NCBI GenBank assembly: GCA_044892525.1
Contig: CM097885.1
Span: 16,058,001-16,122,000, forward strand
Direction of reading: 5' to 3'
From: Schmidtea polychroa
Taxonomy: Eukaryota
Length of the DNA: 64,000 nucleotides
How positions within the stretch are numbered: the first letter of the stretch is position 1; every line of letters starts with the position of its first letter. This document shows, one piece after another, positions 1-64,000 of this stretch. The translations under genes and the position numbers were made by a program. The notes below the pieces were generated by a model. That model had not been told where the DNA came from, did no database searches, and saw only the letters and a list, made by a program, of their open reading frames with translations.

Positions 1-413
1 CAAAAATATTTTATAAATAGATCTTACGATGTTTTGTCGTCCATTTCTCAAAAACTCAAAGTTGAGTTGTCAGATTCAAAATCCAAATTTTTTTCAGCCA
101 TGAATTTTAATAATTTTAAATTAATGATATGTTAACAGTATGTTAATGACTCTCTACTTTCGGAACAAAAAAAGCTATATTAAATTTGCGTGTATTTTAT
201 ATTATGTGTCCTGTGTTTGTATGTAAAATTATTTTTCTGTCACTTTCTCAATTCCTATAATAAAACTTTCTACATTCGGAACATTAAATTTTTGCACACA
301 GGTAAGTTTGTGTGTTGCTATAATATAATTTTATCGATTTTTTTTTTAGATTATAGAAACTCTTATATTGTGGAAACGGGTGTATTGTTGGTGTGCGCAC
401 ACAGACGCGAGCA

Positions 414-1131
414 ATGGATTGTTGTTTGGAAGTAGGTTTTGATGTAATTTTTTATTGAATTGATTTTTGATGTATTTTAATTAGAAATTCGAGATTTGAA
501 TGGATTGTTTTGTGGTTTAAAAAAGGTAAAATTCTGGAAGGGAGGAAACCAGTTTTGTTTATTGAAATAAGTTTTGGAATCGAAATGTTTGAAGAAGAAG
601 ATGTTGATTACAAATTTATTAAAGCTTATGATGTTCCAAACCAAGATCTTATTTCTTATTTCGATGAAACCCGTGAATTCATTGAAAATGGCAGAAAATT
701 TGGTGGAGTATTGGTTCACTGTCTTGCTGGAAGATCAAGAAGTGGAACTATTTTGACGGCTTATTTAATGAAACATTTTAAAGTTGGTCCAAACGATGCG
801 ATTGAGACAATTAAGGAAAAGTCATTTATATGTCCAAATGATGGATTCATGAAACAATTAAAGATATATTTCAACATGAATTGCAGTGATGAAATCAACA
901 AATGCGCAAATACAGTTTCTCAAGCTCAATTTAAGTTATCAGCATCTTCAAAAGATTTAGTTCAATTCAAATGTAGAAAGTGTCGATTTTTATTATTCGA
1001 CAATTCAAGTGTTGTTGAGCACAGTAAAATGAAAGCTTCGAAAGCAATAAATGAAAGCACAATTTGCAATGAGGAAATACTTATCGAAGCTCTTCCTTGG
1101 ATTGATAGCAGCAATGCAGACGGGGAAATGA
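414..1131 (+). CDS. DUSP12: Dual-specificity phosphatase, DUSP12/YVH1-like; 3' end runs into an N gap and the 5' exon structure is uncertain
   Basis: ORF 510-1131 has the DSP loop VHCLAGRSRSGT followed by FKCRKCRFLLF...H...C, the Zn-binding start of the YVH1/DUSP12 C-terminal domain. Candidate ATG at 414 with a GT-AG intron ending at 484; joining this exon to the main frame needs another splice or a frameshift. Confidence 0.75.
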
Positions 1132-1348
1132 NNNNNNNNNNNNNNNNNNNNNNNNNNNNNNNNNNNNNNNNNNNNNNNNNNNNNNNNNNNNNNNNNNNNN
1201 NNNNNNNNNNNNNNNNNNNNNNNNNNNNNNNNNNNNNNNNNNNNNNNNNNNNNNNNNNNNNNNNNNNNNNNNNNNNNNNNNNNNNNNNNNNNNNNNNNNN
1301 NNNNNNNNNNNNNNNNNNNNNNNNNNNNNNNNNNNNNNNNNNNNNNNN
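1132..1348. other. Assembly gap (N run); others at 40847-40983, 42821-43013 and 43852-44006
   Basis: Runs of N in the sequence. Confidence 1.
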
Positions 1349-1569
1349 TTATATTTTAAACAATTTAAATATTATTTGGAATATTTTATAAGATACAATA
1401 ATATGAGTTATTTCATTTTATTCATATTTGTTTGTGTGCTAAATTTCATCTTTTTACAAAAACATTTTCTCAATAATAAACTATTGTTTAGATTATATTA
1501 TATGAAAGCGAAACAATTTTTTATTTCTCTTTCATCTGTAACAATAAAGTTAATTTCGACCAAATTATA

Positions 1570-1913
1570 TTAATTATTAATTAAAATTATTTTTTTCAAT
1601 TTATTTAATTTGTTCTTTCCATTTGCTATACTCATGGCCTCGATAATGTAAGTTGATGTGATAAAGCTGTATTTATCTTATTAAATTTGCATTCATTTAA
1701 ACAAACTACCTGATGAGACATAAAATGGACAAAATCATTGTACTAAGTACTAGTCCAGCTTGCTGGAATGCTTTAGGCAATGCCAAAGCTCTAGAGCCAA
1801 CGATGAGATTGAATACAAAGATGCATCCGGTCTGTAACAGAAAGAAAACTCTTCATAAAACCAAAAATAAATGATGCGTAACAAACCCATCTGGAATAAG
1901 TGGCTGTCGGCAT
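1570..1913 (-). CDS. TMEM104: TMEM104 (SLC38-like transporter) N-terminal fragment, 3 exons, apparently truncated; absent from the ORF track
   Basis: Exons 1913-1887, 1831-1710 and 1666 onward, joined by GT-AG introns of 55 and 43 nt, translate to MPTATYSRWTGCIFVFNLIVGSRALALPKAFQQAGLVLSTMILSILCLISFITSTYIIEAMSIANG. This matches the TMEM104 N-terminus as I recall it (FNLIVGTGALTMPKAFATAG...FITTTFVIEAMAAAN). Confidence 0.7.
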
Positions 1914-2015
1914 TTCAATTTATTTTTATTTCGAATATTAATCTAGTCTAAAAAATAAATTTTTGTAAAGTCTTCATTAATAAAATCCTGCTGATTTATA
2001 TGAACTTTCTCCGTT

Positions 2016-2256
2016 AAATTTGATGATTTAAACAAAACGGGTAATATAATGATTTAATAAAATTAATTATCTTTTAATAAATAAAATGCAATAATTTGAT
2101 TAAATAAAATTAGTTCTCTATTTCTAAATATTTTCAAATTTGATGATTTAAACAAAACGGGTAATATAATGATTTAATAAAATTAATGATCTTTTAATAA
2201 ATAAAATGCAATAATTTGATTAAATAAAATTAGTTCTTTATTTCTATATATTTTCA
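2016..2256. repeat. Tandem duplication, 120-bp unit x2
   Basis: aaatttgatgatttaaacaaaacgggtaat... starts at 2016 and again at 2136 with few mismatches. Confidence 0.9.
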
Positions 2257-2700
2257 ATTATTTATGAAATTACATAAGTGTTAATTTATTAAATTAAATG
2301 GAAGTAAAAAATATTTTCTGTTTTAAATTAATTTTAAAATATTAAAAAAAAAGAAATCGAAAATTGTTAATCTGTTGTGGAGAAAATAAAATATTTTACG
2401 GATAAATAAAATAGAATAATTAATAAAATAAAATAAGAAAAAATAAATTCTTCATTATTTTCGATATTTTTATTTTTACGATATATTAATTAATAATAAA
2501 AATATTTTTTTTCAGTTTATAAAAATATATTTATTTTTGTAAGAACTTTTTCCAATTTCACCACTGATTATTTTTCCGTTGATTTTATTAAAAAGAGAGC
2601 TTGAAGACTATAAATCAGTAATATATCGATGTTTTTTGATATTCTCGAATTTTCGGCACTGTCTTTTTATGAATTTCTATATTATAGAATTAAAATCGTA

Positions 2701-3090
2701 TTCTTTAACACATGGGAAGACAATGAACAAAAGCATAAGAAAAGTAAATTATGCAAATTAACAAAATATGCTTAGAAATATTTTGAAAAATATACTTTAT
2801 TACAGAAAATTATTTTAATATCGGAAATCAACTGAATAGGAAATATACAGGAATATTTACAGAAAAACCCTCCAAACTCTAGAAAATTCGCAAATTAAAT
2901 TTCCCAACTCAAAAAATTTCCCCAAATTTTTAAAGCTCCTAAAATTAATTTTCGCAAAAAATAACGTAATTTTATATATGGTAAAAATTAGCTTGTAAAT
3001 TTTTTTTTAAAATATTACTTTATTATAGGAAAACAACCGTATAGGAAATATACAAGATTACTACAAGAAAAATTTTCCCAACTCAAATTT
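2701..3090. repeat. Dispersed AT-rich repeat, second copy at about 54748-55130
   Basis: ttctttaacacatggga...agcataagaaaagtaaattatgcaaattaac... is near-identical at both places. Confidence 0.8.
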
Positions 3091-4278
3091 TATAATTTTT
3101 TTATGTAAAAATTTTTAAATATAGATTTCACCACAAAACATGTTGTGTACATTTATTAAAAAAATACAAAGAGCAAATAATTCAACAACAATTGAATTTC
3201 AATTGGTTAATACTAGAGAATTTCAGACTATTAATTCCAGAAAATATCTGAATGTGAATTAAATAAATATTTTTTGACTGTTCACGACAGCGTCAGACTT
3301 GCATTTTGCTGGTTTATTTTTGGGTTCAGCATTATGTTATGCAAGCTTAGGTTTCGGATTGAATTTTATTGGTTAACAAGGAAATATTATTCGACCTATC
3401 AATTTTATCGTCAATGGTAATAAATAAAAAAATTACGGCATTAATTTCTCCCAGAATGGTGTTCTTGTTCCCGTGTTGAGAAATAAAAATTGGATTAAAA
3501 AATATAATTTACAAATTCAAATAAAATCAAATCAAAATCTGTAAATTCAAAACTAACAAATACAAATATATGATAACACAACATAAAGGAATATAAAATT
3601 TTTTCAATATTCCAGAATTTCCTAGACCAAGAGACATTTTTTGGACCAAACCTTATCAATCCGTATCAATTACAGTAATTGAAACAAAAACTTAATAATA
3701 AATTAAAATTTTATATAAATTATACAATTTTTAATTGAATAAATTAAAAAAACAATTTAAAAATAAAAATTATGAATAAAAAATATATAAAACACATCAA
3801 ATCAAAATAGCCTAAAGGTACAAAATGTTTTTATAAATAGTTTTTATATAGTAAATGGCGCCTATGGCAAACACCGATCTTGCGCCCCTACTTACTTTTT
3901 ATTTTCTAAAAAACTAATTTAGAATTGGGTAAAAAAAGCACATAAGTTAAACCTACAGTTGGGTATTTTCCGAGAAAATCACATTCTCGAGATTCGGGAT
4001 TTCCCGAAGCAAATTCTATAGAATTCTCGAGAAGTCGAGAAAATTTAAAAAACCTATAAAAAATTCTAAAATCAATGTAAAATAAAGAAATTCGAAAAAA
4101 ATATGTTTTTTATTTAAGTAAGAAGTAGTAAACAATTAATTAAAGCAATTAAAGTCATAAACAAAACAGAAGTAAAACAAAAATAGTTCAAAACATTATT
4201 AAAATAGAATAGAGTATTAAAACAAAATTAATTCAAAAATATTATTTACTAAAATAAAATTTCAGAAAACATAGACTG

Positions 4279-5263
4279 TCAATGGCTGCGTCTGCAATCG
4301 CGTACGCTTTTGCGAAACAAAAAAGTTGGCTTAATTGTATTAAAAGCCCAGATCAGTCTTTGAACATTTGTTGTTTTCTGTCCACTTTTTTCATATATAT
4401 TTAGTTCCTTTTTAAATATCGGAAAAAGTTCGTTTGACGCATGTTGCGCAATGTTTTCTTTTGGTTTTGAGCATTGCTGGACATAGTTTTCAAGTTGTTT
4501 CGCCATATCTTCTTCTTCAACGCTGTTGTTCACAATCACAGCATCATCGGCAGAATCAGAAACTGCTTGCTCTTCTTGAATGCTTGTAGAAAAAAGACGA
4601 AAGAGGTACGCTTTGGCAGATAAGAAAGATCTGCTAGTTTTCTTTTTAGGCTGGATAGAAACTCGTCGCATAATTCAGTGTGCTGATTCTCCAATTTTGT
4701 GAACAATAGTTTTAGAATAAAATTCGTTGCAAGTAAGTTCACATTTTGGCGGCTGAGAGCTTCGACAGCAACACGAATAAGTTTTAGAGCATTAATGATA
4801 TTCTCACAATGCTTTTCTTCTGCTACAGTAGTTGCCATAACCGTTAAATTGAGCGTGTCGAGTTCCTTACAAACGTGCTTGCTGATGCGAATGAACCTCG
4901 TCAGCATCGATTGAAGGCTGTTCCAACGTGTCTTACAATCCAATAGCAAGATAAGCTCTTTCTGCAAAAGCTCTTTTTGCAAAGTTAAAACTCTTACTCT
5001 GACTCCAAGCGTGTCTTTGACTAACCCACATATACCACTTGACAACAGGAATCTTTATTGATGATCACAAATAATTTTCACTTTACTCTGACAATCAATT
5101 CAACACTCCGCTCAGTGACTATACAATACTTATTGAAACACTCAGTGAAGAATAACACTCGAGTAAAACACCGGATTAAAAGATCCTTAACTACTGATTG
5201 GTTTATCGCCTGGGGCTTTGAGTTGGTTGTTTTCTTTGAGATTCTTTGAGTTTTTTTTATCAT
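4279..5263 (-). pseudogene. hAT (Ac/ZBED-like) transposase remnant, frameshifted
   Basis: LLDCKTRWNSLQSMLTRF is the hAT TRWNS motif; it is followed by pieces in other frames that end in a dimerisation-domain-like tail. Confidence 0.7.
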
Positions 5264-5659
5264 TATCTTTTCTTGTTTGTTTATTTATGATTCTTTCAGT
5301 TTGTTTCACGATTTTTTCTTCTTTCTGTTTTGTTTCTTGACATTTTGATTTTTGTGTCGCTTGTTTTTCTTACCAAAATTTAACCGTTAATTTTAAGGGC
5401 TAAAGGTCAGTGTCAATGTATACCTTGATGTAAATAAATAAATATTACAATATTTGTTTACTATTATCAAGATTTAACTACAAATGGATTAGCATGAATA
5501 ATAATTTTTCAACTTCCTATAATTTCGTAAACATTATATTTATTAAAAAACTTGACCTATTGTGGATAACTCATGGTGCATGTGATGGTGGATGTATAAT
5601 AAATATTAATAATAAATATTAATGATTGTTTCAGCCGATTTTGGATGATTTTTTTTGTA

Positions 5660-5687
5660 TCGCGTCTGTGTGCGCACACAGACGCGA
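5660..5687. promoter_or_regulatory. Perfect 28-bp GC-rich palindrome upstream of the PSMA6-like ORF
   Basis: tcgcgtctgtgtgc|gcacacagacgcga is its own reverse complement. A 21-nt part of this region (5668-5688) recurs at 391-411. Regulatory role is inferred from position only. Confidence 0.5.
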
Positions 5688-5863
5688 GTAATAGGTAATT
5701 TATATTTTATATGTTATAAGTTATGTTTCTGTAGTAATAGATTTAAATCGATCTTTAATTTGTGGAATTTGGTTTTGATGGTTTGTTAATGGAAGAGCAG
5801 GAATCGTTTGTTTGAACTGGTAAATTGTGTAGAAATTTTGGATTTTTGTTTTTTAGTTGAAAC

Positions 5864-6556
5864 ATGGAAGAAAATGAAGGCCTGAAATGTCGTCTTCCAA
5901 TGAGCAATATAGCGAAGATTATTTTCTCACCTGAAGGGAGATCATTCCAAGTCGAATATGCATTTAAGGCAATTGCATTAGATGGATTGCTTTCCGTTGG
6001 TATTCGAGGCAATAATGGTGGTGTAGTAGCTACACAAAGAAAAGTTCCAGATAAAATGATTGAGAAGAGTTCAGCTACAAGATTGTTTAATATTACTGAA
6101 AGTACTGAATGGGTTATGACTGGTATGATCCCTGATTGTCGATCTCAAACATGTCGTGCACAAATGGAAGCAGATCGATTTAAATATAAAAATGGATATG
6201 AAATGCCTTGTGACATAACATGTCGTTGTATCGCGGATATTAATCAGCTCTACACCCAATCGGCTGAGATGCGACCATTAGGTTTATCAATGATAGCATT
6301 ATCTTATGATATTGAAATGGATAAACCGTTATTATTCAAAACTGACTCCAGTGGCTTTGTAACTGGACATCGAGCTGTTGCAGTTGGTGGGAAGCAATTG
6401 GAGGCTAAAAGTTATTTGGAAAAGAAACTACGTAAAAATAGAGCGTGTGAAACTATCAAATACATAAAAATCTTTTTGACGTGTTTTAGACGAAAACAAA
6501 TGATAATAATAACAAATAATAATATTAATAATAATGATAATAATAACAAAAAATAA
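5864..6556 (+). CDS. PSMA6: Proteasome subunit alpha type-6 (alpha1)-like; divergent, no intron in the CDS, C-terminus degenerate
   Basis: IFSPEGR.FQVEYAFKAI, VATQRKVPDK, KYKNGYEMP and IADINQLYTQSAEMRPLG match alpha1. After LEKKLRKN the ORF decays into an (AAT)n tract. Confidence 0.8.
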   Translation: MEENEGLKCRLPMSNIAKIIFSPEGRSFQVEYAFKAIALDGLLSVGIRGNNGGVVATQRKVPDKMIEKSSATRLFNITESTEWVMTGMIPDCRSQTCRAQMEADRFKYKNGYEMPCDITCRCIADINQLYTQSAEMRPLGLSMIALSYDIEMDKPLLFKTDSSGFVTGHRAVAVGGKQLEAKSYLEKKLRKNRACETIKYIKIFLTCFRRKQMIIITNNNINNNDNNNKK

Positions 6557-7029
6557 ATAATAATAATAAGAATAATAATAATAATATAAAACGAAGATTC
6601 CTTGCCAGTAGCATCGATTAAAAATAAAATAATTAATAAATAAAGTTCTAAGATTTCAGTGCAAATTTCATATTTAATAAAAAAATAAATGAGAATTTTC
6701 GACTATGAAATAATCTTATTTAATTGATTGAAAAATAAATAATAAAATTCCACTACTGGTCAATGTAGGCAAGGTGATTGCTCGCCATATATTCTCAGGA
6801 AATGGCCATAGTTTGCCTTTTGATGGACATGAAGGACATTTTGTATCCGGCTATTGCTGGAGGTAATATTTTATATGGATGACACGTGTCAGCTGCCTGA
6901 GAGCCACAGGAATATCCTAGAAGGCCACTATTAGCATAGAAAGGAACTTATTTACTCCTTCACTCACCAATGAGAATGAATAATAATTTAACATTATGCC
7001 ATTTTCGCATCTAATGCTTTACTGATCCA

Positions 7030-7300
7030 TCTCAGCCATGTAGAGGCGCCATTGAAAGCTTGGTCAGACCGCGTGCCAATACTCATGCTCATTGCGGAAA
7101 ATCCAGTCAAATCGCCTTCATTGCCCTCATAAACATTACACAAATGCACTCAGTCTGGGACACATTTCTCGCTATCCGTTCTGAGTAAGCATCCGTTTGT
7201 ACAGCTCCTTTCATGCATGCCATCTGATATGTCAGTGTGGGATCTTGTCTGTGTACAAGTTTCCACACCTTTAAATTGAGGATCTAGAAAGGATAAAATC
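7030..7300. repeat. GC-richer segment duplicated at about 55140-55430; possible relic of a Cys-containing exon on the minus strand
   Basis: Near-identical direct copies. The minus frame after a pyrimidine-rich AG reads PQFKGVETCTQTRSHTDISDGMHERSCTNGCLLRTDSEKCVPD*VHLCN. No family recognised. Confidence 0.5.
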
Positions 7301-7996
7301 AAATTCCTAATAAGTCACGTCACAATGTATCAATGCGTTCGATGAAATAACAAAAAACAATGAAAGATGACCACGACTACTGTTGAATGACATCAGAATG
7401 GTCCTGACAATTGCTCAATGGTGTCCATTAATTGGATTAATATTAAAAAATATAAAACAAATGTTTGATTTTTTGCTGAATCTGCTGTGACCGATTTCTG
7501 TGCCATATTTATGTACATCTATCAAAACATACACTCTCCAGGACATTCACTAGCACAGTGAACTACAATTTGATAGAATCAATTTAATTAAGTGTCAATT
7601 AGGCATTGCATTGATCACAGATTTCATAAAATTATACAAATATTCGTTACAATTTAATTTTTTATTGTGTTAAATCTAATCCAATTTATCAATATTGCTT
7701 TGTGCATTTGATGTTTTATCATTGCAACTATGTCACAATAAAATGTTATAAAATTATAATTTAAATAATTTTGTAATATTTAAAATAAATGAGAAAAAAA
7801 TTAACATTAATAATATTTTGATTTGCGCTAAAAGTTAAAAAACAATATTTATAAAATGTTTGTTTATCTACATCAAAATACAAATTATAAATATTGAAAT
7901 TGTCAACGTCAGACGAAATAATTAATATAATAAGTATGATTTATGATTGTTGTAAAATGTTGAAATATTTTGATAATATTGTTAATTTTAGATAAA

Positions 7997-10018
7997 ATGT
8001 TTGCAATCGTATGGGAAATGATGAAGAGGAATAAATTTGAATTTGATAATGAAATCAGCATTGAATTGATATGCAGAATTTGCAAGTGTTTAATGATAAA
8101 AGCTTGCAATGCTCCTTGCGGTTGTCGCTTTTGTTCTGATTGCATTGAGCAATATTTGGATGGAAAAGATAAATTCTGTCCAGGAGCATCAAAACATTGT
8201 GGAAAGAAAATGATCAATTTCAAAAAAGATGTTTCTGAAGATCATGCAGCCAATTTAAGGATTTCAGAAGTGATAGTGAGATGCCCAATGCAAAATTGTC
8301 AATTCAAAGATGAATTAGAAGTGATGGAAAGCCACATGAGTACATGCACCAAGAACACTGATCAGATCAGTAATATATGCAATGAGATGCAAGCAATGAG
8401 AGATGAGAATGTGACATTGCGTAATGAAATTATCAATATCAATGTAAAATTTTATTTGTAATTAATTTTATTGATATTTGTGATTGTAGGTGACACAGAG
8501 CAATATTGAAAGGAAAGAGGCGGAGAACAAAGGAGAAATAGAAGAATTGAATGAGGAAATGGTGGCATTGAAGAATGCGAACCGCTCATTGAGAATGGAT
8601 ATGGAGACAAATATTGGATCAATCAGTCAAGTTTGATTATTGGTTTGATTTACTATTGATTTGTTATTGACGCAAAGCAGGTCAGACAGCAAATTGAGGC
8701 GATTGAATCAAAATGTCAACAGCAAATTGATGAGATGAGAGAGAAATGCGAACAGCGGCTGCAACAAGGGGATGAAAAGGTGATTTATTGATTTATTGAA
8801 ATATTTGATTTTGAGATTCAGTTGCAGCTTGAAATGGCGAAATGCGCCAATGATATACGGCAGAATGAATCAAAATATCAACATCAAATTGATGAGTTGA
8901 AAGAGAAATGCGAGCAACGTTTGCAACAGGTCAGACTGCAAATTGAGGCGATTGAATCGCCTCAAATGAGAGAAATAATTCAATTGGCATTTTTAATTAT
9001 TATCTTGATGCTCATGGCAGCTCAAATTCGGCAGAATGAAACAAAATGTCAACAGCAAATTGATGAGACGAAAGAGAAATACGAGCAGCAGTTGGAACAG
9101 GGGAATGAAAAGGTGATTTATTGATTTATTGAAATGTTTGAATTTGAGATTCAGTCGCAGCTTGAAATGGCGAAATATGTCAATGAAATTCGGCAGAATG
9201 AATCAAAATATCAACATCAAATTGATGAGATGAAAGAGAAATACGAGCAGCGGTTGCAACAGGGGAATGAAAAGGTGATTTATTGATTTATTGAAATGTT
9301 TGAATTTGAGATTCAGTCGCAGCTTGAAATGGCGAAATATGTCAATGAAATTCGGCAGAATGAATCAAAATATCAACATCAAATTGATGAGATGAAAGAG
9401 AAATACGAGCAGCGGTTGCAACAGGGGAATGAAAAGGTGATTTATTGATTTATTGAAATGTTTGAATTTGAGATTCAGTCGCAGCTTGAAATGGCGAAAA
9501 GCGCCAATGAAATTCGGCAGATTGAAACAAAATTAGCAAATGAAAAATATATAAATTATGGATTTTTTGAATGGCAAATCGATAAATTTTCACAAGAAAA
9601 GAGAAATGAAATTATTTACAGCGAGGCATTTTATTCCGGGCCAATCGGTTACAAAATGTGCTTGTGGGTGGGGACTAGTGGTGATTTGTTTGGGATTTTT
9701 AATTGGGTTAATGTTGGTTTCTGTTTGATGCGTGGGGCAAATGATGAGCAATTGGATTGGCCGTTCAATCAATCCGTGACAATCGATGTGATCGATCCAG
9801 AAAATGGCAACATTTATATGAGCAAGTTTATGAAATATTCAGATCGCCCTCTTGATGCCGGATGGAGGAAACCGTCACAAGACAGAAATGATCCAATTGG
9901 CATTTATTATGAGTATTATGATGTCAGCTCAATCTATAAATTAGCAGCCAAAAGTGATAAATTGCTGCTCAGGTGCAGAATTGAAAAATTCTTACAAATT
10001 AAAAAAACAAATCAATAA
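7997..10018 (+). CDS. TRAF-family protein (RING, TRAF Zn finger, long coiled coil, MATH), 7 exons, about 585 aa
   Basis: Exons 7997-8443, 8490-8630, 8681-8779, 8822-9112, 9155-9274, 9317-9436 and 9479-10018, all joined by phase-0 GT-AG introns of 42-50 nt. RING CRICKCLMIKACNAPCGCRFCSDC; Zn finger VRCPMQNC...HMSTC; MATH FEWQIDKF..YSEAFYSGPIGYKMCL..LMRGANDEQLDWPF. Confidence 0.9.
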
Positions 10019-10974
10019 AAATTGATTTATTTTGGCTTTTGATTTGTTTTATTGTTTGCATTTTTTATTATATTTATTATATGAGATAATTATTGTGGTA
10101 ATTATTGTCATTCTCGCCTTCCATCCGATATCATCATCACTTGGCGGAGCGCTCACAGCAAATTGCCAATTGCAATATCAACATCAATTATATAATTAAA
10201 TAAAAGCAATTTAATTAAATCAAAACATTTAATATAAATTTGAATAATTATTATAATTAAATTAATAATTAATTTGAAAGAAATGAAATTAAAATTCACC
10301 CGAATATAAGCGCTGACAAATCGCCTCAACAAATCAAACGCTCCTATGACGAGTGGAACTGACGAAAAAACCGCCGCTGATGTTATATGAGTTTTGGATA
10401 AATTATTGCTGTACTGAATGGCAGTAAAATGCACCTAAATGCAATACTAACACCGCGTTATATCAAATTGAATTCTTTGAATTTTACTTATTAACAAACA
10501 ACGAAATTTATCTTGAAATCTTGAAATTATAAAAAAGGGGATCATTTAGGAAATTTATAAATGAGGTTTTAAAGTGAAGTTGAGTCCAATACCTAATCTA
10601 CATCAATACCTTGTGGTGATAAGTGACGGTTATGGAGTTTAAGGCGGGGGGGGGTTATTTATAAAATTTATAAATTATAATCTTAAATTAAACGTAAGTT
10701 GAGCATACATAATAAAGTAATTTACATTAGCGAATTTGGTACTTGATTGATGGTCATATTACTTGAGGGGCATAAATGAAATTATAATTTTAAAATTCAA
10801 AATTTTAATTAGACATTTCTAAGAAAACAATTTACATTAATACATTTAGGATGAGATTAGTAGCAGTGGCACTTTAAGAGGTCAAAAATAAAATTTGTAA
10901 ATTAATATTTTAATTCTCAAATACAAGATGAATAAATATATAGATAATCTATATTAGGGAAATTCTTAATAAGT

Positions 10975-11820
10975 AGATGACTCTTAGCAATACACAAAGC
11001 AATCAAACACTTCCAACATTTATTCGAAGGACGAAACTTAAAAATATTCACAGATCACAAACCGCTAACTAACGCAATCATAATAAAGAACCCCTCACCA
11101 AGTCAAATTAGACAATTCAACTTCATTTTACAATTTAACTGCACAATAAACTACGTAGCGGGAAAATAAACATAGCAGCTGACGCTCTATCAAGAAACGA
11201 AAGTGACATAAACTCCCTGGAATTCGAAAACATAATCAAATTGGATCAAATTAAATCCAAACAAAACGAAACAATTAACAAACTTCCCACTAAACACAGT
11301 TTGAAACTACAAGAACTCAACGGAGTATGGCACGACGTCTCCAACAAAAGCAACAAACGAATATTACTTCAGGAGGAATTCCGTGAAAACTGCATCGAAA
11401 AGATACACAAGATTAATCACTCTGGAAACAAAGTAACATTCGAACTAATAAACAACAATTATATATGGCCTAAAATGCGGAAAGACATCAAAAACTACGT
11501 CAAGAGAGTTCACAGCTGCCAGTTAAATAAAACAACAAAAAACTCAAACCTCTAAAAGTAAACTTCCCAAGCAGCGAAGTCTTCTAAACAATACACACAG
11601 ATATTGTAGGACCACTACCACCAAAAGACAACTACAAATACCTGTTGACAATTATAGACAGCAAATCCAACTGGTTCGAAGTAATCCCAATAGAAGAAAT
11701 CACCGCAAAAAATATATGTGAAATGATCGAATTAAATTGAATAGCTTGTTATGGCCAACCGAAAACATTCATAACCGATCAAGACAGACAGTTCGAATCA
11801 GAAATGTTCAAAATACTCTG
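10975..11820 (+). pseudogene. Ty3/gypsy pol relic (RNase H and integrase), multiply disrupted
   Basis: KIFTDHKPL, the HHCC region YIWPKMRKDIKNYVK and IHTDIVGPLP occur in several frames. Confidence 0.75.
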
Positions 11821-12199
11821 CAACAAATACAACATCAAAAAGAACCGAACAACAGCTTTCTTTGCAGTATTGGGCCAGAACGACTGGAAAACCTTTAATT
11901 CCCAAGCATATCTCCTCAACTGACTTCTATATATCCAAAACTTCGTAACCTAGAATATCTTTTTTTCTAACTACAATAATAACTAAAAAAAGGAAAATTA
12001 CAACACATTTATAACGAACATTCATTTAATTTTTGATGTTGCACAAGTCTAATAAGAATCCATAGAGTTACAGAATTACATCAAGTCTGAAATTTGAGTC
12101 GTCTAAATCAGCATTAAAGAAAATATAAGGCTGCTGGGCCAGTGTGATGGTGGATTGGGTTGTACTTGTTGAAGGCATTGGAGGGATTAATTGGAGAAT

Positions 12200-12729
12200 T
12201 AATAGCGGCTAACTCGGCTAGCCATCGGGCATTTGCCCGCTGTCGGCGCAGTCTGTGGGTCTCTGCGTATTGATTTCAATTTGCCGGAGATGGAGTCGCT
12301 ATTGGTACTGGTACTACGGAAACTGGTTGGGGCGTTGGAACTTGAGTTGTTTAAACAGGTTCTACTACACCACTGCTGGGAGGTAAGTGATGACTGAAGA
12401 TCACATCTAAGTTCATTAAGGCCGCTCCTTGTGTGATTCGAGCTTCCAATTATTTTGCCGTGTACATCTTGGGCAACGGCTCATGTTTTTTTCTAATTAC
12501 TAACCGTTGCGCCAGACTTTCCGTTACAATTTCCTGTCTAGTCCAGTCTAAGTGAAAGATGCGCTGATGTAATGTATGGGCCTTATCTGGTGAGAACCAA
12601 GTTGCCTCAAACTGATTTAGTCCTTTTGGTTTTCTTCTCGGTTGCTTCCTTAATTTCTGGATTTATTCTGTCAAATGTACCTCTCTGGGTGAAAGAGTTT
12701 TATTAGCCTAAGTTGGAAGCTTTTGCCAT
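12200..12729 (-). pseudogene. Distant degenerate homolog (copy C) of the 253-aa orphan ORF family
   Basis: Minus frame FEATWFSPDKAHTLHQRIFHLDWTRQEIVTESLAQRLVIRKKHEPLPKMYTAK*LEARI aligns with YEGTWFSPPQMKEERSKILRLEHCRDSLLEESRCQRLTIKAQSEALHKVYTEAELAKRV; it has stops and frameshifts. Confidence 0.6.
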
Positions 12730-12849
12730 TTAAAGATGGGAAATTTAACTGATGAAAGTTATACGCTTCACACATTTCAAAGAGGAATTTGAAGTCATCA
12801 CTCCAACCAGGGTTTTCACTCGGTGTGAGTGTCTCTTCTCTTCTATATT

Positions 12850-13190
12850 ATCGCTCAAGAATTTCATATTCGCTGGAAACGGATTAAATAAAACTATAGT
12901 TCATATTGGGCTTGACCGAACGTGTCGGGACACAATAATCAAGCAAATGGCGAATAATCAGGTCAAGTACATGGCTTTGGCAACCGATAAACTGTGGTTT
13001 TTCTAATATTTTCCTTTCGAACTCTCTTTGAATTCGAATTACACTCCATTTGTTAACAGATGTCGTGTCACACGATCATTTGAATATTTTTCCAAGCATC
13101 AAACTTGTCTAACAAATTCGTCATTGAATCAAAAATAACGTCTGCTGAGCCACTTTGGCAAATGAGAATTCCCAGGTTCAAATAGCGATA
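12850..13190 (-). pseudogene. Probable DNA transposase relic (hAT-like)
   Basis: MIVC-DTTSVN...KPQFIGCQSHVLDLIIRHLLD has the DTT.N and CxxH pattern of hAT-type DDE cores; frameshifted. Confidence 0.45.
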
Positions 13191-13231
13191 ATTTAGACCT
13201 GACGCTTTCGTTTCGTTGCTGTTGATATAAG

Positions 13232-14884
13232 TGTAGCCATCCAAATATTAAAATATAAAATGTTTTAATATTAGGATAGTTTGTTTAAATATTCAAACAT
13301 TGTTATTAAAATATAATTTGAAATGTCAGCGTAACCATGAACGGTGCGATGGAAGCCTTCAACCAATATCATTTTTCTCAAGGAAACTCAGCTCAACAGA
13401 ACAAAAATATTCAACATTTGACAGAGAGCTGCTTGCAGTTTACCTGTCCGTTAAAAATTTTAAGCACTACCTGGAATCAAACGAATTCTGTCTAAAAACT
13501 GATCATAAGCCGCTCATTCACATGAGTTCGATGAAAAATCCTTCAAATCGTCAATGGCGATGGATCAACTACATTTACCAGTTTAACTTCAACATTCATC
13601 ACACAAGAGGTCAAGACAATCAAGTTGCTGACTTTCTATCGCGACAAAGGGAGACAGAACCTCAAGAAGCCATAGTTAATAATATCAAGCTAACAGAATT
13701 AATTATCCAACAAAAAGACGAATCCTTTATTAAATCACTGAAATCAACGACTTTGAAGTTACAGGAAACTGAAAATGGCGTTCTTGTTGATGTCAACAAC
13801 AACATCGTCAGGATAATTCTACCCGAAGTCTTTAGACGGCTAGAATTCAACCGTCTACATAACAGGCGCCACCCTGGGGCAAATGCGACGATCAAAATGA
13901 TTAAACAGAAATATGTTTGGCCAAAAATGAGAAGTCAGATACGTAAATGGTGTAAAGAATGCGAATCATGCCAAAAGAACAAGATAAATAGACATACTAA
14001 ATCAAAACTAGGACAACTACCAGACAGAGGTAAATTTAAAATAATTCATATTGACATAGTAGGTCCATTGCCCTCAGTCAACAACAAAAGGTTTCTTTTG
14101 ACAATCATTGACAGATTCTCCTCATGGCCGGAAGCTTTTGCAATAAATGAAATAAACAGCTCAAGCATAGTTAATATACTCGAAAAAGAATGGATTCCTC
14201 GATATGGAGCGCCAGAAATTGTCATTACTGACAATGGCAGACAATTTGTCTCATCAACTTTCAAGGAGCTGTGCTCAAAATATGCCATCGAACATCGACA
14301 TACAACTGCATACCATCCTCAGTGTAATGGCAAAGTCGAAAGATGGCACAGAACATTAAAAGCAGCTCTTCGAACACATTCCGACAATGCCAATAGAAGT
14401 TGGGCTAACGACATACCGGCAGTTATGCTTGGCTTAAGAAACGTCACATCAGAAGAAACCGGTCTATCACCAATGCAAGCGGTTTTTGGAACCGATTCCA
14501 GAATGCCAGGTGACATCGTACTAAAAAAATTGAAGAAACGCAAATGCAACGAAAGGTCATACTTTCCGAAAGAATTAAAAACATGCAGTCACGTATGGAT
14601 GGTCAAAGAATCAAGGTCTTCCCTTCAACCAATATATGAAGGACGCTTCAAGGTCATTAGTCGCAGTGAAGATTTCAAAACATATCAAATTGAACAAAAT
14701 TCAAAGATAGTCAGAGTCTCAGTTGACAGACTAAAAGCCGCATTTTCAAGTTAAGATACTCCATAATCTACGTTGGGGGTTTATGTAGCCATCCAAATAT
14801 TAAAATATAAAATGTTTTAATATTAGGATAGTTTGTTTAAATATTCAAACATTGTTATTAAAATATAATTTGAAATGTCAGCGT
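13232..14884 (+). mobile_element. Internally deleted Ty3/gypsy LTR retrotransposon
   Basis: Identical 101-bp direct repeats starting TGTAGCC at 13232 and 14784, with a G-rich tract before the second. The interior holds only RNase H and integrase. Confidence 0.8.
13300..14754 (+). CDS. Gypsy pol C-terminal ORF (RNase H plus integrase), no RT, protease or gag
   Basis: PISFFSRKLS.TEQKYSTFDRELLAVY, TDHKPL, H..H..YVWP..C..C, HIDIVGPL, VITDNGRQF, NGKVERWHR, LQPIYEGRFKV. Confidence 0.85.
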   Translation: MLLKYNLKCQRNHERCDGSLQPISFFSRKLSSTEQKYSTFDRELLAVYLSVKNFKHYLESNEFCLKTDHKPLIHMSSMKNPSNRQWRWINYIYQFNFNIHHTRGQDNQVADFLSRQRETEPQEAIVNNIKLTELIIQQKDESFIKSLKSTTLKLQETENGVLVDVNNNIVRIILPEVFRRLEFNRLHNRRHPGANATIKMIKQKYVWPKMRSQIRKWCKECESCQKNKINRHTKSKLGQLPDRGKFKIIHIDIVGPLPSVNNKRFLLTIIDRFSSWPEAFAINEINSSSIVNILEKEWIPRYGAPEIVITDNGRQFVSSTFKELCSKYAIEHRHTTAYHPQCNGKVERWHRTLKAALRTHSDNANRSWANDIPAVMLGLRNVTSEETGLSPMQAVFGTDSRMPGDIVLKKLKKRKCNERSYFPKELKTCSHVWMVKESRSSLQPIYEGRFKVISRSEDFKTYQIEQNSKIVRVSVDRLKAAFSS

Positions 14885-15951
14885 GTTCTTCTCCCAACAA
14901 TAAGTTTAAATGAACTCCCAATTTTGGAAGTTTTTGATAAAGTAATGAGAATGGAATTGAAAGAGCGAGAAAATAAACATTATTTAAACAACATTCTATA
15001 ATATAGGATTCCTATATATGACACAATTAGCTCTTTTCAGCTGAAATCAGAACTTTATTTTTAAACGTTATTAATCAGATAAATTAAGAATTATCACATT
15101 ATTGTTACTCTGTTTCCATTATAGAATTGGAGGCATAGAATGGTAAACAACGACAATCTGGTAGGACAGTTTCTTAAATGTAACATTTAGCTTGGAAATT
15201 AGGGTTTTTAAATAGGAATATTAACTAGAAAATCTAAAAAAACACCTAGATCACACTTTGCCATATAATTTTTAGATCCTTATGAGAGCGCCACGGTTTT
15301 TCAAAATTTAATAACCCCGACAGCAAAAATGCGATTTACAAAAAAATGTTTGCTTTACAGGCAAGCATTGCTATTTTATATACGACTCTATTTAATGATG
15401 AGAGCAATTATCTCAACATATCACAATTATAATAGCGATATAGATGTTATTAATATAATAAAGATATAAATGGCAGAGATCAATTATGATAGAAATCGGA
15501 ACCACAGCCACAATAGAACGACTAAATAACACTGATCGTAATCATACAAAGATGATAGTCATGAAAGTGGGAATAATCATAATAGTACTGGTAGGTTTCA
15601 GGTAAACTATATTTTACACTCTAGTATTGTAGTAGGAATCCAAAAAGCTTTACGTGAAACTTTGGCAATAAACCGGATAGGAATAAGTCAGAGAATCGGT
15701 AACTCCTCCATATTAATTATTTAATTCCTGTAAAGTACATTGATTTCATAAACATAACAGCCTGTTTCATGTAACTCGTGCGACTGTCAAGCAAACATTA
15801 ATAAAATCTAAAACCAACAAAAATCAAAAAATACAGAAGAAACGTTTATTTACAAATTGTAAGCTTAAATAATCGTTTAAAATATACGCGGCATTTGTAC
15901 AGATCCAATCGCATCATCCAATAGAATTGTGTATCACCGACACAAAATGTG

Positions 15952-15993
<42 letters not shown>

Positions 15994-16505
15994 TATAGAA
16001 AGGGCAATAAAAACAGTACAAATCAAAAATATTAAAATTCTATTTAGTTCAATTAAAAATGTATATAATTATTAATAATAATGATAATATCATGGTAACC
16101 AGGGAGGAGCATAGATACATATATATGTACACGTACCGCTGCTAGATGATGGTGTAAATATATCCCAGTGCTAAAAGGCGCTGCTGTCCATACCAGTGAT
16201 GGGTGATACCGATGTGTTGCTATTACCGTTGCTAATCATCATCATCATCATAATAATAATAATAGTTATTACAAGCACAGATCATTACAACCATATATAC
16301 ATATACATCACAGGCCAAATGGCTTCAATAAATCCACACAAACACATATCATATTATATTATATATTATATATCATATCATTCTCTCTGGCAGCCCCTCA
16401 TCTGAATTTCGCTTCGATGACAACCATTTTCTTTTTAGATCTGGACTTACCAGATTTAGTTTTTGAATTGTTGACAGCTGGTGGTGGAGTAGTTTTTTCA
16501 ATGTC

Positions 16506-16546
<41 letters not shown>

Positions 16547-17606
16547 TAAAAAAAATTAATTAATTTTATAATAAAATAATAATTAATTAAATAATAAATA
16601 AAATATAAGAAAAATAAATAATAATAATAATAATAATATTTAAAATAATAAATAGTAATAATTAATAAAATATTATTAAATAAAAATAATTATGAGCGAT
16701 TATTAATTAATGTAAAATATATTAAAAGTAATTAATTAATTTTAATAAAATTATAAAAATTTAAATAATAAAATTTTAATAGTAGAGTAATAATAAAATC
16801 GAATTTTTATTATTAAAAAAAATATTAACAAAATTTAAATAATAGAATATAATTGATATTATTCAGTCTTAATAAAAATAAATAAATAATATTTAAAATA
16901 ATATTTACAAAAAAATTAATATTAATAATTAATAAAATATAATTAAAATTTTAATTTAAAAATAATATATAAAAATAATAAAAAATTAATAATAAAATAA
17001 AAAATATTAATAAAAATACATAAAAACTAATAATATTTAAAATAATTAAAAAAAATATTAATAAAATGTGATTAAATAAAAACAATTGTTTAAGAAAATT
17101 AAATAATAGTAAGATATTGGAATTGAAAATTTTCAGTCTTAATAATAGTTATTAATTGAAAAAAATATATATTAAAAATAATTAATTAAAAATATTACGA
17201 ACAAAAATTAAATGATAATGGAATTTTTAGTCTTAATAATAATATATTTTAATAATAATTAATTAAATAATGAAATGAATAAAGTAATAATGAAATCTAT
17301 TTTTTCCAGTCTTAATAATAATAATTAATAATAAATAAAATATAATAAAAATTAAAAATAATATATAAAAATAATCAAATAATAAAAAATATTATTAAAA
17401 AATAAATATTAACAAAAATTTAATAATTAGATGAAGTTGATAAATAAAAATACATAAAAACTAATAATATTTAAAATAATACTTACAAAAAAATTAACAA
17501 AAATAAAATAATAAAATGTCATAGAAATTAATAATTAATAAATACAAATAATAATAAAATATATGATTAAATAAAAATGATATAATAGTGAAAATCGATA
17601 GCTAAC

Positions 17607-19900
17607 CTGCCAAGTGTCCGCTGCTTGATAGTCAGAAAGCTCCTGGCGTTTAGCGATAAATTCCAATACAAAATTGCAGGTGAACTTAGAATCGCCCAGC
17701 CACTGGATAGCCATTTCCATAACCTAGAGAAGGAAATCCAAAATCAAATCGAATCGCAACCCCTCGACACCCATTACCTCCTCATTTGGCACCTCCTTTA
17801 ACAACTCGATCACAGTATTTAATTCGAACTCTTCGGAGAATTTAGCGAGCCTTTTCAAGCACCATTTAGTCAGCTGATCCACTGATCCGATTTCTTGCTT
17901 ATAATTAGACGCAACTGGCGCTTGATGTTATTGTTGCTGCTGTCTATGAACCGGATTGATCGATGGCTATTTCATATTACAATTCCATTCCCCATAAATA
18001 TATAACCATTTTACTTCGTTTATTTTGTGGTTCTGTGGTTTAGAATTGCACTCGGCCGTTACCACCGCGGCTGGCACCACCACCTTATTATGTACAGGAA
18101 CATCGCTGGGAATCATATCCCAGATCGATTTGCCAACTGGGATCTGTGCGGGTTTGGGTGTCTGCTTCAGCAATGACTCCTTGAATGACTACAAGAACAG
18201 AAATCATCATCTTCTTGTAATTTTATTCAATTCCAATTCATTACTGTCACTTTATTCGTTTCTATTTGATTAACTTTCATTGCTTTTTCTATTTCTTTAG
18301 TTTTCTTGGCTTTCAATGCTTCTTCGGCTTGGATTTCTACAAGTGATTTGGCTGCAGGAGAAACATTTTGAGACAAAGTTTGTCCTGATTTCCAAGTGGA
18401 AGGAGTTTCAGTTTTATTTTGACTGGTCTTTAAATTATTCCATTATAAAGATTTGTATTATAATTACAGAATAATTATTGGATTATTATTGAATTATTAT
18501 TGAATAATTATTGGATTAATGAATTATTATTGGATTAATGAATTATTATTGGATTAATGAATTATTATTGGATTAATGAATTATTATTGGATTAATGAAT
18601 TAATATATGATTAATGAATAATTATTGGATTAATGAATTATTATTGGATTATTGATTTATTATTGGATTAATGAATAATTATTGGATTAATGAATTATTA
18701 TTGGATTAATGAATAATTATTGGATTAATGAATAATTATTGGATTAATGAATTATTATTGGATTAATTAATAATTATTGGATTAATGAATAATTATTGGA
18801 TTAATGAATTATTATTGGATTAATTAATAATTATTGGATTAATGAATTATTATTGGATTAATGAATTATTATTGGATTAATGAATTATTATTGGATTAAT
18901 GAATTATTATTGGATTAATGAATTATTATTGGATTAATGAATAATTATTGGATTAATGAATAATTATTGGATTAATGAATTATTATTGGATTAATTAATA
19001 ATTATTGGATTAATGAATAATTATTGGATTAATGAATTATTATTGGATTAATGAATAATTATTGGATTAATGAATAATTATTGGAATAATGAATTATTAT
19101 TGCATTAATGAATTATTTGTGTTATTTTTAGATTAATGAATTATTAGTGTTATTATTGGATTATTGAGCTATTAATGGATTAAAGTAATTACTGTATAAA
19201 AAGTGCAAATTTAAAATCAATACAGAGAGAAAAATCCTGATATTGCCCATAATTTATTGAAACACGTGGAATTCAACATGCATTTAAATTCCCGACCAAT
19301 CACATGGAATCACGCGAGAATAACAATAATTTTTGCCCAAAATTTAAATAATATGAAAAAAATAAAATCAATTACTTCATTTGATAATTCTAATTTTTTT
19401 AAAACTTCATGTTGCTCTTTTGCTATTTTTTCTTTCAAAGTTTCTTCAGCCTGGATTTGCAGCAAAGATTTTGTTGCAATTACCGGAGGTTTAATCAAAG
19501 CTGGCATGTCATTTTTTATAGATTTTTCCTTTTCAGTAAATAACTTAATAAATATAAATTCAATTGAAATTGGTTCCTAGTTGGTAAATAACAAGATTAC
19601 TGGAATTTTGTTTGATTCAGACAAATTTGTTGATTTTGATTGCTTGTTTTTTCTATTACCTACTTCTACTATTTTCGGTTTTACTGTTCCATCAACTTTT
19701 ACTTTTAACTGAGATTCCTTTAGAGTTGGTAATTGTTCTTTTATTGATTTATCGGAATCTTTCATAACAACAGAACTGTCAGACAATTTATTTTCTGTGC
19801 CCATTTGATTGGGTGATTTTTGAGCCTGAGGAGCAGCATTCCAAATTGACTTTACCTGTTCTACTTTGCAAGTTTCTTTTGGCGAAGTATTTCGTACAAC
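17607..19900 (-). CDS. GIGYF-family protein, C-terminal exons only (GYF domain not seen; last exon possibly near 16400-16506)
   Basis: Spliced exons give two KSL(L/V)(Q/E)IQAEE motifs and LTKWCLKRLAKF..LLKEVPNEE|VMEMAIQWLGDSKFTCNFVLEFIAKR. This resembles the GIGYF1/2 C-terminal domain (FTQWCE..FLKEVES..YLGDT..FAKQFLERR). Confidence 0.6.
18480..19150. repeat. Intronic minisatellite, 19-bp unit (aatgaattattattggatt), about 30 or more copies
   Basis: Direct periodicity of 19 nt, for example 18841 and 18860. Confidence 0.9.
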
Positions 19901-21134
19901 CTATTGGAGAAAATGAAAATAATTGAAGAAAAACTATAACTTAATCAATATCTGCCAGTCTATTATAATCAATATTTTACGTATTTTAACTGTTTAATCA
20001 ATATTTCAATATAACGATAATGCCGAGTAATGGATAAATATTGAAACATAAATTCCAACATAAATATCGATCTACACAATTCTAATATCAGATATTGTGC
20101 AGATCAGACTTGAATATATATATTTTGATCAGATTTGAAAGTAACTGTGATATAGGAAATAATATAAATCAATAATTACATTGGCTAAAATTTAGTTTTG
20201 ATAAATATGATAAATACTCGACAAAGATTACATTTAAATGGGATTGGTAACTGAAGTACGAGAAAGCAAATATAGAAATTTTAATTTACTAGTCATTAAC
20301 ACAACACCAAAAAAGATTGCCAAATTCAGATTAAAAATTATTGTGTTGAATAGCGAAAAATAGCGATTTAATTTTGATCAATAGACGTGATGAAAATAAA
20401 TGAAATGTTAAAATAAAACAAAAAACAGAGAAAAGGATTTTATAGATAATATCAATAAAATAATAATTTTTTAAAAATTAAAGATAAATATGATAAATTG
20501 AAAAACCATAAGAAAATAATTGAAATGGACTCAAATTAATAAATTATCCTTCCAATGCCTATTTTTAGTACAATGAATCTTTTTTTATATATAATAAATT
20601 ATTTTGTAATTTATTAATAAAATAATTGATTTATTTTAAAAATAAATCAATTTCAATTATTTTAAAATTTCATTTATTTTCATTACAACATCAGATCAAA
20701 AATTATTGTTCAATAGCAATAAATGAAATTTTGATCTATAATCGTAATCAAAATAAGTGAAATGTTAAAAAAATAAAAACAGAGAAAAGGTGAACAGAGT
20801 AAAGGATTTTATGGATAATATCAATAAAATAATAAAACTTTTTTTCAAATTTCACCACTAATTTATTTTCCATTATATTTATAGAAAGAAGAGCTTGAAG
20901 AATATGAATCAGTAAATTTATCAAAAACATCGATATATTTTCAGGCTTTTTAATAAATATTTTATATAGGGAATGGAATAATGCGGGCATTTCAATTGTA
21001 ACAATCTATATCAACACCTGGTATTCTGAGATCATCATTGATGTATATTGTTCCTCTCCTCTTGCTTGATTGGTTTCAGTGATTACATAGAAGGGAATAT
21101 GCATACTTTTTAGGATTTTAGTATATTTAGTTAT

Positions 21135-24100
21135 TTCAACAATCTGTTGGCATATGTGGGGAAAAGAAAATTATTGCATGCATTACCATTACACACACCA
21201 TGCATCATTACTCCGCTCAGATGCTCCCCATACATACACCAAATGATCATGTACATATTCCCACGCATGAGCCCGTGGTGATGTTCCACGTTGGTGCTGC
21301 TCACACGGGTTGGAAAAGGTTAGCAGGTGAGCCTCTGCCTTAAGACTACTCCTAACCCTTTCTCGGTTCGGGTTCCATGGCGCCTTAGAAGGTCTTACCC
21401 AGTTCTACATACATAATTCAGTCCGACCTTGGTCCAAGGGGACGACCTTGTATTATTACTTACATTCGACATCATCCTTTCACTCGTATCAACTTCGATA
21501 TCCCACCTGTTAAAATCAATCGTCAGAAACAATAAGAGATGTATTAACTCATAACAAATCATTACACGCAGAATAATCAAGAACTGTTTTATATGTAAAC
21601 ATTCAGTATTTATAAACACTCAAGTTCACTTCGGGACCCTGCATAGAACAAGGCACCTTTGAATTGATCAATCGAAGGGTTCTCCGTCCGCAAGCATTTC
21701 GTCGATATCGACCGGTAATCGTTGGTTAGAAATGTACTTGATGCCTTCTGCCGGTATTACACGAAAGATTTCCTTAGTTGGGATGAAATGGCTGGAGGAT
21801 ATTTCTCTTATGGTAGATTGAGCTACAGATAATGACGCCTCGAGAGCAGCCATCGCATCTCGGCGTTTCTGATTTTTCTCGCCCCGGGTTGGCCGTTTCC
21901 GTTTGCGAGACGACGGGGGATTGTCAGTGTGCGGCGTGACGACGGGTGCCACCAGAATTGGAGCCAAGATGGGATCGGTAGGTCCACCTAACAAGGGTTG
22001 ATAACCCGATAAGGTTGGAGCTGGAACGGGCGGTAGGCACGATCCATGCCCTTGGCAGCTCGTAGTAGTCGGTTTGGATACTTGATGATGAAGAGGGAAG
22101 ACGTTCATTTTCTCTATGACGGGAAATTCCCGTACCCGCTTGGCTAGTTCTGCCTCCGTATAAACCTTGTGGAGGGCTTCTGATTGGGCTTTGATTGTAA
22201 GCCGTTGGCAACGGCTCTCCTCCAGCAAGCTATCTCTACAATGTTCTAGCCGCAATATTTTACTTCTCTCCTCCTTCATTTGTGGCGGGGAGAACCACGT
22301 GCCTTCGTAAAGGTCGATTCTTTTCTTTAAAGCCCCGATGTATAGATGGAGCTGCGCGATATCTGCATTTTTATCTGCGCAGGAGAAACATGGGCGAAGA
22401 GTTTTCTCAGCAGTTGTAGGAGTAGTCATCTAAAGAATGAGAAGTCCTTTATTTACATCATTAAAATCCTTTCTACTATTTATTTTTTTTTATAACGTGA
22501 GCTTTATCCTACCACATATGCATACAATCAGGATTGACCCCACATTCATACCTTTGACATCACTTAACTCATCCAAACCGTAAACCTTCAAATCAACTCA
22601 CCCCATCGTTCGTAATGAAAAGAAAATGAGAACCATCAAACGTTATTTCTCTACTCATATTGATATTGTACCTAGGTTCCTGGGTCGACAATTATCATCT
22701 AATCGCAATAAGTTACTTCTTACCACCGATATATTTTTTTCACTTTTATTTATTATTACCTATTAAATGTGGGTCTACTCCCTGGTTTTTATGGCTTATT
22801 GAGTTATGCCTGCTTTAATTTAAAAGAAGTAGTTCCATACTGTTGATGCACTTTGCGCTGTATTAAGTTAAAACGAATTTGTTAAAATTTATTATAAGTA
22901 TTAATTTCCCTCATAAATTATAATTTAATTATTTAAATTTTCGCATTTCATGTTGTCATAACGACGCATATCGGTATGTAGTCGTGTACTGGTTTCAGGC
23001 TCTACCTGATGTGCACTAATGTGTATTATCTCGTCTTATTCAATTATCGCTGTCCCCCCTTAACAACTTCTAGACATTGTGTCTGTTAGTGTACTTTGAT
23101 CTCGTCGTTTATTTATGCATGCCTACTAACACATTCTACTATGACGCAATGATGATGTCGACTCACTCACGTCCCTTGTATTAGTGGATTTATCTGTGTG
23201 TAGGTTTGGGTCTGCTTATCTCAGTTACAGCATTATTAGTAGATGGGCTAGACGAATGGAAGATAAGGAGTCAGACTTATAGAAGTAACGATTGTTGTGA
23301 TTTCAAGATTGCCCAAATCTGTTATCGGTTGAAAAATGGATTTAACTCTTGTGTTGTTGACTATTCTCAAAAACCTAATCGTCTCATCGATTTGGCGCAG
23401 GTCGTTCCACAGTCGAACCGCTGGAATATTTTATCTATGCTGCTTGCTTCTCTACAATAGTCGTTTCTCGATCAGATGGAAAAATTTATCGATAATTGGT
23501 TCGAAATGGTCGAATGATAATTTCCTTTAGGACTATAGTAAGTGCTTATGATTAATTAGAACTTTGCTGTTTACTTTTCTGTCAGGGCGAATCCTTATCG
23601 ATGACAGTAGCTAATCGAAGGTTGATAATTAAGTCTCCTCCACGTCAAATGACATATCACCGCGATGGGTTTAATCGCTAACGCTTTCTTAATTTATCCA
23701 TTCTTAGAAATATAGAATATTCCAGATTTTTATCATTCATCAAGAAAACGAAAATGGACGTTAGAATTATCAGTGAAGTTCGAGAATTTCATCACCCTCA
23801 AGGATAGTCGGTATTCATATTCTGACGACAGGAGGTGACCTAACTCTGAATTGAATATGGCCGAACTCAAACTCGGATTAAATATCGAAAAATGTGGTCG
23901 ATCTCCTAGAATTTCCAGTCAGCGTGTTGTCGGCATCGAAACCGTATCGCTCAGAAGCTTCCTCAATAGAAAGTTTTCGACGGCTAATTTTATGGATATC
24001 ACTCGATGAAAGGATCGTTGACTCGATTTGTTTTCTCTCACAGGGTTTCCTTACCCCTCCCAAACCACCCAAGGACAGTACGCATTTCTGCCTACTACCC

Positions 24101-24451
24101 CTGGACCGTCGTGAAGGATAACTCGACCCGACTTCACTCAAATTCTTCCCCAATAAATGTGCAATTAATAATTCATATTACTGTCAAACAAATATGGAAA
24201 TAATGAAATTTAAAAGAAAAGTCAAAATAAATAAATGTTTACCTGGCGGCCACGCCATCTGGATTCCGGGTATGATGACTCTTGCTAACGTAGGTTTTTA
24301 TATTCATTTAGTAATCATTGTAGTACCCAGGTTCATGTAGATACTTGGCTGGTTCTGTCAATTTCTGGGTATTCATATTCACAAGCTCTCTCCGAAATGC
24401 ATACGAAATTTAGCCGCATCATACCCGAACTCCAGAGGATGTCGTCGCCAG
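21135..24451 (-). mobile_element. Unclassified dispersed element, copy A: structured non-coding leader, 253-aa ORF, structured 3' domain
   Basis: Collinear homology to 50010-53083 across coding and non-coding parts. No RT, transposase, TIR, LTR or poly(A) seen, so mobility is inferred from dispersion only. Confidence 0.55.
21668..22429 (-). CDS. Orphan 253-aa protein (copy A): helical N-terminal domain, Pro-rich linker, basic NLS-like RKRKRP..KRR, conserved C-terminus
   Basis: Intact ORF with the ATG directly after a TTCTTTAG acceptor. Residues 30-88 are 58/59 identical to the 51773 copy despite about 29 synonymous codon differences. Confidence 0.85.
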   Translation of the reverse strand: MTTPTTAEKTLRPCFSCADKNADIAQLHLYIGALKKRIDLYEGTWFSPPQMKEERSKILRLEHCRDSLLEESRCQRLTIKAQSEALHKVYTEAELAKRVREFPVIEKMNVFPLHHQVSKPTTTSCQGHGSCLPPVPAPTLSGYQPLLGGPTDPILAPILVAPVVTPHTDNPPSSRKRKRPTRGEKNQKRRDAMAALEASLSVAQSTIREISSSHFIPTKEIFRVIPAEGIKYISNQRLPVDIDEMLADGEPFD

Positions 24452-25621
24452 CATCATAGAGAGAAAGCAACATCTTTTGGTTTTTAAATATAAATTTTAT
24501 TGAAACATAAAAGGTCTTTTGATATTAACTTCATAGTAAACATTAAAAATATCATACAAAAATTCAAACATAATTTACCAAAATTCTCCGAAGGTGTTGG
24601 GATTGAAATCAAAGTCTTATCAATTTTTCCTTAGTTAGACTGGTTCTTCTCAACTGGATTCGATCTCCACTATTATTTGCCTCTAAGTAATATCTGTTAT
24701 GTCCAAGTATGAATATCGTTCGTAAGTCTGTGCTCGTGAGTGGTTCTTAGTTTTGTCCTGTAGAGTTTCGGGTTAGAATGATACTCTACAGATTTTTGTT
24801 GCTCTTTATATATTATTTTCCGTCCAATCAGGACACACCTTGCTTGTAATTTTGCTATTTATTATTATTTTTATGTTTTTCTTATCATAGTATGTTATAT
24901 TTTAATGACCCTACCTATTTCTATTATTATTTTATTTATTTTCCTATTTTTTATTATTTTTCTCCTATTTTTCTGCGGTTTTATTGCTATTTTATTGTAA
25001 CTTCATTTTTTGTTTTAATTAGCCTTATGGATGATTTTATTTTTATTTTGTTTTCCTTTAGTTTTCGTTTATTTTCTTAAATTTTCTGCCATTTTATTTC
25101 TCTTTTACTGTTGTGCTCATTGGGTGCCTTCCCTCTTGTCTTATTTCCCCTTTAAAGGTTTTGTTATTTTATTTAGTAATTCTTATTTCTTTATGGATGT
25201 TTAATTTGTTTCTTCCTATGTTTCTCGTAATTTTTATATGTTGTTATTTTATTTACTCTATCTCTTCCTGGGTTCGTTTTTCCAACACCTTCAGAGCTTG
25301 GCCCAACAAATCAAAAAGTTAATTAAATTCATTTTATGATATTGTTAGAAATTGTTATATAAGTAATAAAGTAAGGGCAAACTATGGAATATATAATATA
25401 AATCATTAATTTTATTGTGTTAGTATAATTTCTTATTGGAGTCAGTATAAAATTCCTACCGTTGGTTGAATTTCCGGCTCATTGGATTTATTTTCTTTTT
25501 TCATTTTAGTACTTTCTTCCGCCTGTATTTGGATAACATAATAAATGAATGAAAAAAAATTACACAAGATTTATTTTAACTAGACATTTTATTTAAAAAA
25601 ATACAATATAAAAAATTAAAT

Positions 25622-26600
25622 TTAATAATTAAATCTCAATAATGGGAGATGATAATGCAGAAATAATAATTTCTCTGCGTTGCGTGGAAGAAGTTTATTT
25701 CTTCTCTCCTCGTAAATAATACCAGCCTCGCTGAACAATCTTTCACTGGGTATACTGCTAGGAGGCGCTGATAGGTATCGTCTAGCCACTTTTGATAGTG
25801 TTCGATAAATATTTGCGTTATTCGACAACCAAACCAACGGATTTTCGGTACGAGGAATGTTAGGATGTTTGAGAAAATTTAAAAGTTGAATATTATCTGT
25901 TGAACTTCCTACGGTATAGGTTTCTTCTTCAATGGATTTATTTTCAAATAAAATTTCATCTGTGCAAGCCCACACATCTTCATTTTTATCATGATTATTT
26001 TTTCCATGTTCTGCAGGTTCTCTCTGTTTATTGTCATTGTTTTTATCAATACTTCTAGAAGAAATATTATTCATTTCTTCTATAATCCAATTTTTAGCAA
26101 TAATTTGTGTATCGGGTTTTAAAATTTTAAGTTTGTAAATGGGATCTAATACCGTAGCTATTACATACAACTTATTCTTTTCCATATTTTCAAATGGAGC
26201 CTCTAAAGATTTTATCATTTCTTTTTTCATCGTTTGTGTTCCTTCATCGTGTAGTTTTTTACAGAGAAAGCGCTCTAAGGCAACTACATTTGGTATCACC
26301 ATCAAAATAAGAGTTTCCTCTCAACTGGCTTCAACTGTAACGATGTAAAATTGCTCCAATAAGATAACTATATTTTCAATTAATTTAAAATTTGCTGCAT
26401 TCAAGTTTGATATATTGTAATCTGAGGAATATAGTGTGATGGCATCTTTTTGTTCTAAAGTCCTCTTGAACATATGATACGTCGAATTCCATCTAGTGAC
26501 TACGACTTGTACTAATTTGTGTTGTGGAAGCGAATGTTTGGTTTGTATTTCTTTCAACTTAGTACTACCTACTTGCGAGTGATTAAAATGGGTTACTATA
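25622..26600 (-). pseudogene. hAT (ZBED/Ac-like) transposase, 3' part; its 5' part resumes at about 40061-40183
   Basis: VVTRWNSTY, IATVLDP.YK and the dimerisation motif PPSSIPSERLFSEAG; frameshift near 26310. Removing 26601-40060 restores CFICSIQLVIH..SISAKCRNIVTHFNHS. Confidence 0.85.
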
Positions 26601-27340
26601 AGTAGTGAATAGTAAGGACTCCAACTCACTTTCAAGGTCATGGAATATCAAGATCAAATATAGACCAATCGAATCATTTATTTTTTAAATTAACATTTTA
26701 TTTAATTACTTCTTTTTAATTTTATTAATTAATTATTTTATGATGTTATATTTTAATTACTTACTTTAGTTAATTTTTAATTTATTACATTTAATTAATT
26801 TATTAGTTTATTAATATTTTATTTTAATTACTTACGCTTTTTAATTATTATTATTATTATTATTATTTTTAATTTTATTTAATTACTTCTATTTTTTTTT
26901 CTCTTTAATTTTATTAGTTAATTATTTTATGATGTTATACTTTAATTACTTATTTTAGTTAATTTTTAATTTATTACATTTAATTAATTAATTTGTTTAT
27001 TAATACTTTATTTTAATTGCCAACGTTATTTAATTATTATTTATTTATTTTTTAATTTTACATTATATTCTAACAAGAGCGTAAATTATAACAATAATAT
27101 TTCAATTTGAATAAAATTTTAATTGGTAATTATCATAAAATAAAGCTGTGTTAATTTAAATAAAATGGGCATTAATTTTTCAAAACAAAGCAAAGTTTTT
27201 CATGATAAATAATAATTCTTACTTAAAACTAATTATCTAAATTAATTGGACAAATGAATTATTAAATGATAAAACATATTTTAATTAACGAAGTCAAATA
27301 ATTCACAATATATATTTTATTATTCACATAAATTTAATTG

Positions 27341-30233
27341 TTAAAGTTCTTGTTTCGATTTGCATTCATTTGTAGACGGAGCAGTTGCGATATGCATTTG
27401 ACGAATCTTATAGTGACCGTAGGCATAGCTTTCATTAGAATTGAACCAATACCTTTTTTCATCCAAACATTGGAGAGCTCGTTTTTCAGTAATGAAAGTA
27501 TACAACTGATGATTAACACTTCCTATTCTCTTTTGTTGGATGCTCACTGTTCCACCATCAGTATACACTTTTTTATAGGCTTCATGGGTGATATTAGAAT
27601 TTGTAAGACTTATTCCTTTGGCTTTTAGAGTGTTTTTATCTCCTTGGAGTGAGTAGCACTTGGGTCGAAGAAACACCCATTCTTTATATTGATTTCCTTT
27701 ATTCTCATCCTTGAATTTCCCGATTACCGAACAAATTTTATCTGAGAACAATGGATCAGTCACCGGATAATTTGAAGTATCTAGGAGCCCATCGGCAATC
27801 ATTTTTGGATACAGTTGTAAGCGTAAATCAACATTTTTACACTCTAAAAAGAAGGAATCTGTGTCACCGGCTACGATATTAATTTGACAATTGAATTCTT
27901 CTCTATAACTCTGTAGTTCTTTATATTGAAACTGGTACATGCGAAGTTTAGATAAATCAAGTACGGTTTGTCCAATATACATTGGTCTATCTAAACACAC
28001 CATTTCCTTATCAAGTATAACAGCAATGAGATCATCCGCAATCTTGATGCTACGACGAAACATAGGATTACTACAATAAGTTATCAATCTTTTGCTTTTG
28101 CTGCATAATCTCAAATTTATACGTTTCTTAAGGTTTTCCACGGTTTTACCATATAAACTGTTGTTCTTTAACTTATAATAATCTCGCTGAAATGAATCTG
28201 TACTAGCTGCTCTCATTTGAGTATTGTAATCAATATAGCGTTTGAAAATAGCTACTTGCTTGAATTCTACAGCACGATTAACTTTTGTGACTTTTGCGCC
28301 GTAACTCAACCACTCTGTCAAAACTCTACCATTAACTACATAGTTTTTCTTAGGCTCATGAGTTAACAACAGCTTTTCAACTTTACTACCAGGTGGATAA
28401 CAAAGCTCAGGAGCTATAGGTAAATCATCTAGCTTATCTTGTATACTATCAGGAATGACGATGTCAACCTCTAGAACATATCCACGATCTCCATCAAACT
28501 CATCCCCATTTGCACATCTTTCAACAATACCATTCATTTCAGTATGATCATTTATCCATCTAAATTCACCAATAGGAAGTTTTTGCGACAGCGCCCATCC
28601 ATATAAATTATTAACATCTAGGTATGACATTTGTGTTGATTCATCAGCTTCAACATGATGTTTGTTGATAAATGTCATTCCACCACGAATACCAGCTTCA
28701 AATAAACGGTAAAGCTCTGGATCTTGAATGAGTTCTACCGGTTCAGGTAACTGTTTAATAGCTGATGCCCAACTTAATCCGGGTATGGAAACAAACGATA
28801 AAGCCTCAAGTCCATCTTCGTCAAATGTTTTTTCTCTGAAAGCTTCAAAAACATCGGCCAACACAAAAACATCCAACTTGAGATATACTAGCATGTAATC
28901 TAGCAGTGTCTCACAGTTATATTGTCGCCAGATTTGATTTGCATGTATATAATCTTCTTGACTAACTCCCTCCCAAATCGATGGTAATTCTGTTATTGAC
29001 TGTAAAACATCCATTGACGTAGCAATATCATAAGGAAATATGCCTTTACCAGTTATTAGATGCGAATTGAAAATCTTTGAAGTAAGTGGAAGACGTGGCA
29101 AGTTTTTTGATAAATTTGCCAAGCTGCTATTTAAAAATTGTAAAGAATCAATGAATCTAATTCTTCTGCCTTTCGATGTCGCTGTAAGTGTGAGAAACTT
29201 TTCTGTTGATTGAGGAATAACAATTAAATTCCAATCTGGGAATTTTCCAATTGCATATTTTAATATATGATGAATGTCATATCCACGAAGATTATGAAAT
29301 ACAACAGGTAAAGACGGATTGATTCTTCTAGCCAAATTACAATCTTGACACGCTGCTCCGAGATATTGACCAGTAAAATGATCATGATCTCGAACGGGTA
29401 TATTGATAATCTTTTTACAAAGGTAGCAATGAGTTTGAGTCGTGAATTCTTCCTGCTCTTCCCAAGTGAGTTCCATCATTTCCTTTGATCCATTAATTTT
29501 ATACCACGGATAAACTATGTCTGTAGCTATATCATCCAATGCTTGTATGAACTGAATGATACAGTTTTTCCCAACAAATGTTTCATTTCGGATCGGACAA
29601 CCTTGATGGAGAAGCACAAATTCAGATGCAATCGGCTCATGTTTTTGGAAGTGTTTGTCATCTAGAGGTAATATCGATTCAAAGTCCGCGTAGACAACAA
29701 ACTGCTGTTTTATAGTTTTACTCCAATCTTTAAATTCGATATATTTATTCTCTGGCATTGAGTATAGAGTCGTACGCTCCACATTCTTCCTACAAAGACC
29801 TATATGTCTTTCAAAAGCAGGACGTTTTTGAAACCCATGAAGACACGTATGACACCAATGTGATTGGATTCTGACTCCTTCTACTCTATCTCTGTAATTC
29901 AGCAGTCGATCGAGATTAGTTACAGCCAAAAAATGATAATTTAATTCTAAATTTAGTTAATATTTTTAATGATTAAAGGAAATATTACCTTCTTCAATCA
30001 ATAGGAGATATATCTGAGATCCCGTCGAAGTACTTCTATATACCAAGTCAATGAACGGATTCTTGAAAATATCATTAGTTTTTTGTTTAATTGGATCTTT
30101 ATTATATTTGAGAACATTGATCGCTAGATTTGGATTAATTGCTTCAAATTGGCAAATGTTAACCAACTTCATCGGAAACCATTCAAATTTCCATTTTAAG
30201 TCTTAAAAACAAAATTCAATGATTTATGACATT

Positions 30234-30314
<81 letters not shown>

Positions 30315-31386
30315 CCACTTAAGTTATATTTTGTTGTTCTTTCTCTATTCCGACGTATATCATCATAACGTAACACAGCTAGTATGCTATATAAAAAACA
30401 GAATTGATCATTGTTTTGAACATTAATTAAAGCCTGACAGTTTTTCAGGTAATTTGGCGTTTTAATGTAACTTGAACCTAAGTAATCTCTTGATTTATAT
30501 ATATATAATAATGTAAATAATCTTACCAGATACATGTATTATGTCTGATAATTTAGTTAAAATCATAGTAACTTCTAATATTTTATGAATTCTCCACCCA
30601 CTACTTTGTTGAGTGTATTTCTCCAACTTTTCTTTTAATTTTTCAATTCCATCATTAATAAATGAAGATGACATTGTAATTGCTTTATTCGACAAACACC
30701 ATTTTTTAATTTCACCATCCTCTTTGATAAACTCTGCACAAAGTCCAAATTGGATTTTTACTGTCCCCATTCGTTGAATATGATCTTCTATTTCTTTGAT
30801 GAGACAATCTGGAACAACAATGTCAGGAGAATTAATTGCAGATACATCGCTTGTCAATTCAACACGAGAACCGTTTAAGTCAGACTCCCGACGTGGACAC
30901 AATTGTATGTTAGAGTCTCCATTTCCGTAAAATATTGACTTTCGTTTTGTGGTGCCAGAGTTTTGTCTAACTATATTTATAATTAATATTAAACAACTTA
31001 AATAACATAACTTGTAACATATTCTTTAATCTCCTTAGGATCGTATGATGTATTCATTTTCGATTGTACTATAAAAAATTAATAATTGTTAATAGTAGAA
31101 AGAGTATTACTTTTAGTGATCATCCTGCTCTTCGTTTCTTCGAATCTTCTAAGATGGTGTCCGTGTTGTCGTACAAACATTAACCACCTACCTGGTGTTA
31201 TAATGAGACATTCCGGACATATGTAACCCGATAAGGTAGAGTCATTTATCTTGAAATATGATGATGTAACTGATTTACAGTTCTCCACATCTTCATGACT
31301 TTCGGCAATACAAAATTTATATAAACTGCATCCGTTCACTAAAAAATAATCATTAATATTAGATAGAGAATAAAAATTTATTCACT
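27341..31386 (-). CDS. Protein-primed family B DNA polymerase (Maverick type), left-arm copy, spliced, about 1236 aa
   Basis: Mirror image of the right-arm gene. ExoI VYADFES, ExoII FHNLRGYD, ExoIII YLKLDV, PolA YLDVNNLYG, PolB KLKNNSLYGK and PolC AGDTDS are intact. Confidence 0.9.
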
Positions 31387-32614
31387 TATATAAGTTAAAT
31401 TAAAAGTTTAAATGACAAACATTTGAAAAGTTACTGCTTATATATTACACATGATTAAATTCTGACCAATCAAAATCAAGGAAGGGGTAGGAAAAATAAA
31501 TATATTCTGACCAATCAAAATCAAGGAAGGGGTAGGAAAAATAAATGCATTACATTGCAGTATTTTAAAACTTAAATTTTAAAACACATTTTGACGCTAA
31601 AGTTGACTTATTTAACATTTTCATAATAATTTAATAAAAATAATGTGTTGAACTCACAAAGTAATATCATTTTTTTTCATCAAATTGCAAAACAGTAATA
31701 ACGTTTTCATAAAATTGTAACAAAGTAATAACATATTTCAGATAAATTTTCAACAGTTGTAAAATATTTATCAAATTGTAACTAAAATAATAAAAATATT
31801 GCAACAAAGTAATAAAATAATGATGTTAATTGGGACAAATCAATACATTATTTCGAAGACGGACAACAAATTAAAAAAGAATATTGTAATAAATTGTGAA
31901 GTCTTTCAGTAAATTACAACAAAGTAATAACATATTTCGGAAATATTTCACCAGATGTAAAATATTTAAGCAAATTGTTATAAGATTATAAAAATATTGC
32001 AACAAAGTAATAAAATAATACAACATTTTAAACTCTAGATCAATCCATTTTATAGAAAATTAAATTTTATCTCTATAATATATGAATAAATATACAAGGA
32101 AATTACGTTAACGTATAATAAAACATGTGTGTATTACACACAAAACAAGATACATAATTTCTAATCAATCCATTTTATAGAAAATTAAATTTTATCTATA
32201 TATTATATGAATAAAATCCTAAGAAAATTACGTTAACCGCGCGAAAAATACAAATTTATCGTAAAAACATGTGTGTATTACACACAACATACGAGACATA
32301 ATTTTTAATCAAGCTATTTTATAGAAAATTAAATTTTATCTATATATTAAATGAATAAAAATCCAAGAAAATTACGTTAACCGCGCGAAAAAATACAAAT
32401 TTATTGTAAAAACATGTGTGCATTACACACAAAGCACCAAACTGAAATTGTAATTGCGCCGTGTTGTAGAGAATTAAATTCTGCCTATACATGGTTACAC
32501 TTAAATCTCGATCAGACCTGTGAAAAGAGACATAAAAGATAAAAAACAGTAGAGTAGTATGATGTGGGCCCGCCCGGCCAGGAGCCCGCTCGGCCACATA
32601 TACCCCCTCCCCCC

Positions 32615-32841
32615 GTGTGTAAAATAATGTTAATAATAATATTTATATATCAGTAGATAGATCTCGCACTGGGCCTTAAAATGAGCTATAGATCAATAAA
32701 ATCTGTTGGTGGGAACATTAAGTTTTGAGCAAACGAAAACCAGGAGCCCGCCAGACCACTTAATAATATTTTTTGAAAATAATAATGATTTATGAGTCAT
32801 CGTATGAGTCATCGAATGAGTCATCGTTCTAAAAATACATG

Positions 32842-32904
<63 letters not shown>

Positions 32905-33108
32905 TTCTTGGGAGTTGTAATAATAATTCTTTGAAAATATCTTAGTCATTATTAATAATACTAATAATACCCTAGCGAGTTGTTGATTGTGAGTAGTACC
33001 CTTGTGTGCAGTACCCATGTGACTTGTTGAGTGTGAGCAGTACCTTTGTGAGCAATACCCATAGGGGGACAGAATATCTTGTCGGATAAACTCGGAGTAT
33101 ATAATAAT

Positions 33109-33168
<60 letters not shown>

Positions 33169-34026
33169 CAACGATTTAAACAAATTAAATTAATATGTAA
33201 TCGATAATTAAAACAAAGATTATTAGTTCTAAAATTATTAGGCATCATTCTAAAAATATGACGTAATCATTCTAAAAATATGTGGCATCGTTCTAAAAAT
33301 ATGTGGCATCGTTCTAAAAATATGAGTCATCGTTCTAAAAATATTAGGCATCGTTCTAAAAATATGATGTAATCATTCTAAAAATATTAGGCATCATTCT
33401 AAAAATAATAGACATCGTTCTAAAATTATGATGTAATCGTTCTAAAAATAATAGACATCGTTCTAAAAATATTTGGCATCATTCTAAAATATTAGAAAAC
33501 ATTCTAAAAATGTGATGAGTCATTGTCTTTGTTCTAAAAATGTGATGAGTCATCGTATGATAAAAATCTATATCTCATTAGAAAGTTCTTGCACAGAGCT
33601 TTAAAATAAGCTATCGATCAATATAATATGTTGGCGGGAACAATAATTTTTGGGATGAAAAAAAGTAGGTCCCCGCTGGATCACTTAATAATATTTTGAA
33701 AAATAATAATAATTTAACGTTGAAAAGATGGTGGTCATCAATTGTTAATAACATTAAAACTATTAAAGATATATATGATACCTATAGCTCATTCGAAAGG
33801 TCTTGGACTGAGCTTTAAGATGAGGTATCGGTTAATAAAATTTGTTGGCGGGAACATTACTTTTGGGAAGAAAAAAAGTAGGTCCCCGCTGGATCACTTA
33901 ATTTAAAAAAAATTACGTAATAGTTCTAAAAATATTAGGCATCGTTCTAAAAATATTAGGCATTGATTACGTAATAGTTCTAAAAATATTAGGCATCGTT
34001 CTAAAAAAAAAATAAAATTTTTTCCC
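32615..34026. repeat. Non-coding spacer of the palindrome: 21-bp satellite (gttctaaaaatattaggcatc), three ~95-bp units, (AAT)n tracts, TGAGTCA cluster
   Basis: Units at about 32670, 33597 and 33810; satellite at 33230-33550 and 33920-34005; TGAGTCA three times at 32792-32824. Confidence 0.8.
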
Positions 34027-35100
34027 GGGGGGGGGGGGAGGGGGTATATGTGATCTGGAGGGGACATGGCCGGGGGAGCCCACATCCTACTACTCTACTG
34101 TTTTTTATCTTTTATGTCTCTTTTCACAGGTCTGATCGAGATTTAAGTGTAACCATGTATAGGCAGAATTTAATTCTCTACAACACGGCGCAATTACAAT
34201 TTCAGTTTGGTGCTTTGTGTGTAATGCACACATGTTTTTACAATAAATTTGTATTTTTTCGCGCGGTTAACGTAATTTTCTTGGATTTTTATTCATTTAA
34301 TATATAGATAAAATTTAATTTTCTATAAAATAGCTTGATTAAAAATTATGTCTCGTATGTTGTGTGTAATACACACATGTTTTTACGATAAATTTGTATT
34401 TTTCGCGCGGTTAACGTAATTTTCTTAGGATTTTATTCATATAATATATAGATAAAATTTAATTTTCTATAAAATGGATTGATTAGAAATTATGTATCTT
34501 GTTTTGTGTGTAATACACACATGTTTTATTATACGTTAACGTAATTTCCTTGTATATTTATTCATATATTATAGAGATAAAATTTAATTTTCTATAAAAT
34601 GGATTGATCTAGAGTTTAAAATGTTGTATTATTTTATTACTTTGTTGCAATATTTTTATAATCTTATAACAATTTGCTTAAATATTTTACATCTGGTGAA
34701 ATATTTCCGAAATATGTTATTACTTTGTTGTAATTTACTGAAAGACTTCACAATTTATTACAATATTCTTTTTTAATTTGTTGTCCGTCTTCGAAATAAT
34801 GTATTGATTTGTCCCAATTAACATCATTATTTTATTACTTTGTTGCAATATTTTTATTATTTTAGTTACAATTTGATAAATATTTTACAACTGTTGAAAA
34901 TTTATCTGAAATATGTTATTACTTTGTTACAATTTTATGAAAACGTTATTACTGTTTTGCAATTTGATGAAAAAAAATGATATTACTTTGTGAGTTCAAC
35001 ACATTATTTTTATTAAATTATTATGAAAATGTTAAATAAGTCAACTTTAGCGTCAAAATGTGTTTTAAAATTTAAGTTTTAAAATACTGCAATGTAATGC

Positions 35101-35240
35101 ATTTATTTTTCCTACCCCTTCCTTGATTTTGATTGGTCAGAATATATTTATTTTTCCTACCCCTTCCTTGATTTTGATTGGTCAGAATTTAATCATGTGT
35201 AATATATAAGCAGTAACTTTTCAAATGTTTGTCATTTAAA
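35101..35240 (+). promoter_or_regulatory. Probable Pol II promoter of PolB: 45-bp tandem duplication with two inverted CCAAT boxes, TATA and Inr (mirror at about 31410-31545)
   Basis: gattggtcagaat occurs twice, TATATAAG at about 35203, and TCATTT at 35232-35237, about 30 nt downstream and just before the first exon/intron. Confidence 0.6.
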
Positions 35241-35260
35241 CTTTTAATTTAACTTATATA

Positions 35261-36332
35261 AGTGAATAAATTTTTATTCTCTATCTAATATTAATGATTA
35301 TTTTTTAGTGAACGGATGCAGTTTATATAAATTTTGTATTGCCGAAAGTCATGAAGATGTGGAGAACTGTAAATCAGTTACATCATCATATTTCAAGATA
35401 AATGACTCTACCTTATCGGGTTACATATGTCCGGAATGTCTCATTATAACACCAGGTAGGTGGTTAATGTTTGTACGACAACACGGACACCATCTTAGAA
35501 GATTCGAAGAAACGAAGAGCAGGATGATCACTAAAAGTAATACTCTTTCTACTATTAACAATTATTAATTTTTTATAGTACAATCGAAAATGAATACATC
35601 ATACGATCCTAAGGAGATTAAAGAATATGTTACAAGTTATGTTATTTAAGTTGTTTAATATTAATTATAAATATAGTTAGACAAAACTCTGGCACCACAA
35701 AACGAAAGTCAATATTTTACGGAAATGGAGACTCTAACATACAATTGTGTCCACGTCGGGAGTCTGACTTAAACGGTTCTCGTGTTGAATTGACAAGCGA
35801 TGTATCTGCAATTAATTCTCCTGACATTGTTGTTCCAGATTGTCTCATCAAAGAAATAGAAGATCATATTCAACGAATGGGGACAGTAAAAATCCAATTT
35901 GGACTTTGTGCAGAGTTTATCAAAGAGGATGGTGAAATTAAAAAATGGTGTTTGTCGAATAAAGCAATTACAATGTCATCTTCATTTATTAATGATGGAA
36001 TTGAAAAATTAAAAGAAAAGTTGGAGAAATACACTCAACAAAGTAGTGGGTGGAGAATTCATAAAATATTAGAAGTTACTATGATTTTAACTAAATTATC
36101 AGACATAATACATGTATCTGGTAAGATTATTTACATTATTATATATATATAAATCAAGAGATTACTTAGGTTCAAGTTACATTAAAACGCCAAATTACCT
36201 GAAAAACTGTCAGGCTTTAGTTAATGTTCAAAACAATGATCAATTCTGTTTTTTATATAGCATACTAGCTGTGTTACGTTATGATGATATACGTCGGAAT
36301 AGAGAAAGAACAACAAAATATAACTTAAGTGG

Positions 36333-36389
<57 letters not shown>

Positions 36390-39282
36390 AATGTCATAAA
36401 TCATTGAATTTTGTTTTTAAGACTTAAAATGGAAATTTGAATGGTTTCCGATGAAGTTGGTTAACATTTGCCAATTTGAAGCAATTAATCCAAATCTAGC
36501 GATCAATGTTCTCAAATATAATAAAGATCCAATTAAACAAAAAACTAATGATATTTTCAAGAATCCGTTCATTGACTTGGTATATAGAAGTACTTCGACG
36601 GGATCTCAGATATATCTCCTATTGATTGAAGAAGGTAATATTTCCTTTAATCATTAAAAATATTAACTAAATTTAGAATTAAATTATCATTTTTTGGCTG
36701 TAACTAATCTCGATCGACTGCTGAATTACAGAGATAGAGTAGAAGGAGTCAGAATCCAATCACATTGGTGTCATACGTGTCTTCATGGGTTTCAAAAACG
36801 TCCTGCTTTTGAAAGACATATAGGTCTTTGTAGGAAGAATGTGGAGCGTACGACTCTATACTCAATGCCAGAGAATAAATATATCGAATTTAAAGATTGG
36901 AGTAAAACTATAAAACAGCAGTTTGTTGTCTACGCGGACTTTGAATCGATATTACCTCTAGATGACAAACACTTCCAAAAACATGAGCCGATTGCATCTG
37001 AATTTGTGCTTCTCCATCAAGGTTGTCCGATCCGAAATGAAACATTTGTTGGGAAAAACTGTATCATTCAGTTCATACAAGCATTGGATGATATAGCTAC
37101 AGACATAGTTTATCCGTGGTATAAAATTAATGGATCAAAGGAAATGATGGAACTCACTTGGGAAGAGCAGGAAGAATTCACGACTCAAACTCATTGCTAC
37201 CTTTGTAAAAAGATTATCAATATACCCGTTCGAGATCATGATCATTTTACTGGTCAATATCTCGGAGCAGCGTGTCAAGATTGTAATTTGGCTAGAAGAA
37301 TCAATCCGTCTTTACCTGTTGTATTTCATAATCTTCGTGGATATGACATTCATCATATATTAAAATATGCAATTGGAAAATTCCCAGATTGGAATTTAAT
37401 TGTTATTCCTCAATCAACAGAAAAGTTTCTCACACTTACAGCGACATCGAAAGGCAGAAGAATTAGATTCATTGATTCTTTACAATTTTTAAATAGCAGC
37501 TTGGCAAATTTATCAAAAAACTTGCCACGTCTTCCACTTACTTCAAAGATTTTCAATTCGCATCTAATAACTGGTAAAGGCATATTTCCTTATGATATTG
37601 CTACGTCAATGGATGTTTTACAGTCAATAACAGAATTACCATCGATTTGGGAGGGAGTTAGTCAAGAAGATTATATACATGCAAATCAAATCTGGCGACA
37701 ATATAACTGTGAGACACTGCTAGATTACATGCTAGTATATCTCAAGTTGGATGTTTTTGTGTTGGCCGATGTTTTTGAAGCTTTCAGAGAAAAAACATTT
37801 GACGAAGATGGACTTGAGGCTTTATCGTTTGTTTCCATACCCGGATTAAGTTGGGCATCAGCTATTAAACAGTTACCTGAACCGGTAGAACTCATTCAAG
37901 ATCCAGAGCTTTACCGTTTATTTGAAGCTGGTATTCGTGGTGGAATGACATTTATCAACAAACATCATGTTGAAGCTGATGAATCAACACAAATGTCATA
38001 CCTAGATGTTAATAATTTATATGGATGGGCGCTGTCGCAAAAACTTCCTATTGGTGAATTTAGATGGATAAATGATCATACTGAAATGAATGGTATTGTT
38101 GAAAGATGTGCAAATGGGGATGAGTTTGATGGAGATCGTGGATATGTTCTAGAGGTTGACATCGTCATTCCTGATAGTATACAAGATAAGCTAGATGATT
38201 TACCTATAGCTCCTGAGCTTTGTTATCCACCTGGTAGTAAAGTTGAAAAGCTGTTGTTAACTCATGAGCCTAAGAAAAACTATGTAGTTAATGGTAGAGT
38301 TTTGACAGAGTGGTTGAGTTACGGCGCAAAAGTCACAAAAGTTAATCGTGCTGTAGAATTCAAGCAAGTAGCTATTTTCAAACGCTATATTGATTACAAT
38401 ACTCAAATGAGAGCAGCTAGTACAGATTCATTTCAGCGAGATTATTATAAGTTAAAGAACAACAGTTTATATGGTAAAACCGTGGAAAACCTTAAGAAAC
38501 GTATAAATTTGAGATTATGCAGCAAAAGCAAAAGATTGATAACTTATTGTAGTAATCCTATGTTTCGTCGTAGCATCAAGATTGCGGATGATCTCATTGC
38601 TGTTATACTTGATAAGGAAATGGTGTGTTTAGATAGACCAATGTATATTGGACAAACCGTACTTGATTTATCTAAACTTCGCATGTACCAGTTTCAATAT
38701 AAAGAACTACAGAGTTATAGAGAAGAATTCAATTGTCAAATTAATATCGTAGCCGGTGACACAGATTCCTTCTTTTTAGAGTGTAAAAATGTTGATTTAC
38801 GCTTACAACTGTATCCAAAAATGATTGCCGATGGGCTCCTAGATACTTCAAATTATCCGGTGACTGATCCATTGTTCTCAGATAAAATTTGTTCGGTAAT
38901 CGGGAAATTCAAGGATGAGAATAAAGGAAATCAATATAAAGAATGGGTGTTTCTTCGACCCAAGTGCTACTCACTCCAAGGAGATAAAAACACTCTAAAA
39001 GCCAAAGGAATAAGTCTTACAAATTCTAATATCACCCATGAAGCCTATAAAAAAGTGTATACTGATGGTGGAACAGTGAGCATCCAACAAAAGAGAATAG
39101 GAAGTGTTAATCATCAGTTGTATACTTTCATTACTGAAAAACGAGCTCTCCAATGTTTGGATGAAAAAAGGTATTGGTTCAATTCTAATGAAAGCTATGC
39201 CTACGGTCACTATAAGATTCGTCAAATGCATATCGCAACTGCTCCGTCTACAAATGAATGCAAATCGAAACAAGAACTTTAA
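35261..39282 (+). CDS. Protein-primed family B DNA polymerase (Maverick type), right-arm copy, 7 exons, about 1236 aa
   Basis: Coding exons 35261 (A of ATG), 35309-35536, 35579-35635, 35677-36120, 36170-36331, 36422-36634 and 36677-39282 total 3711 nt in one frame. The spliced N-terminus restores the Maverick PolB motifs GSSYI.TP..L..INVQN.D..CFLYSILA and FP.KL..I..FE..NPN..INV. An EndoVII-like CYLC..RDHDH..C..CN insert is present. Confidence 0.9.
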
Positions 39283-41126
39283 CAATTAAATTTATGTGAA
39301 TAATAAAATATATATTGTGAATTATTTGACTTCGTTAATTAAAATATGTTTTATCATTTAATAATTCATTTGTCCAATTAATTTAGATAATTAGTTTTAA
39401 GTAAGAATTATTATTTATCATGAAAAACTTTGCTTTGTTTTGAAAAATTAATGCCCATTTTATTTAAATTAACACAGCTTTATTTTATGATAATTACCAA
39501 TTAAAATTTTATTCAAATTGAATAATTACTAATTAAAATTTTATTCAAATTGAAATATTATTGTTATAATTTACGCTCTTGTTAGAATATAATGTAAAAT
39601 TAAAAAATAAATAAATAATAATTAAATAACGTTGGCAATTAAAATAAAGTATTAACAAACAAATTAATTAATTAAATGTAATAAATTAAAAATTAACTAA
39701 AATAAGTAATTAAAGTATAACATCATAAAATAATTAACTAATAAAATTAAAGAGAAAAAAAAATAGAAGTAATTAAATAAAATTAAAAATAATAATAATA
39801 ATAATAATAATTAAAAAGCGTAAGTAATTAAAATAAAATATTAATAAACTAATAAATTAATTAAATGTAATAAATTAAAAATTAACTAAAGTAAGTAATT
39901 AAAATATAACATCATAAAATAATTAATTAATAAAATTAAAAAGAAGTAATTAAATAAAATGTTAATTTAAAAAATAAATGATTCGATTGGTCTATATTTG
40001 ATCTTGATATTCCATGACCTTGAAAGTGAGTTGGAGTCCTTACTATTCACTACTACTATATTGCGACACTTTGCGGAAATAGATTTTTGAGAATATATGC
40101 TATAATGAATTACCAATTGGATGCTACAAATAAAACAGGACTCGTTTCTCAAATAGGCAATATTTGATCATCTGATCATATTAAGTAGGTAGAAGTGAGC
40201 CCACGATGACTCATCGTTAAGGTCAACTTAAGGCCATAGAAAATTCTGAGGTCAATGTCATTTTCAGGACAATTTAAGGTCAATTTAAGCCATATAAAAG
40301 TCAAATTCTGAAGGCAAAGTTTATTTTAGGCCATTTTATGGTCAAATCTTTAGGTCAAAGTCGATTTTAGGCTATTTTAAGGTCAACGTTTGAGGCCAAA
40401 GTCTAATTTTTCCCAATTTAAGGTCAAATTTTAAGGTATTAGAAAATTTTAAGGTCAACCCCCTACCCCTAATTTTAGGGTCCTAGAAAATTTTAAGGTC
40501 AACCCCCCTACCTCCTAACCTTTAATTTTAAGGTCAAATTGAGGTCAAAATTAAAAATTTTCTTAAGTCCATTTAACGAATTACTTTATAGAAAATTTTC
40601 AAGTCAAAACACGTTTTAATACTACGTTTGCAAATGTCTTTGTTACACATGCATTTGCAAATGTCTTTGTTACTCATGCATTTGCATTGCAAATGTCTTT
40701 GTTACTCATGCATTTGTATTGCATATGTCTTTGTATTACACACCATAAGGATAGAAAAAATATTTCTAAGGGAGATCTAAAGTAAATGTGTGTAAAGGGC
40801 AATAAATAAGGGTAAAATCAATTTTTTTAAGAAAATACATGTAATTNNNNNNNNNNNNNNNNNNNNNNNNNNNNNNNNNNNNNNNNNNNNNNNNNNNNNN
40901 NNNNNNNNNNNNNNNNNNNNNNNNNNNNNNNNNNNNNNNNNNNNNNNNNNNNNNNNNNNNNNNNNNNNNNNNNNNNNNNNNNNTGTGTGTCTGTATATGA
41001 AAACATTGATAAGGAGCAATAAATATCAAATCAAATCTCTTATGTTTTACATATGACTATATTAACCAATCAGAATCATAACCAGTATTAGTATAAATAA
41101 AACAGAATATTTAAAATTAATGTACA

Positions 41127-41643
41127 ATGTCAAAATCAAATTTTGCAGAAAACATCTTAAAAAGTTTGGTTAATGAGAATATCGCACAAAGCCTCAGTTT
41201 CCTAGTTAAACAAATTGAGAAAATCATTGACGGAAACCATGTCGACTACCAAACCATGTTTGATATGGAATGCCTGGAGACGAAGAAATTTTATTTCAAT
41301 AGGATTTTCGACGGTCTTTTCGACGACCAAATGATAATAATCATAGGTTTTACCTATATGAAGATTATTATAGAAAAAAGTCTATATGATGCTGACCATT
41401 ATTATCTGTGGTCTCAAGAAGTAAATTATTATTATTATTAGTATTATTAATATTAATTTGTAGATAGTCAAATTCAAGTTTTCGCCATGGATCGATGCCA
41501 ATGGTGGATGGCACACACTAGTCGAACTTGCCCAGAACGCACAAGAAATAGAGCAAGCCAGAGCAAAAGTCAAAAATTATATGCGATTAGCCTTGGGAGT
41601 TGTTGTATTATATGTAATGTTTAAATATTTAAATAAAAGTTAA
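41127..41643 (+). CDS. Bcl-2-family protein, 157 aa, 2 exons (41127-41420, 41464-41643), with C-terminal TM anchor
   Basis: A 43-nt phase-0 GT-AG intron joins ..YYLWSQE|IVKFKFSPWIDANGGWHTLVELA, matching BH2 (BCL2 [27 protein letters not shown]). BH3-like IAQSLSFLVKQIE; BH1-like FNRIFDGLFDD without NWGR; tail LALGVVVLYVMFKYLNK. CCAAT and TATA lie upstream at 41065-41099. Confidence 0.75.
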
Positions 41644-41699
41644 TGTTGTTATTTATAAATATTATACTTTAAATATACACTCAAACTAAAATTTATTAA

Positions 41700-42040
41700 C
41701 ACATTCACATTCATCATCTCCGCATTTTATAACATTTTCAACGATATGATCTATACAATCGTTATATACACGCGGTTCGGTATACTTACTATTTTCAGTT
41801 ATATAATCCGTAAATTCCTCCTAAATTCATCAATAGGTTCATCAATTTCTTGAATGATTTCCTCGTCATCTTCTTGTGTGTTTTCTTCATTAATTTGTTC
41901 TGTTATTTCCTCATCAGTTTCATCAAATCTTGAATCTTCACTCTCGGCTACCTAGTCTATATTTAAGGCATTTGAAACAGATAATATATCCTCCATTTTT
42001 ACACCAGATATTTCTGCTAATTTTGCCAACAAAAGTTGAT
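41700..42040 (-). pseudogene. Small acidic protein, disrupted paralog of 43355-43645
   Basis: AKLAEISGVKMEDILSVSNALNID* versus EKLAEIAGVKIEDILSVTNALNIGW; both end KCGDD.CECVNKF-like. Confidence 0.6.
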
Positions 42041-42276
42041 TAAATGTTCTAAACAATTAATAATTCGATCATTAACTAACCATATTAACCTTTTTCTAAC
42101 GTCATTATTAACACTTTAAAACTATAATGTAAGTTTGTTTATAGAATGTCTTTGTTAAAGTTTGCATGTATTTTGCATTGATATTGCAATTTTCTGGTTA
42201 AGTAAATGAAAAACAAATAGAACAAAATACATTTATTAAATACATTTATTAAAAACAATAAATATAGCAACATTTA

Positions 42277-42699
42277 TTAAAATAGCTGTGAAAGTCTAGC
42301 AGACATAATTTTCCAAATTGGAGTATAAACATCATTATTATCAACTTTATATCCTTGGATTGCTATTGTTATATACCAATTTTCGTTTTCTTTAAAGCTG
42401 ATTTCATCAAAATAATCATAAAATCTTGCATATCGGTTGTTGAACCATGCATGTTGATTACATGATAGATTCACATCCAACCGTTTGAAAACCTCATCAA
42501 TAGATTTAACATCTATCATTGAAAGTGTGCCGGATAAGAATTGAAATTGAGTAGGAATTAGCTTGATCGGTGACACCAATTTTATATAGATTTCTTCTTT
42601 TAGAAAATGCATTTTGTAGTTGTGGAACATTTGAACAGGTTGTACAAGTTCTGCAACAACAACCTTTGGTTTTTCAGTGCTTGATATTTTCTTGGTCAT
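42277..42699 (-). CDS. Hypothetical 140-aa Maverick-associated protein
   Basis: Intact ATG-started ORF with an upstream TATA-like tatataaa. The C-terminal beta-rich ITIAIQGYKV..TPIWKIMSARL only loosely recalls viral OB-fold SSBs. Confidence 0.55.
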   Translation of the reverse strand: MTKKISSTEKPKVVVAELVQPVQMFHNYKMHFLKEEIYIKLVSPIKLIPTQFQFLSGTLSMIDVKSIDEVFKRLDVNLSCNQHAWFNNRYARFYDYFDEISFKENENWYITIAIQGYKVDNNDVYTPIWKIMSARLSQLF

Positions 42700-43014
42700 C
42701 GTGAATTATGATTGAATTGTAATGGTACAGGGTTTATATACCTATGAATATTGTTATAAACCAACCAAATTACACTATGTCTTTGTTTTAATTACATTCA
42801 AAATGCATTGATGTTGCATTNNNNNNNNNNNNNNNNNNNNNNNNNNNNNNNNNNNNNNNNNNNNNNNNNNNNNNNNNNNNNNNNNNNNNNNNNNNNNNNN
42901 NNNNNNNNNNNNNNNNNNNNNNNNNNNNNNNNNNNNNNNNNNNNNNNNNNNNNNNNNNNNNNNNNNNNNNNNNNNNNNNNNNNNNNNNNNNNNNNNNNNN
43001 NNNNNNNNNNNNNC

Positions 43015-43301
43015 TATTACTGCTTACTAAAAAAGATAATGGGACTCCGACCACTATTATCAGTGGTCTCAAGAAGTAATACTTTTATAATATATATATT
43101 TTAATAATATTTATTTTCTAGATAATCAAGTCCAAGTTTACACCATGGATTGAAGCCAATGGCGGATGGGGTGTATTGAACCAACTCGCCCGAAATGCCA
43201 AAGAAATCGACGAGCACAAAATAAAATTTAAAAATTATATAAAACTTGCAACAGGTGTTGCTATTTTGTATGTAATATGTAGATTTTTAAATAAAAATTA
43301 A
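43015..43301 (+). CDS. Second Bcl-2-family paralog, 3' part only (5' part lost in the gap, possibly frameshifted)
   Basis: DHYYQWSQE|IIKSKFTPWIEANGGWGVLNQLA..LATGVAILYVICRFLNKN*, with a 46-nt intron (43076-43121) at the same position as in the 41127 gene. Confidence 0.7.
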
Positions 43302-43354
43302 TGTAGTTATTTTGTTTTATTTTTTTTTTAAATAAATTTACAAACAATAATTAA

Positions 43355-43645
43355 CTAAAATTTATTAACACATTCACAATCGTCATCTCCACATTTCAAT
43401 ATATTTTCAACGACATGATCAATACAATCATTCTTAATATTTTTAGTATCTTTAGGTTCATCTATAGGTTCATCTATAGTTTCATAGATTTCCTTATCAA
43501 TTTCTTGAGTATCGGTTTCTTGAGTTTCTTCCTGATCATCAAATCCTGAATCTTGACTCTCAAGTACCCAGCCGATATTTAATGCATTTGTAACAGATAA
43601 TATGTCCTCAATTTTTACACCAGCTATTTCTGCTAATTTTTCCAA
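43355..43645 (-). CDS. Small acidic hypothetical protein (probably has an upstream exon)
   Basis: 96-codon open frame, D/E-rich middle and a Cys-containing end; it has a paralog at 41700-42040. Confidence 0.55.
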   Translation of the reverse strand: MEKLAEIAGVKIEDILSVTNALNIGWVLESQDSGFDDQEETQETDTQEIDKEIYETIDEPIDEPKDTKNIKNDCIDHVVENILKCGDDDCECVNKF

Positions 43646-43723
43646 AAAAAAGTTGATTAATAATTCTAAATAATATTAAATAATTCGTTAATTAATTAAT
43701 CATTTTAACCTTTTTAACAATGG

Positions 43724-44616
43724 TTATAAATATATTTTAACATGTATTGATGTATTCAGTCGATTTGGCCGATCGATTCCAGTCAAGGCAAAATCTGCAG
43801 ATGAAATGTCCAAAGCTGTTAATAATTTATTTAAAAAAGGACATCCTAATANNNNNNNNNNNNNNNNNNNNNNNNNNNNNNNNNNNNNNNNNNNNNNNNN
43901 NNNNNNNNNNNNNNNNNNNNNNNNNNNNNNNNNNNNNNNNNNNNNNNNNNNNNNNNNNNNNNNNNNNNNNNNNNNNNNNNNNNNNNNNNNNNNNNNNNNN
44001 NNNNNNAACAGTAAAGTCAAGCAAATCCTCAATAAATTTAAAATAAACCATTACTCAGTACATTCTCAATACAAAGCAGCCTATGTTGAAAGATTTAACC
44101 CAACTTTGAGAGATAGTTTAAAGAAATTATTTGTGCATCAAGGTAATAAAAAATGGGTAAATGTTTTACCAAAAATAATAAACAGTTATAATCATTCATC
44201 ACATCGAGGACTGAATGGATTAGGACCGATTGATATCACTTCAAAAACATTTTATTCAAAAAACATGTAAAAATACAAAACCTAAATATAAAGTCGGTGA
44301 CTATGTTAGAATTTGTAAAAGTAGTGCATCACCATTTATTAAAAATTTCGATACAAATTGGAGTGATGAAGTCTTTGTAATTTTGTAAGTAAATACTAGC
44401 AAGAGTCCTGTAATGTATGTCATTAAAGACAATGATAATAATGTTGTACAAGGAAAATTTTATGAGCAAGAATTACAAGTTATTCCTCCTCCAAAAGTAT
44501 TTAGAATTCAAAAAATATTGAAAACTAAAAAGGTTGGTAAGGATAAACAATACTATGTCAAATGGCATGGATATCAAAACCCATCATGGATATCAGAAAA
44601 GGACCTAGTAAAATGA
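43724..44616 (+). pseudogene. Maverick retroviral-like integrase with C-terminal chromodomain; 5'-truncated and disrupted
   Basis: GYKYILTCIDVFSRF, KAAYVERFN, KPKYKVGDYVRI, GKFYEQELQ, QYYVKWHGY..SWI. Stops near 44270 and 44390; the first catalytic D region is absent. Confidence 0.85.
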
Positions 44617-45570
44617 ATTTCTATACTATATTACCAAACAATAGCTGCCCATTTATTCATCCGGACAATCAAGCCAGCAAATTCATGGTCAATCTCCAGA
44701 ATCCGATTTCTTTAAATGGTGACTGGGAAGTTACACTGCAAGATTTTACATTCGTGTACAACACATTCCCATTTTATAGTCAATGTAAGATTGATTTCAA
44801 AAAGGAATGTTCTGAAAACATGTAGCGGTATCTTAGTTATCAGTAATTATGATAAAACATATCATATTCAGAATCAAATATAAGATCCGCATTGCTCTAT
44901 GTTTTACAAGGATGGATTAAATATCAGTTGTAATTTTAAACCATTTACAATAACATTCGAAACTATTGAAGATGCCAAACGATTGGGTTGCAATAAGTTG
45001 AAAAATGATGTTATGGAAACAGAATACTTATTACGTTTTGATCTATTTGAAGCAAACAGTTTAATGAAAGAAGAAATCAAAATATTAGTGTCGTATAATA
45101 ATGAAGTTGAGAAATCATTCACCTTTGCTGACGAATTATATATTGATAAACTTGATGTGTTACTTAAATATTTAAAGTACAATTGTTCACACATATTTAA
45201 AAGTTTGGACATTGTGAAAGATTTGTTGTTTACTTTCAGTTTAAATGGTGAAATTTGCGAAGTTACATTTGATAAAAATTTGACAAATACACTTGGATTA
45301 AAGAGGCAAAAATATCGAGGAAAAGCTGATGGTATACGTAAACCAAGAATACTTGAACATCATCAACAAATTTTCATATATACTAATATTATTGAGCCCA
45401 TAATTGTTGGTGATTCAAGTGTTCCTCTATTGAAATCAATATGGATTAGAAAATATGAACACGATGAAGTTGTCAATATAAATATCGATAATCCCATGCA
45501 TTTACCATTAAATCATAACATGAATTTATCCATTAAAGACAAAGGAAATTATACAATTCGCTATTGCTAA
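44613..45570 (+). pseudogene. Maverick minor capsid (penton, PX) gene, interrupted near 44825
   Basis: MNFYTILPNNS..PDNQASKF.V.LQNPISLNGDWEVTL and IFIYTNIIEPIIVGDSSVPLL. The ATG overlaps the integrase TGA (ATGA). Confidence 0.75.
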
Positions 45571-45619
45571 AGGTGCTTCATCATTCTATAAAGAACAAAT
45601 ATTTGGTGACAGAAGAATG

Positions 45620-46039
45620 CTTAATTTTTTCCTCATAACATTTCAAAGTGAAACTCAATATAATGGATCATAGACTACATCAAGCTCAATTTTCAAAAAC
45701 TTTGGTCTTACATCATTGACTTTGTCTAAAAATACTGATTATAGAGAATCATATACTCAAGATTTCGAAAGTGATAATTACTGTGCTACATTTATGCAGA
45801 GTATTGTTAGAAATTTGGGTTATTTAGATAAAAACTTAAATTGTGGAATAACTCTTGAAGAATTTAAAATCAAATACCCATTTTTCACATTTGTTTTAGC
45901 CCCCGATTTTGATTTAAATGAGAGTCAATTACCACAAAACGGGAATTTACGACTGGATATAAAGTTTTCAAGAGCCATTACTGAACCGGTACATGTTATT
46001 ATATATGGAGTATTTGAAAATGAAGTTCAAATTTCATAA
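45620..46039 (+). pseudogene. Maverick major capsid (PY) C-terminal fragment
   Basis: F.FVLAPD..QNGNLRLDIKFSRAITEPVHVIIYGVFENEVQI matches the double jelly-roll MCP C-terminus; the N-terminal part is missing. Confidence 0.75.
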
Positions 46040-46075
46040 ATAATAAACAACTGGTTCCAATTTCGCTTCCAAGGC

Positions 46076-46240
46076 CATTGAATTTATTAAAAAGAGAGCT
46101 TGAAGACTATAAATCAGTAATATATCGATGTTATATGAATTTCACTTGAAAAAGGCAGTGCCGAAAATTCGTGAGTATCAAAAAACATCGATATATTACT
46201 GATTTATAGTCTTCAAGCTCTCTTTATAATAAATTCAATG
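46076..46240. repeat. Foldback: 57-bp inverted arms (1 mismatch) with a 51-nt loop; related single-arm copies at about 2540-2680 and 20885-20955
   Basis: 46076-46132 is the reverse complement of 46184-46240. Confidence 0.85.
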
Positions 46241-46705
46241 TAAAAAATAATCAGTGGTGAAATTGGGAAAAAAGTTCTTGTAATACATGTTTAAGGATCT
46301 TCGAGGCTTTGTTAGAAGCAATTGTGGCTTTCAGGCCTCCTGAGTCTCAGATGCAGTAGTTGTAATTGTTGAATTAAATGTTTTCACCGAATTTTTGAAT
46401 AATGAACTTGGGGTCCCGATAATGAACAAGTACCACCAATTTACTTAAATCTCGTTTGACATGCGATGGAAACATAACATTCGAGAGTTCAGATAAAGAA
46501 ATTGAGAACTAAAGAAAAAAAAATTTTATATATAATTTCTACTAAATTCATTTTTTGCAAATTCATCTATTATTTTATTTGTATTAATCTGATTAAGAAT
46601 ATCTTTCTCAACATACAAAAGGGCCATATCATTCAATCTCTCTTCTCCCATAATGCTTCTTAAGTAATTTTTCACTGAAAACGATCTTTCTCCTATGCAT
46701 TAGAT

Positions 46706-49481
46706 CAGGCCCCCAGTGTTCATTGATCCACACCATATAACCAGGCCCTTGATAAGCTTTCAGGAATGTATGCAGTTGACGTTAGAGCTACACCATTAGT
46801 ACAAATACGCATTTAATATAAGCGTGGTGGTGCAGCAGTAAACTTCCGGTCACCTCTCCACATTTACACCTCACTGTGAAGTATTTAGTTATATTCTATT
46901 AAGGAAACTTCCAACTTTCATGTAGAGCGTATAATTGTGCAGAGCTGAAGATGATCCCAAGTTCGTTGGTGTGCTACTGCTACTCTAATAGCTGGCCTTT
47001 ATTCAATCCTGTAGGAGAGGTTAGGATTTACTAGTAGCTCTCTCTTAACTGTGAGGATGAGTGTGACTGGAATGAATGCATTAACGCCCTTGTTGTCATA
47101 TTATTAGGCAGGTGAGGTTGTACAATAAAACTCCTTTAGCCAACAGTTCAATTATCAAAAATTATGTTCACTACCTCTATGAACAAAACTTATAATTTTA
47201 TGTTTATATTATAAAAAAAAATCGATAATATTATAAAGTTTATATTATAAAGTTTATAATATTATCGATTTTTTTATGAAATAAATTTGCAATTTCAACC
47301 ACAGTTGAGGATGAGCACTATTACAAAAAAACGAAAAGTTGACAGTGAACACCGAGTATTTAATGATAAGTGGACATCGGATTATCTGTTTGTAGAATCA
47401 AACAATATGCTCGTTTGTCTTGTTTGCTCGCAATCAATTTCCGTTAAAAAGGAATTTAATGTAAGACGGCATTACCAGACTCAGCATGCAGAAAAGTTCG
47501 ATCAGATACAGGGACAATTAAGGAAAGATAGGATCGAATCTCTCCGAAAAGCACTTCTAGGGCAACAGACATTCTTTATCAAAGTTAATAAAGAGGTTGA
47601 GTGTGTTGTGAAGGCGAGTTTCATGATAAGTGAGATATTGCCAAGAAACTAAAATCGTTATCTGATGGGGAGTTTGTCAAAGAATGCATTGATGCTGCTG
47701 TGGATTGTATCTGTCCCGAAAAGAAACAACTTTTCTCGAATATCAGCCTTTCTCGATTTACAATCGTAAGACGAATTGATGATATTGCAAAAAACATTGA
47801 AACAATCTTGAAAGAAAAAGCTGAACTATTTCAAGCATATTCAATATGCCTTGATGAAAGCACGGATATGACAGACACCGCGCAATTTTTGTGCGTGGGG
47901 TTGATCAGGACTTCCACGTTACGGAAGAACTGTTGAAATTAGCGAGCATGAAAGGGACTACAACTGGAGAAGAGGTTTTTGATGAAATCAAAACTGCATT
48001 GGCAGAAAACGGGCTTTTTCTTCCAAAACTAACAGGAATAACGACAGACGGAGCTCCGGCAATGGTTGGAATAAAAAATGGAGTAGTTGGTTTATTGAAG
48101 GCGGAGCTTGTTAAAATGAAAGGAAGTAAGCAATTAATTTGCTTCACATTGCATAATCCACCAAGAGAATTTATGTGTAAAAGAACTAAAGATGGACCAT
48201 GTGATGACAGTTGTTGTGAAAACCGTGAATTTCATAAGATCACGTGGATTGAATAATCGACAATTCAAAGAGTTTCTCACTAGCATTGAGACAGAATACT
48301 CGGATGTAATTTACTTTAGCGAAGTTCGTTGGCTGAGCAGAGGAAAAGTATTGCATCGCTTTTATTGCCTTCGTGAAGAAATTAAACTTTTTATGGAGAT
48401 GAAGTCGAAACCAATTCCGGAGTTATCCGATCCAAATTGGCTACTTGACTTGGCCTTTTTGGTTGACATCACAACGCATCTGAATGATCTAAACACGAAG
48501 TTACAAGGCCGGGATCAACTGATAAATAATCTTTACGATCATATCAAAGGATTTCAGACAAAGCTGAAACTATGGGAGAATCAATTATCAAAGGACATTA
48601 CGGTGTATTTTCCAAATTTAACTGATTGCAAAAATGATGCAAATTTAGCTAACACGAAGAAATTTAATGAACACATAATTGCATTGAAAACACAGTTTTC
48701 TTCAAGATTTGCTGATTTTGCCGAACATGAAAATGATTTCAAACTATTTTCTGAACCATTCAGTGTTAATGTTGAGACAGCACCAGAATCAATGCAAATG
48801 GAGCTCATTGAATTGCAGTGTAATGGCGATCTGAAAAGAAAGTTTCGTGACGTCTCTTTGATTCAATTCTAAAAACTCTACATTTCTCAGAAAGCGTTTC
48901 CATCAATCCGATATCATGCGCTGAAAATGGTCTCACTTTTCCCCAGCACTTACATCTGTGAACAATTCTTTTCTAAGATGAAACAAACAAAGTGCAAAAA
49001 CAGATGTCGGCTCACTGATGATAACTTGTCAAACGAATTACGAGTAGCAACAGCAACTATCAAGGCAAATATTTCAGATTTATGTCGTGATAAGAAGTGT
49101 CAAATGTCACAGACCAAAACCAGAACAAGATTGATATTGATATGTTGGGTATATTTGAGTAGTATATGCAAACTTGAGAAGCATAAAAAATATAAATTCG
49201 AACAATCCAGAGTTTGTGCGAGTAAATAAACTATAAATATGGGATTATTAAAGTTAAATTTGGGTATTTTCATAGTTTTTATATTTTGCCTTCCAATAAC
49301 AACTAGTATATAGTATATAATATATAATATATGCCTAATCATGTAAATTTAAATGATCTTTGCTATTAAAAAGATATATTATTGGAATATACATTAATAA
49401 ATTCGTATTAAATACATCCGGCCCCCGAAACATTTACAAAGACTGAACTGGCCCCTAACAAAAACAAGTTGCTCATGCCTG
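46706..49481 (+). mobile_element. hAT Charlie/SPIN-like DNA transposon with a frameshifted transposase (about 47311-49080); left boundary tentative
   Basis: KKRKVDSEHRVFNDKW..C..C..RRHY..H, LDESTD, ITTDGAPAM, SEVRWLSRG, FPSTYICEQFFS. Right end GTTGCTCATGCCTG; flanks CATTAGAT and GATTAGAT (7/8, central TA). The left TIR matches only in CAGGC. Confidence 0.7.
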
Positions 49482-49485
49482 GATT

Positions 49486-49977
49486 AGATCATCATATGAT
49501 ATAACATAAAACGTGTTTTCTATAAAATTTTGTTTTCTTGAAAAATCATCGCCGACTTCTTTATTTTCATCAAAATTTATTTTCTCTTTTGTCGTCTGCA
49601 TAATTGAAAGACTGGTTTATTCATTTGCTACTTTTTCAACTTTCTCAAAGTCTAGCCTGAAGTTATTGATAAAGACTTTCAAGGATTTTTATAATGCTAA
49701 TTCTTTCATTCAATCAAATTCTTTTGATTGTTGTGATTTGTTCGTAGCATTAATCTTTGTGAAATTGCGTTCCATACTCCTGTCACTAGAATAATTTCAT
49801 ACTTGTTCATTTTTTTTAAATGACTTCGCTCTAACACAGTGACTTTTTCCCTCTTTTGAATTGCAAATTTCATTTATTGCTTCTTATATGTTGCTGTACC
49901 CAAAGTTCACATACAATACTACATATAATACTTTCAAATAATTATGGAATGCATTTTTGTGGCTTTCAACAATTTCA
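49486..49977 (-). pseudogene. ZMYM1-like hAT transposase fragment; with 46363-46510 it forms a ~650-bp block repeated directly at 53074-54485
   Basis: The minus strand reads ..KVFINNFRLDFEKVEK..RKQNFIENTFYVI. Each copy is interrupted by a different later insertion. Confidence 0.55.
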
Positions 49978-50009
49978 TTTATTGATTATTCGTTTTTGAT
50001 TTATGCATA

Positions 50010-53000
50010 GATTTTGCACAAATTTTCAATTTAATTGAGTTAAGATGAGTTAATTGGTCCCTCATGACGGTGCAAGAGCGGTGGCAGAAATGTGGCCGCT
50101 CTTGGGTGTGTCGTGAGGGGTGAAGGAACTCTGTAAGTCAAGATCCAGTTAGGAAATGAATTTTCTTCATCGAGTGCGATCGTTAAAAGTGCATCCCATC
50201 ATTTCTATCAGCAATCTCCAACCGTTGCAAAGATGATTAAATTCCAAAAGGAGAATGATTCACGTTGAGATCGACATTTATATCTAGTCTTGACTTTGTG
50301 AGAATCCACATAAAATGGAAAGACCTTTTCGTGCGTAGCTTGTCTATCAGCATATTTAGAAGGAAAACTTGTTCGACCATAATTCACTAGAAATTCCGAC
50401 ATTTTCCGTAATACACCGCATTTCCGAGATTTGTCCAATATTTCGCATCGAAAGGACGTTAGCGAATGAACCCCTAATTTCATCTATCCGTAGAGTCCGA
50501 GTGGACGTGGAAATCGAGGTTTGACAGGCCACTATCATTAATAACCCGTCGATCTAGATAAAATGTAAACATTCTCCGATAATCAATACAAATACTCGCC
50601 ATAGTCTTGAGGAAAGCTGCTGTCGGCGAGTTTTGAGGGATTATCTTTCTGTTTTGTTCTGTTAGAAGTTGGCTGCAGTCGACCGATAAGAAATTGTCTG
50701 AGAATATTCAGTATACAGATTACTGGGCAACGACACCACATAGACAAGATTGACAGCGATTATCAAGAGCAAACTCTGGTCAGAAGAAATATAATCACTA
50801 AATTAAAGTTCCAACCGATAAAGTGGTGAATAAATCCGACAATTTAGAGAAATCGTTTTTCATAAGTCTAAAAAAAATTAATTTTTATCTTTCAACAGAA
50901 TCTGTTATTAATGCCACGCACAATGTCTAACAAACGTAGCAATACACACAGACAAGTCTGCCCACTCTAGGATAGTGTGTAGGTCGATATCGCCATCACA
51001 TCGAAGTGTAGTATAATAGTTCTAGATTGTGTGCATAAATTAGATAACGACGTCGCGACAATTCAGACGATAAAAATTCTCTTCGTTGTTTACCATTGAG
51101 TAGCGGTAACGAATGACTCCCAATGATAAATGCCGGCAACAATCGCATCTCAAATGAAATCTCATAAATCACCACTTGCATGCACAGGATAGGAAATGAA
51201 GTTATGACATAACAGAACAGTGAGGTTCTCCATGACGACACCTACGTCGCAAATTCAAATAACTCTACAAAATTCTGATAACAATAATTAAAATTTATAA
51301 CTTTTCTAATATATCTATTTCTTTGCACTATAAGGTTGAGAACATCAAAAGAATTTCATTCATTTCCTGTGGCATACAAAATGAGCATCTCTCAATAGGT
51401 CATAACATCAAATGAACCTAATGCAGCTAATGATTAACAGTAATAAAAAATTTATAAAAGTAAAAAACCTACACTTCCCGAACTGGGTAATAAATTAAAT
51501 AAAAATTGTCAACCCTAAAACTTGTAGGACATTGGTAATATAGTAAATGGATTTTTGACAATCTCCGTTTTCTCTTAATTTGCATGAACTGAGTTGATCA
51601 AACATGAGTGTTTGGGGGTGAATAATGGTTTCAAATATTCGCGAGTGGTCAGAGATCCGCTGAGGATCACCGAGTGAAACGCGTGAGGATATTACATAAA
51701 CCACATGATAAACTCGTAAATGATACACCAATGATCACTTCTAACCATGATAGCAAACTTCTTTAACTTTAGATGACCACACCGATCAAATCCGGAAAAG
51801 ATCTTCGTCCGTGTTTCTCCAGTTCGGACAAGAACGAGGATATTAAGAAACTACACGTCTATATCGGGGCCTTAAAGAAACGTATTGATCTATACGAGGG
51901 CACGTGGTTCTCCCCGCCACAAATGAAGGAGGAGCGTAGGAAAATCTTGAGATTGGAGCACTGTCGTGACAGTCTCCTGGAAGAAAGTAGGTGCCAGAGG
52001 CTCACAATAAAAGCCCAATCAGAGGCCCTGCATAAAATTTATACGGACGTCGAGATTGCTAAGAGGGTCCGAGAATATCCAGTTCAAGACGGGATAAATG
52101 TGTTCCCAATCCACCACCAGGCATCCGAGGTCCCACTGACTACCCGCTGCAAAGGGCATGGCTCACAATTGTCTCCCATCCTCGCTTCAGCTCTCTCCAG
52201 TTCTAGGCCCGCGACAAAGGGTCCATCGGACCCCATCTTGGCTCCGATTCTTCAGCCTCGCCAGATGCAACCAACAGTTGAAACCAAGACGCCAAATCGG
52301 AAACGTAAGCGGCCGACGCGAGTTGAGAAAAATAAAAAGCGCAGGGACGCCATTGCCGCGCTAGAGGCTTCGCTATCGGTGGCCCAATCCACCATCAAGG
52401 AAATCTCCAATTCCCATTCAATTCCAAACCAAGAAATATTCCGGGTAGTTCCGGCCGATGGTATCAAGTTCATTGCAGATCGCCGGTTGCCCATGGATAT
52501 AAATAAAATGTTAGCCGAAGGAGAAATTTTCTGATGATCCAACATAACGTCAACGTCAAGTTTAATTCGCCCTAATGGACTTAACTTTGATCCTTGCCTG
52601 CTGACAAATTCATCTATGCCTTTTATTTTGTTCATTAGATATCGGTGTAATACGTTTTGGTGTAATCCATGTGTGTGGTGGAATTAATATAAATTTTCTT
52701 GGCATTTGATGAGTTATTTATGAGATTGTTGTACAAATTGTATGGCTTGATTGCTAAATCGAATGTCAGTCATCGGATGAAGGTCGTCCCCTTGAACCAG
52801 GGTCGGACCGAGTTATGTGTGAGTGTGGGTAAGGCCTTCTATGGCACCTTGGAACCCGAACCGAGAGGGGGTTAACAGTAGTCCTAAGGCAGGGGCTCAC
52901 CTGTTAATCAACTCCAACCCATGTGAGCATCACCAACGTGTAAGATCTCCACAGGCTCACATGAGGGAATATCAGTAAAGTCATTATGGGTATGCTGGAG

Positions 53001-53083
53001 AAGGGCCAGAGCCGAATGAAGCTGAGTATATGCCTTAGGATAATCCTTTCCATTCTCCCCACATACGCCAACATAATTGTTGA
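50010..53083 (+). mobile_element. Unclassified dispersed element, copy B (homolog of 21135-24451)
   Basis: Shared blocks throughout the non-coding leader (GAAA hairpin, ttcatcgagtg, caaccgataa, tacacacaga) and the 3' domain (ggtcgtcccc, ggaacccgaaccgag, ccccacatayg). Confidence 0.55.
51773..52534 (+). CDS. Orphan 253-aa protein (copy B)
   Basis: Intact ORF of the same length as copy A. The ATG directly follows the AG of a candidate 57-nt intron (51716-51772). Confidence 0.85.
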   Translation: MTTPIKSGKDLRPCFSSSDKNEDIKKLHVYIGALKKRIDLYEGTWFSPPQMKEERRKILRLEHCRDSLLEESRCQRLTIKAQSEALHKIYTDVEIAKRVREYPVQDGINVFPIHHQASEVPLTTRCKGHGSQLSPILASALSSSRPATKGPSDPILAPILQPRQMQPTVETKTPNRKRKRPTRVEKNKKRRDAIAALEASLSVAQSTIKEISNSHSIPNQEIFRVVPADGIKFIADRRLPMDINKMLAEGEIF

Positions 53084-53517
53084 ATTAAATGTTTTCACCG
53101 AATTTTTGAATAATGAACTGGGGGTCCCGAAAATGAACAAGTACCACCAATTTACTTAAATCTCGTTTGACATGCGATGGAAACATAACATTCGAGAGTT
53201 CAGATAAAGAAAATGAGAACTAGATCATTATATGAAATAACATAAAACGTGTTTTCTATAAAATTTTGTTTTCTTGAAAAATCATCGCCGACTTCTTTAT
53301 TTTCATCAAAAATTATTTTCTCTTCTGTCGTCTGCATAATTGAAAGATTAGTTAATTCATTTGCTACTTTTTCAACTTTCTCAAAGTCTAGCCTGAAGTT
53401 ATTGATAAAGACTTCCAAGGATTTTTATAATGTTAATTCTTTCATTCAATCAAATTCTTTTGATTGTTGTGATTTGTTCGTAGCATTAATCCTTTGTGAA
53501 ATTGCGTTCCATACTCC

Positions 53518-54280
53518 CAGTGCTCGAAGTGAGGCGGGATATTATCCCGGCATTGATTATGTAGGCGGAATTGCATCCCGGCACTTCATTTCATATAATC
53601 TATAGGTTTATCCCGGTACTTATTTCATTTTATAGGCACACAAATACTGCAATTAAAGTCACACATAGTACATCCATATATGTATGTATATATATATTCT
53701 TTATTCTCTATTCTCTATTCAATTAAGAATTTCCCAAGCAGCAGTAATGGATAGGTAGGTATATTCTCTTATTTATTTTAGTTAAACCAGCAAGTTGTTT
53801 GTTGAGTTATTTATACTGCGACCCCCTCTATATATAATGTGTGCATGATTTCACATGCAGAGAGGTGTTATAATTAACGTGATAAGAAAACATATATGTG
53901 TTACGCAGATATACATACACATGCACATACTCTGAGTAAGACGTTGACGCTTTATATTTGAAACAAAATTTCCGATTATTTATCAGACAAATTTACACAT
54001 GCAAAAAATCTCTGTCATTTTGCTTGGTTAAAAATGAGAATCCCGCAGGGATTTACCCACCCCCCAAAATTGTTTGACACCCCCCCCCACATTAAAACAG
54101 GTAAACCCCCTGAAACTTATGATTAAATGGGTGGACACCCCCCCCCCCAAAAAAAAATTTGTTGGACACCCCCCAAAGTTTTGCAACACCCCCAACTGAA
54201 AATTTCTGCATAAAAGCCTGGAATCCCGGGTGCCACAGCATGCCTATCCCGGCACATATTTTGTTCCACTTCGAGCACTG
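53518..54280. mobile_element. Non-autonomous hAT-type MITE, 763 bp
   Basis: 14-bp TIR CAGTGCTCGAAGTG/CACTTCGAGCACTG and 8-bp TSD CATACTCC. The empty site is visible in the paralogous block at 49773-49780. Confidence 0.9.
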
Positions 54281-55761
54281 CATACTCCTGTCACTAGAAT
54301 AATTTCATACTTGTTCATTTTTTTTAAATGACTTCGCTCTAACACAGTGACTTTTTCCCTCTTTTGAATTGCAAATTTCATTTATTGCTTCTTATATGTT
54401 GCAGTAACCAAAGTTCACATACAATACTACATATAATACTTTCAAATAATTATGGAATGCAATTTTGTGGCTTTCAACAATTTCAAGCTGTTTCTTAATT
54501 TTATTTCGTTTTTCTGCGCCACTTTTAAAACTTTTCTATGTGCTTACTAGAGTAGATGTCACCCAACCCCCTGGTAAAATCTCAAGGTCGATTAGGAATT
54601 TTAGATAAGTGTATATAAAAAATGCTTAGTTTCCATGGAAATGAGCTCAAAACTCTCTAAATTAAAATATAGGTCACGCCATAATATAACATTTTCTGTA
54701 TATTATGAAACTAAGACAAACTTATATTATAGAATTAAACTCATATTCTTTAACACATGGGAACACAATGAACAAAAGCATAAGAAAAGTAAATTATGCA
54801 AATTAACAAAATATGCTTAGAAATATTTTGAAAAATATACTTTATTACAGAAAATTATTTTAATATCGGAAATCAACTGAATAGGAAATATACAGGAATA
54901 TTTACAGGAATATACTGGGAAACCCTCCAAACTCTAGAAAATTAAATATCCCAACTCAAAAAATTTCCCCAAATTTTAAAAGCTCCTAAAATTAATTTTC
55001 GCAAAAAATAACGTAATTTTATATATGGTCAAAATTAACTTGTAAATTTTTTTTAAAATATTACTCTATTATAGGAAATCAACCGTATAGGAAATATACA
55101 AGATTATTACAAGAAAAATCTTCCCAACTCAAATTATTACACAAATGCACTCAGTCTGGGACACATTGAGGAGCCATTGAAAGCTTGGTCACACCGCGTG
55201 CCAATACTCATGCTCATTGCGGAAAATCCAGTCAAATCGCCTTCATTGCCCGCATAAACATTACACAAATGCACTCAGTCAGGGACACATTTCTCGCTAT
55301 CCGTTCTGAGTAAGCATCCGTTTTGTACAGCTCCTTTCATGCATGCCATCCGATATGTCAGTGTAGGATCTTGTCTGTGTACAAGTTTCCACACCTTCAA
55401 ATTGAGGATCTAGAAAGGATAAAATCGAATTCCCTCAACTCATCATTAATTCATATTCATACACAAGGTAACACCATAGGTAATACTTAGCTAAATATTC
55501 TATGCGAATGATTCTTCCTTTCCTAATATTGTAGTTTGTAGGCTACGGAATAAGTGATATGCAATTATATTTGTGTCATTGTTGATATAACCTGTAGCCC
55601 CCTCATTCCCTCCATTTACCATGTCAGTTAGTGTCAAATACTTTATTCTTTCATGGCATAAAATCCTTCATTCTATAAACAAATAAGGAAGACTAAATAA
55701 ATAAGCGTTTACGACCGAATATTCCTTTATCTCGTTAAACTTTCCTTATTTACTTTCAGTT

Positions 55762-55970
55762 ATGTGCGAGCCGAGTCTACCGCCGAAAGGGCCAAGACCC
55801 TGTTTTTCCTGAGCAGACAAAAATGCCGACATAAAGAAACTGCACGAGTACATAGGGGCTTTAAAGAAATGCATTAAAACATACGAATGCACGTGGTTCT
55901 CCCCGCCACAAATGAAGGAGGTATTGAGGTTGGAGCACTGCAGAGACAGTCTCCTTGAAGAAAGTAGATA
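55762..55970 (+). pseudogene. 5' fragment (copy D) of the 253-aa ORF family
   Basis: RPCFS*ADKNADIKKLHEYIGALKKCIKTYECTWFSPPQMKEVLRLEHCRDSLLEESR; ATG 2 nt after a ctttcag acceptor; premature stop. Confidence 0.8.
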
Positions 55971-58900
55971 TATTGGGATTTTTAAAGAATTTAAAGACAG
56001 AATTTCCAGTTTTATTAATATTTGGGAAAACTCCGAGGGAATATAATACTTGCGAATCTTTAGATTAGTAATGCTTGGAGGTCTATGTCTATCCAAAACA
56101 TAAAAACTCTATTCAATCAGCTGGGTTTTCGGAGAATTTCGAGGATTGGCATATATTGAAACATGATATTTATGGTGAGAGATTCCGAAACGAATTTATT
56201 AATTCGATATTTGAAGATTTCAACTCAGAACGAGTACGATTTCGAACCAGATTTATTTGATCTACCTGATGAATGATTAAAGATACAATTATATTTTTTA
56301 TATTTCTTTAAATTCAAATAGTTTGACTAATTTACTGAACCATGTAAGGAATTTGTATTTTTTGGTCATATTATTGAATATTGAACTCACACAAACTAAT
56401 ATGTTATCATGAACCTTTAGGCAATTTATCTTTCCGTATTTTCACATAAGCGCAATAGGAAAGATAAATAAATGAAAAAGAAATACCTGAAAATAATTTA
56501 TATCTTTGTGCGTCAATAATAAAAATGACAGAATTAGCAAATTGAGATCCACAAAAGGTTACAATGAAATACAAAATGGCACGATTCCCTAAGTCGTAAG
56601 GCATTGAAACCTTCACTTAATTGTTAATTTACCCACTAGTATACTATGAGCTTTCATTGCCAATAGCCCCTTGTATGCATTACACAATTCTCGGGTAGCT
56701 GATGGTGACGTAATCATACACATTATTATGATCACTGAGTTTTACATAAAACATGTTATCATCTCAACTAGTTTGGTTTGACAGTTTTAATGAACTCTTG
56801 TCAGGTTTATGCTAAAACCTTTGCTATTTCTGTGATGGACATCCAATGAATATTTTATAGTCTCCCTCAGTTCGAGGTGGCAATGAAAAAAGAATCCAAG
56901 ATCCGTATAGAATACGCCAGATGTAATGACCTATCTGAATCAGCCTATTTCATCTGCCATCATCTCATCCTTCATAAATAACTTAGTTACACAACTAAAC
57001 ACAAACAAAATTGATACTCAATTTGCCTTAAATGAAATGGAAAGGATTAATGGTAACATTAATCCATAAAGATATCATTTGCCTAAAAAGGCTGATGTAA
57101 TTCATATATAGCCAAAGCTATTAGTGAAAGCAGATAATTTGACAGACTCGCAATTTCTATTCCTAATTTATGCTAGAAACAATTTATTGAAAGTTAATTA
57201 TTCCCCGCATACACCCGTTTGCATTGAATAAGCTCATCTGTAATATGGGTTGGTTAGTACAATTTATTATATTACAGATGCGTCATAATTTGTGATGTAT
57301 TTCAGATGGAATTGTTGGGTTTTAGGTCATTTAAGTCGGTAACCTCTGACTCTTCGTGTGCTTTTAATCAAAACAATAAACTACCCAACGTATATTTGAA
57401 TCACAAAAAAATATTCTCTTCTCAACAATAAACAATCAATTGACCGATTCTCCCCTCGGTGTTGATGCTTTGACAACAGATAATATTCACCCATTATTTC
57501 CTTAGGTTCTCTTGAACAAAGTTTTCCTTTTTCTCTTTGATTTGATCCTTTTTCACCTTTTCGTGTTGGTCTTATCCCATTATTCATTGTGTCACGATAA
57601 TGGGCCCAAATCTTTCTTCTATTTACTTTTCTCTTTGTTTACCCAGCTCGGGTTTCCTTCATCTCTCGGGCTTTCTAATAGCCAAATAATTAAGTAATTA
57701 ACATTTTCTGTTTTAACACATTTGAATGCTTTCTGACCCTTTCTAACCATTTTCTGATAAATCCTTAATCATCAGCTTGTCGACCATTAAATAATCTATA
57801 CATGCCCTGTTTTCCAAATTCAATTTCGATGATTTAACAATTAATTGATTTTTCTCGGATTTCCGGATTCTTGCCTTTCGCAACTGCTTTTGCCATTTCC
57901 TAATAGTGCTTCCATCATACTTTCCTTTACTACCAAATCTGTGCATGATCACACTTTTATTTGTCTTTTACCTTATTTAACTTATTTTTTGTTTAAATTT
58001 TAACCTAAATTTCATTTAAATTTATTTTAATTTACTGACCTCAATAGAATGTATTTCTGATTATGTATTTATGTATTTCTGATGAAATAGTTAATTTATG
58101 ATTAACTATTTTAGCCATTTTAGAAATGGCTTTCATGTAATTTTTTTATTTAAAGTAAATTTTAAGACTTGAATTTTGATCCATGTAGATGTGAGATCAT
58201 TATTCAAGCTCTTAAATATTACTTTTTATCAACAATTTTATTATAAATTATAAATAAATTTCAAGGTTTTTAGAATTTTTATCGGTCTTTTTTTTTTTAA
58301 ATTTTCTAAAATTGTCTGTAATTGATTTATTATAGTGCGTTTATTCATTACAACGATTCTACATATCGAAAATTCGCATGCATTTTGTACTATGCGTTGC
58401 GTTTGTGTGTGTCAGTTTATTTTTTATACCACTTTCTCACTTTCTATATTAAATGCGTTTATTCACTGCAACGCTAAAAATCAACACAAAGGTAAGTTTG
58501 TATGTTTATATAATATACACGTATTGATTTTATTTTTACATTATAGATGCGTTTGTTCACTGCAAACGGGTGTATGCTAAAAGGAAATAATTCAACAAAA
58601 TGCAGACACTGCTTGGCTAAGGTGACCAGATTTTTAGATGGACAAAGCGGGACAACTTTGAAGGAGGGGGCGTTGAGCTCGGAGCCATAAAGCTGAAGTG
58701 AGGTTGTAGGAATCGAAAAGGGTGGCGAGTCGTTAGAAAAATAATGATTCCTAGAAATAAATTAAAAAATTGGGACAGCGTATTAAATAAAATTAAACAA
58801 CATAGGTAAGGAAATTAAATAATAAAGAGAAAAACACTAACCAATAAAAATCAGCATACAGATACGGCGAATAATGGCCAACAAACCCAACTTAGGTTAC

Positions 58901-59413
58901 CCTAGCAAACAAATATAGGAAAATAATTAAATGAAATAGCGGGCGGGAAAATAGGAAAAGTCAAGCTAAAAACATAAAATAAAAACAAAAGAAACAGAAA
59001 AACCATGCGTAGAATTAACAACAGAAACCCCCAAAAAATAGAAAAAGATAGAAAAGAAATAAACGAAAAAAATAATTAAATAAAATAAATAAATTAATTA
59101 AAAGAAACAAATAAAAATCCAAATCAAATAATCGGTAAAACAAAAACGGGATCGACTCAGATGTTTCTGAAAAATGAATAGCTTGAATTGTCGCATGTTT
59201 AAAACTTGACCAAGGCAGGAAAGATCTGATTAAAGGAGGCGGTTAAAAGGCAAATTAAATTTCTTTGGTTATGAAATAAGAATAAGACGGGAGGGGGGGG
59301 GGGGGGTGATCAATGAATGCGTTAATAATAACAGCATAAAATTTCAGCTTATAATAAAACAGTATTATTAAGAGGCTCAGAATTACCGAAATAAATCTCT
59401 AAATGTTTTAGTA

Positions 59414-59932
59414 ATGTCAGAAGCACGTCAACATTTACAACAGCTGGAAAATGAAATTCGGCAGATTGAAACAAAATTAGCAAATGAAAAATATATAAAT
59501 TATGGATTTTTTGAATGGCAAATCGATAAATTTTCACAACAAAAGAGAAATGAAAATATTTACAGCGAGGCATTTTATTCCGGGCCAATCGGTTACAAAA
59601 TTTGCTTGTGGGTGGGGACTAGTGGTGATTGGGGTGATTTGGTTGCGGCTGGTTTCTGTTTGATGCGTGGGGCAAATGATGAGCAATTGGATTGGCCGTT
59701 CAATCAATTAGTGACAATCGATGTGATCGATCCAGCAAATGGCAGCATTTATATGAGCAAGTCAATGAAATATTCAGATTGCCCTCATGATGCAGCTGGA
59801 TGGAGGAAACCGTCACACGACAGAAATAATTCAATTGGTATTTATTATAATTATCCTGATGACAGCTCAACCTATAAATTAGCAGCCAAAAGTGATAAAT
59901 TGCTGCTCAGGTGCAGAATTGAAAAATTATGA
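59414..59932 (+). CDS. TRAF MATH-domain exon, paralog of 9479-10018; upstream RING exons not found in the window
   Basis: Near-identical MATH sequence. It sits in a duplicated block (about 9500-11815 versus 59445-62220) that includes the downstream gypsy relic. Confidence 0.8.
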   Translation: MSEARQHLQQLENEIRQIETKLANEKYINYGFFEWQIDKFSQQKRNENIYSEAFYSGPIGYKICLWVGTSGDWGDLVAAGFCLMRGANDEQLDWPFNQLVTIDVIDPANGSIYMSKSMKYSDCPHDAAGWRKPSHDRNNSIGIYYNYPDDSSTYKLAAKSDKLLLRCRIEKL

Positions 59933-61369
59933 CAAATTTAAAAAAACATTTCAATAAAGAATTTATTTTGGGTTTTGATTTGTTTTATTGTTTGCCTTTT
60001 TTTATTATATTTTTATTATATTTATTATACGAGATAATTATTGTGGTAATTATTGTCATTCTCGCCTTCCATCCGATATCATCATCACGTGGCGGAGCGC
60101 TCACAGCAAATGCCAATTGCAATATCAACATCAATTATATAATTAAATAAAAGCAATTTAATTAAATCAAAAACATTTAATATAAATTAATTTGAATAAT
60201 TATTATAATTAAATTAATAATTAATTTGAAAGAAATGAAATTAAAATTCACCCGAATATAAGCGCTGACAAATCGCCTCAACAAATCAAGCGCTCCTATG
60301 ACGAGTGGAACTGACGAGAAAACCGCCGCTGATGTTATATGAGTTTTGGATAAATTATTGCTGTACTGAATGGCAGTAAAATGCAGCTAAATGCAATACT
60401 AACACCGCGTTATATCAAATTGATAAATGCCTTGAAGTTTCGCCAGCTATTTGTGAGGCATTTAAACGGAAATCAGCAACAACAATACTGATCAAATGTT
60501 CGAAAATTGCTTTCACATCTGTTTTGATAAGTTTACCAAAATTAGAGCTGTCGATTCGATGAGGGCAATCAATGCTTTCTAAACTCTATAACATTCTGTT
60601 ACGAATTCTTTTAATAATTAAACGAATTACCTTATTTAATCTTTCTTAAAATTTAGATCTCTTAAAGGTCTCGAGTCAGATTTACTAATAATATTATTGT
60701 TAATATAATAATAAAAATAATTAGATTTGTGCTGAGATCCTTTTTAAGAGCTATGACCTGATTTAATATTAAATAATGTAACATTTCATAAATTTATTTA
60801 CTTTTCATTCGCTAAATTTTCAAATACAATATTATTAAAACAAAAAAGATTTCATGTAAATTATTATTTAAATTAACAAATTTGATAAATTTTATGAATT
60901 AATTTTACTTATTAACAAACAACGAAATTTATCTTGAAATCTTGAAATTATAAAATAAAGAGGAAATCATTTAGGAAATTTATAAATTAGGTTTTAAAGT
61001 GAAGTCAATACCTTGAGGTGATAAGTGACTATTATGGGGTTTAAGGGGGTAATTTATAAAATTTTTAAATTATAATCTTAAATTAAACGAAAGTTGAGCA
61101 TACATAATAAAGTAATTTACATTAGCGAAGTTGGTACTTGATTGATGGTCATATTACTTGAGAGACATAAATAAAATTATAATTTCAAAATCCAAAATTT
61201 GAGTTAGACGTTTATAGGTAAACAATTTACATTAATACAATTAGGATGAAATTAGTAGTTGTAGCACTTTAGGGGTAAAAAATAAAATTTGTAAATTATA
61301 TTTTGATTCTCAAATACAAGATGAATAAATATATAGATAATCTATATTAGTGAAATTCTTAATAAGTAT

Positions 61370-62850
61370 ATGATTCCTAGCAATACACGAAGCAATCAAA
61401 CACTTCCAACATTTACTCGAAGGACGAAACTTTAAAATATTCACAGATCACAAACCGCTAACTAACGCAATCGAAATGAAGAATCCCTAACCAAGGCAGT
61501 TTAGACAAATCAACTTCATTTTACAATTCAACTGCACAATAAACTACGTAGCGGGAAAATCAAACATAGCATCTGACGCTCTATCAAGAAAAGAAAGTGA
61601 TATAAACTCCCTGGAATTCGAAGAGATAATCGAATTGGATCAAATTAAATTCAAACAAAACGAAACAATTAACAAACTCCCCACTAAACACAGTTTGAAA
61701 CTACAAGAACTCAACGGAGTAAGGCAGACGTCTCCAACGAAATCAACAAACAAATATTACTCCCGGAGGAATTCCGCGAAAACTGCATCGAAAAGATACA
61801 CAAGAAATATCACTCCTGAAACAAAGTTATATTCGAACTAATACACAAATTTTATGTTTGGCCTAACATGCGGAAAGACATCAAAAACTGCGTCAAGAGT
61901 TGTCACAGCTGCCAATTAAACAAGTAAACTTCCCAAGCAGCGAAGTCTTCGAAACAATACACACAGATATGATAAAATCACTACCACCAAACGACAACTA
62001 CAAATACCTCCTGACAATTATATACAGGAAACCAACTGGTTCGAAGTAATCTCAATAAACGAAATCACCGTAAAAAATATATGTGAAATGATTGAATTAA
62101 TTGAATAGCTCGTTATGACCGACCGAAAACAATCATAACCGATCAAGGCAGACAATTCGAATCAGAAATGTTCAAATTATTCTGCAACAAATACAACATC
62201 AAAAGGAACCGAACAACAGCTAACAACCCACAATAGAGCGGAAAAATCGAACGGTTCCAAGGAAGATTAAAAGAAAACATAAGAATAAAAGCCAATGATC
62301 AAAATTTGTTAAATCATCTACCCACAATACTAATCGGACTGAGAAATAGTCCAAGCTCAATAGATAATGAAAGTCCAGCATACAAGGTTTTCGGAAAAGC
62401 AACAAATCTACCATCACTCAAAAATTAAAAACAGCAGATAACACAGAAACAAACAAACAAACAACTAACAATAAAAACGGAAATACAGAAAAAAACCCAA
62501 AAGAAATATTAAAAAGGAGATCGGACTCTGAATTGGATGGAAAAACAGTACTAACAACATCTTTTTATTTCATCATAATAAAAAAACCATTCACAAAACG
62601 TTTCCAATCCAAATATGAAGGTCCATCCAAACTCCTAGAAATTAACAAAAACGTCGCCACAATAATCAAAAAAACAACAAAAATGAAAATAAACATAAGA
62701 CGAATAAAACCTTATCACCTGAACGAAAACCCACAAAACAATCCACCAGAAAACAAACACAAACACAAACGAAAACACAACCAAATCACAAAAACATCAC
62801 ATTTCCCCACAAAACCTCAATCAAACTATTTGACAAAGATACAATAATCA
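61370..62850 (+). pseudogene. Ty3/gypsy RNase H-integrase relic (longer paralog of 10975-11820); polypurine tract at about 63131-63141
   Basis: KIFTDHKPL, ITDQGRQFESE and QSKYEGP..LLEI..NIRRIKPY occur in broken frames; aaagggggaag precedes TGT at 63142. Confidence 0.7.
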
Positions 62851-63769
62851 CACCCTTATACAAAAAATGATACAGCGATTGCCTTAAATAAAACACCCAT
62901 AAAAATAAGGAAAAAAACAAAACACATGTACAAACAATGTCAATTGTACAGTTGTTTTTATCAATTTCGTTGTATATATAGAGTAAATTGTAAATATTTT
63001 GTTTTATCCAGTTTGTAGATACAAAGAAACAGAAAGAAAATACATAAAAACAAATAATACACACTAAAAAAAGGTTATTGAATGGAATTCTTTCGTTACC
63101 TTTTATTGATTAATGTAAACCTCCGGTGTTAAAGGGGGAAGTTGTGTAATGTGCAGTTATATATTTTATTTATTTTTAAACAAGGTTTTGCGACGCCTTG
63201 TTATTTTATTGAGTGTAGATCGCAATGGAAAAAGAATAAAAAATACTATATAGTGATAATTAACTATGGTAAAATATCGCTATACAAATATCGACAAATA
63301 AAAAATTCAATAAACAAGAAAACTGAAAGTCAAAATCTTATCCCAACGTTTCAATCAAAAAGAAATTCATTCTATAATATTTATTCTACCATCCGTTATT
63401 CCTTTCAAACGTTAAAAAAGATTCTCGAATTAATCCAAGAAAGTAAATTCGCCGAAATTAACGAAGGATTAACATTCGTTCCCTCTCTAAGGTTTTACAA
63501 TTTTCATTTAAATAAAGTTGGATTTTTAAATTATTAGTTTGTTCATAAAACTAATTTATTTTAATAATACTTTGGTGATTTCATTGCAATACTATCTAAA
63601 TTTTGTTTTTATTCGTTTTATTTCGTTTGTTCATATAACTAATTTTATTTTAATAATACTTTTGTGATTTCGTTGTATTATTATCTAGATTTTATTTTGT
63701 CTACTCATAGTCATAAAATCCCTACACAACACGCACCCCGATTGTTCCACCACATTTTTAACGGTGATT

Positions 63770-63990
63770 CTATTTTTAGAACTATTACACAATCGATGCC
63801 TAATATTTTTAGAACTATTACGTAACCGATGCCACATATTTTTAGAACGATGCCTAATATTTTTAGAACTATTACATAATCGATGCCTCATATTTTTAGA
63901 ACGATGTCTAATATTTTTAGAATTATTACTTAATCGATGCCTTATATTTTTAGAACGATGCCACATACGATGACTCATACGATGACTGAA
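63770..63990. repeat. 21-bp satellite plus TGACTCA repeats, an inverted relative of the Maverick spacer (33230-33550)
   Basis: gatgcctaatatttttagaac is the reverse complement of the spacer unit. Confidence 0.8.
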
Positions 63991-64000
63991 AAATTATTAT

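What the first reader, a model, noticed from the sequence alone, without database searches (positions are those of the whole stretch)
21135..24451. Unrecognised dispersed element: strongly conserved 253-aa orphan protein embedded in about 3 kb of conserved structured non-coding sequence
Seen: copies A (21135-24451, -) and B (50010-53083, +) are collinear over a ~1.7-kb stop-rich leader, the ORF and a ~0.5-kb trailer. Both ORFs are exactly 253 aa; codons 30-88 show 1 amino-acid change against about 29 synonymous ones. In both, the ATG directly follows a splice-acceptor AG. Several non-coding stems covary (separate findings). I see no RT, transposase, RuvC, TIR, LTR or poly(A). Inference: an RNA-plus-protein unit under selection at both levels. 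Candidates are a non-autonomous retroelement whose 3' ORF is made from a spliced subgenomic RNA, an endogenised RNA replicon or satellite, or a new RNP-forming gene family. The protein has a helical N-domain and a basic RKRKRP..KRR patch that could bind nucleic acid.
Basis: partly seen in the sequence, partly recalled or inferred. Interest (0 to 1): 0.85.

Follow-up and report, generated by a model that had tools for sequence, protein, structure and literature searches.

The report
Flatworm multicopy hairpin-plus-protein gene unit
A discrete 3-kb unit, present at least four times in this flatworm window, pairs an orphan nuclear arginine-rich protein with conserved RNA hairpins at both ends and fits no known transposon, virus or gene family, although it has not been shown to move.

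Summary
Copies A (-) and B (+) are collinear. Both ORFs are 253 aa and 71% identical, and codons 30-88 show exactly 29 synonymous changes and 1 amino-acid change. Synonymous sites are saturated (pS 0.81, dN 0.21).

"3 kb of conserved structured non-coding sequence" is overstated. Only an ~85-nt 5' hairpin (fold z -5.4 and -10.8, 3 compensatory pairs) and a 215-nt 3' block (81% identity, non-coding, 5 compensatory pairs) are strongly conserved. The 1.6-kb leader is a weakly conserved stretch bounded by a shared GT...AG, so it is probably an intron.

The unit is about 3.05 kb and its flanks are unrelated. The 493-bp direct repeats round B are not LTRs. They belong to two copies of a separate TIR element.

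Two further decayed copies (C, D) lie in the window. Eleven distant relatives, all from a planarian, sit inside chimeric gene models. Pfam, PDB, Foldseek, Rfam, IMG/VR and metagenomes gave no match.

Best reading (0.45): an unclassified, RT-less selfish element whose arginine-rich protein binds its own RNA. Main rival (0.30): a host orphan multigene family.

The parts
24042..24147 (-). Copy A, proposed exon 1 (5' UTR). It contains the conserved 87-nt RNA hairpin at 24043-24129. The 5' limit is approximate.
   Evidence: BLAST block at 69.5% identity. Hairpin -42.6 kcal/mol, z -5.4, 0 of 200 shuffles as stable; antisense -20.7, z -1.6. The two-sequence consensus has 28 pairs, 3 of them compensatory.
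22430..24041 (-). Copy A, weakly conserved leader, proposed GT...AG intron of 1612 nt.
   Evidence: Donor CT|GTGAGA sits at the same alignment column as in B, and the acceptor is TTTAG|ATG. Global alignment z = 13, thirds z 3.7/2.5/8.4. 44-48 stops per frame.
21668..22429 (-). Copy A, intact 253-aa ORF (stop included).
   Evidence: GC 0.50 and GC3 0.49, against 0.24-0.37 in host exons of the window.
21131..21667 (-). Copy A, trailer (proposed 3' UTR). Conserved structured block at 21255-21469 (core 21261-21447) and end block at 21131-21162.
   Evidence: 81% identity over 216 nt. Stops in all six frames and no codon periodicity. 65 consensus pairs, 0 broken, 5 compensatory on the sense strand; 46 pairs and 0 compensatory on the antisense strand.
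50038..50132 (+). Copy B, proposed exon 1 with the 85-nt RNA hairpin at 50047-50131. The 5' limit is approximate.
   Evidence: Hairpin -51.7 kcal/mol, z -10.8, 0 of 200 shuffles as stable..
50133..51772 (+). Copy B, weakly conserved leader, proposed GT...AG intron of 1640 nt.
   Evidence: Donor CT|GTAAGT and acceptor TTTAG|ATG..
51773..52534 (+). Copy B, intact 253-aa ORF (stop included).
52535..53073 (+). Copy B, trailer. Conserved structured block at 52759-52972 (core 52782-52966). The end block starts at 53056, and A/B similarity runs on to 53088, inside the neighbouring element E2.
55762..55968 (+). Copy C, a truncated fragment covering only the first ~70 codons. 71% aa identity to A and B. 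It has 1 in-frame stop and one 4-residue gap, and the rest is absent from the window.
   Evidence: An acceptor-like TTTCAG lies 2 nt before its ATG.
12130..12695 (-). Copy D, a decayed divergent family member. It keeps the N-domain, Pro-rich linker and basic patch in one frame. It has 4 in-frame stops, no start codon and no frameshift detected.
   Evidence: Hit by all 13 family queries, best E 2e-13, 32-37% identity. Third-position GC is 0.40. No recognisable 5' hairpin or trailer block nearby.
46363..49977 (+). Neighbour, not part of the unit: element E1. It consists of X (149 bp), broken hAT-like transposase remnants (47287-49229) and R (493 bp), and abuts B's 5' end.
   Evidence: The exact 10-mer AATTGTTGAA and its complement occur only at the four termini of E1 and E2.
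53074..54485 (+). Neighbour, not part of the unit: element E2, an internal-deletion derivative of E1 in which X is joined directly to R' with a 2-bp overlap. It carries a nested MITE at 53518-54280 and abuts B's 3' end.
   Evidence: R and R' are 96-99% identical. MITE TIR CAGTGCTCGAAGTG and 8-bp duplication CATACTCC.

Best explanation
A and B are two intact members of a multicopy family that, on present evidence, is restricted to planarians. Each is a discrete ~3.05-kb transcription unit.

Anatomy (shown):
- A short first exon that is almost entirely one ~85-nt, ~33-bp RNA hairpin.
- A ~1.6-kb weakly conserved GT...AG intron whose acceptor abuts the ATG.
- A second exon encoding a 253-aa protein, followed by a ~0.55-kb 3' UTR with two or three conserved stem-loops.
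- The protein has an N-terminal helical hairpin, a disordered proline-rich linker, a bipartite NLS-like arginine/lysine patch that continues into a long basic helix, and a short C-terminal tail.

Inferred mechanism:
- The unit is a selfish, RT-less and transposase-less interspersed element that other elements copy in trans, probably through its full-length RNA.
- The spliced RNA serves as the mRNA.
- The protein enters the nucleus, oligomerises through the helical hairpin, and uses its arginine-rich helix to bind the hairpins of its own RNA, forming an RNP.
- This follows the logic of arginine-rich viral regulators and their RNA hairpin targets, or of the ORF1 protein of LINEs.

Mobility and RNA binding are inferred, not shown.
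For: Discrete unit: the flanks are unrelated (global z -0.5 to 0.5) while every internal segment except the spacer between stop and trailer block is homologous. Homology starts about 10-16 nt before the hairpin and stops at the end block. No conserved upstream promoter region was found.

Multicopy with decay: there are four copies in 64 kb, two intact and two broken.

Dispersal: of the 11 relatives found among 1.84 billion representative proteins, at least nine are fused in gene models to nine different unrelated domains, including SNF, CRAL-TRIO, GDC-P, subtilase, ABC, actin, L21, PTPase and a hAT transposase. This is what a repeat-borne exon with a strong acceptor would produce. The host part of P0001 is 79% identical to a Schmidtea mediterranea protein.

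Selection on the protein: pS 0.81 against dN 0.21, and the relatives keep the same architecture.

Selection on the RNA:
- The 5' hairpin folds with z -5.4 and -10.8 and is much weaker on the antisense strand. It has 3 compensatory and 9 one-sided changes.
- The trailer block is non-coding yet 81% identical. It has 5 compensatory pairs and none broken on the sense strand, 0 compensatory on the antisense strand and 0 in all slid controls.

Foreign composition: GC3 is 0.49 and 0.55, against 0.24-0.37 for host exons and for the Ty3, pPolB and hAT ORFs of the same window. Dead copy D has relaxed to 0.40.

Protein features: AlphaFold gives pLDDT ~90 for helices 17-41, 48-89 and 182-212. There is a bipartite NLS-like motif.
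Against: - There is no direct sign of mobility: no TSD, TIR, LTR, poly(A) or microsatellite tail at A's ends, and B's ends are masked by E1 and E2.
- No RT- or transposase-encoding partner in the window shares the hairpin or trailer block.
- Four old copies within 45 kb could equally be a local gene cluster.
- An intron inside a unit copied through RNA requires that the unspliced RNA be the template, and this is unproven.
- Only two sequences support the covariation. The shuffle control reaches the observed value in 12 of 500 trials, and single-sequence fold z-scores for the trailer are not significant (-0.9 and -1.3).
- No Repbase or Dfam library could be searched, so a curated 'unknown' planarian repeat may already cover this unit.
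- No DNA of any relative could be obtained.
Confidence: 0.45

Rival explanations
1. It is a host orphan multigene family. Under this reading it is an ordinary two-exon, planarian-specific nuclear protein gene that duplicated locally long ago, giving A, B and the pseudogenes C and D. The conserved 5'-UTR hairpin and 3'-UTR stem-loops are regulatory, for example for translational control, localisation, autoregulation, or a miRNA-like hairpin hosted in exon 1.
For: - The anatomy is that of a normal Pol II gene with a shared GT...AG intron, and exon 1 adds no coding sequence.
- Four diverged copies lie within 45 kb, as in a tandem gene cluster later invaded by transposons.
- Both intact copies are under strong purifying selection despite saturated dS.
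- No hallmark of any transposon class was found.
- The ~85-nt, ~33-bp hairpin is of pre-miRNA size.
Against: - At least nine of the 11 relatives are chimeric with different host genes, which is unusual for a bona fide gene family.
- GC3 of ~0.5 is far from the host exons in the same window, while the dead copy is drifting towards host composition.
- The flanks, including any promoter region, show no homology although the intron still does.
- A, B, C and D lie on both strands among unrelated repeats.
Confidence: 0.3
2. The copies are endogenised fragments of a virus or other extrachromosomal replicon. A and B would then be independent integrations from diverged lineages that evolved outside the host genome.
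For: - Composition is foreign and stays at GC3 ~0.5 in both copies despite saturated synonymous divergence.
- The termini carry structured RNA elements on the coding strand.
- The protein combines a helical hairpin with an arginine-rich tail, which is a common capsid or nucleoprotein layout.
- Three relatives carry a PPxY motif in the C-terminal region.
Against: - No viral hit was found. Foldseek against BFVD gives a best E of 0.01 with TM 0.14, IMG/VR gives nothing, and Pfam and PDB give nothing.
- Neither copy has a polymerase or other replicon gene, and the 1.6-kb leader shows no coding signal in either.
- A conserved intron-like GT...AG with a polypyrimidine tract is a host-type feature.
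Confidence: 0.08
3. The unit is a passenger or accessory gene of a hAT-type DNA transposon. Either the segment E1-body-E2 moves as a composite, or the unit belongs to a larger hAT element.
For: - B is bracketed exactly by two same-orientation copies of one TIR element.
- Relative P0011 is fused to a hAT transposase.
- A hAT fragment lies upstream of A on the same strand.
- A's 3' boundary carries GATTGTTGAA, one mismatch from the E terminal motif.
Against: - The hAT remnants next to A, next to B and in P0011 are not related to one another.
- A's flanks show no similarity to X or R.
- No 8-bp duplication is seen at the outer or inner ends of E1 and E2.
- One-mismatch versions of the motif occur at chance frequency, 25 observed against 25.8 expected.
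- hAT fragments are common in this window.
Confidence: 0.07
4. Copy B is the internal region of an LTR retrotransposon whose LTRs are the 493-bp direct repeats (49485-49977 and 53221-54485).
For: The flanking direct repeats are 96-99% identical. A purine-rich stretch precedes the 3' repeat.
Against: - The same 149-bp X that precedes R' also occurs at 46363-46511. There it is separated from R by 3 kb that holds transposase remnants, so X...R is one element and X-R' is its deletion derivative.
- A 10-nt perfect inverted repeat sits at X's start and R's end, and nowhere else in the window.
- There is no TG...CA, no PBS after the 5' repeat, no TSD, and no gag or pol.
- Copy A has no such repeats.
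Confidence: 0.02

Closest known systems
HAL1 ('half-L1'), the ORF1-only non-autonomous derivatives of LINE-1. This comparison rests on my own knowledge, not on a tool hit.
   Same: Both are RT-less units that encode a single nucleic-acid-binding, oligomerising protein. Both are presumed to be copied in trans, and both have conserved UTRs.
   Different: - No ORF1p-type domains (RRM, CTD) were detected.
- The ORF lies in the 3' half, behind an intron-like leader.
- No poly(A) tail, TSD or 5'-truncated series was seen.
- No LINE partner was found.
Gag-only LTR elements (BARE-2 type), LARDs and TRIMs. This comparison rests on my own knowledge.
   Same: These are non-autonomous elements that keep one structural protein or none, together with conserved cis-acting RNA signals.
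   Different: The unit has no LTRs, PBS or PPT. The protein has no capsid or zinc-knuckle match.
Arginine-rich viral regulators and their RNA hairpin targets (lentiviral Tat/TAR and Rev/RRE, phage N/boxB). This is a functional analogy only.
   Same: A nuclear protein with an arginine-rich helix is encoded by an RNA that carries a stable 5'-proximal hairpin, further conserved stem-loops and a retained intron. One relative (P0004) gives a sub-threshold Pfam REV hit over its arginine-rich patch (E 0.0013, 19.1 bits against a cut-off of 22).
   Different: There is no homology, because the hit is below threshold and reflects composition. There is no viral genome context, and binding is untested.
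Lineage-specific orphan gene families with conserved UTR elements.
   Same: It is a two-exon gene restricted to one animal lineage, with no detectable homologues elsewhere, local paralogues and pseudogenes.
   Different: Composition is far from host genes. The relatives are scattered inside many unrelated gene models. The flanks are not homologous.

Membership tests
LTR retrotransposon | Two LTRs bounding the element, TG...CA ends and a 4-6 bp TSD | tested here: not met
   A has no flanking direct repeats. B's 493-bp repeats belong to the separate TIR element pair E1/E2. There is no TG start and no TSD.
LTR retrotransposon | PBS next to the 5' LTR, and gag/pol coding capacity | tested here: not met
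   No tRNA-complementary TGG... follows the 5' repeat. Pfam finds no gag, PR, RT, RNase H or IN in any ORF of the unit. The leader has 39-48 stops per frame.
Non-LTR retrotransposon (LINE) or its ORF1-only derivative | RT/endonuclease ORF, or an ORF1p-type protein (coiled coil plus RRM/CTD, esterase or zinc knuckle) | tested here: not met
   There is no RT or EN. The protein has no Pfam, PDB-sequence or Foldseek match.
Non-LTR retrotransposon (LINE) or its ORF1-only derivative | Poly(A) or simple-repeat 3' tail, variable TSD, and 5'-truncated copies | tested here: inconclusive
   No TSD was found at A. The sequence after A's end block is A-rich but is not a tail. B's 3' end is masked by E2. 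Fragment C is 3'-truncated, not 5'-truncated. Too few copies are available.
hAT or other TIR DNA transposon | Terminal inverted repeats, a TSD, and a transposase (or ends shared with an autonomous partner) | tested here: not met
   There are no inverted termini of 8 nt or more at A's ends, and no transposase in the unit. The neighbouring hAT remnants are unrelated to each other.
Ribozyme-bearing retroelements (retrozymes, Penelope-like elements, HDV-like 5' ribozymes of LINEs) | A hammerhead or HDV-like self-cleaving motif | tested here: not met
   Rfam 15 finds no match on either copy, at gathering threshold or at E <= 1.
Hepadna/nackednavirus-like endogenous element. I considered this because of the ~3-kb size and the helical-hairpin-plus-arginine-tail layout of the protein. 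| A core-protein fold and a polymerase ORF covering most of the genome | tested here: not met
   A hepatitis B core chain appears only at Foldseek rank 16 (E 2.6, probability 0.16). There is no polymerase ORF or remnant.
Animal miRNA host gene | The hairpin is processed into ~22-nt small RNAs | not testable with these tools
   The hairpin's size and stability are compatible. There is no Rfam miRNA hit, and no small-RNA data were available.
Ordinary spliced Pol II gene | A GT...AG intron shared by paralogues, a polypyrimidine tract, and a poly(A) signal | tested here: inconclusive
   A and B share GTRAG at the same alignment column and share TTTAG|ATG. ATTAAA is present in B only, and it lies inside E2. 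No transcript evidence was available.

The most novel reading that the evidence does not exclude
The unit could be a new class of RT-less, transposase-less selfish RNA-protein element in flatworms. Under this reading, its terminal hairpins are recognised by its own nuclear arginine-rich protein, the unspliced RNA is the copied form and the spliced RNA is the mRNA, and its non-host base composition reflects replication by a borrowed or extrachromosomal polymerase.
Probability: 0.15. Interest if true: 0.8.

Novelty: new variant of a known kind. Interest (0 to 1): 0.55.

Why it matters
If the unit is mobile, it would be a non-autonomous element type with an architecture not described for any superfamily: a terminal hairpin, an intron, one arginine-rich protein and a 3' stem-loop block. 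It would also give a simple case for studying how an element's own protein recognises its RNA in an animal whose genome is mostly unclassified repeats.

If it is a host family, it is still a planarian-specific nuclear protein with unusually constrained UTR hairpins, which would be worth an expression and binding study.

There is also a practical consequence. Its strong acceptor and long ORF contaminate flatworm gene models: at least nine of the 11 database relatives are chimeras with unrelated genes.

Tried and rejected
- LTR reading of the 493-bp repeats round B. Rejected in favour of two copies of a separate TIR element.
- Hidden coding in the leader or trailer. tblastx, stop counts, codon periodicity and Pfam on all minor ORFs found nothing.
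- Long-range 5'-3' pairing (cyclisation) between hairpin and trailer. Duplex energies are no better than shuffles (0.34 and 0.50 of shuffles at least as stable). One search timed out.
- A larger unit interrupted by E1 and E2. A's flanks are not homologous to the sequence outside E1/E2, nor to X or R.
- TSD or TIR at A's ends. Only a low-complexity 9-mer was found.
- A conserved link with a hAT transposase. The three hAT remnants are unrelated.
- Remote homology of the protein. Nothing significant came from Pfam, PDB sequences with a single query or a profile, Foldseek against PDB and BFVD, or the word-index search.
- Known RNA families. Rfam found nothing at gathering threshold or at E <= 1, and there are no tRNAs.
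- Outside DNA copies. IMG/VR gave nothing with the protein, and the motif search gave a single chance 17-mer hit. Exact look-ups of A, B, P0002 and P0009 found nothing.
- Literature searches on planarian repeats and virus-like elements gave no match.
- The sigma-70 promoter/terminator scan is irrelevant to a eukaryote and was at chance level.
Full report
CONTEXT. The window is 30.8% GC and rich in repeats. It holds the following:
- a proteasome alpha-6 exon;
- TRAF/MATH ORFs;
- a Ty3-type RNase H-integrase ORF;
- hAT transposase fragments;
- a 6-kb inverted duplication carrying protein-primed PolB ORFs.

The proteasome exon is closest to flatworm proteins, at 56-65% identity. The source is therefore a flatworm, probably free-living. 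The species was not determined.

THE OBSERVATION. Both 253-aa ORFs exist and are 71% identical in protein and 68.7% in DNA.
- Over the whole ORF, 101 codons differ synonymously and 73 change the residue. By Nei-Gojobori, pS = 0.81 (saturated) and dN = 0.21.
- The two copies are therefore old lineages held by strong purifying selection.
- A and B are collinear, but conservation is very uneven. The well-conserved parts are a 5' block (about 70% identity), the ORF, a 216-nt trailer block (81%, better than the ORF) and a 33-nt end block.
- The leader between the 5' block and the ATG aligns at about 50-55%. It is only just recognisably homologous (global z = 13; thirds z = 3.7, 2.5, 8.4).
- The stretch between the stop codon and the trailer block is at chance level.
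- Outside roughly 24147-21131 (A) and 50038-53088 (B) there is no similarity. This also holds for the sequence beyond the elements that flank B.

NON-CODING BLOCKS.
- The trailer block has stops in all six frames in both copies. Its 34 mismatches fall 12/15/7 over the three phases, whereas in the ORF 150 of 250 mismatches are at third positions. It is constrained non-coding sequence.
- Its two-sequence consensus fold on the ORF strand has 65 pairs, none broken, 5 with compensatory double changes and 10 with one-sided G-U-compatible changes.
- The opposite strand gives 46 pairs and no compensatory change. Sliding the partners gives none, and 12 of 500 shuffles reach the observed value.
- Single-sequence fold z-scores for the trailer are not significant (-0.9 and -1.3). 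I rate this structure as moderately supported.
- The 5' block is much clearer. It forms an ~85-nt, ~33-bp hairpin of the same shape in both copies: -42.6 kcal/mol (z -5.4) in A and -51.7 kcal/mol (z -10.8) in B, with none of 200 shuffles as stable. It is far weaker on the antisense strand. It has 3 compensatory and 9 one-sided changes.
- Rfam has no match, even at E <= 1.
- A suspected pairing between the 5' and 3' blocks is no better than chance.

GENE MODEL.
- Two nucleotides after the base of the hairpin, both copies have a donor-like GTRAG at the same alignment column.
- Both have a pyrimidine-rich ...TTTAG directly before the ATG, and fragment C has ...TTTCAG 2 nt before its ATG.
- Joining the predicted exons as they stand adds no coding sequence. 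An in-frame stop lies 9 nt upstream of the ATG in both copies, and the upstream ATGs give short, non-conserved uORFs.
- The simplest anatomy is exon 1 (the hairpin), a 1612- or 1640-nt intron, then exon 2 (the ORF plus a structured 3' UTR).
- Spliced-leader trans-splicing at the same AG is an alternative that I cannot exclude. No transcript data were available.

THE PROTEIN. It has no match in Pfam, in PDB sequences with a single query or a family profile, or by word-index search.
- An exhaustive HMMER search of 1.84 billion representative proteins found 11 relatives, with E from 1e-10 to 1e-4.
- They share the N-domain, including invariant W45, P48, L68, E71, R73, R76, Q82, P112 and H115.
- Where the model extends far enough, they also share the proline-rich linker, the arginine-rich patch and the following helix.
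- At least nine of the eleven are gene models fused to unrelated domains: SNF transporter, CRAL-TRIO, glycine-cleavage P protein, subtilase, ABC ATPase, actin, ribosomal L21, tyrosine phosphatase and a hAT transposase.
- All are singletons with UniParc identifiers only, and no DNA is on record for them.
- The transporter part of P0001 is 79% identical to Schmidtea mediterranea Slc6a-5, so the relatives come from a triclad planarian.
- AlphaFold with the 13-sequence alignment gives confident helices at 17-41, 48-89 (together a helical hairpin), 92-101 and 182-212, with a disordered 105-175.
- Foldseek finds nothing significant in PDB or BFVD.
- A and B carry a bipartite NLS-like motif (RKRKRPTR.EKN.KRR) at the start of the basic helix.

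MORE COPIES. tblastn with the family found two further members in the window.
- C (55762-55968, +) keeps only the first ~70 codons. It has one in-frame stop and one short gap.
- D (12130-12695, -) is a divergent copy that keeps the whole architecture in one frame. It has four in-frame stops and no start codon.
- Neither has a recognisable hairpin or trailer block nearby.

THE REPEATS ROUND B. B is flanked by 493-bp direct repeats that are 96-99% identical, and they look like LTRs. They are not.
- The 149 bp before the downstream repeat (X, 53074-53222) recur at 46363-46511.
- There, X is separated from the upstream repeat (R, 49485-49977) by 3 kb that holds broken hAT-like transposase pieces, including a Spin-doc zinc finger and a hAT C-terminal motif.
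- Downstream, X is joined directly to R' with a 2-bp overlap.
- X starts and R ends with a perfect 10-nt inverted repeat that occurs nowhere else in the window.
- So E1 (46363-49977) is a TIR element. E2 (53074-54485) is its internal-deletion derivative and itself carries a MITE with an 8-bp duplication.
- B simply lies between them.
- I found no TSD for E1 or E2, and I cannot explain why both abut the ends of the unit.
- The hAT remnants near A, near B and in relative P0011 are unrelated to one another.

COMPOSITION. The two ORFs have GC 0.50 and GC3 0.49 and 0.55. The host exons and the Ty3, pPolB and hAT ORFs of the same window have GC3 0.24-0.37. The dead copy D has a third-position GC of 0.40. 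A GC3 that stays near 0.5 while synonymous sites are saturated means the active lineages are not at the host's mutational equilibrium.

INTERPRETATION.
- Shown: a discrete ~3.05-kb unit; at least four copies, two of them decayed; protein-level and RNA-level constraint; a hairpin-intron-ORF-structured-trailer anatomy; and a family known only from planarians.
- Inferred: that it is a selfish interspersed element lacking its own polymerase, and that the nuclear arginine-rich protein binds the unit's own hairpins.
- I prefer this reading (0.45). The reasons are that the relatives are scattered within many unrelated gene models, the composition is foreign, the homology has sharp limits with unrelated flanks, and decayed copies lie among other repeats.
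- A host orphan multigene family (0.30) explains the intron and the local clustering equally well and is not excluded.
- An endogenised replicon (0.08), a hAT passenger (0.07) and an LTR element (0.02) are less likely.
- No known family passed a membership test.

LIMITS. Only two full copies were available, so covariation is suggestive rather than proven. No curated repeat library (Repbase, Dfam) and no eukaryotic genome collection could be searched, so 'unclassified' means unclassified by the tools at hand. Profiles of the A/B alignments (not sequences) were built for the nhmmer search.

- While reading the tool translations of C and D I remarked on where the stops lie. This report gives counts only.

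Noticed in passing
46363-49977 and 53074-54485: Two copies of one TIR element with terminal 10-mer AATTGTTGAA/TTCAACAATT. The longer copy holds hAT-like transposase remnants broken into at least five ORF pieces. The shorter copy is an internal-deletion derivative joined with a 2-bp overlap. No 8-bp TSD is visible for either. Both abut the ends of copy B, which I cannot explain.
   Followed up: yes
53518-54280: A 763-bp MITE nested in R', with terminal inverted repeat CAGTGCTCGAAGTG... and an 8-bp target duplication CATACTCC.
   Followed up: partly
24243-24451: A 209-bp GC-rich foldback with 35-nt inverted arms (80% complementary), just upstream of copy A and absent from B. It is probably a separate small insertion.
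   Followed up: partly
21131-21147 (-): A's 3' boundary reads GATTGTTGAA, one mismatch from the terminal motif of the E element that abuts B at the homologous point. One-mismatch versions occur at chance frequency in the window, so this may be coincidence, but the position is striking.
   Followed up: partly
26601-32614 and 34033-40054: A 6-kb inverted duplication at 98.9% identity. Each arm carries an 862-aa ORF with a protein-primed DNA polymerase B domain (PF03175, E 4e-32), of the Maverick/Polinton type, plus a weak endonuclease VII hit.
   Followed up: no
9506-11857 and 59450-62221: A segmental repeat at 87-92% identity that carries TRAF/MATH-domain ORFs (9458-10018, 59414-59932) and an integrase zinc-finger-like ORF (11241-11555).
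   Followed up: no
13300-14754 (+): An open 484-aa ORF with Ty3-type RNase H, integrase zinc-binding and integrase core domains. No RT or gag lies upstream, where the decayed copy D sits on the opposite strand.
   Followed up: no
25622-26641 (-) and 46538-46699 (-): Further hAT transposase fragments. The first has a C-terminal dimerisation domain (E 2e-17) and lies upstream of A. The second is a reversed C-terminal piece, 40% identical to the transposase part of relative P0011. They are not related to the transposase in E1.
   Followed up: partly
18352-19200: A long tandem array of a 19-bp unit, with more than 34 registers and about 90% identity.
   Followed up: no
43806-46039 (+): An integrase-like C-terminal ORF next to an N gap, followed by three ORFs (87, 223 and 107 aa) with no Pfam match. 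This may be another unclassified element.
   Followed up: no
5864-6556 (+): A proteasome alpha-6 exon (230-aa ORF, GC3 0.24), closest to cestode and trematode proteins at 56-65% identity. It was used to place the window among flatworms.
   Followed up: yes
relatives P0002, P0003, P0011: Three planarian relatives carry a PPPY motif in the C-terminal region, which is a WW-domain-binding (late-domain-like) motif. A and B lack it.
   Followed up: no

Follow-up and report, generated by a model that had tools for sequence, protein, structure and literature searches.

Palindromic, polymerase-only Maverick-type insertions form a young multi-copy family in Schmidtea polychroa

Introduction

Fold-back copying duplicates one end of a molecule and equalises its inverted repeats, as in copy-back and snap-back defective viral genomes and in adenovirus panhandle repair. 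Non-autonomous Polintons that kept their ends and lacked integrase were reportedly described by Kapitonov and Jurka in 2006, and a 1992 paper by Vierula and Bertrand is said, by its title, to concern a derivative of the kalilo plasmid of Neurospora, formed by deletion, as hairpin and duplex DNA.

Maverick/Polinton elements have AGT-repeat ends of the (AGT)2/(AG)3 type (PMC8097293), a 6-bp target-site duplication (TSD) and a 13-25-kb size class, and intact vertebrate copies have terminal inverted repeats (TIRs) of 46-1,447 bp and no introns (PMC8097293, PMC10748475). Loci with a protein-primed family-B polymerase (pPolB) and TIRs but no integrase are described for C. elegans in a preprint (10.1101/2024.01.15.575659). 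Among other protein-primed replicons, the yeast pair pGKL1/pGKL2 comprises killer and helper linear plasmids (PMC13348850), with a pPolB on pGKL1 (PMC11161782), and the bidnavirus BmBDV is a non-integrating ssDNA virus with genes divided among segments that share a 53-nt end and form panhandles through their inverted repeats; its pPolB lies on one ~6.5-kb segment, together with capsid and other genes (PMC4938981). Here we analyse an insertion in a 64,000-nucleotide stretch of S. polychroa DNA (the window; CM097885.1, positions 16,058,001 to 16,122,000) and its relatives in the same genome.

Results

The element spans 26601..40054 (13,454 bp, no strand assigned) and belongs to a family that we call W, subfamily W1. 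A preliminary description had reported AGTAGT/ACTACT ends and a perfect 6-bp TSD, and both hold on either side of the element, with ACTATA at 26595..26600 and 40055..40060 (both + strand) and a single copy of this word in sister hAT elements. The left arm (26601..32552, - strand) runs from the outer end AGTAGTGAATAG through AT-rich repeats to an inner limit at CAGTAG, with a polymerase gene oriented outwards and tandem repeats on its promoter side, and the right arm (34095..40054, + strand) is its mirror image. The arms were described as near-identical, which they are (98.9% over 6048 columns, 26601-32614 against 34033-40054); they differ by two SNPs (26999/39656 and 30427/36220), by 24 nt in (AT)n and by a 32-nt block (39523-39554), and the innermost ~55 bp also hold mismatches. 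The block had been described as a duplication; the two-copy state is the family norm (61/62 arms), and it is the left arm of this element from which one copy was lost.

The insertion interrupts a hAT transposase gene whose 3' part lies at 25622..26600 (- strand; PF05699, E 2e-17) and which continues at 40055..40183 (- strand) until a decayed Maverick of family H cuts it off at 40184. Both sister hAT copies fetched (2/2) are uninterrupted at this point, so the proposed empty site stands; removing the element does not restore an intact hAT gene, since this copy was already broken, with a stop near 26321 besides the truncation. In seven local paralogues of the hAT-plus-Maverick junction, 124 bp separate the hAT site from the Maverick, exactly the window's distance less the element and one TSD. 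These natural empty sites and the direct TSD support a single integration event.

The insertion is not, as first described, two arms and nothing else. Between the arms lies a central cassette (32553..34094, no strand assigned) whose ends are again of Maverick type, AGTAGTA(T/G)GATGTGGG, and which consists mostly of the TIR of another Maverick family, J. A copy of that TIR occupies 33140..34094 on the - strand (91% over 980 columns against a complete J Maverick, bases 1-967), and a short copy of the J end at 32553..32614 (+ strand, 77% over 62 bp) likely marks the point at which a strand folded back. The cassette is non-coding, with tandem repeats and six TGA(G/C)TCA motifs. The junction CAGTAG|AGTAG borders it on both sides in 30/31 W elements, and in the older subfamily W2 the terminus of a different family, M, occupies the same junction; free M ends flank elements with Maverick genes, with TSDs at 6/7 free pairs. 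The outer W ends have only AGTAG(T) in common with J, H and M ends.

Each arm carries a protein-primed DNA polymerase gene. The left gene (27341..31386, - strand; PF03175, E 4e-32; PF02945, E 3e-4) has its main exon at 27341-29946 and predicted introns at 29947-29988, 30202-30315, 30478-30526, 30971-31011, 31069-31110 and 31339-31385; the right gene (35261..39282, + strand) has its main exon at 36677-39282, which has Exo I-III and Pol A-C motifs, and predicted introns at 35262-35308, 35537-35578, 35636-35676, 36121-36169, 36332-36421 and 36635-36676. The two polymerase copies had been considered intact; the gene extends beyond the 805-aa open reading frame, and its 5' part appears as short exons between six predicted GT-AG introns, one of which (30202-30315 and 36332-36421) holds the (AT)n difference between the arms. 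The main exons are open in both arms in 29/31 elements, the splice sites are retained although intron lengths shift by non-multiples of three, and dN/dS is 0.13-0.17 in five non-independent W1-W2 comparisons. On these sequence comparisons, the polymerase is under purifying selection and W is a stable, selected lineage. No splice joint was seen among 15 of the 276 contig joints listed from four runs, and that search was excluded from the evidence.

The W polymerase has an HNH/EndoVII-like insert and an N-terminal region that aligns with intronless relatives. Its relatives show 45-63% identity, and the polymerases of families J and H are ~55-56% identical to it and form a clade (FastTree) outside which it falls. 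Searches elsewhere yielded seven short metagenome contigs (1.1-3.4 kb, 52-59%) with uninformative context, no related locus in viral contigs and, for the PDB sequence search, 0 matches at E 1. Integrase, packaging ATPase, protease and major and minor capsid genes are absent, as first described: 20 family J/H query proteins gave no match in 39 palindromes (tblastn, E 0.01). The element thus has the ends, TSD and protein-primed family-B polymerase of an autonomous Maverick without its other core genes, and arms of ~6 kb with six predicted introns where such a Maverick has 0.05-1.5-kb TIRs and intronless genes; Maverick ends and a TSD without integrase match a non-autonomous derivative.

Sister insertions with different TSDs had been named as a check. 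The analysis covered chromosome-1 listings and about 110 loci. In the genome, 31 copies have a pair of exact W ends (450 ends under a looser pattern), all 31 of them two-arm palindromes of 12.5-15.7 kb, and 30/31 have a perfect 6-bp TSD, two of these within (AT)n tracts. The 30 TSDs are distinct, with unrelated, non-inverted flanks, which supports mobility of the class over an assembly error or a local rearrangement. W1 has a median length of 13.4 kb and 40/40 matches at ~100%. The element in the window belongs to a young multi-copy family.

Five W2 copies are shorter (6.7-10.8 kb) yet flanked by TSDs, so either the full palindrome is dispensable or arms were deleted after insertion, and three W2 loci have an identical stop in both arms. 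A second polymerase palindrome family, K, has a layout like that of W. The short J-end pairs sampled were all centres of K palindromes (6/6; 4/5 TSD-flanked), and none was a free-standing mini-J element (0/6). Two W/K hybrids were also found, one with a matching TSD despite unlike ends. A full-length parent, another check named at the outset, did not appear: no locus fetched in this sample of the genome holds a complete Maverick with a W polymerase. Two W1 copies of 14.7 and 15.7 kb and a 17.4-kb W2 pair owe their extra length only to repeat expansion or an additional piece of an end, and at C1:180867084, considered as a link with central helper genes, those genes belong to another Maverick inserted into one of the arms. 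Monomers with a single arm ending at a J end and a TSD were not seen at the six loci tested.

The arms of one element resemble each other more than they resemble those of other elements (median 0 SNPs between arms within an element, 14 between elements). Of the SNPs private to one element, 86 are present on both arms and 31 on one, and in 10 elements a single isolated private SNP is mirrored in the other arm. The mirrored variants and the median of 0 support fold-back copying between arms. On the other hand, (AT)n length is unequal between arms in 29/31 elements, so the arms drift, or are mis-read, there. The 31 one-arm variants match what is expected if correction ends at insertion; part of the arm identity could also stem from gene conversion after insertion.

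Discussion

We consider it probable that W is a palindromic satellite family with polymerase as its only gene, likely copying its own DNA and likely borrowing integrase from complete Mavericks, probably those of family J. That integrase is needed in trans, as first proposed, is supported by its absence from the 39 palindromes. J is young and bears integrase (40/40 scored integrase matches at 99-100%, an age like that of W1); since W and J ends share only AGTAG(T), use of the J integrase remains presumptive, and the supplier could instead be H, M or another family. H was rejected as parent or main helper (polymerase 56%; copies older, at 90-99% with the query itself set aside) and retained as a possible helper. 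A TATA-like word shared by the satellite promoter and the helper's TBP-like gene, a candidate link looked at by eye, was dropped.

At its origin, a strand comprising outer end, polymerase, promoter and J terminus would have folded back at two inverted J ends and been extended along the arm, leaving mirrored CAGTAG/CTACTG flanks around the cassette and not a direct TSD. In each later round, the displaced single strand would fold into a stem of 6 kb closed by a loop of 0.2-3 kb, and one arm could be recopied or repaired from its partner before insertion. The cassette, upstream of both divergent polymerase genes, is probably a borrowed enhancer that wakes satellite and helper together, and possibly also a packaging signal. 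The helper integrase would accept AGTAG ends and create the 6-bp TSD. The insertion of copies whose two arms carry an identical stop suggests that the polymerase may also act in trans. The W/K hybrid with unlike ends and a matching TSD is not expected under a strict stem model.

A bipartite Maverick is a tentative alternative. The palindromes would be the polymerase segment and polymerase-less J copies the integrase/capsid segment, each depending on the other, with arm doubling to reach capsid size. Polymerase is absent from 9/20 young J copies, a share that may be inflated since the J query came from such a copy; these keep integrase and capsid genes, all have a perfect TSD (9/9), and all nine genes are open in 5/9. 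A separate sample contained three more. Sizes are similar, with J at 13.2-16.8 kb, gene-less J palindromes at 9-15 kb and, next to W1, K at 13.4-15.2 kb. Among 39 loci, none showed a W1 insertion that had one arm yet two ends and a TSD, as a bipartite system would have it. However, 11/20 J copies have their own polymerase and could serve the others, the putative segments match at only 5-6 terminal bases, and polymerase-less J copies may be recombination by-products, given the DNA they have in common with gene-less palindromes. Somewhat speculatively, a Maverick system may be splitting in an animal genome, with two polymerase-only palindrome lineages that adopt the terminus of whichever helper family is active, polymerase-less integrase/capsid elements and gene-less palindromes, all near capsid size.

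The preliminary description had favoured a copy-back or snap-back defective genome, whose complete parent Maverick would be, or recently have been, resident here. The fold-back geometry fits, a family-H copy in which extended inverted ends replace the genes (C1:15291337) indicates that such events occur here, and a parent may lie beyond the loci sampled. We nevertheless regard this origin as unlikely. At ~55% identity and on a separate branch, W is not a copy-back product of the complete Mavericks sampled, and a fresh product is at odds with a junction that is fixed instead of heterogeneous, with the six introns and the purifying selection, and with two subfamilies that captured different termini.

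It seems improbable that W is a non-autonomous foldback transposon of the ordinary kind, which a Maverick integrase would move by cut-and-paste, with polymerase as cargo and arms equalised by chromosomal gene conversion. Long inverted repeats do tend to undergo gene conversion, and gene-less palindromes with Maverick ends have spread in the same genome too, which suggests that coding is dispensable; a dN/dS far below 1, the conserved splice sites and open main exons, and the one-arm variants left uncorrected argue against it. An artefact of assembly or library, through fold-back chimeric reads or collapsed repeats, is highly improbable: inverted flanks extend past the element at two fetched loci (C1:72992 and C1:42578300), but the distinct direct TSDs with unrelated flanks, the natural empty sites and the several cassette types speak against it, as does a public run, possibly from the source sample, that contains 90% of the sampled arm-cassette-arm words.

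The literature searched contained no report of a polymerase-only palindromic Maverick, though such elements may have been annotated before. Maverick screens that demand several core genes within 20 kb (PMC10748475) would miss W-type elements, which may thus exist elsewhere. Maverick replication and virion formation have so far been inferred, not observed. Dozens of near-identical W insertions preserve replication chemistry as variants mirrored over 6 kb and supply markers for free hairpin or protein-capped DNA and for packaged DNA in a living host. If W copies itself and borrows integrase, a way opens to test the replication of virus-like elements; if the system is splitting and the arm was doubled to fill a capsid, the size rule itself would point to a virion stage in the life of Mavericks. 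W keeps a selected, intron-bearing polymerase while the helper terminus at its single junction is exchanged, and defective classes that complement each other expand together, possibly a snapshot of how segmented pPolB replicons such as bidnaviruses and yeast plasmid pairs originate. Hundreds of 13-kb palindromes also bear on genome stability and assembly.

Among known systems, W resembles Maverick/Polinton elements in its AGT-repeat ends, 6-bp TSD, size class and protein-primed PolB, and differs in a ~6-kb TIR holding a doubled polymerase, six predicted introns, a central foreign terminus and the lack of integrase, ATPase, protease and capsid genes. With non-autonomous Polintons and remnants it shares kept ends without integrase; remnants derive from a resident family, whereas W is expanding, young and under selection, and its own polymerase is unrelated to that of its likely helper. 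pGKL1 is likewise a dependent, helper-reliant protein-primed replicon with its own pPolB, but the yeast pair is cytoplasmic, non-integrating and non-palindromic and carries toxin cargo. The kalilo derivative, by its title, also comes from a protein-primed linear replicon and forms hairpins; to our knowledge it is mitochondrial, and we know of no multi-copy nuclear family with TSDs derived from it. Unlike copy-back viral genomes, W has no matching parent in the loci sampled and combines a fixed junction with long-term selection and germ-line integration. BmBDV recalls W in its panhandle repeats and in its pPolB on a single ~6.5-kb segment, and its division of genes may have a parallel in polymerase-only W and K and polymerase-less J, with complete J present too; unlike BmBDV, W integrates, shares only 5-6 terminal bases with J and has polymerase as its sole gene.

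The palindrome and its target site

The window copy of family W, a palindromic, polymerase-only Maverick-type element (26601-40054), was confirmed to have AGTAGT...ACTACT ends and the target-site duplication (TSD) ACTATA on either flank. Self-BLAST of the window (G000:C1:16058001-16122000) gave one inverted match, 26601-32614 against 40054-34033 (6,048 columns, 98.9%). Two SNPs separate the arms, which also differ by 24 nt in (AT)n length, by a 32-nt block and across the innermost ~55 bp. The preliminary description had listed a ~32-bp duplication among the arm differences; since 61 of 62 family arms carry the duplication, it is the left arm that has lost it. The element sits in a hAT copy (PF05699) that is itself dead, and the proposed empty site held up, with both sister hAT copies that we fetched running through it with a single ACTATA. 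Seven local paralogues of the hAT-Maverick junction place the hAT 124 bp from the Maverick end, which is the window distance minus the palindrome and one TSD. The same hAT copy holds a decayed Maverick of family H (40184-~46000), 129 bp from the palindrome, with the end AGTAGGTAGAAG and remnants of the integrase and capsid side; this hAT-H junction is found without the palindrome in seven further copies (G000:C1 15.6-16.0 Mb; G000, the assembly; C1 and C3, its contigs).

Copy number of W

Across the 781-Mb genome, a 1-kb polymerase probe returned 40/40 scored matches at ~100%, most of them in inverted pairs. The exact 27-nt W end occurs 70 times, as 31 inverted pairs and 8 singles, and all 39 loci were inspected. 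Every pair is a two-arm palindrome (31/31; 12,454-15,737 bp, median 13,406), and the suggested search for sister insertions with other TSDs found a perfect 6-bp TSD at 30 of the 31, 2 of these in (AT)n tracts. The singles comprise three palindromes with one variant end, two hybrids with a different polymerase arm, two truncated copies and one at a contig end. A 19-nt W-end pattern with up to 2 mismatches matched 450 ends (control, 7) and added an older subfamily, W2, to the young W1; from the first 100 ends listed we fetched 12 extra loci and 5 single ends, all of which were palindromes, deletion products of palindromes, single arms or fragments. At L084-L085 and L209/L150/L210, the host flanks of palindromes are inverted too, as true inversions or assembly artefacts.

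Coding content of W

Each arm of W encodes, reading outwards, one protein-primed polymerase (PF03175, E 4e-32), which is the sole coding homology in the element; it has an EndoVII-like insert (E 3e-4) and Exo I-III and Pol A-C motifs. We take a Cys and a His of this protein for a putative vOTU dyad; the TP-vOTU-Exo-Palm layout is given in PMC11161782. Relatives (1,100-1,300 aa, 45-63%) align onward through upstream arm pieces, between which lie AT-rich inserts with stops. The inserts are predicted to be five GT-AG introns, 41-49 nt or (AT)n-containing and all phase 1, and a sixth, present in 62/62 arms, splits the start codon. Splice dinucleotides are conserved, with one acceptor of one intron lost among 62 arms, and intron lengths vary by non-multiples of three; in read-derived contigs, which were the material searched, no splicing was seen. 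Both PolB copies had at first looked intact; across the family, 29 of the 31 elements have an open main exon in each arm. Between W1 and W2, dN/dS was 0.13-0.17 (rough Nei-Gojobori on five non-independent pairs). The element had also been described as two PolB arms and nothing else: for integrase- and capsid-type genes this stands, as 20 proteins of J and H, Maverick families of the same genome, had zero matches in 39 W palindromes, but the centre holds a 1,542-bp cassette with Maverick-type ends.

Maverick termini at the centre

This cassette (32553-34094) starts and finishes with AGTAGTA(T/G)GATGTGGG, and mirrored CAGTAG/CTACTG flanks with no direct TSD were found in 30 of 31 W pairs. Positions 33140-34094 match bases 1-967 of a complete family-J Maverick at 91%, and 32553-32614 is a second, short J end; the genome has 1,024 J ends. 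By this resemblance, the centre of W appears to be the end of a helper Maverick. W cassettes range from about 0.2 to 2.8 kb, lack coding sequence and contain many TGA(G/C)TCA or TGACCTTG repeats. W2 carries a terminus of another Maverick family, M, at the junction where W1 carries a J terminus; there are 672 free M ends, and of the 7 free pairs seen, 6 enclose TSD-flanked elements that carry Maverick genes.

All six short J-end pairs sampled are centres of a second family of polymerase-only palindromes, K (L145, L147-L150, L201-L210). The K polymerase is intronless and ~1,300 aa long, the inner ~1 kb and the junction are common to K and W, and four of the five K palindromes extended have a TSD; K ends give 1,165 matches in the genome, of which these few (6 sampled, 5 extended) were inspected. 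Two hybrids, at L075-L076 (G000:C3:7843727-7857337) and L005-L006, combine one K arm with one W arm, separated by a J cassette; one has a matching TSD (TTAATT), the other has none that matches.

A satellite model and its alternatives

What the sequences show directly is how W is built, how many copies it has, its TSDs, the mirroring of variants, the selection, the captured termini and the complementary defective classes. Beyond this, W is probably a satellite made by fold-back, priming itself, borrowing an integrase and carrying a captured helper terminus. At its origin, a strand running outer end, polymerase, J end and J terminal inverted repeat (TIR) would have folded back via inverted J ends; extension of the folded strand would have doubled the arm, and every later round would pass through a 6-kb stem intermediate. 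The W polymerase would prime at the AGTAGT ends of W and may also act in trans, while the cassette, upstream of both genes, would likely lend the helper's enhancer and perhaps a packaging signal. Insertion would be by J integrase for W1 and by M integrase for W2.

J is as young as W1 (40/40 integrase copies at 99-100%). We inspected 20 J loci, taken from the first 25 rows after setting aside three small-contig loci, the query itself and a locus next to it: 11 have their own polymerase, 55% to that of W, and 9 have none, all nine of these with a TSD and five with all nine genes open. Another three J copies without a polymerase were found, as were five J elements with no genes or almost none. 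A split virus, which would add mutual dependence and capsid-size selection to the satellite model, is possible but unlikely, as complete J copies exist and there is no common end.

The young polymerase-less J Mavericks, among them L135-L136 (G000:C1:11739552-11753431), carry a TBP-like gene (PF00352, E 1e-15) in addition to integrase, ATPase, capsids and protease, and their polymerase gap is filled by DNA common to gene-less palindromes. Gene-less palindromes of 9-15 kb with J ends and arms up to 6.6 kb lie at L133-L134, L141 and L131-L132 (TSD in the first two). L114-L115 (G000:C1:15291637-15305807) is a family-H copy with inverted ends grown by several kb, the integrase side replaced and a TSD. 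At L199-L200, one arm of a W2 element contains a further nested Maverick of complete type, whose polymerase DNA is 73% to J.

The initial idea of a copy-back of a resident parent does not hold for J or for H (17 kb, complete, with older copies), because their polymerases are 55% and 56% to that of W and W stands apart in the tree: a FastTree of 98 polymerases joins H, J and K in one group (0.996), with W outside it, near metagenomic proteins with weak support. No complete element with a W polymerase was present among the inspected loci, which sample the genome. Plain copy-back of an unseen parent is one of three weaker readings, and an improbable one.

To compare the arms, we scored variants against the commonest letter per column, excluding the (AT)n region and inner 110 bp. 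Of the element-private variants, 86 were mirrored in the two arms and 31 were confined to one; for shared variants the counts were 171 and 13. Three elements with recombinant tracts account for 76 of the 86 mirrored private variants, and in each of ten others a lone private SNP is mirrored. Elements differ from one another by a median of 14 SNPs, the arms of one element by a median of 0, and W2 has the same stop codon in both arms at three loci. W arms appear to be copied from each other; however, 29 of the 31 elements have (AT)n tracts of unequal length in their two arms, which counts against arm-from-arm copying. Most simply, arms would be corrected while in a single-stranded stem, ahead of insertion, and would drift freely once inserted. 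Passive cargo with arms converted in place, also weaker, seems still less probable, and an artefact, the weakest, is extremely improbable.

Other features of the window

The window also holds a proteasome subunit ORF (5864-6556), a duplicated RING/MATH (TRAF-like) segment (7997-11857 and 59414-62221, 89-93% identity), an LTR-retrotransposon integrase (13522-14754; PF17921, PF00665), a 19-bp minisatellite (18463-19191) and, by eye, a second, frameshifted hAT-like transposase (47260-49226). Two related 253-aa ORFs with no Pfam match lie in GC-richer repeats (21668-22429, - strand; 51773-52534, + strand), with a relative in locus L240.

Comparison with known systems

Among the papers that our literature searches listed, none describes a palindromic Maverick with a polymerase alone, or an exchange of helper termini. 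Under the definitions of PMC8097293 and PMC10748475, W falls outside the autonomous Mavericks, having no integrase or capsids, a 6-kb TIR and introns. In its way of working it resembles a non-autonomous Maverick, and in retaining a polymerase of its own it resembles the dependent partner in a yeast plasmid pair.

What the first reader, a model, noticed from the sequence alone, without database searches (positions are those of the whole stretch)
50059..50119. GAAA-capped hairpin in the orphan element leader with textbook covariation
Seen: copy B is CAAGAGCGGU-G-GCA-GAAA-UGU-G-GCCGCUCUUG (50073-50104); copy A is CAGGGGUAGUA-G-GCA-GAAA-UGC-G-UACUGUCCUUG (24103-24070, -). Over the 10 shared pairs there are 2 double compensatory changes, 4 Watson-Crick/G-U swaps and none disruptive. 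The G-G loop and GNRA cap are invariant, and a 10-bp outer stem is present in B. The G-U pairs work only on the ORF strand. Known: GNRA loops typically dock into receptors in large folded RNAs. Inference: part of a large functional RNA such as a ribozyme, IRES, packaging signal or RNP scaffold.
Basis: partly seen in the sequence, partly recalled or inferred. Interest (0 to 1): 0.75.

Follow-up and report, generated by a model that had tools for sequence, protein, structure and literature searches.

The report
Conserved RNA rod before an orphan gene
The hairpin is real: an 85-base RNA rod, kept by selection in two very old copies of a small LTR-flanked mobile element, sits in a non-coding leader directly against a likely splice donor, and it looks like a protein-recognition or regulatory hairpin rather than part of a ribozyme.

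Summary
At 50073-50104 (+) and 24103-24070 (-) the two copies form the quoted GAAA-capped stem, with 2 double and 4 one-sided pair-keeping changes and an invariant G-G mismatch. It is the tip of a longer rod: 50047-50131 (-51.7 kcal/mol, z -10.8) and 24129-24043 (-43.8 kcal/mol, z -6.4). The rod folds well only on the ORF strand. "Textbook covariation" is overstated for two sequences: P is about 0.05 for the inner stem and about 3e-4 for the whole rod. However, neutral sites between the copies are saturated, so the rod's survival implies selection.

Context: each copy is a collinear 3.1-kb unit. It holds the rod, then a GT donor motif one base after the last pair, then a roughly 1.6-kb unconserved stretch ending in an AG acceptor directly before the ATG of a 253-aa ORF, then a conserved 3' block. 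Copy B lies between 97-98% identical LTR-like repeats.

The ORF is helical with a basic stretch and is under purifying selection. Its only relatives are chimeric gene models. Rfam gives nothing, and no larger conserved fold surrounds the rod.

Best reading: a cis-acting recognition hairpin that controls splicing, translation or RNA selection. The function is inferred. No further copies could be retrieved.

The parts
50047..50131 (+). Copy B: full RNA rod. It has a basal helix, an outer helix, a conserved G-rich internal loop, a covarying inner helix, a G-G mismatch, a 3-bp apical stem and a GAAA loop.
   Evidence: (-51.7 kcal/mol, z -10.8)
50073..50104 (+). Copy B: the inner hairpin as quoted in the finding
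24043..24129 (-). Copy A: full RNA rod, homologous to the rod of B
   Evidence: (-43.8 kcal/mol, z -6.4)
50133..50138 (+). Copy B: splice-donor-like motif (GT plus 4 bases), starting two bases after the last pair of the rod
   Evidence: The same motif type sits at the same alignment columns in A.
24036..24041 (-). Copy A: splice-donor-like motif at the same position relative to the rod
50133..51772 (+). Copy B: putative intron of 1640 nt. It is about 50% identical to A, which is near background, has no conserved coding frame, and ends in a pyrimidine tract plus AG directly before the ATG.
22430..24041 (-). Copy A: putative intron of 1612 nt
51773..52534 (+). Copy B: intact 253-aa ORF, helical N-terminal domain plus a Lys/Arg-rich helix
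21668..22429 (-). Copy A: intact 253-aa ORF, 71% identical in protein to B
52743..52979 (+). Copy B: conserved GC-rich 3' non-coding block. It is 81% identical to A, more than the ORF. Local hairpins show 9 double changes on this strand against 2 on the other.
21248..21486 (-). Copy A: the same 3' block
53057..53073 (+). Copy B: conserved 17-mer abutting the downstream repeat. Read on the opposite strand it contains TGG and resembles a primer-binding site.
21145..21161 (-). Copy A: the same 17-mer, with one transition
46363..49977 (.). Upstream LTR-like repeat of B. It is in two pieces (46363-46511 and 49485-49977), split by a roughly 3-kb nested insertion (46512-49484) flanked by a TA duplication.
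53074..54485 (.). Downstream LTR-like repeat of B. It is in two pieces (53074-53517 and 54281-54485), split by a 763-bp inverted-repeat element with an 8-bp duplication. The pieces are 96.6-98.5% identical to the upstream repeat, and the repeat has short terminal inverted repeats.
55785..55969 (+). Third copy: a fragment of the 5' part of the ORF with one premature stop, one in-frame deletion and a 3' truncation. It keeps an AG acceptor-like motif just before its ATG. No rod was found near it.

Best explanation
The hairpin is the tip of an ~85-nt RNA rod in the non-coding first exon (leader) of a small gene carried by an LTR-bounded, non-autonomous mobile element. Shown: the rod is conserved in structure on the ORF-sense strand although neutral sites between the two copies are saturated. 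Its helices vary with pair-keeping changes, while its apical module (G-G mismatch, 3 bp, GAAA) and a G-rich internal loop are fixed in sequence. Its 3' base lies one nucleotide from a donor-like GT. An acceptor-like AG sits directly before the ORF's ATG in all three copies. Inferred: the leader is spliced to the ORF, which would leave the start codon two bases after the rod. The fixed loops would be a docking site for a protein, most plausibly the element's own helical, Lys/Arg-rich product. Binding at the rod would then mask the donor and/or the start codon, setting the balance between spliced mRNA and full-length RNA, or marking the RNA for selection. In kind this is a Rev/RRE-like or packaging-signal-like cis element, not a catalytic RNA.
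For: Rod and strand asymmetry. Pair counts and slid controls. Simulation: (whole rod P about 3e-4). Independent consensus fold. Neutral saturation and purifying selection on the ORF: (codon-position differences 63/37/150 over 252 codons). The leader outside the rod and the intron are about 50% identical, the rod region 65-68%. Donor and acceptor motifs are conserved in position. No other conserved reading frame in the unit. ORF model with helices 18-41, 48-89, 92-101 and a basic helix 183-214. Distant relatives keep an arginine-rich stretch. Mobile-element context: LTR-like repeats with terminal inverted repeats and a 4-of-5 matching flanking pentamer. The relatives are gene models fused to ten unrelated host domains.
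Against: Only two copies exist in the window, and no further DNA copies could be retrieved, so covariation statistics are weak for any single helix. Splicing, transcription start and strand of expression are not observed. No binding evidence exists. The basic stretch of the window's ORF is lysine-rich rather than a classic arginine-rich motif. The canonical primer-binding-like motif lies on the strand opposite to the ORF and rod. The rod may therefore sit in an antisense gene of the element rather than in its genomic-RNA leader. Copy A has no clear LTRs.
Confidence: 0.4

Rival explanations
1. Packaging or dimerisation-type signal. The rod would be the handle by which the structural protein of an autonomous partner element selects this non-autonomous element's full-length RNA, as retroviral leader stem-loops near the major splice donor do.
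For: The unit has no polymerase or integrase but is flanked by LTR-like repeats. The rod lies about 70 nt inside the upstream repeat and next to a donor motif. It is one of only three conserved non-coding blocks.
Against: In this orientation there is no primer-binding-like motif after the upstream repeat and no purine tract before the downstream one. The TGG-containing conserved 17-mer is on the other strand. No partner element was identified.
Confidence: 0.2
2. Translation-control structure. In the spliced mRNA a very stable rod directly precedes the AUG, so initiation would need bypass of the rod (a shunt of the plant-pararetrovirus type) or internal entry, giving low or regulated expression.
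For: The rod is -44 to -52 kcal/mol. Under the splice model the AUG starts two bases after its last pair in both copies. Short upstream ORFs precede the rod in both copies. The shunt architecture is described in PMC5902531 and PMC2241666 (abstracts only).
Against: The short ORF ends about 9 nt before the rod in B but about 35 nt before it in A, so the take-off geometry is not conserved. The transcription start is unknown. Sequence-fixed loops are not needed for a mere barrier.
Confidence: 0.15
3. Part of a large folded or catalytic RNA (ribozyme), with the GAAA loop docking into a receptor.
For: There is a GNRA cap and fixed internal loops. A second conserved, structured non-coding block lies at the 3' end of the unit.
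Against: No Rfam family matches at gathering scores or at E up to 10 near either copy. The consensus fold is an unbranched rod with nothing robust around it. The 1.6 kb after it is unconserved.
Confidence: 0.05
4. Small-RNA precursor (miRNA-like hairpin overlapping a splice site), or a DNA-level palindrome with no RNA role.
For: The rod is a long, nearly perfect hairpin of about 35 bp.
Against: Both arms differ at many positions between the copies while the loop is fixed, the opposite of a miRNA pattern. There are 6-7 G-U pairs per copy, and the fold collapses on the other strand in A, which argues against a DNA palindrome. A 4-nt apical loop is unusual for such precursors (my own knowledge).
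Confidence: 0.05

Closest known systems
Retroviral and LTR-retroelement leader stem-loops around the major splice donor (packaging, dimerisation and donor hairpins)
   Same: A stable, conserved hairpin in a non-coding leader just inside an LTR-like repeat. It abuts a splice-donor motif, so it would be present in both spliced and unspliced RNA.
   Different: No primer-binding site on this strand and no gag or pol downstream. The only ORF lies behind the putative intron. No sequence or Rfam relation.
Basic-peptide/hairpin recognition pairs (phage lambda N with boxB; lentiviral Rev with the RRE high-affinity stem). This is a resemblance from my own knowledge, not a tool hit.
   Same: The same element carries a GNRA-type capped stem with a purine-purine mismatch and fixed loops, and also encodes a helical protein with a basic helix. 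In those systems binding decides the fate of incompletely spliced or read-through RNA.
   Different: No homology was found. Pfam REV appears only as a sub-threshold hit in one distant relative, P0004. Binding is untested. The window's basic stretch is mixed Lys/Arg.
Antisense, spliced genes transcribed from a retroviral 3' LTR (the deltaretrovirus HBZ type; my own knowledge)
   Same: If the primer-binding-like 17-mer marks the true polarity, the rod, intron and ORF form a spliced gene on the strand opposite to the element's genomic RNA, starting at the edge of an LTR. This would explain why the intron is retained in all copies.
   Different: The element has no sense-strand genes at all. Polarity is unproven. 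There is no protein similarity.
Non-autonomous LTR retrotransposons (LARD, TRIM and TR-GAG types)
   Same: LTR-like direct repeats, a short internal region without polymerase, nested insertions, and a family of diverged copies.
   Different: The internal region is a single intron-containing orphan gene with structured 5' and 3' ends. Canonical priming signals fit only the strand opposite to that gene.
Ribosome-shunt leaders of plant pararetroviruses (PMC5902531, PMC2241666)
   Same: Short upstream ORFs, then a very stable stem, then the start codon right after the stem base (under the splice model).
   Different: The spacing between the short ORF and the stem is not conserved between the two copies. 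The host is different (an AT-rich eukaryote that I could not identify). No experimental link.

Membership tests
Any curated RNA family (Rfam 15) | Covariance-model score at or above the family's gathering threshold | tested here: not met
   no match in the whole window; at E up to 10 only unrelated chance hits, none over the rod.
Self-cleaving ribozymes (hammerhead, HDV-like, twister, pistol, hatchet and others) | Catalytic core and multi-helix junction or pseudoknot | tested here: not met
   No hit to any of their Rfam models. The consensus fold is an unbranched rod. Pseudoknotted cores can escape such models, so this is strong but not absolute.
Self-cleaving ribozymes | Site-specific self-cleavage | not testable with these tools
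   Needs RNA-end data.
LTR retrotransposon (non-autonomous) | Two long direct terminal repeats of high identity with short terminal inverted repeats | tested here: met
   Copy B: 96.6-98.5% identity and inverted 9-mers at both ends of each repeat. Copy A: not met; only about 7 and 13 bases of the repeat ends are recognisable.
LTR retrotransposon (non-autonomous) | Target-site duplication | tested here: inconclusive
   The flanking pentamers match at 4 of 5 positions.
LTR retrotransposon (non-autonomous) | Primer-binding site next to the 5' LTR and a purine tract next to the 3' LTR, on the transcribed strand | tested here: inconclusive
   The ORF and rod strand has neither. The opposite strand has a conserved TGG-containing 17-mer next to one repeat and an A-rich run next to the other. 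No tRNA sequence was available to test complementarity (no tRNA gene in the window).
Retroviral-type packaging signal | Located in the leader between the primer-binding site and gag, near the major donor | tested here: inconclusive
   Near a donor motif: yes. Primer-binding site upstream and gag downstream: absent.
Retroviral-type packaging signal | Specific binding by the structural protein and selective encapsidation | not testable with these tools
   No data.
Basic-peptide/RNA hairpin pair (Rev-RRE or N-boxB kind) | The element encodes a protein with a basic RNA-binding helix | tested here: inconclusive
   A basic helix 183-214 is predicted and relatives carry arginine runs. No family hit above threshold. 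No PDB or fold match.
Basic-peptide/RNA hairpin pair (Rev-RRE or N-boxB kind) | Specific protein-hairpin binding | not testable with these tools
   No data.
miRNA-type precursor | One arm conserved in sequence, loop free to vary | tested here: not met
   Both arms vary while the loop is invariant.
Ribosome-shunt leader | Short ORF ending a few bases before a stable stem, start codon just after it | tested here: inconclusive
   B: the short ORF ends about 9 nt before the rod. A: about 35 nt before it. The AUG follows the rod only if the splice model is right.

The most novel reading that the evidence does not exclude
An invertebrate-type LTR element whose whole interior is one intron-containing gene on the strand opposite to its genomic RNA. 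The gene has its own structured leader rod, recognised by the gene's own basic protein. That would be a self-contained RNA-protein switch (Rev/RRE-like in logic, HBZ-like in layout) belonging to a previously undescribed mobile gene family with no recognisable protein domains.
Probability: 0.15. Interest if true: 0.7.

Novelty: new member of a known kind. Interest (0 to 1): 0.45.

Why it matters
Structured leader hairpins that decide the fate of a mobile element's RNA are well known in retroviruses and a few retrotransposons. This one belongs to an undescribed family. Its protein has no domain, fold or named relative, and the RNA has no Rfam family. The layout is unusual: the rod touches the donor, the start codon would touch the rod after splicing, and the priming signals lie on the other strand. 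If the self-recognition idea holds, the element would be a compact natural example of RNA-structure-coupled control of splicing and translation in an invertebrate mobile element. It would also explain why an orphan ORF is kept intact across saturating divergence. If it does not hold, it is still a clean candidate for a new Rfam cis-regulatory family.

Tried and rejected
- **Rfam:** I ran it at gathering scores on the whole window and at E up to 10 on both copies and on the 3' block. Nothing relevant came back.
- **ORF, family and structure searches:** Pfam and PDB sequence searches found nothing. The first word search found nothing. The exhaustive profile search found 11 distant relatives, all chimeric models. 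An AlphaFold model searched against the viral and PDB fold libraries gave no match.
- **ORF, remaining word searches:** The second search, with an 11-sequence alignment, was swamped by words from the fused host domains and was in effect wasted. The third found only UniParc-only entries.
- **DNA for relatives:** Exact-product look-ups for five relatives and window ORFs all failed. Cluster look-up gave UniParc numbers only, with no organism.
- **More copies of the rod or ORF elsewhere:**
  - Viral contigs: 6 pattern hits, all chance, none folding like the rod.
  - Metagenome contigs: none by pattern or by protein.
  - Viral contigs by protein, and phage records: none.
  - GTDB genomes: one hit, a chance match inside GC-rich bacterial sequence.
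- **More copies in the window:** nhmmer and a covariance model with filters off found only A and B.
- **LTRs around copy A:** only weak similarities of about 60-67%.
- **3' block:** it is not unusually stable as a single sequence (z -0.9 and -1.5), but it does show compensatory changes.
- **Rejected ideas:**
  - Spliced-leader RNA gene: in my recollection of such RNAs the leader exon is short and the donor sits inside the first stem, which is not this layout.
  - Pol III small RNA: there is no conserved T-run terminator.
  - Primer-binding site inside the rod's 5' arm: the TGG is present in B only.
- a search for a GNRA-receptor motif and a test of the 17-mer against tRNA 3' ends.
- **Source organism:** it was not identified.
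Full report
**1. The observation**

The quoted letters and coordinates are exact for both copies. On the two-sequence alignment A7, the 10 shared inner pairs comprise 4 invariant pairs, 4 with a one-sided Watson-Crick/G-U change and 2 with changes on both sides. None is broken. The G-G mismatch, the 3-bp apical stem and the GAAA loop are the same in both copies.

The hairpin is only the tip of a longer rod.
- In B the rod runs 50047-50131, in A 24129-24043 on the minus strand.
- It has a basal helix with a third double change.
- It has an outer helix.
- A G-rich internal loop has the same letters in both copies.

Folding energies:

| Copy | ORF-sense strand | z | Opposite strand | z |
|---|---|---|---|---|
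| B | -51.7 kcal/mol | -10.8 | -31.1 kcal/mol | -6.7 |
| A | -43.8 kcal/mol | -6.4 | -20.9 kcal/mol | -1.3 |

In A the rod is lost on the opposite strand. RNAalifold finds the same rod without my input.

**2. Is it more than chance?**

With two sequences the shuffle control has little power (63 of 500 shuffles reach the observed value). The slid-partner control is clear: 92.8% of cells are paired, against 40-54% when partners are slid.

In my simulation the observed substitutions are dropped at random into the stem columns. All 10 inner pairs survive with P about 0.05. At least 31 of 34 pairs of the whole rod survive with P about 3e-4. This is conservative, because it takes the transition excess in paired columns as given (17:4, against 6:5 in unpaired columns).

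More telling is the age of the divergence between the two copies. In the neighbouring ORF, third codon positions differ at 150 of 252 codons, against 37 at second positions. Neutral sites are therefore near saturation. The leader outside the rod and the following 1.6 kb are about 50% identical, which is close to background for this composition. A rod that keeps 31 of 34 pairs across that distance is under selection. "Textbook covariation" is still too strong a phrase for two sequences.

**3. What surrounds it**

A and B are collinear units of about 3.1 kb: B 49971-53090 (+) and A 24210-21129 (-). Only four blocks are conserved.
- **The rod region.**
- **An intact 253-aa ORF** (51773-52534 and 22429-21668; 71% protein identity).
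- **A GC-rich 3' block** (52743-52979). It is 81% identical, more than the ORF. Local hairpins carry 9 double changes on the ORF strand against 2 on the other.
- **A 17-mer at the very end** (53057-53073).

No other frame is conserved.

One base after the last pair of the rod, both copies have a donor-like GT motif (50133 and 24041). Directly before the ATG, both copies and a third ORF fragment (55785-55969) have a pyrimidine tract plus AG. The simplest reading is a 1640-nt (B) and 1612-nt (A) intron that joins the leader to the ORF. The start codon would then lie two bases after the rod. This is inferred from motifs, not observed.

**4. The unit is a mobile element**

B lies between direct repeats of about 640 bp that are 96.6-98.5% identical. 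The repeats carry inverted 9-mers at their ends, and the flanking pentamers match at 4 of 5 positions. Each repeat holds a nested insertion.
- The upstream repeat holds a roughly 3-kb element with a TA duplication.
- The downstream repeat holds a 763-bp inverted-repeat element with an 8-bp duplication.

The A/B homology stops within about 7 and 13 bases of the inner edges of these repeats. The unit therefore equals the interior of the LTR-like element.

A has no clear repeats of its own. I cannot explain this, given its intact ORF.

The ORF has no Pfam, PDB or fold match. The exhaustive profile search found 11 distant relatives matching residues about 13-127 of the ORF. Nine of the ten I scanned against Pfam are gene models in which this domain is fused to an unrelated host domain: a transporter, CRAL/TRIO, the glycine-cleavage P protein, a subtilase, an ABC ATPase, actin, ribosomal protein L21, a tyrosine phosphatase and a hAT transposase. 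The tenth, P0009, has no Pfam domain. A twelfth relative found by the last word search is fused to a tenth host domain (PF00900). That pattern is the mark of a mobile ORF swallowed by gene predictors. These relatives exist only as UniParc entries, without organism or DNA.

The predicted fold is three N-terminal helices, a disordered middle and a basic helix. The relatives carry arginine runs, and some carry a PPPY motif.

**5. Polarity problem**

On the ORF and rod strand there is no primer-binding-like sequence after the upstream repeat and no purine tract before the downstream one. On the opposite strand, the conserved 17-mer reads as a TGG-containing motif two to three bases from the repeat, and an A-rich run abuts the other repeat.

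Two readings remain.
- The element's full-length RNA is the ORF strand and priming is unusual.
- The rod, intron and ORF form an antisense, spliced gene inside the element. That would explain why the intron is retained in every copy.

The RNA-structure evidence for the rod and for the 3' block favours a functional ORF-sense RNA in either case.

**6. Mechanism**

The helices vary while two loops are fixed. This is the pattern of a scaffold that presents recognition surfaces, not of a mere thermodynamic barrier or a catalytic core. The rod touches the donor and, after splicing, the start codon.

I therefore commit to a cis-acting recognition hairpin whose occupancy controls splicing and/or initiation, or marks the RNA for selection. 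The element's own basic protein is the most economical ligand. Only the structure, its conservation, its strand and the motif geometry are shown. Splicing, binding and effect are inferred.

Rivals, each with its refutation in its own section:
- a packaging-type signal for a partner element;
- a shunt- or IRES-type translation structure;
- part of a large ribozyme;
- a small-RNA precursor or DNA palindrome.

**7. Comparison and novelty**

The rod works like retroviral leader hairpins and like basic-peptide/hairpin pairs, but it is a member of no known family by any test I could run. I file it as a new member of a known kind: a cis-acting structured RNA of a retroelement-like unit.

**8. Limits and slips**

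- No further DNA copies could be obtained from any collection. The source organism was not identified. N runs were left untouched.
- The nhmmer profiles and the covariance model were used only to search.

Noticed in passing
window 26601-32614 and 40054-34033: A 6-kb inverted duplication at 98.9% identity. Each arm carries an identical 862-codon ORF with a type-B (organellar/viral) DNA polymerase domain and a weak endonuclease VII hit, which looks like Polinton/Maverick-type sequence.
   Followed up: partly
window 52743-52979 and 21486-21248: The 3' non-coding block of the element is more conserved than its ORF (81% identity). It shows local hairpins with 9 double compensatory changes on the ORF strand. 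It may be a second structured RNA of the same unit.
   Followed up: partly
window 50168-50178 and the matching place in copy A (about 24005-23995, minus strand): An 11-base run about 35 nt inside the putative intron is identical in both copies although the rest of the intron is unconserved. Its role is unknown.
   Followed up: no
window 46512-49484: A roughly 3-kb insertion with a TA duplication sits inside the upstream LTR-like repeat. It carries a 226-aa coiled-coil-like ORF (48192-48872) with only a sub-threshold MAP65/ASE1 hit.
   Followed up: partly
window 53518-54280: A 763-bp element with terminal inverted repeats and an 8-bp duplication (hAT-like MITE) sits inside the downstream repeat.
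   Followed up: partly
window 24262-24450: A short inverted-repeat element lies just upstream of copy A. It may have disrupted whatever repeat once flanked A.
   Followed up: no
window 9506-11857 and 59450-62221: A segmental duplication (88-92% identity) that contains TRAF/MATH-domain exons (ORFs 9458-10018 and 59414-59932).
   Followed up: partly
window 5864-6556: An intronless 230-aa ORF with a proteasome alpha-subunit domain and an Asn-rich tail, possibly a retrocopy.
   Followed up: no
window 13300-14754 and 25622-26305: Other mobile-element remains: a Ty3-type RNase H plus integrase ORF, and a hAT transposase C-terminal fragment.
   Followed up: partly
window about 16500-17600 and 18460-19200: Tandem or satellite-like repeats. 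The second array has a period near 57 bp judging from BLAST offsets.
   Followed up: no
L007 4482-4536: A 24-base gapped pattern taken from the rod matched once in a GC-rich bacterial MAG contig. It does not fold like the rod and is a chance hit.
   Followed up: yes
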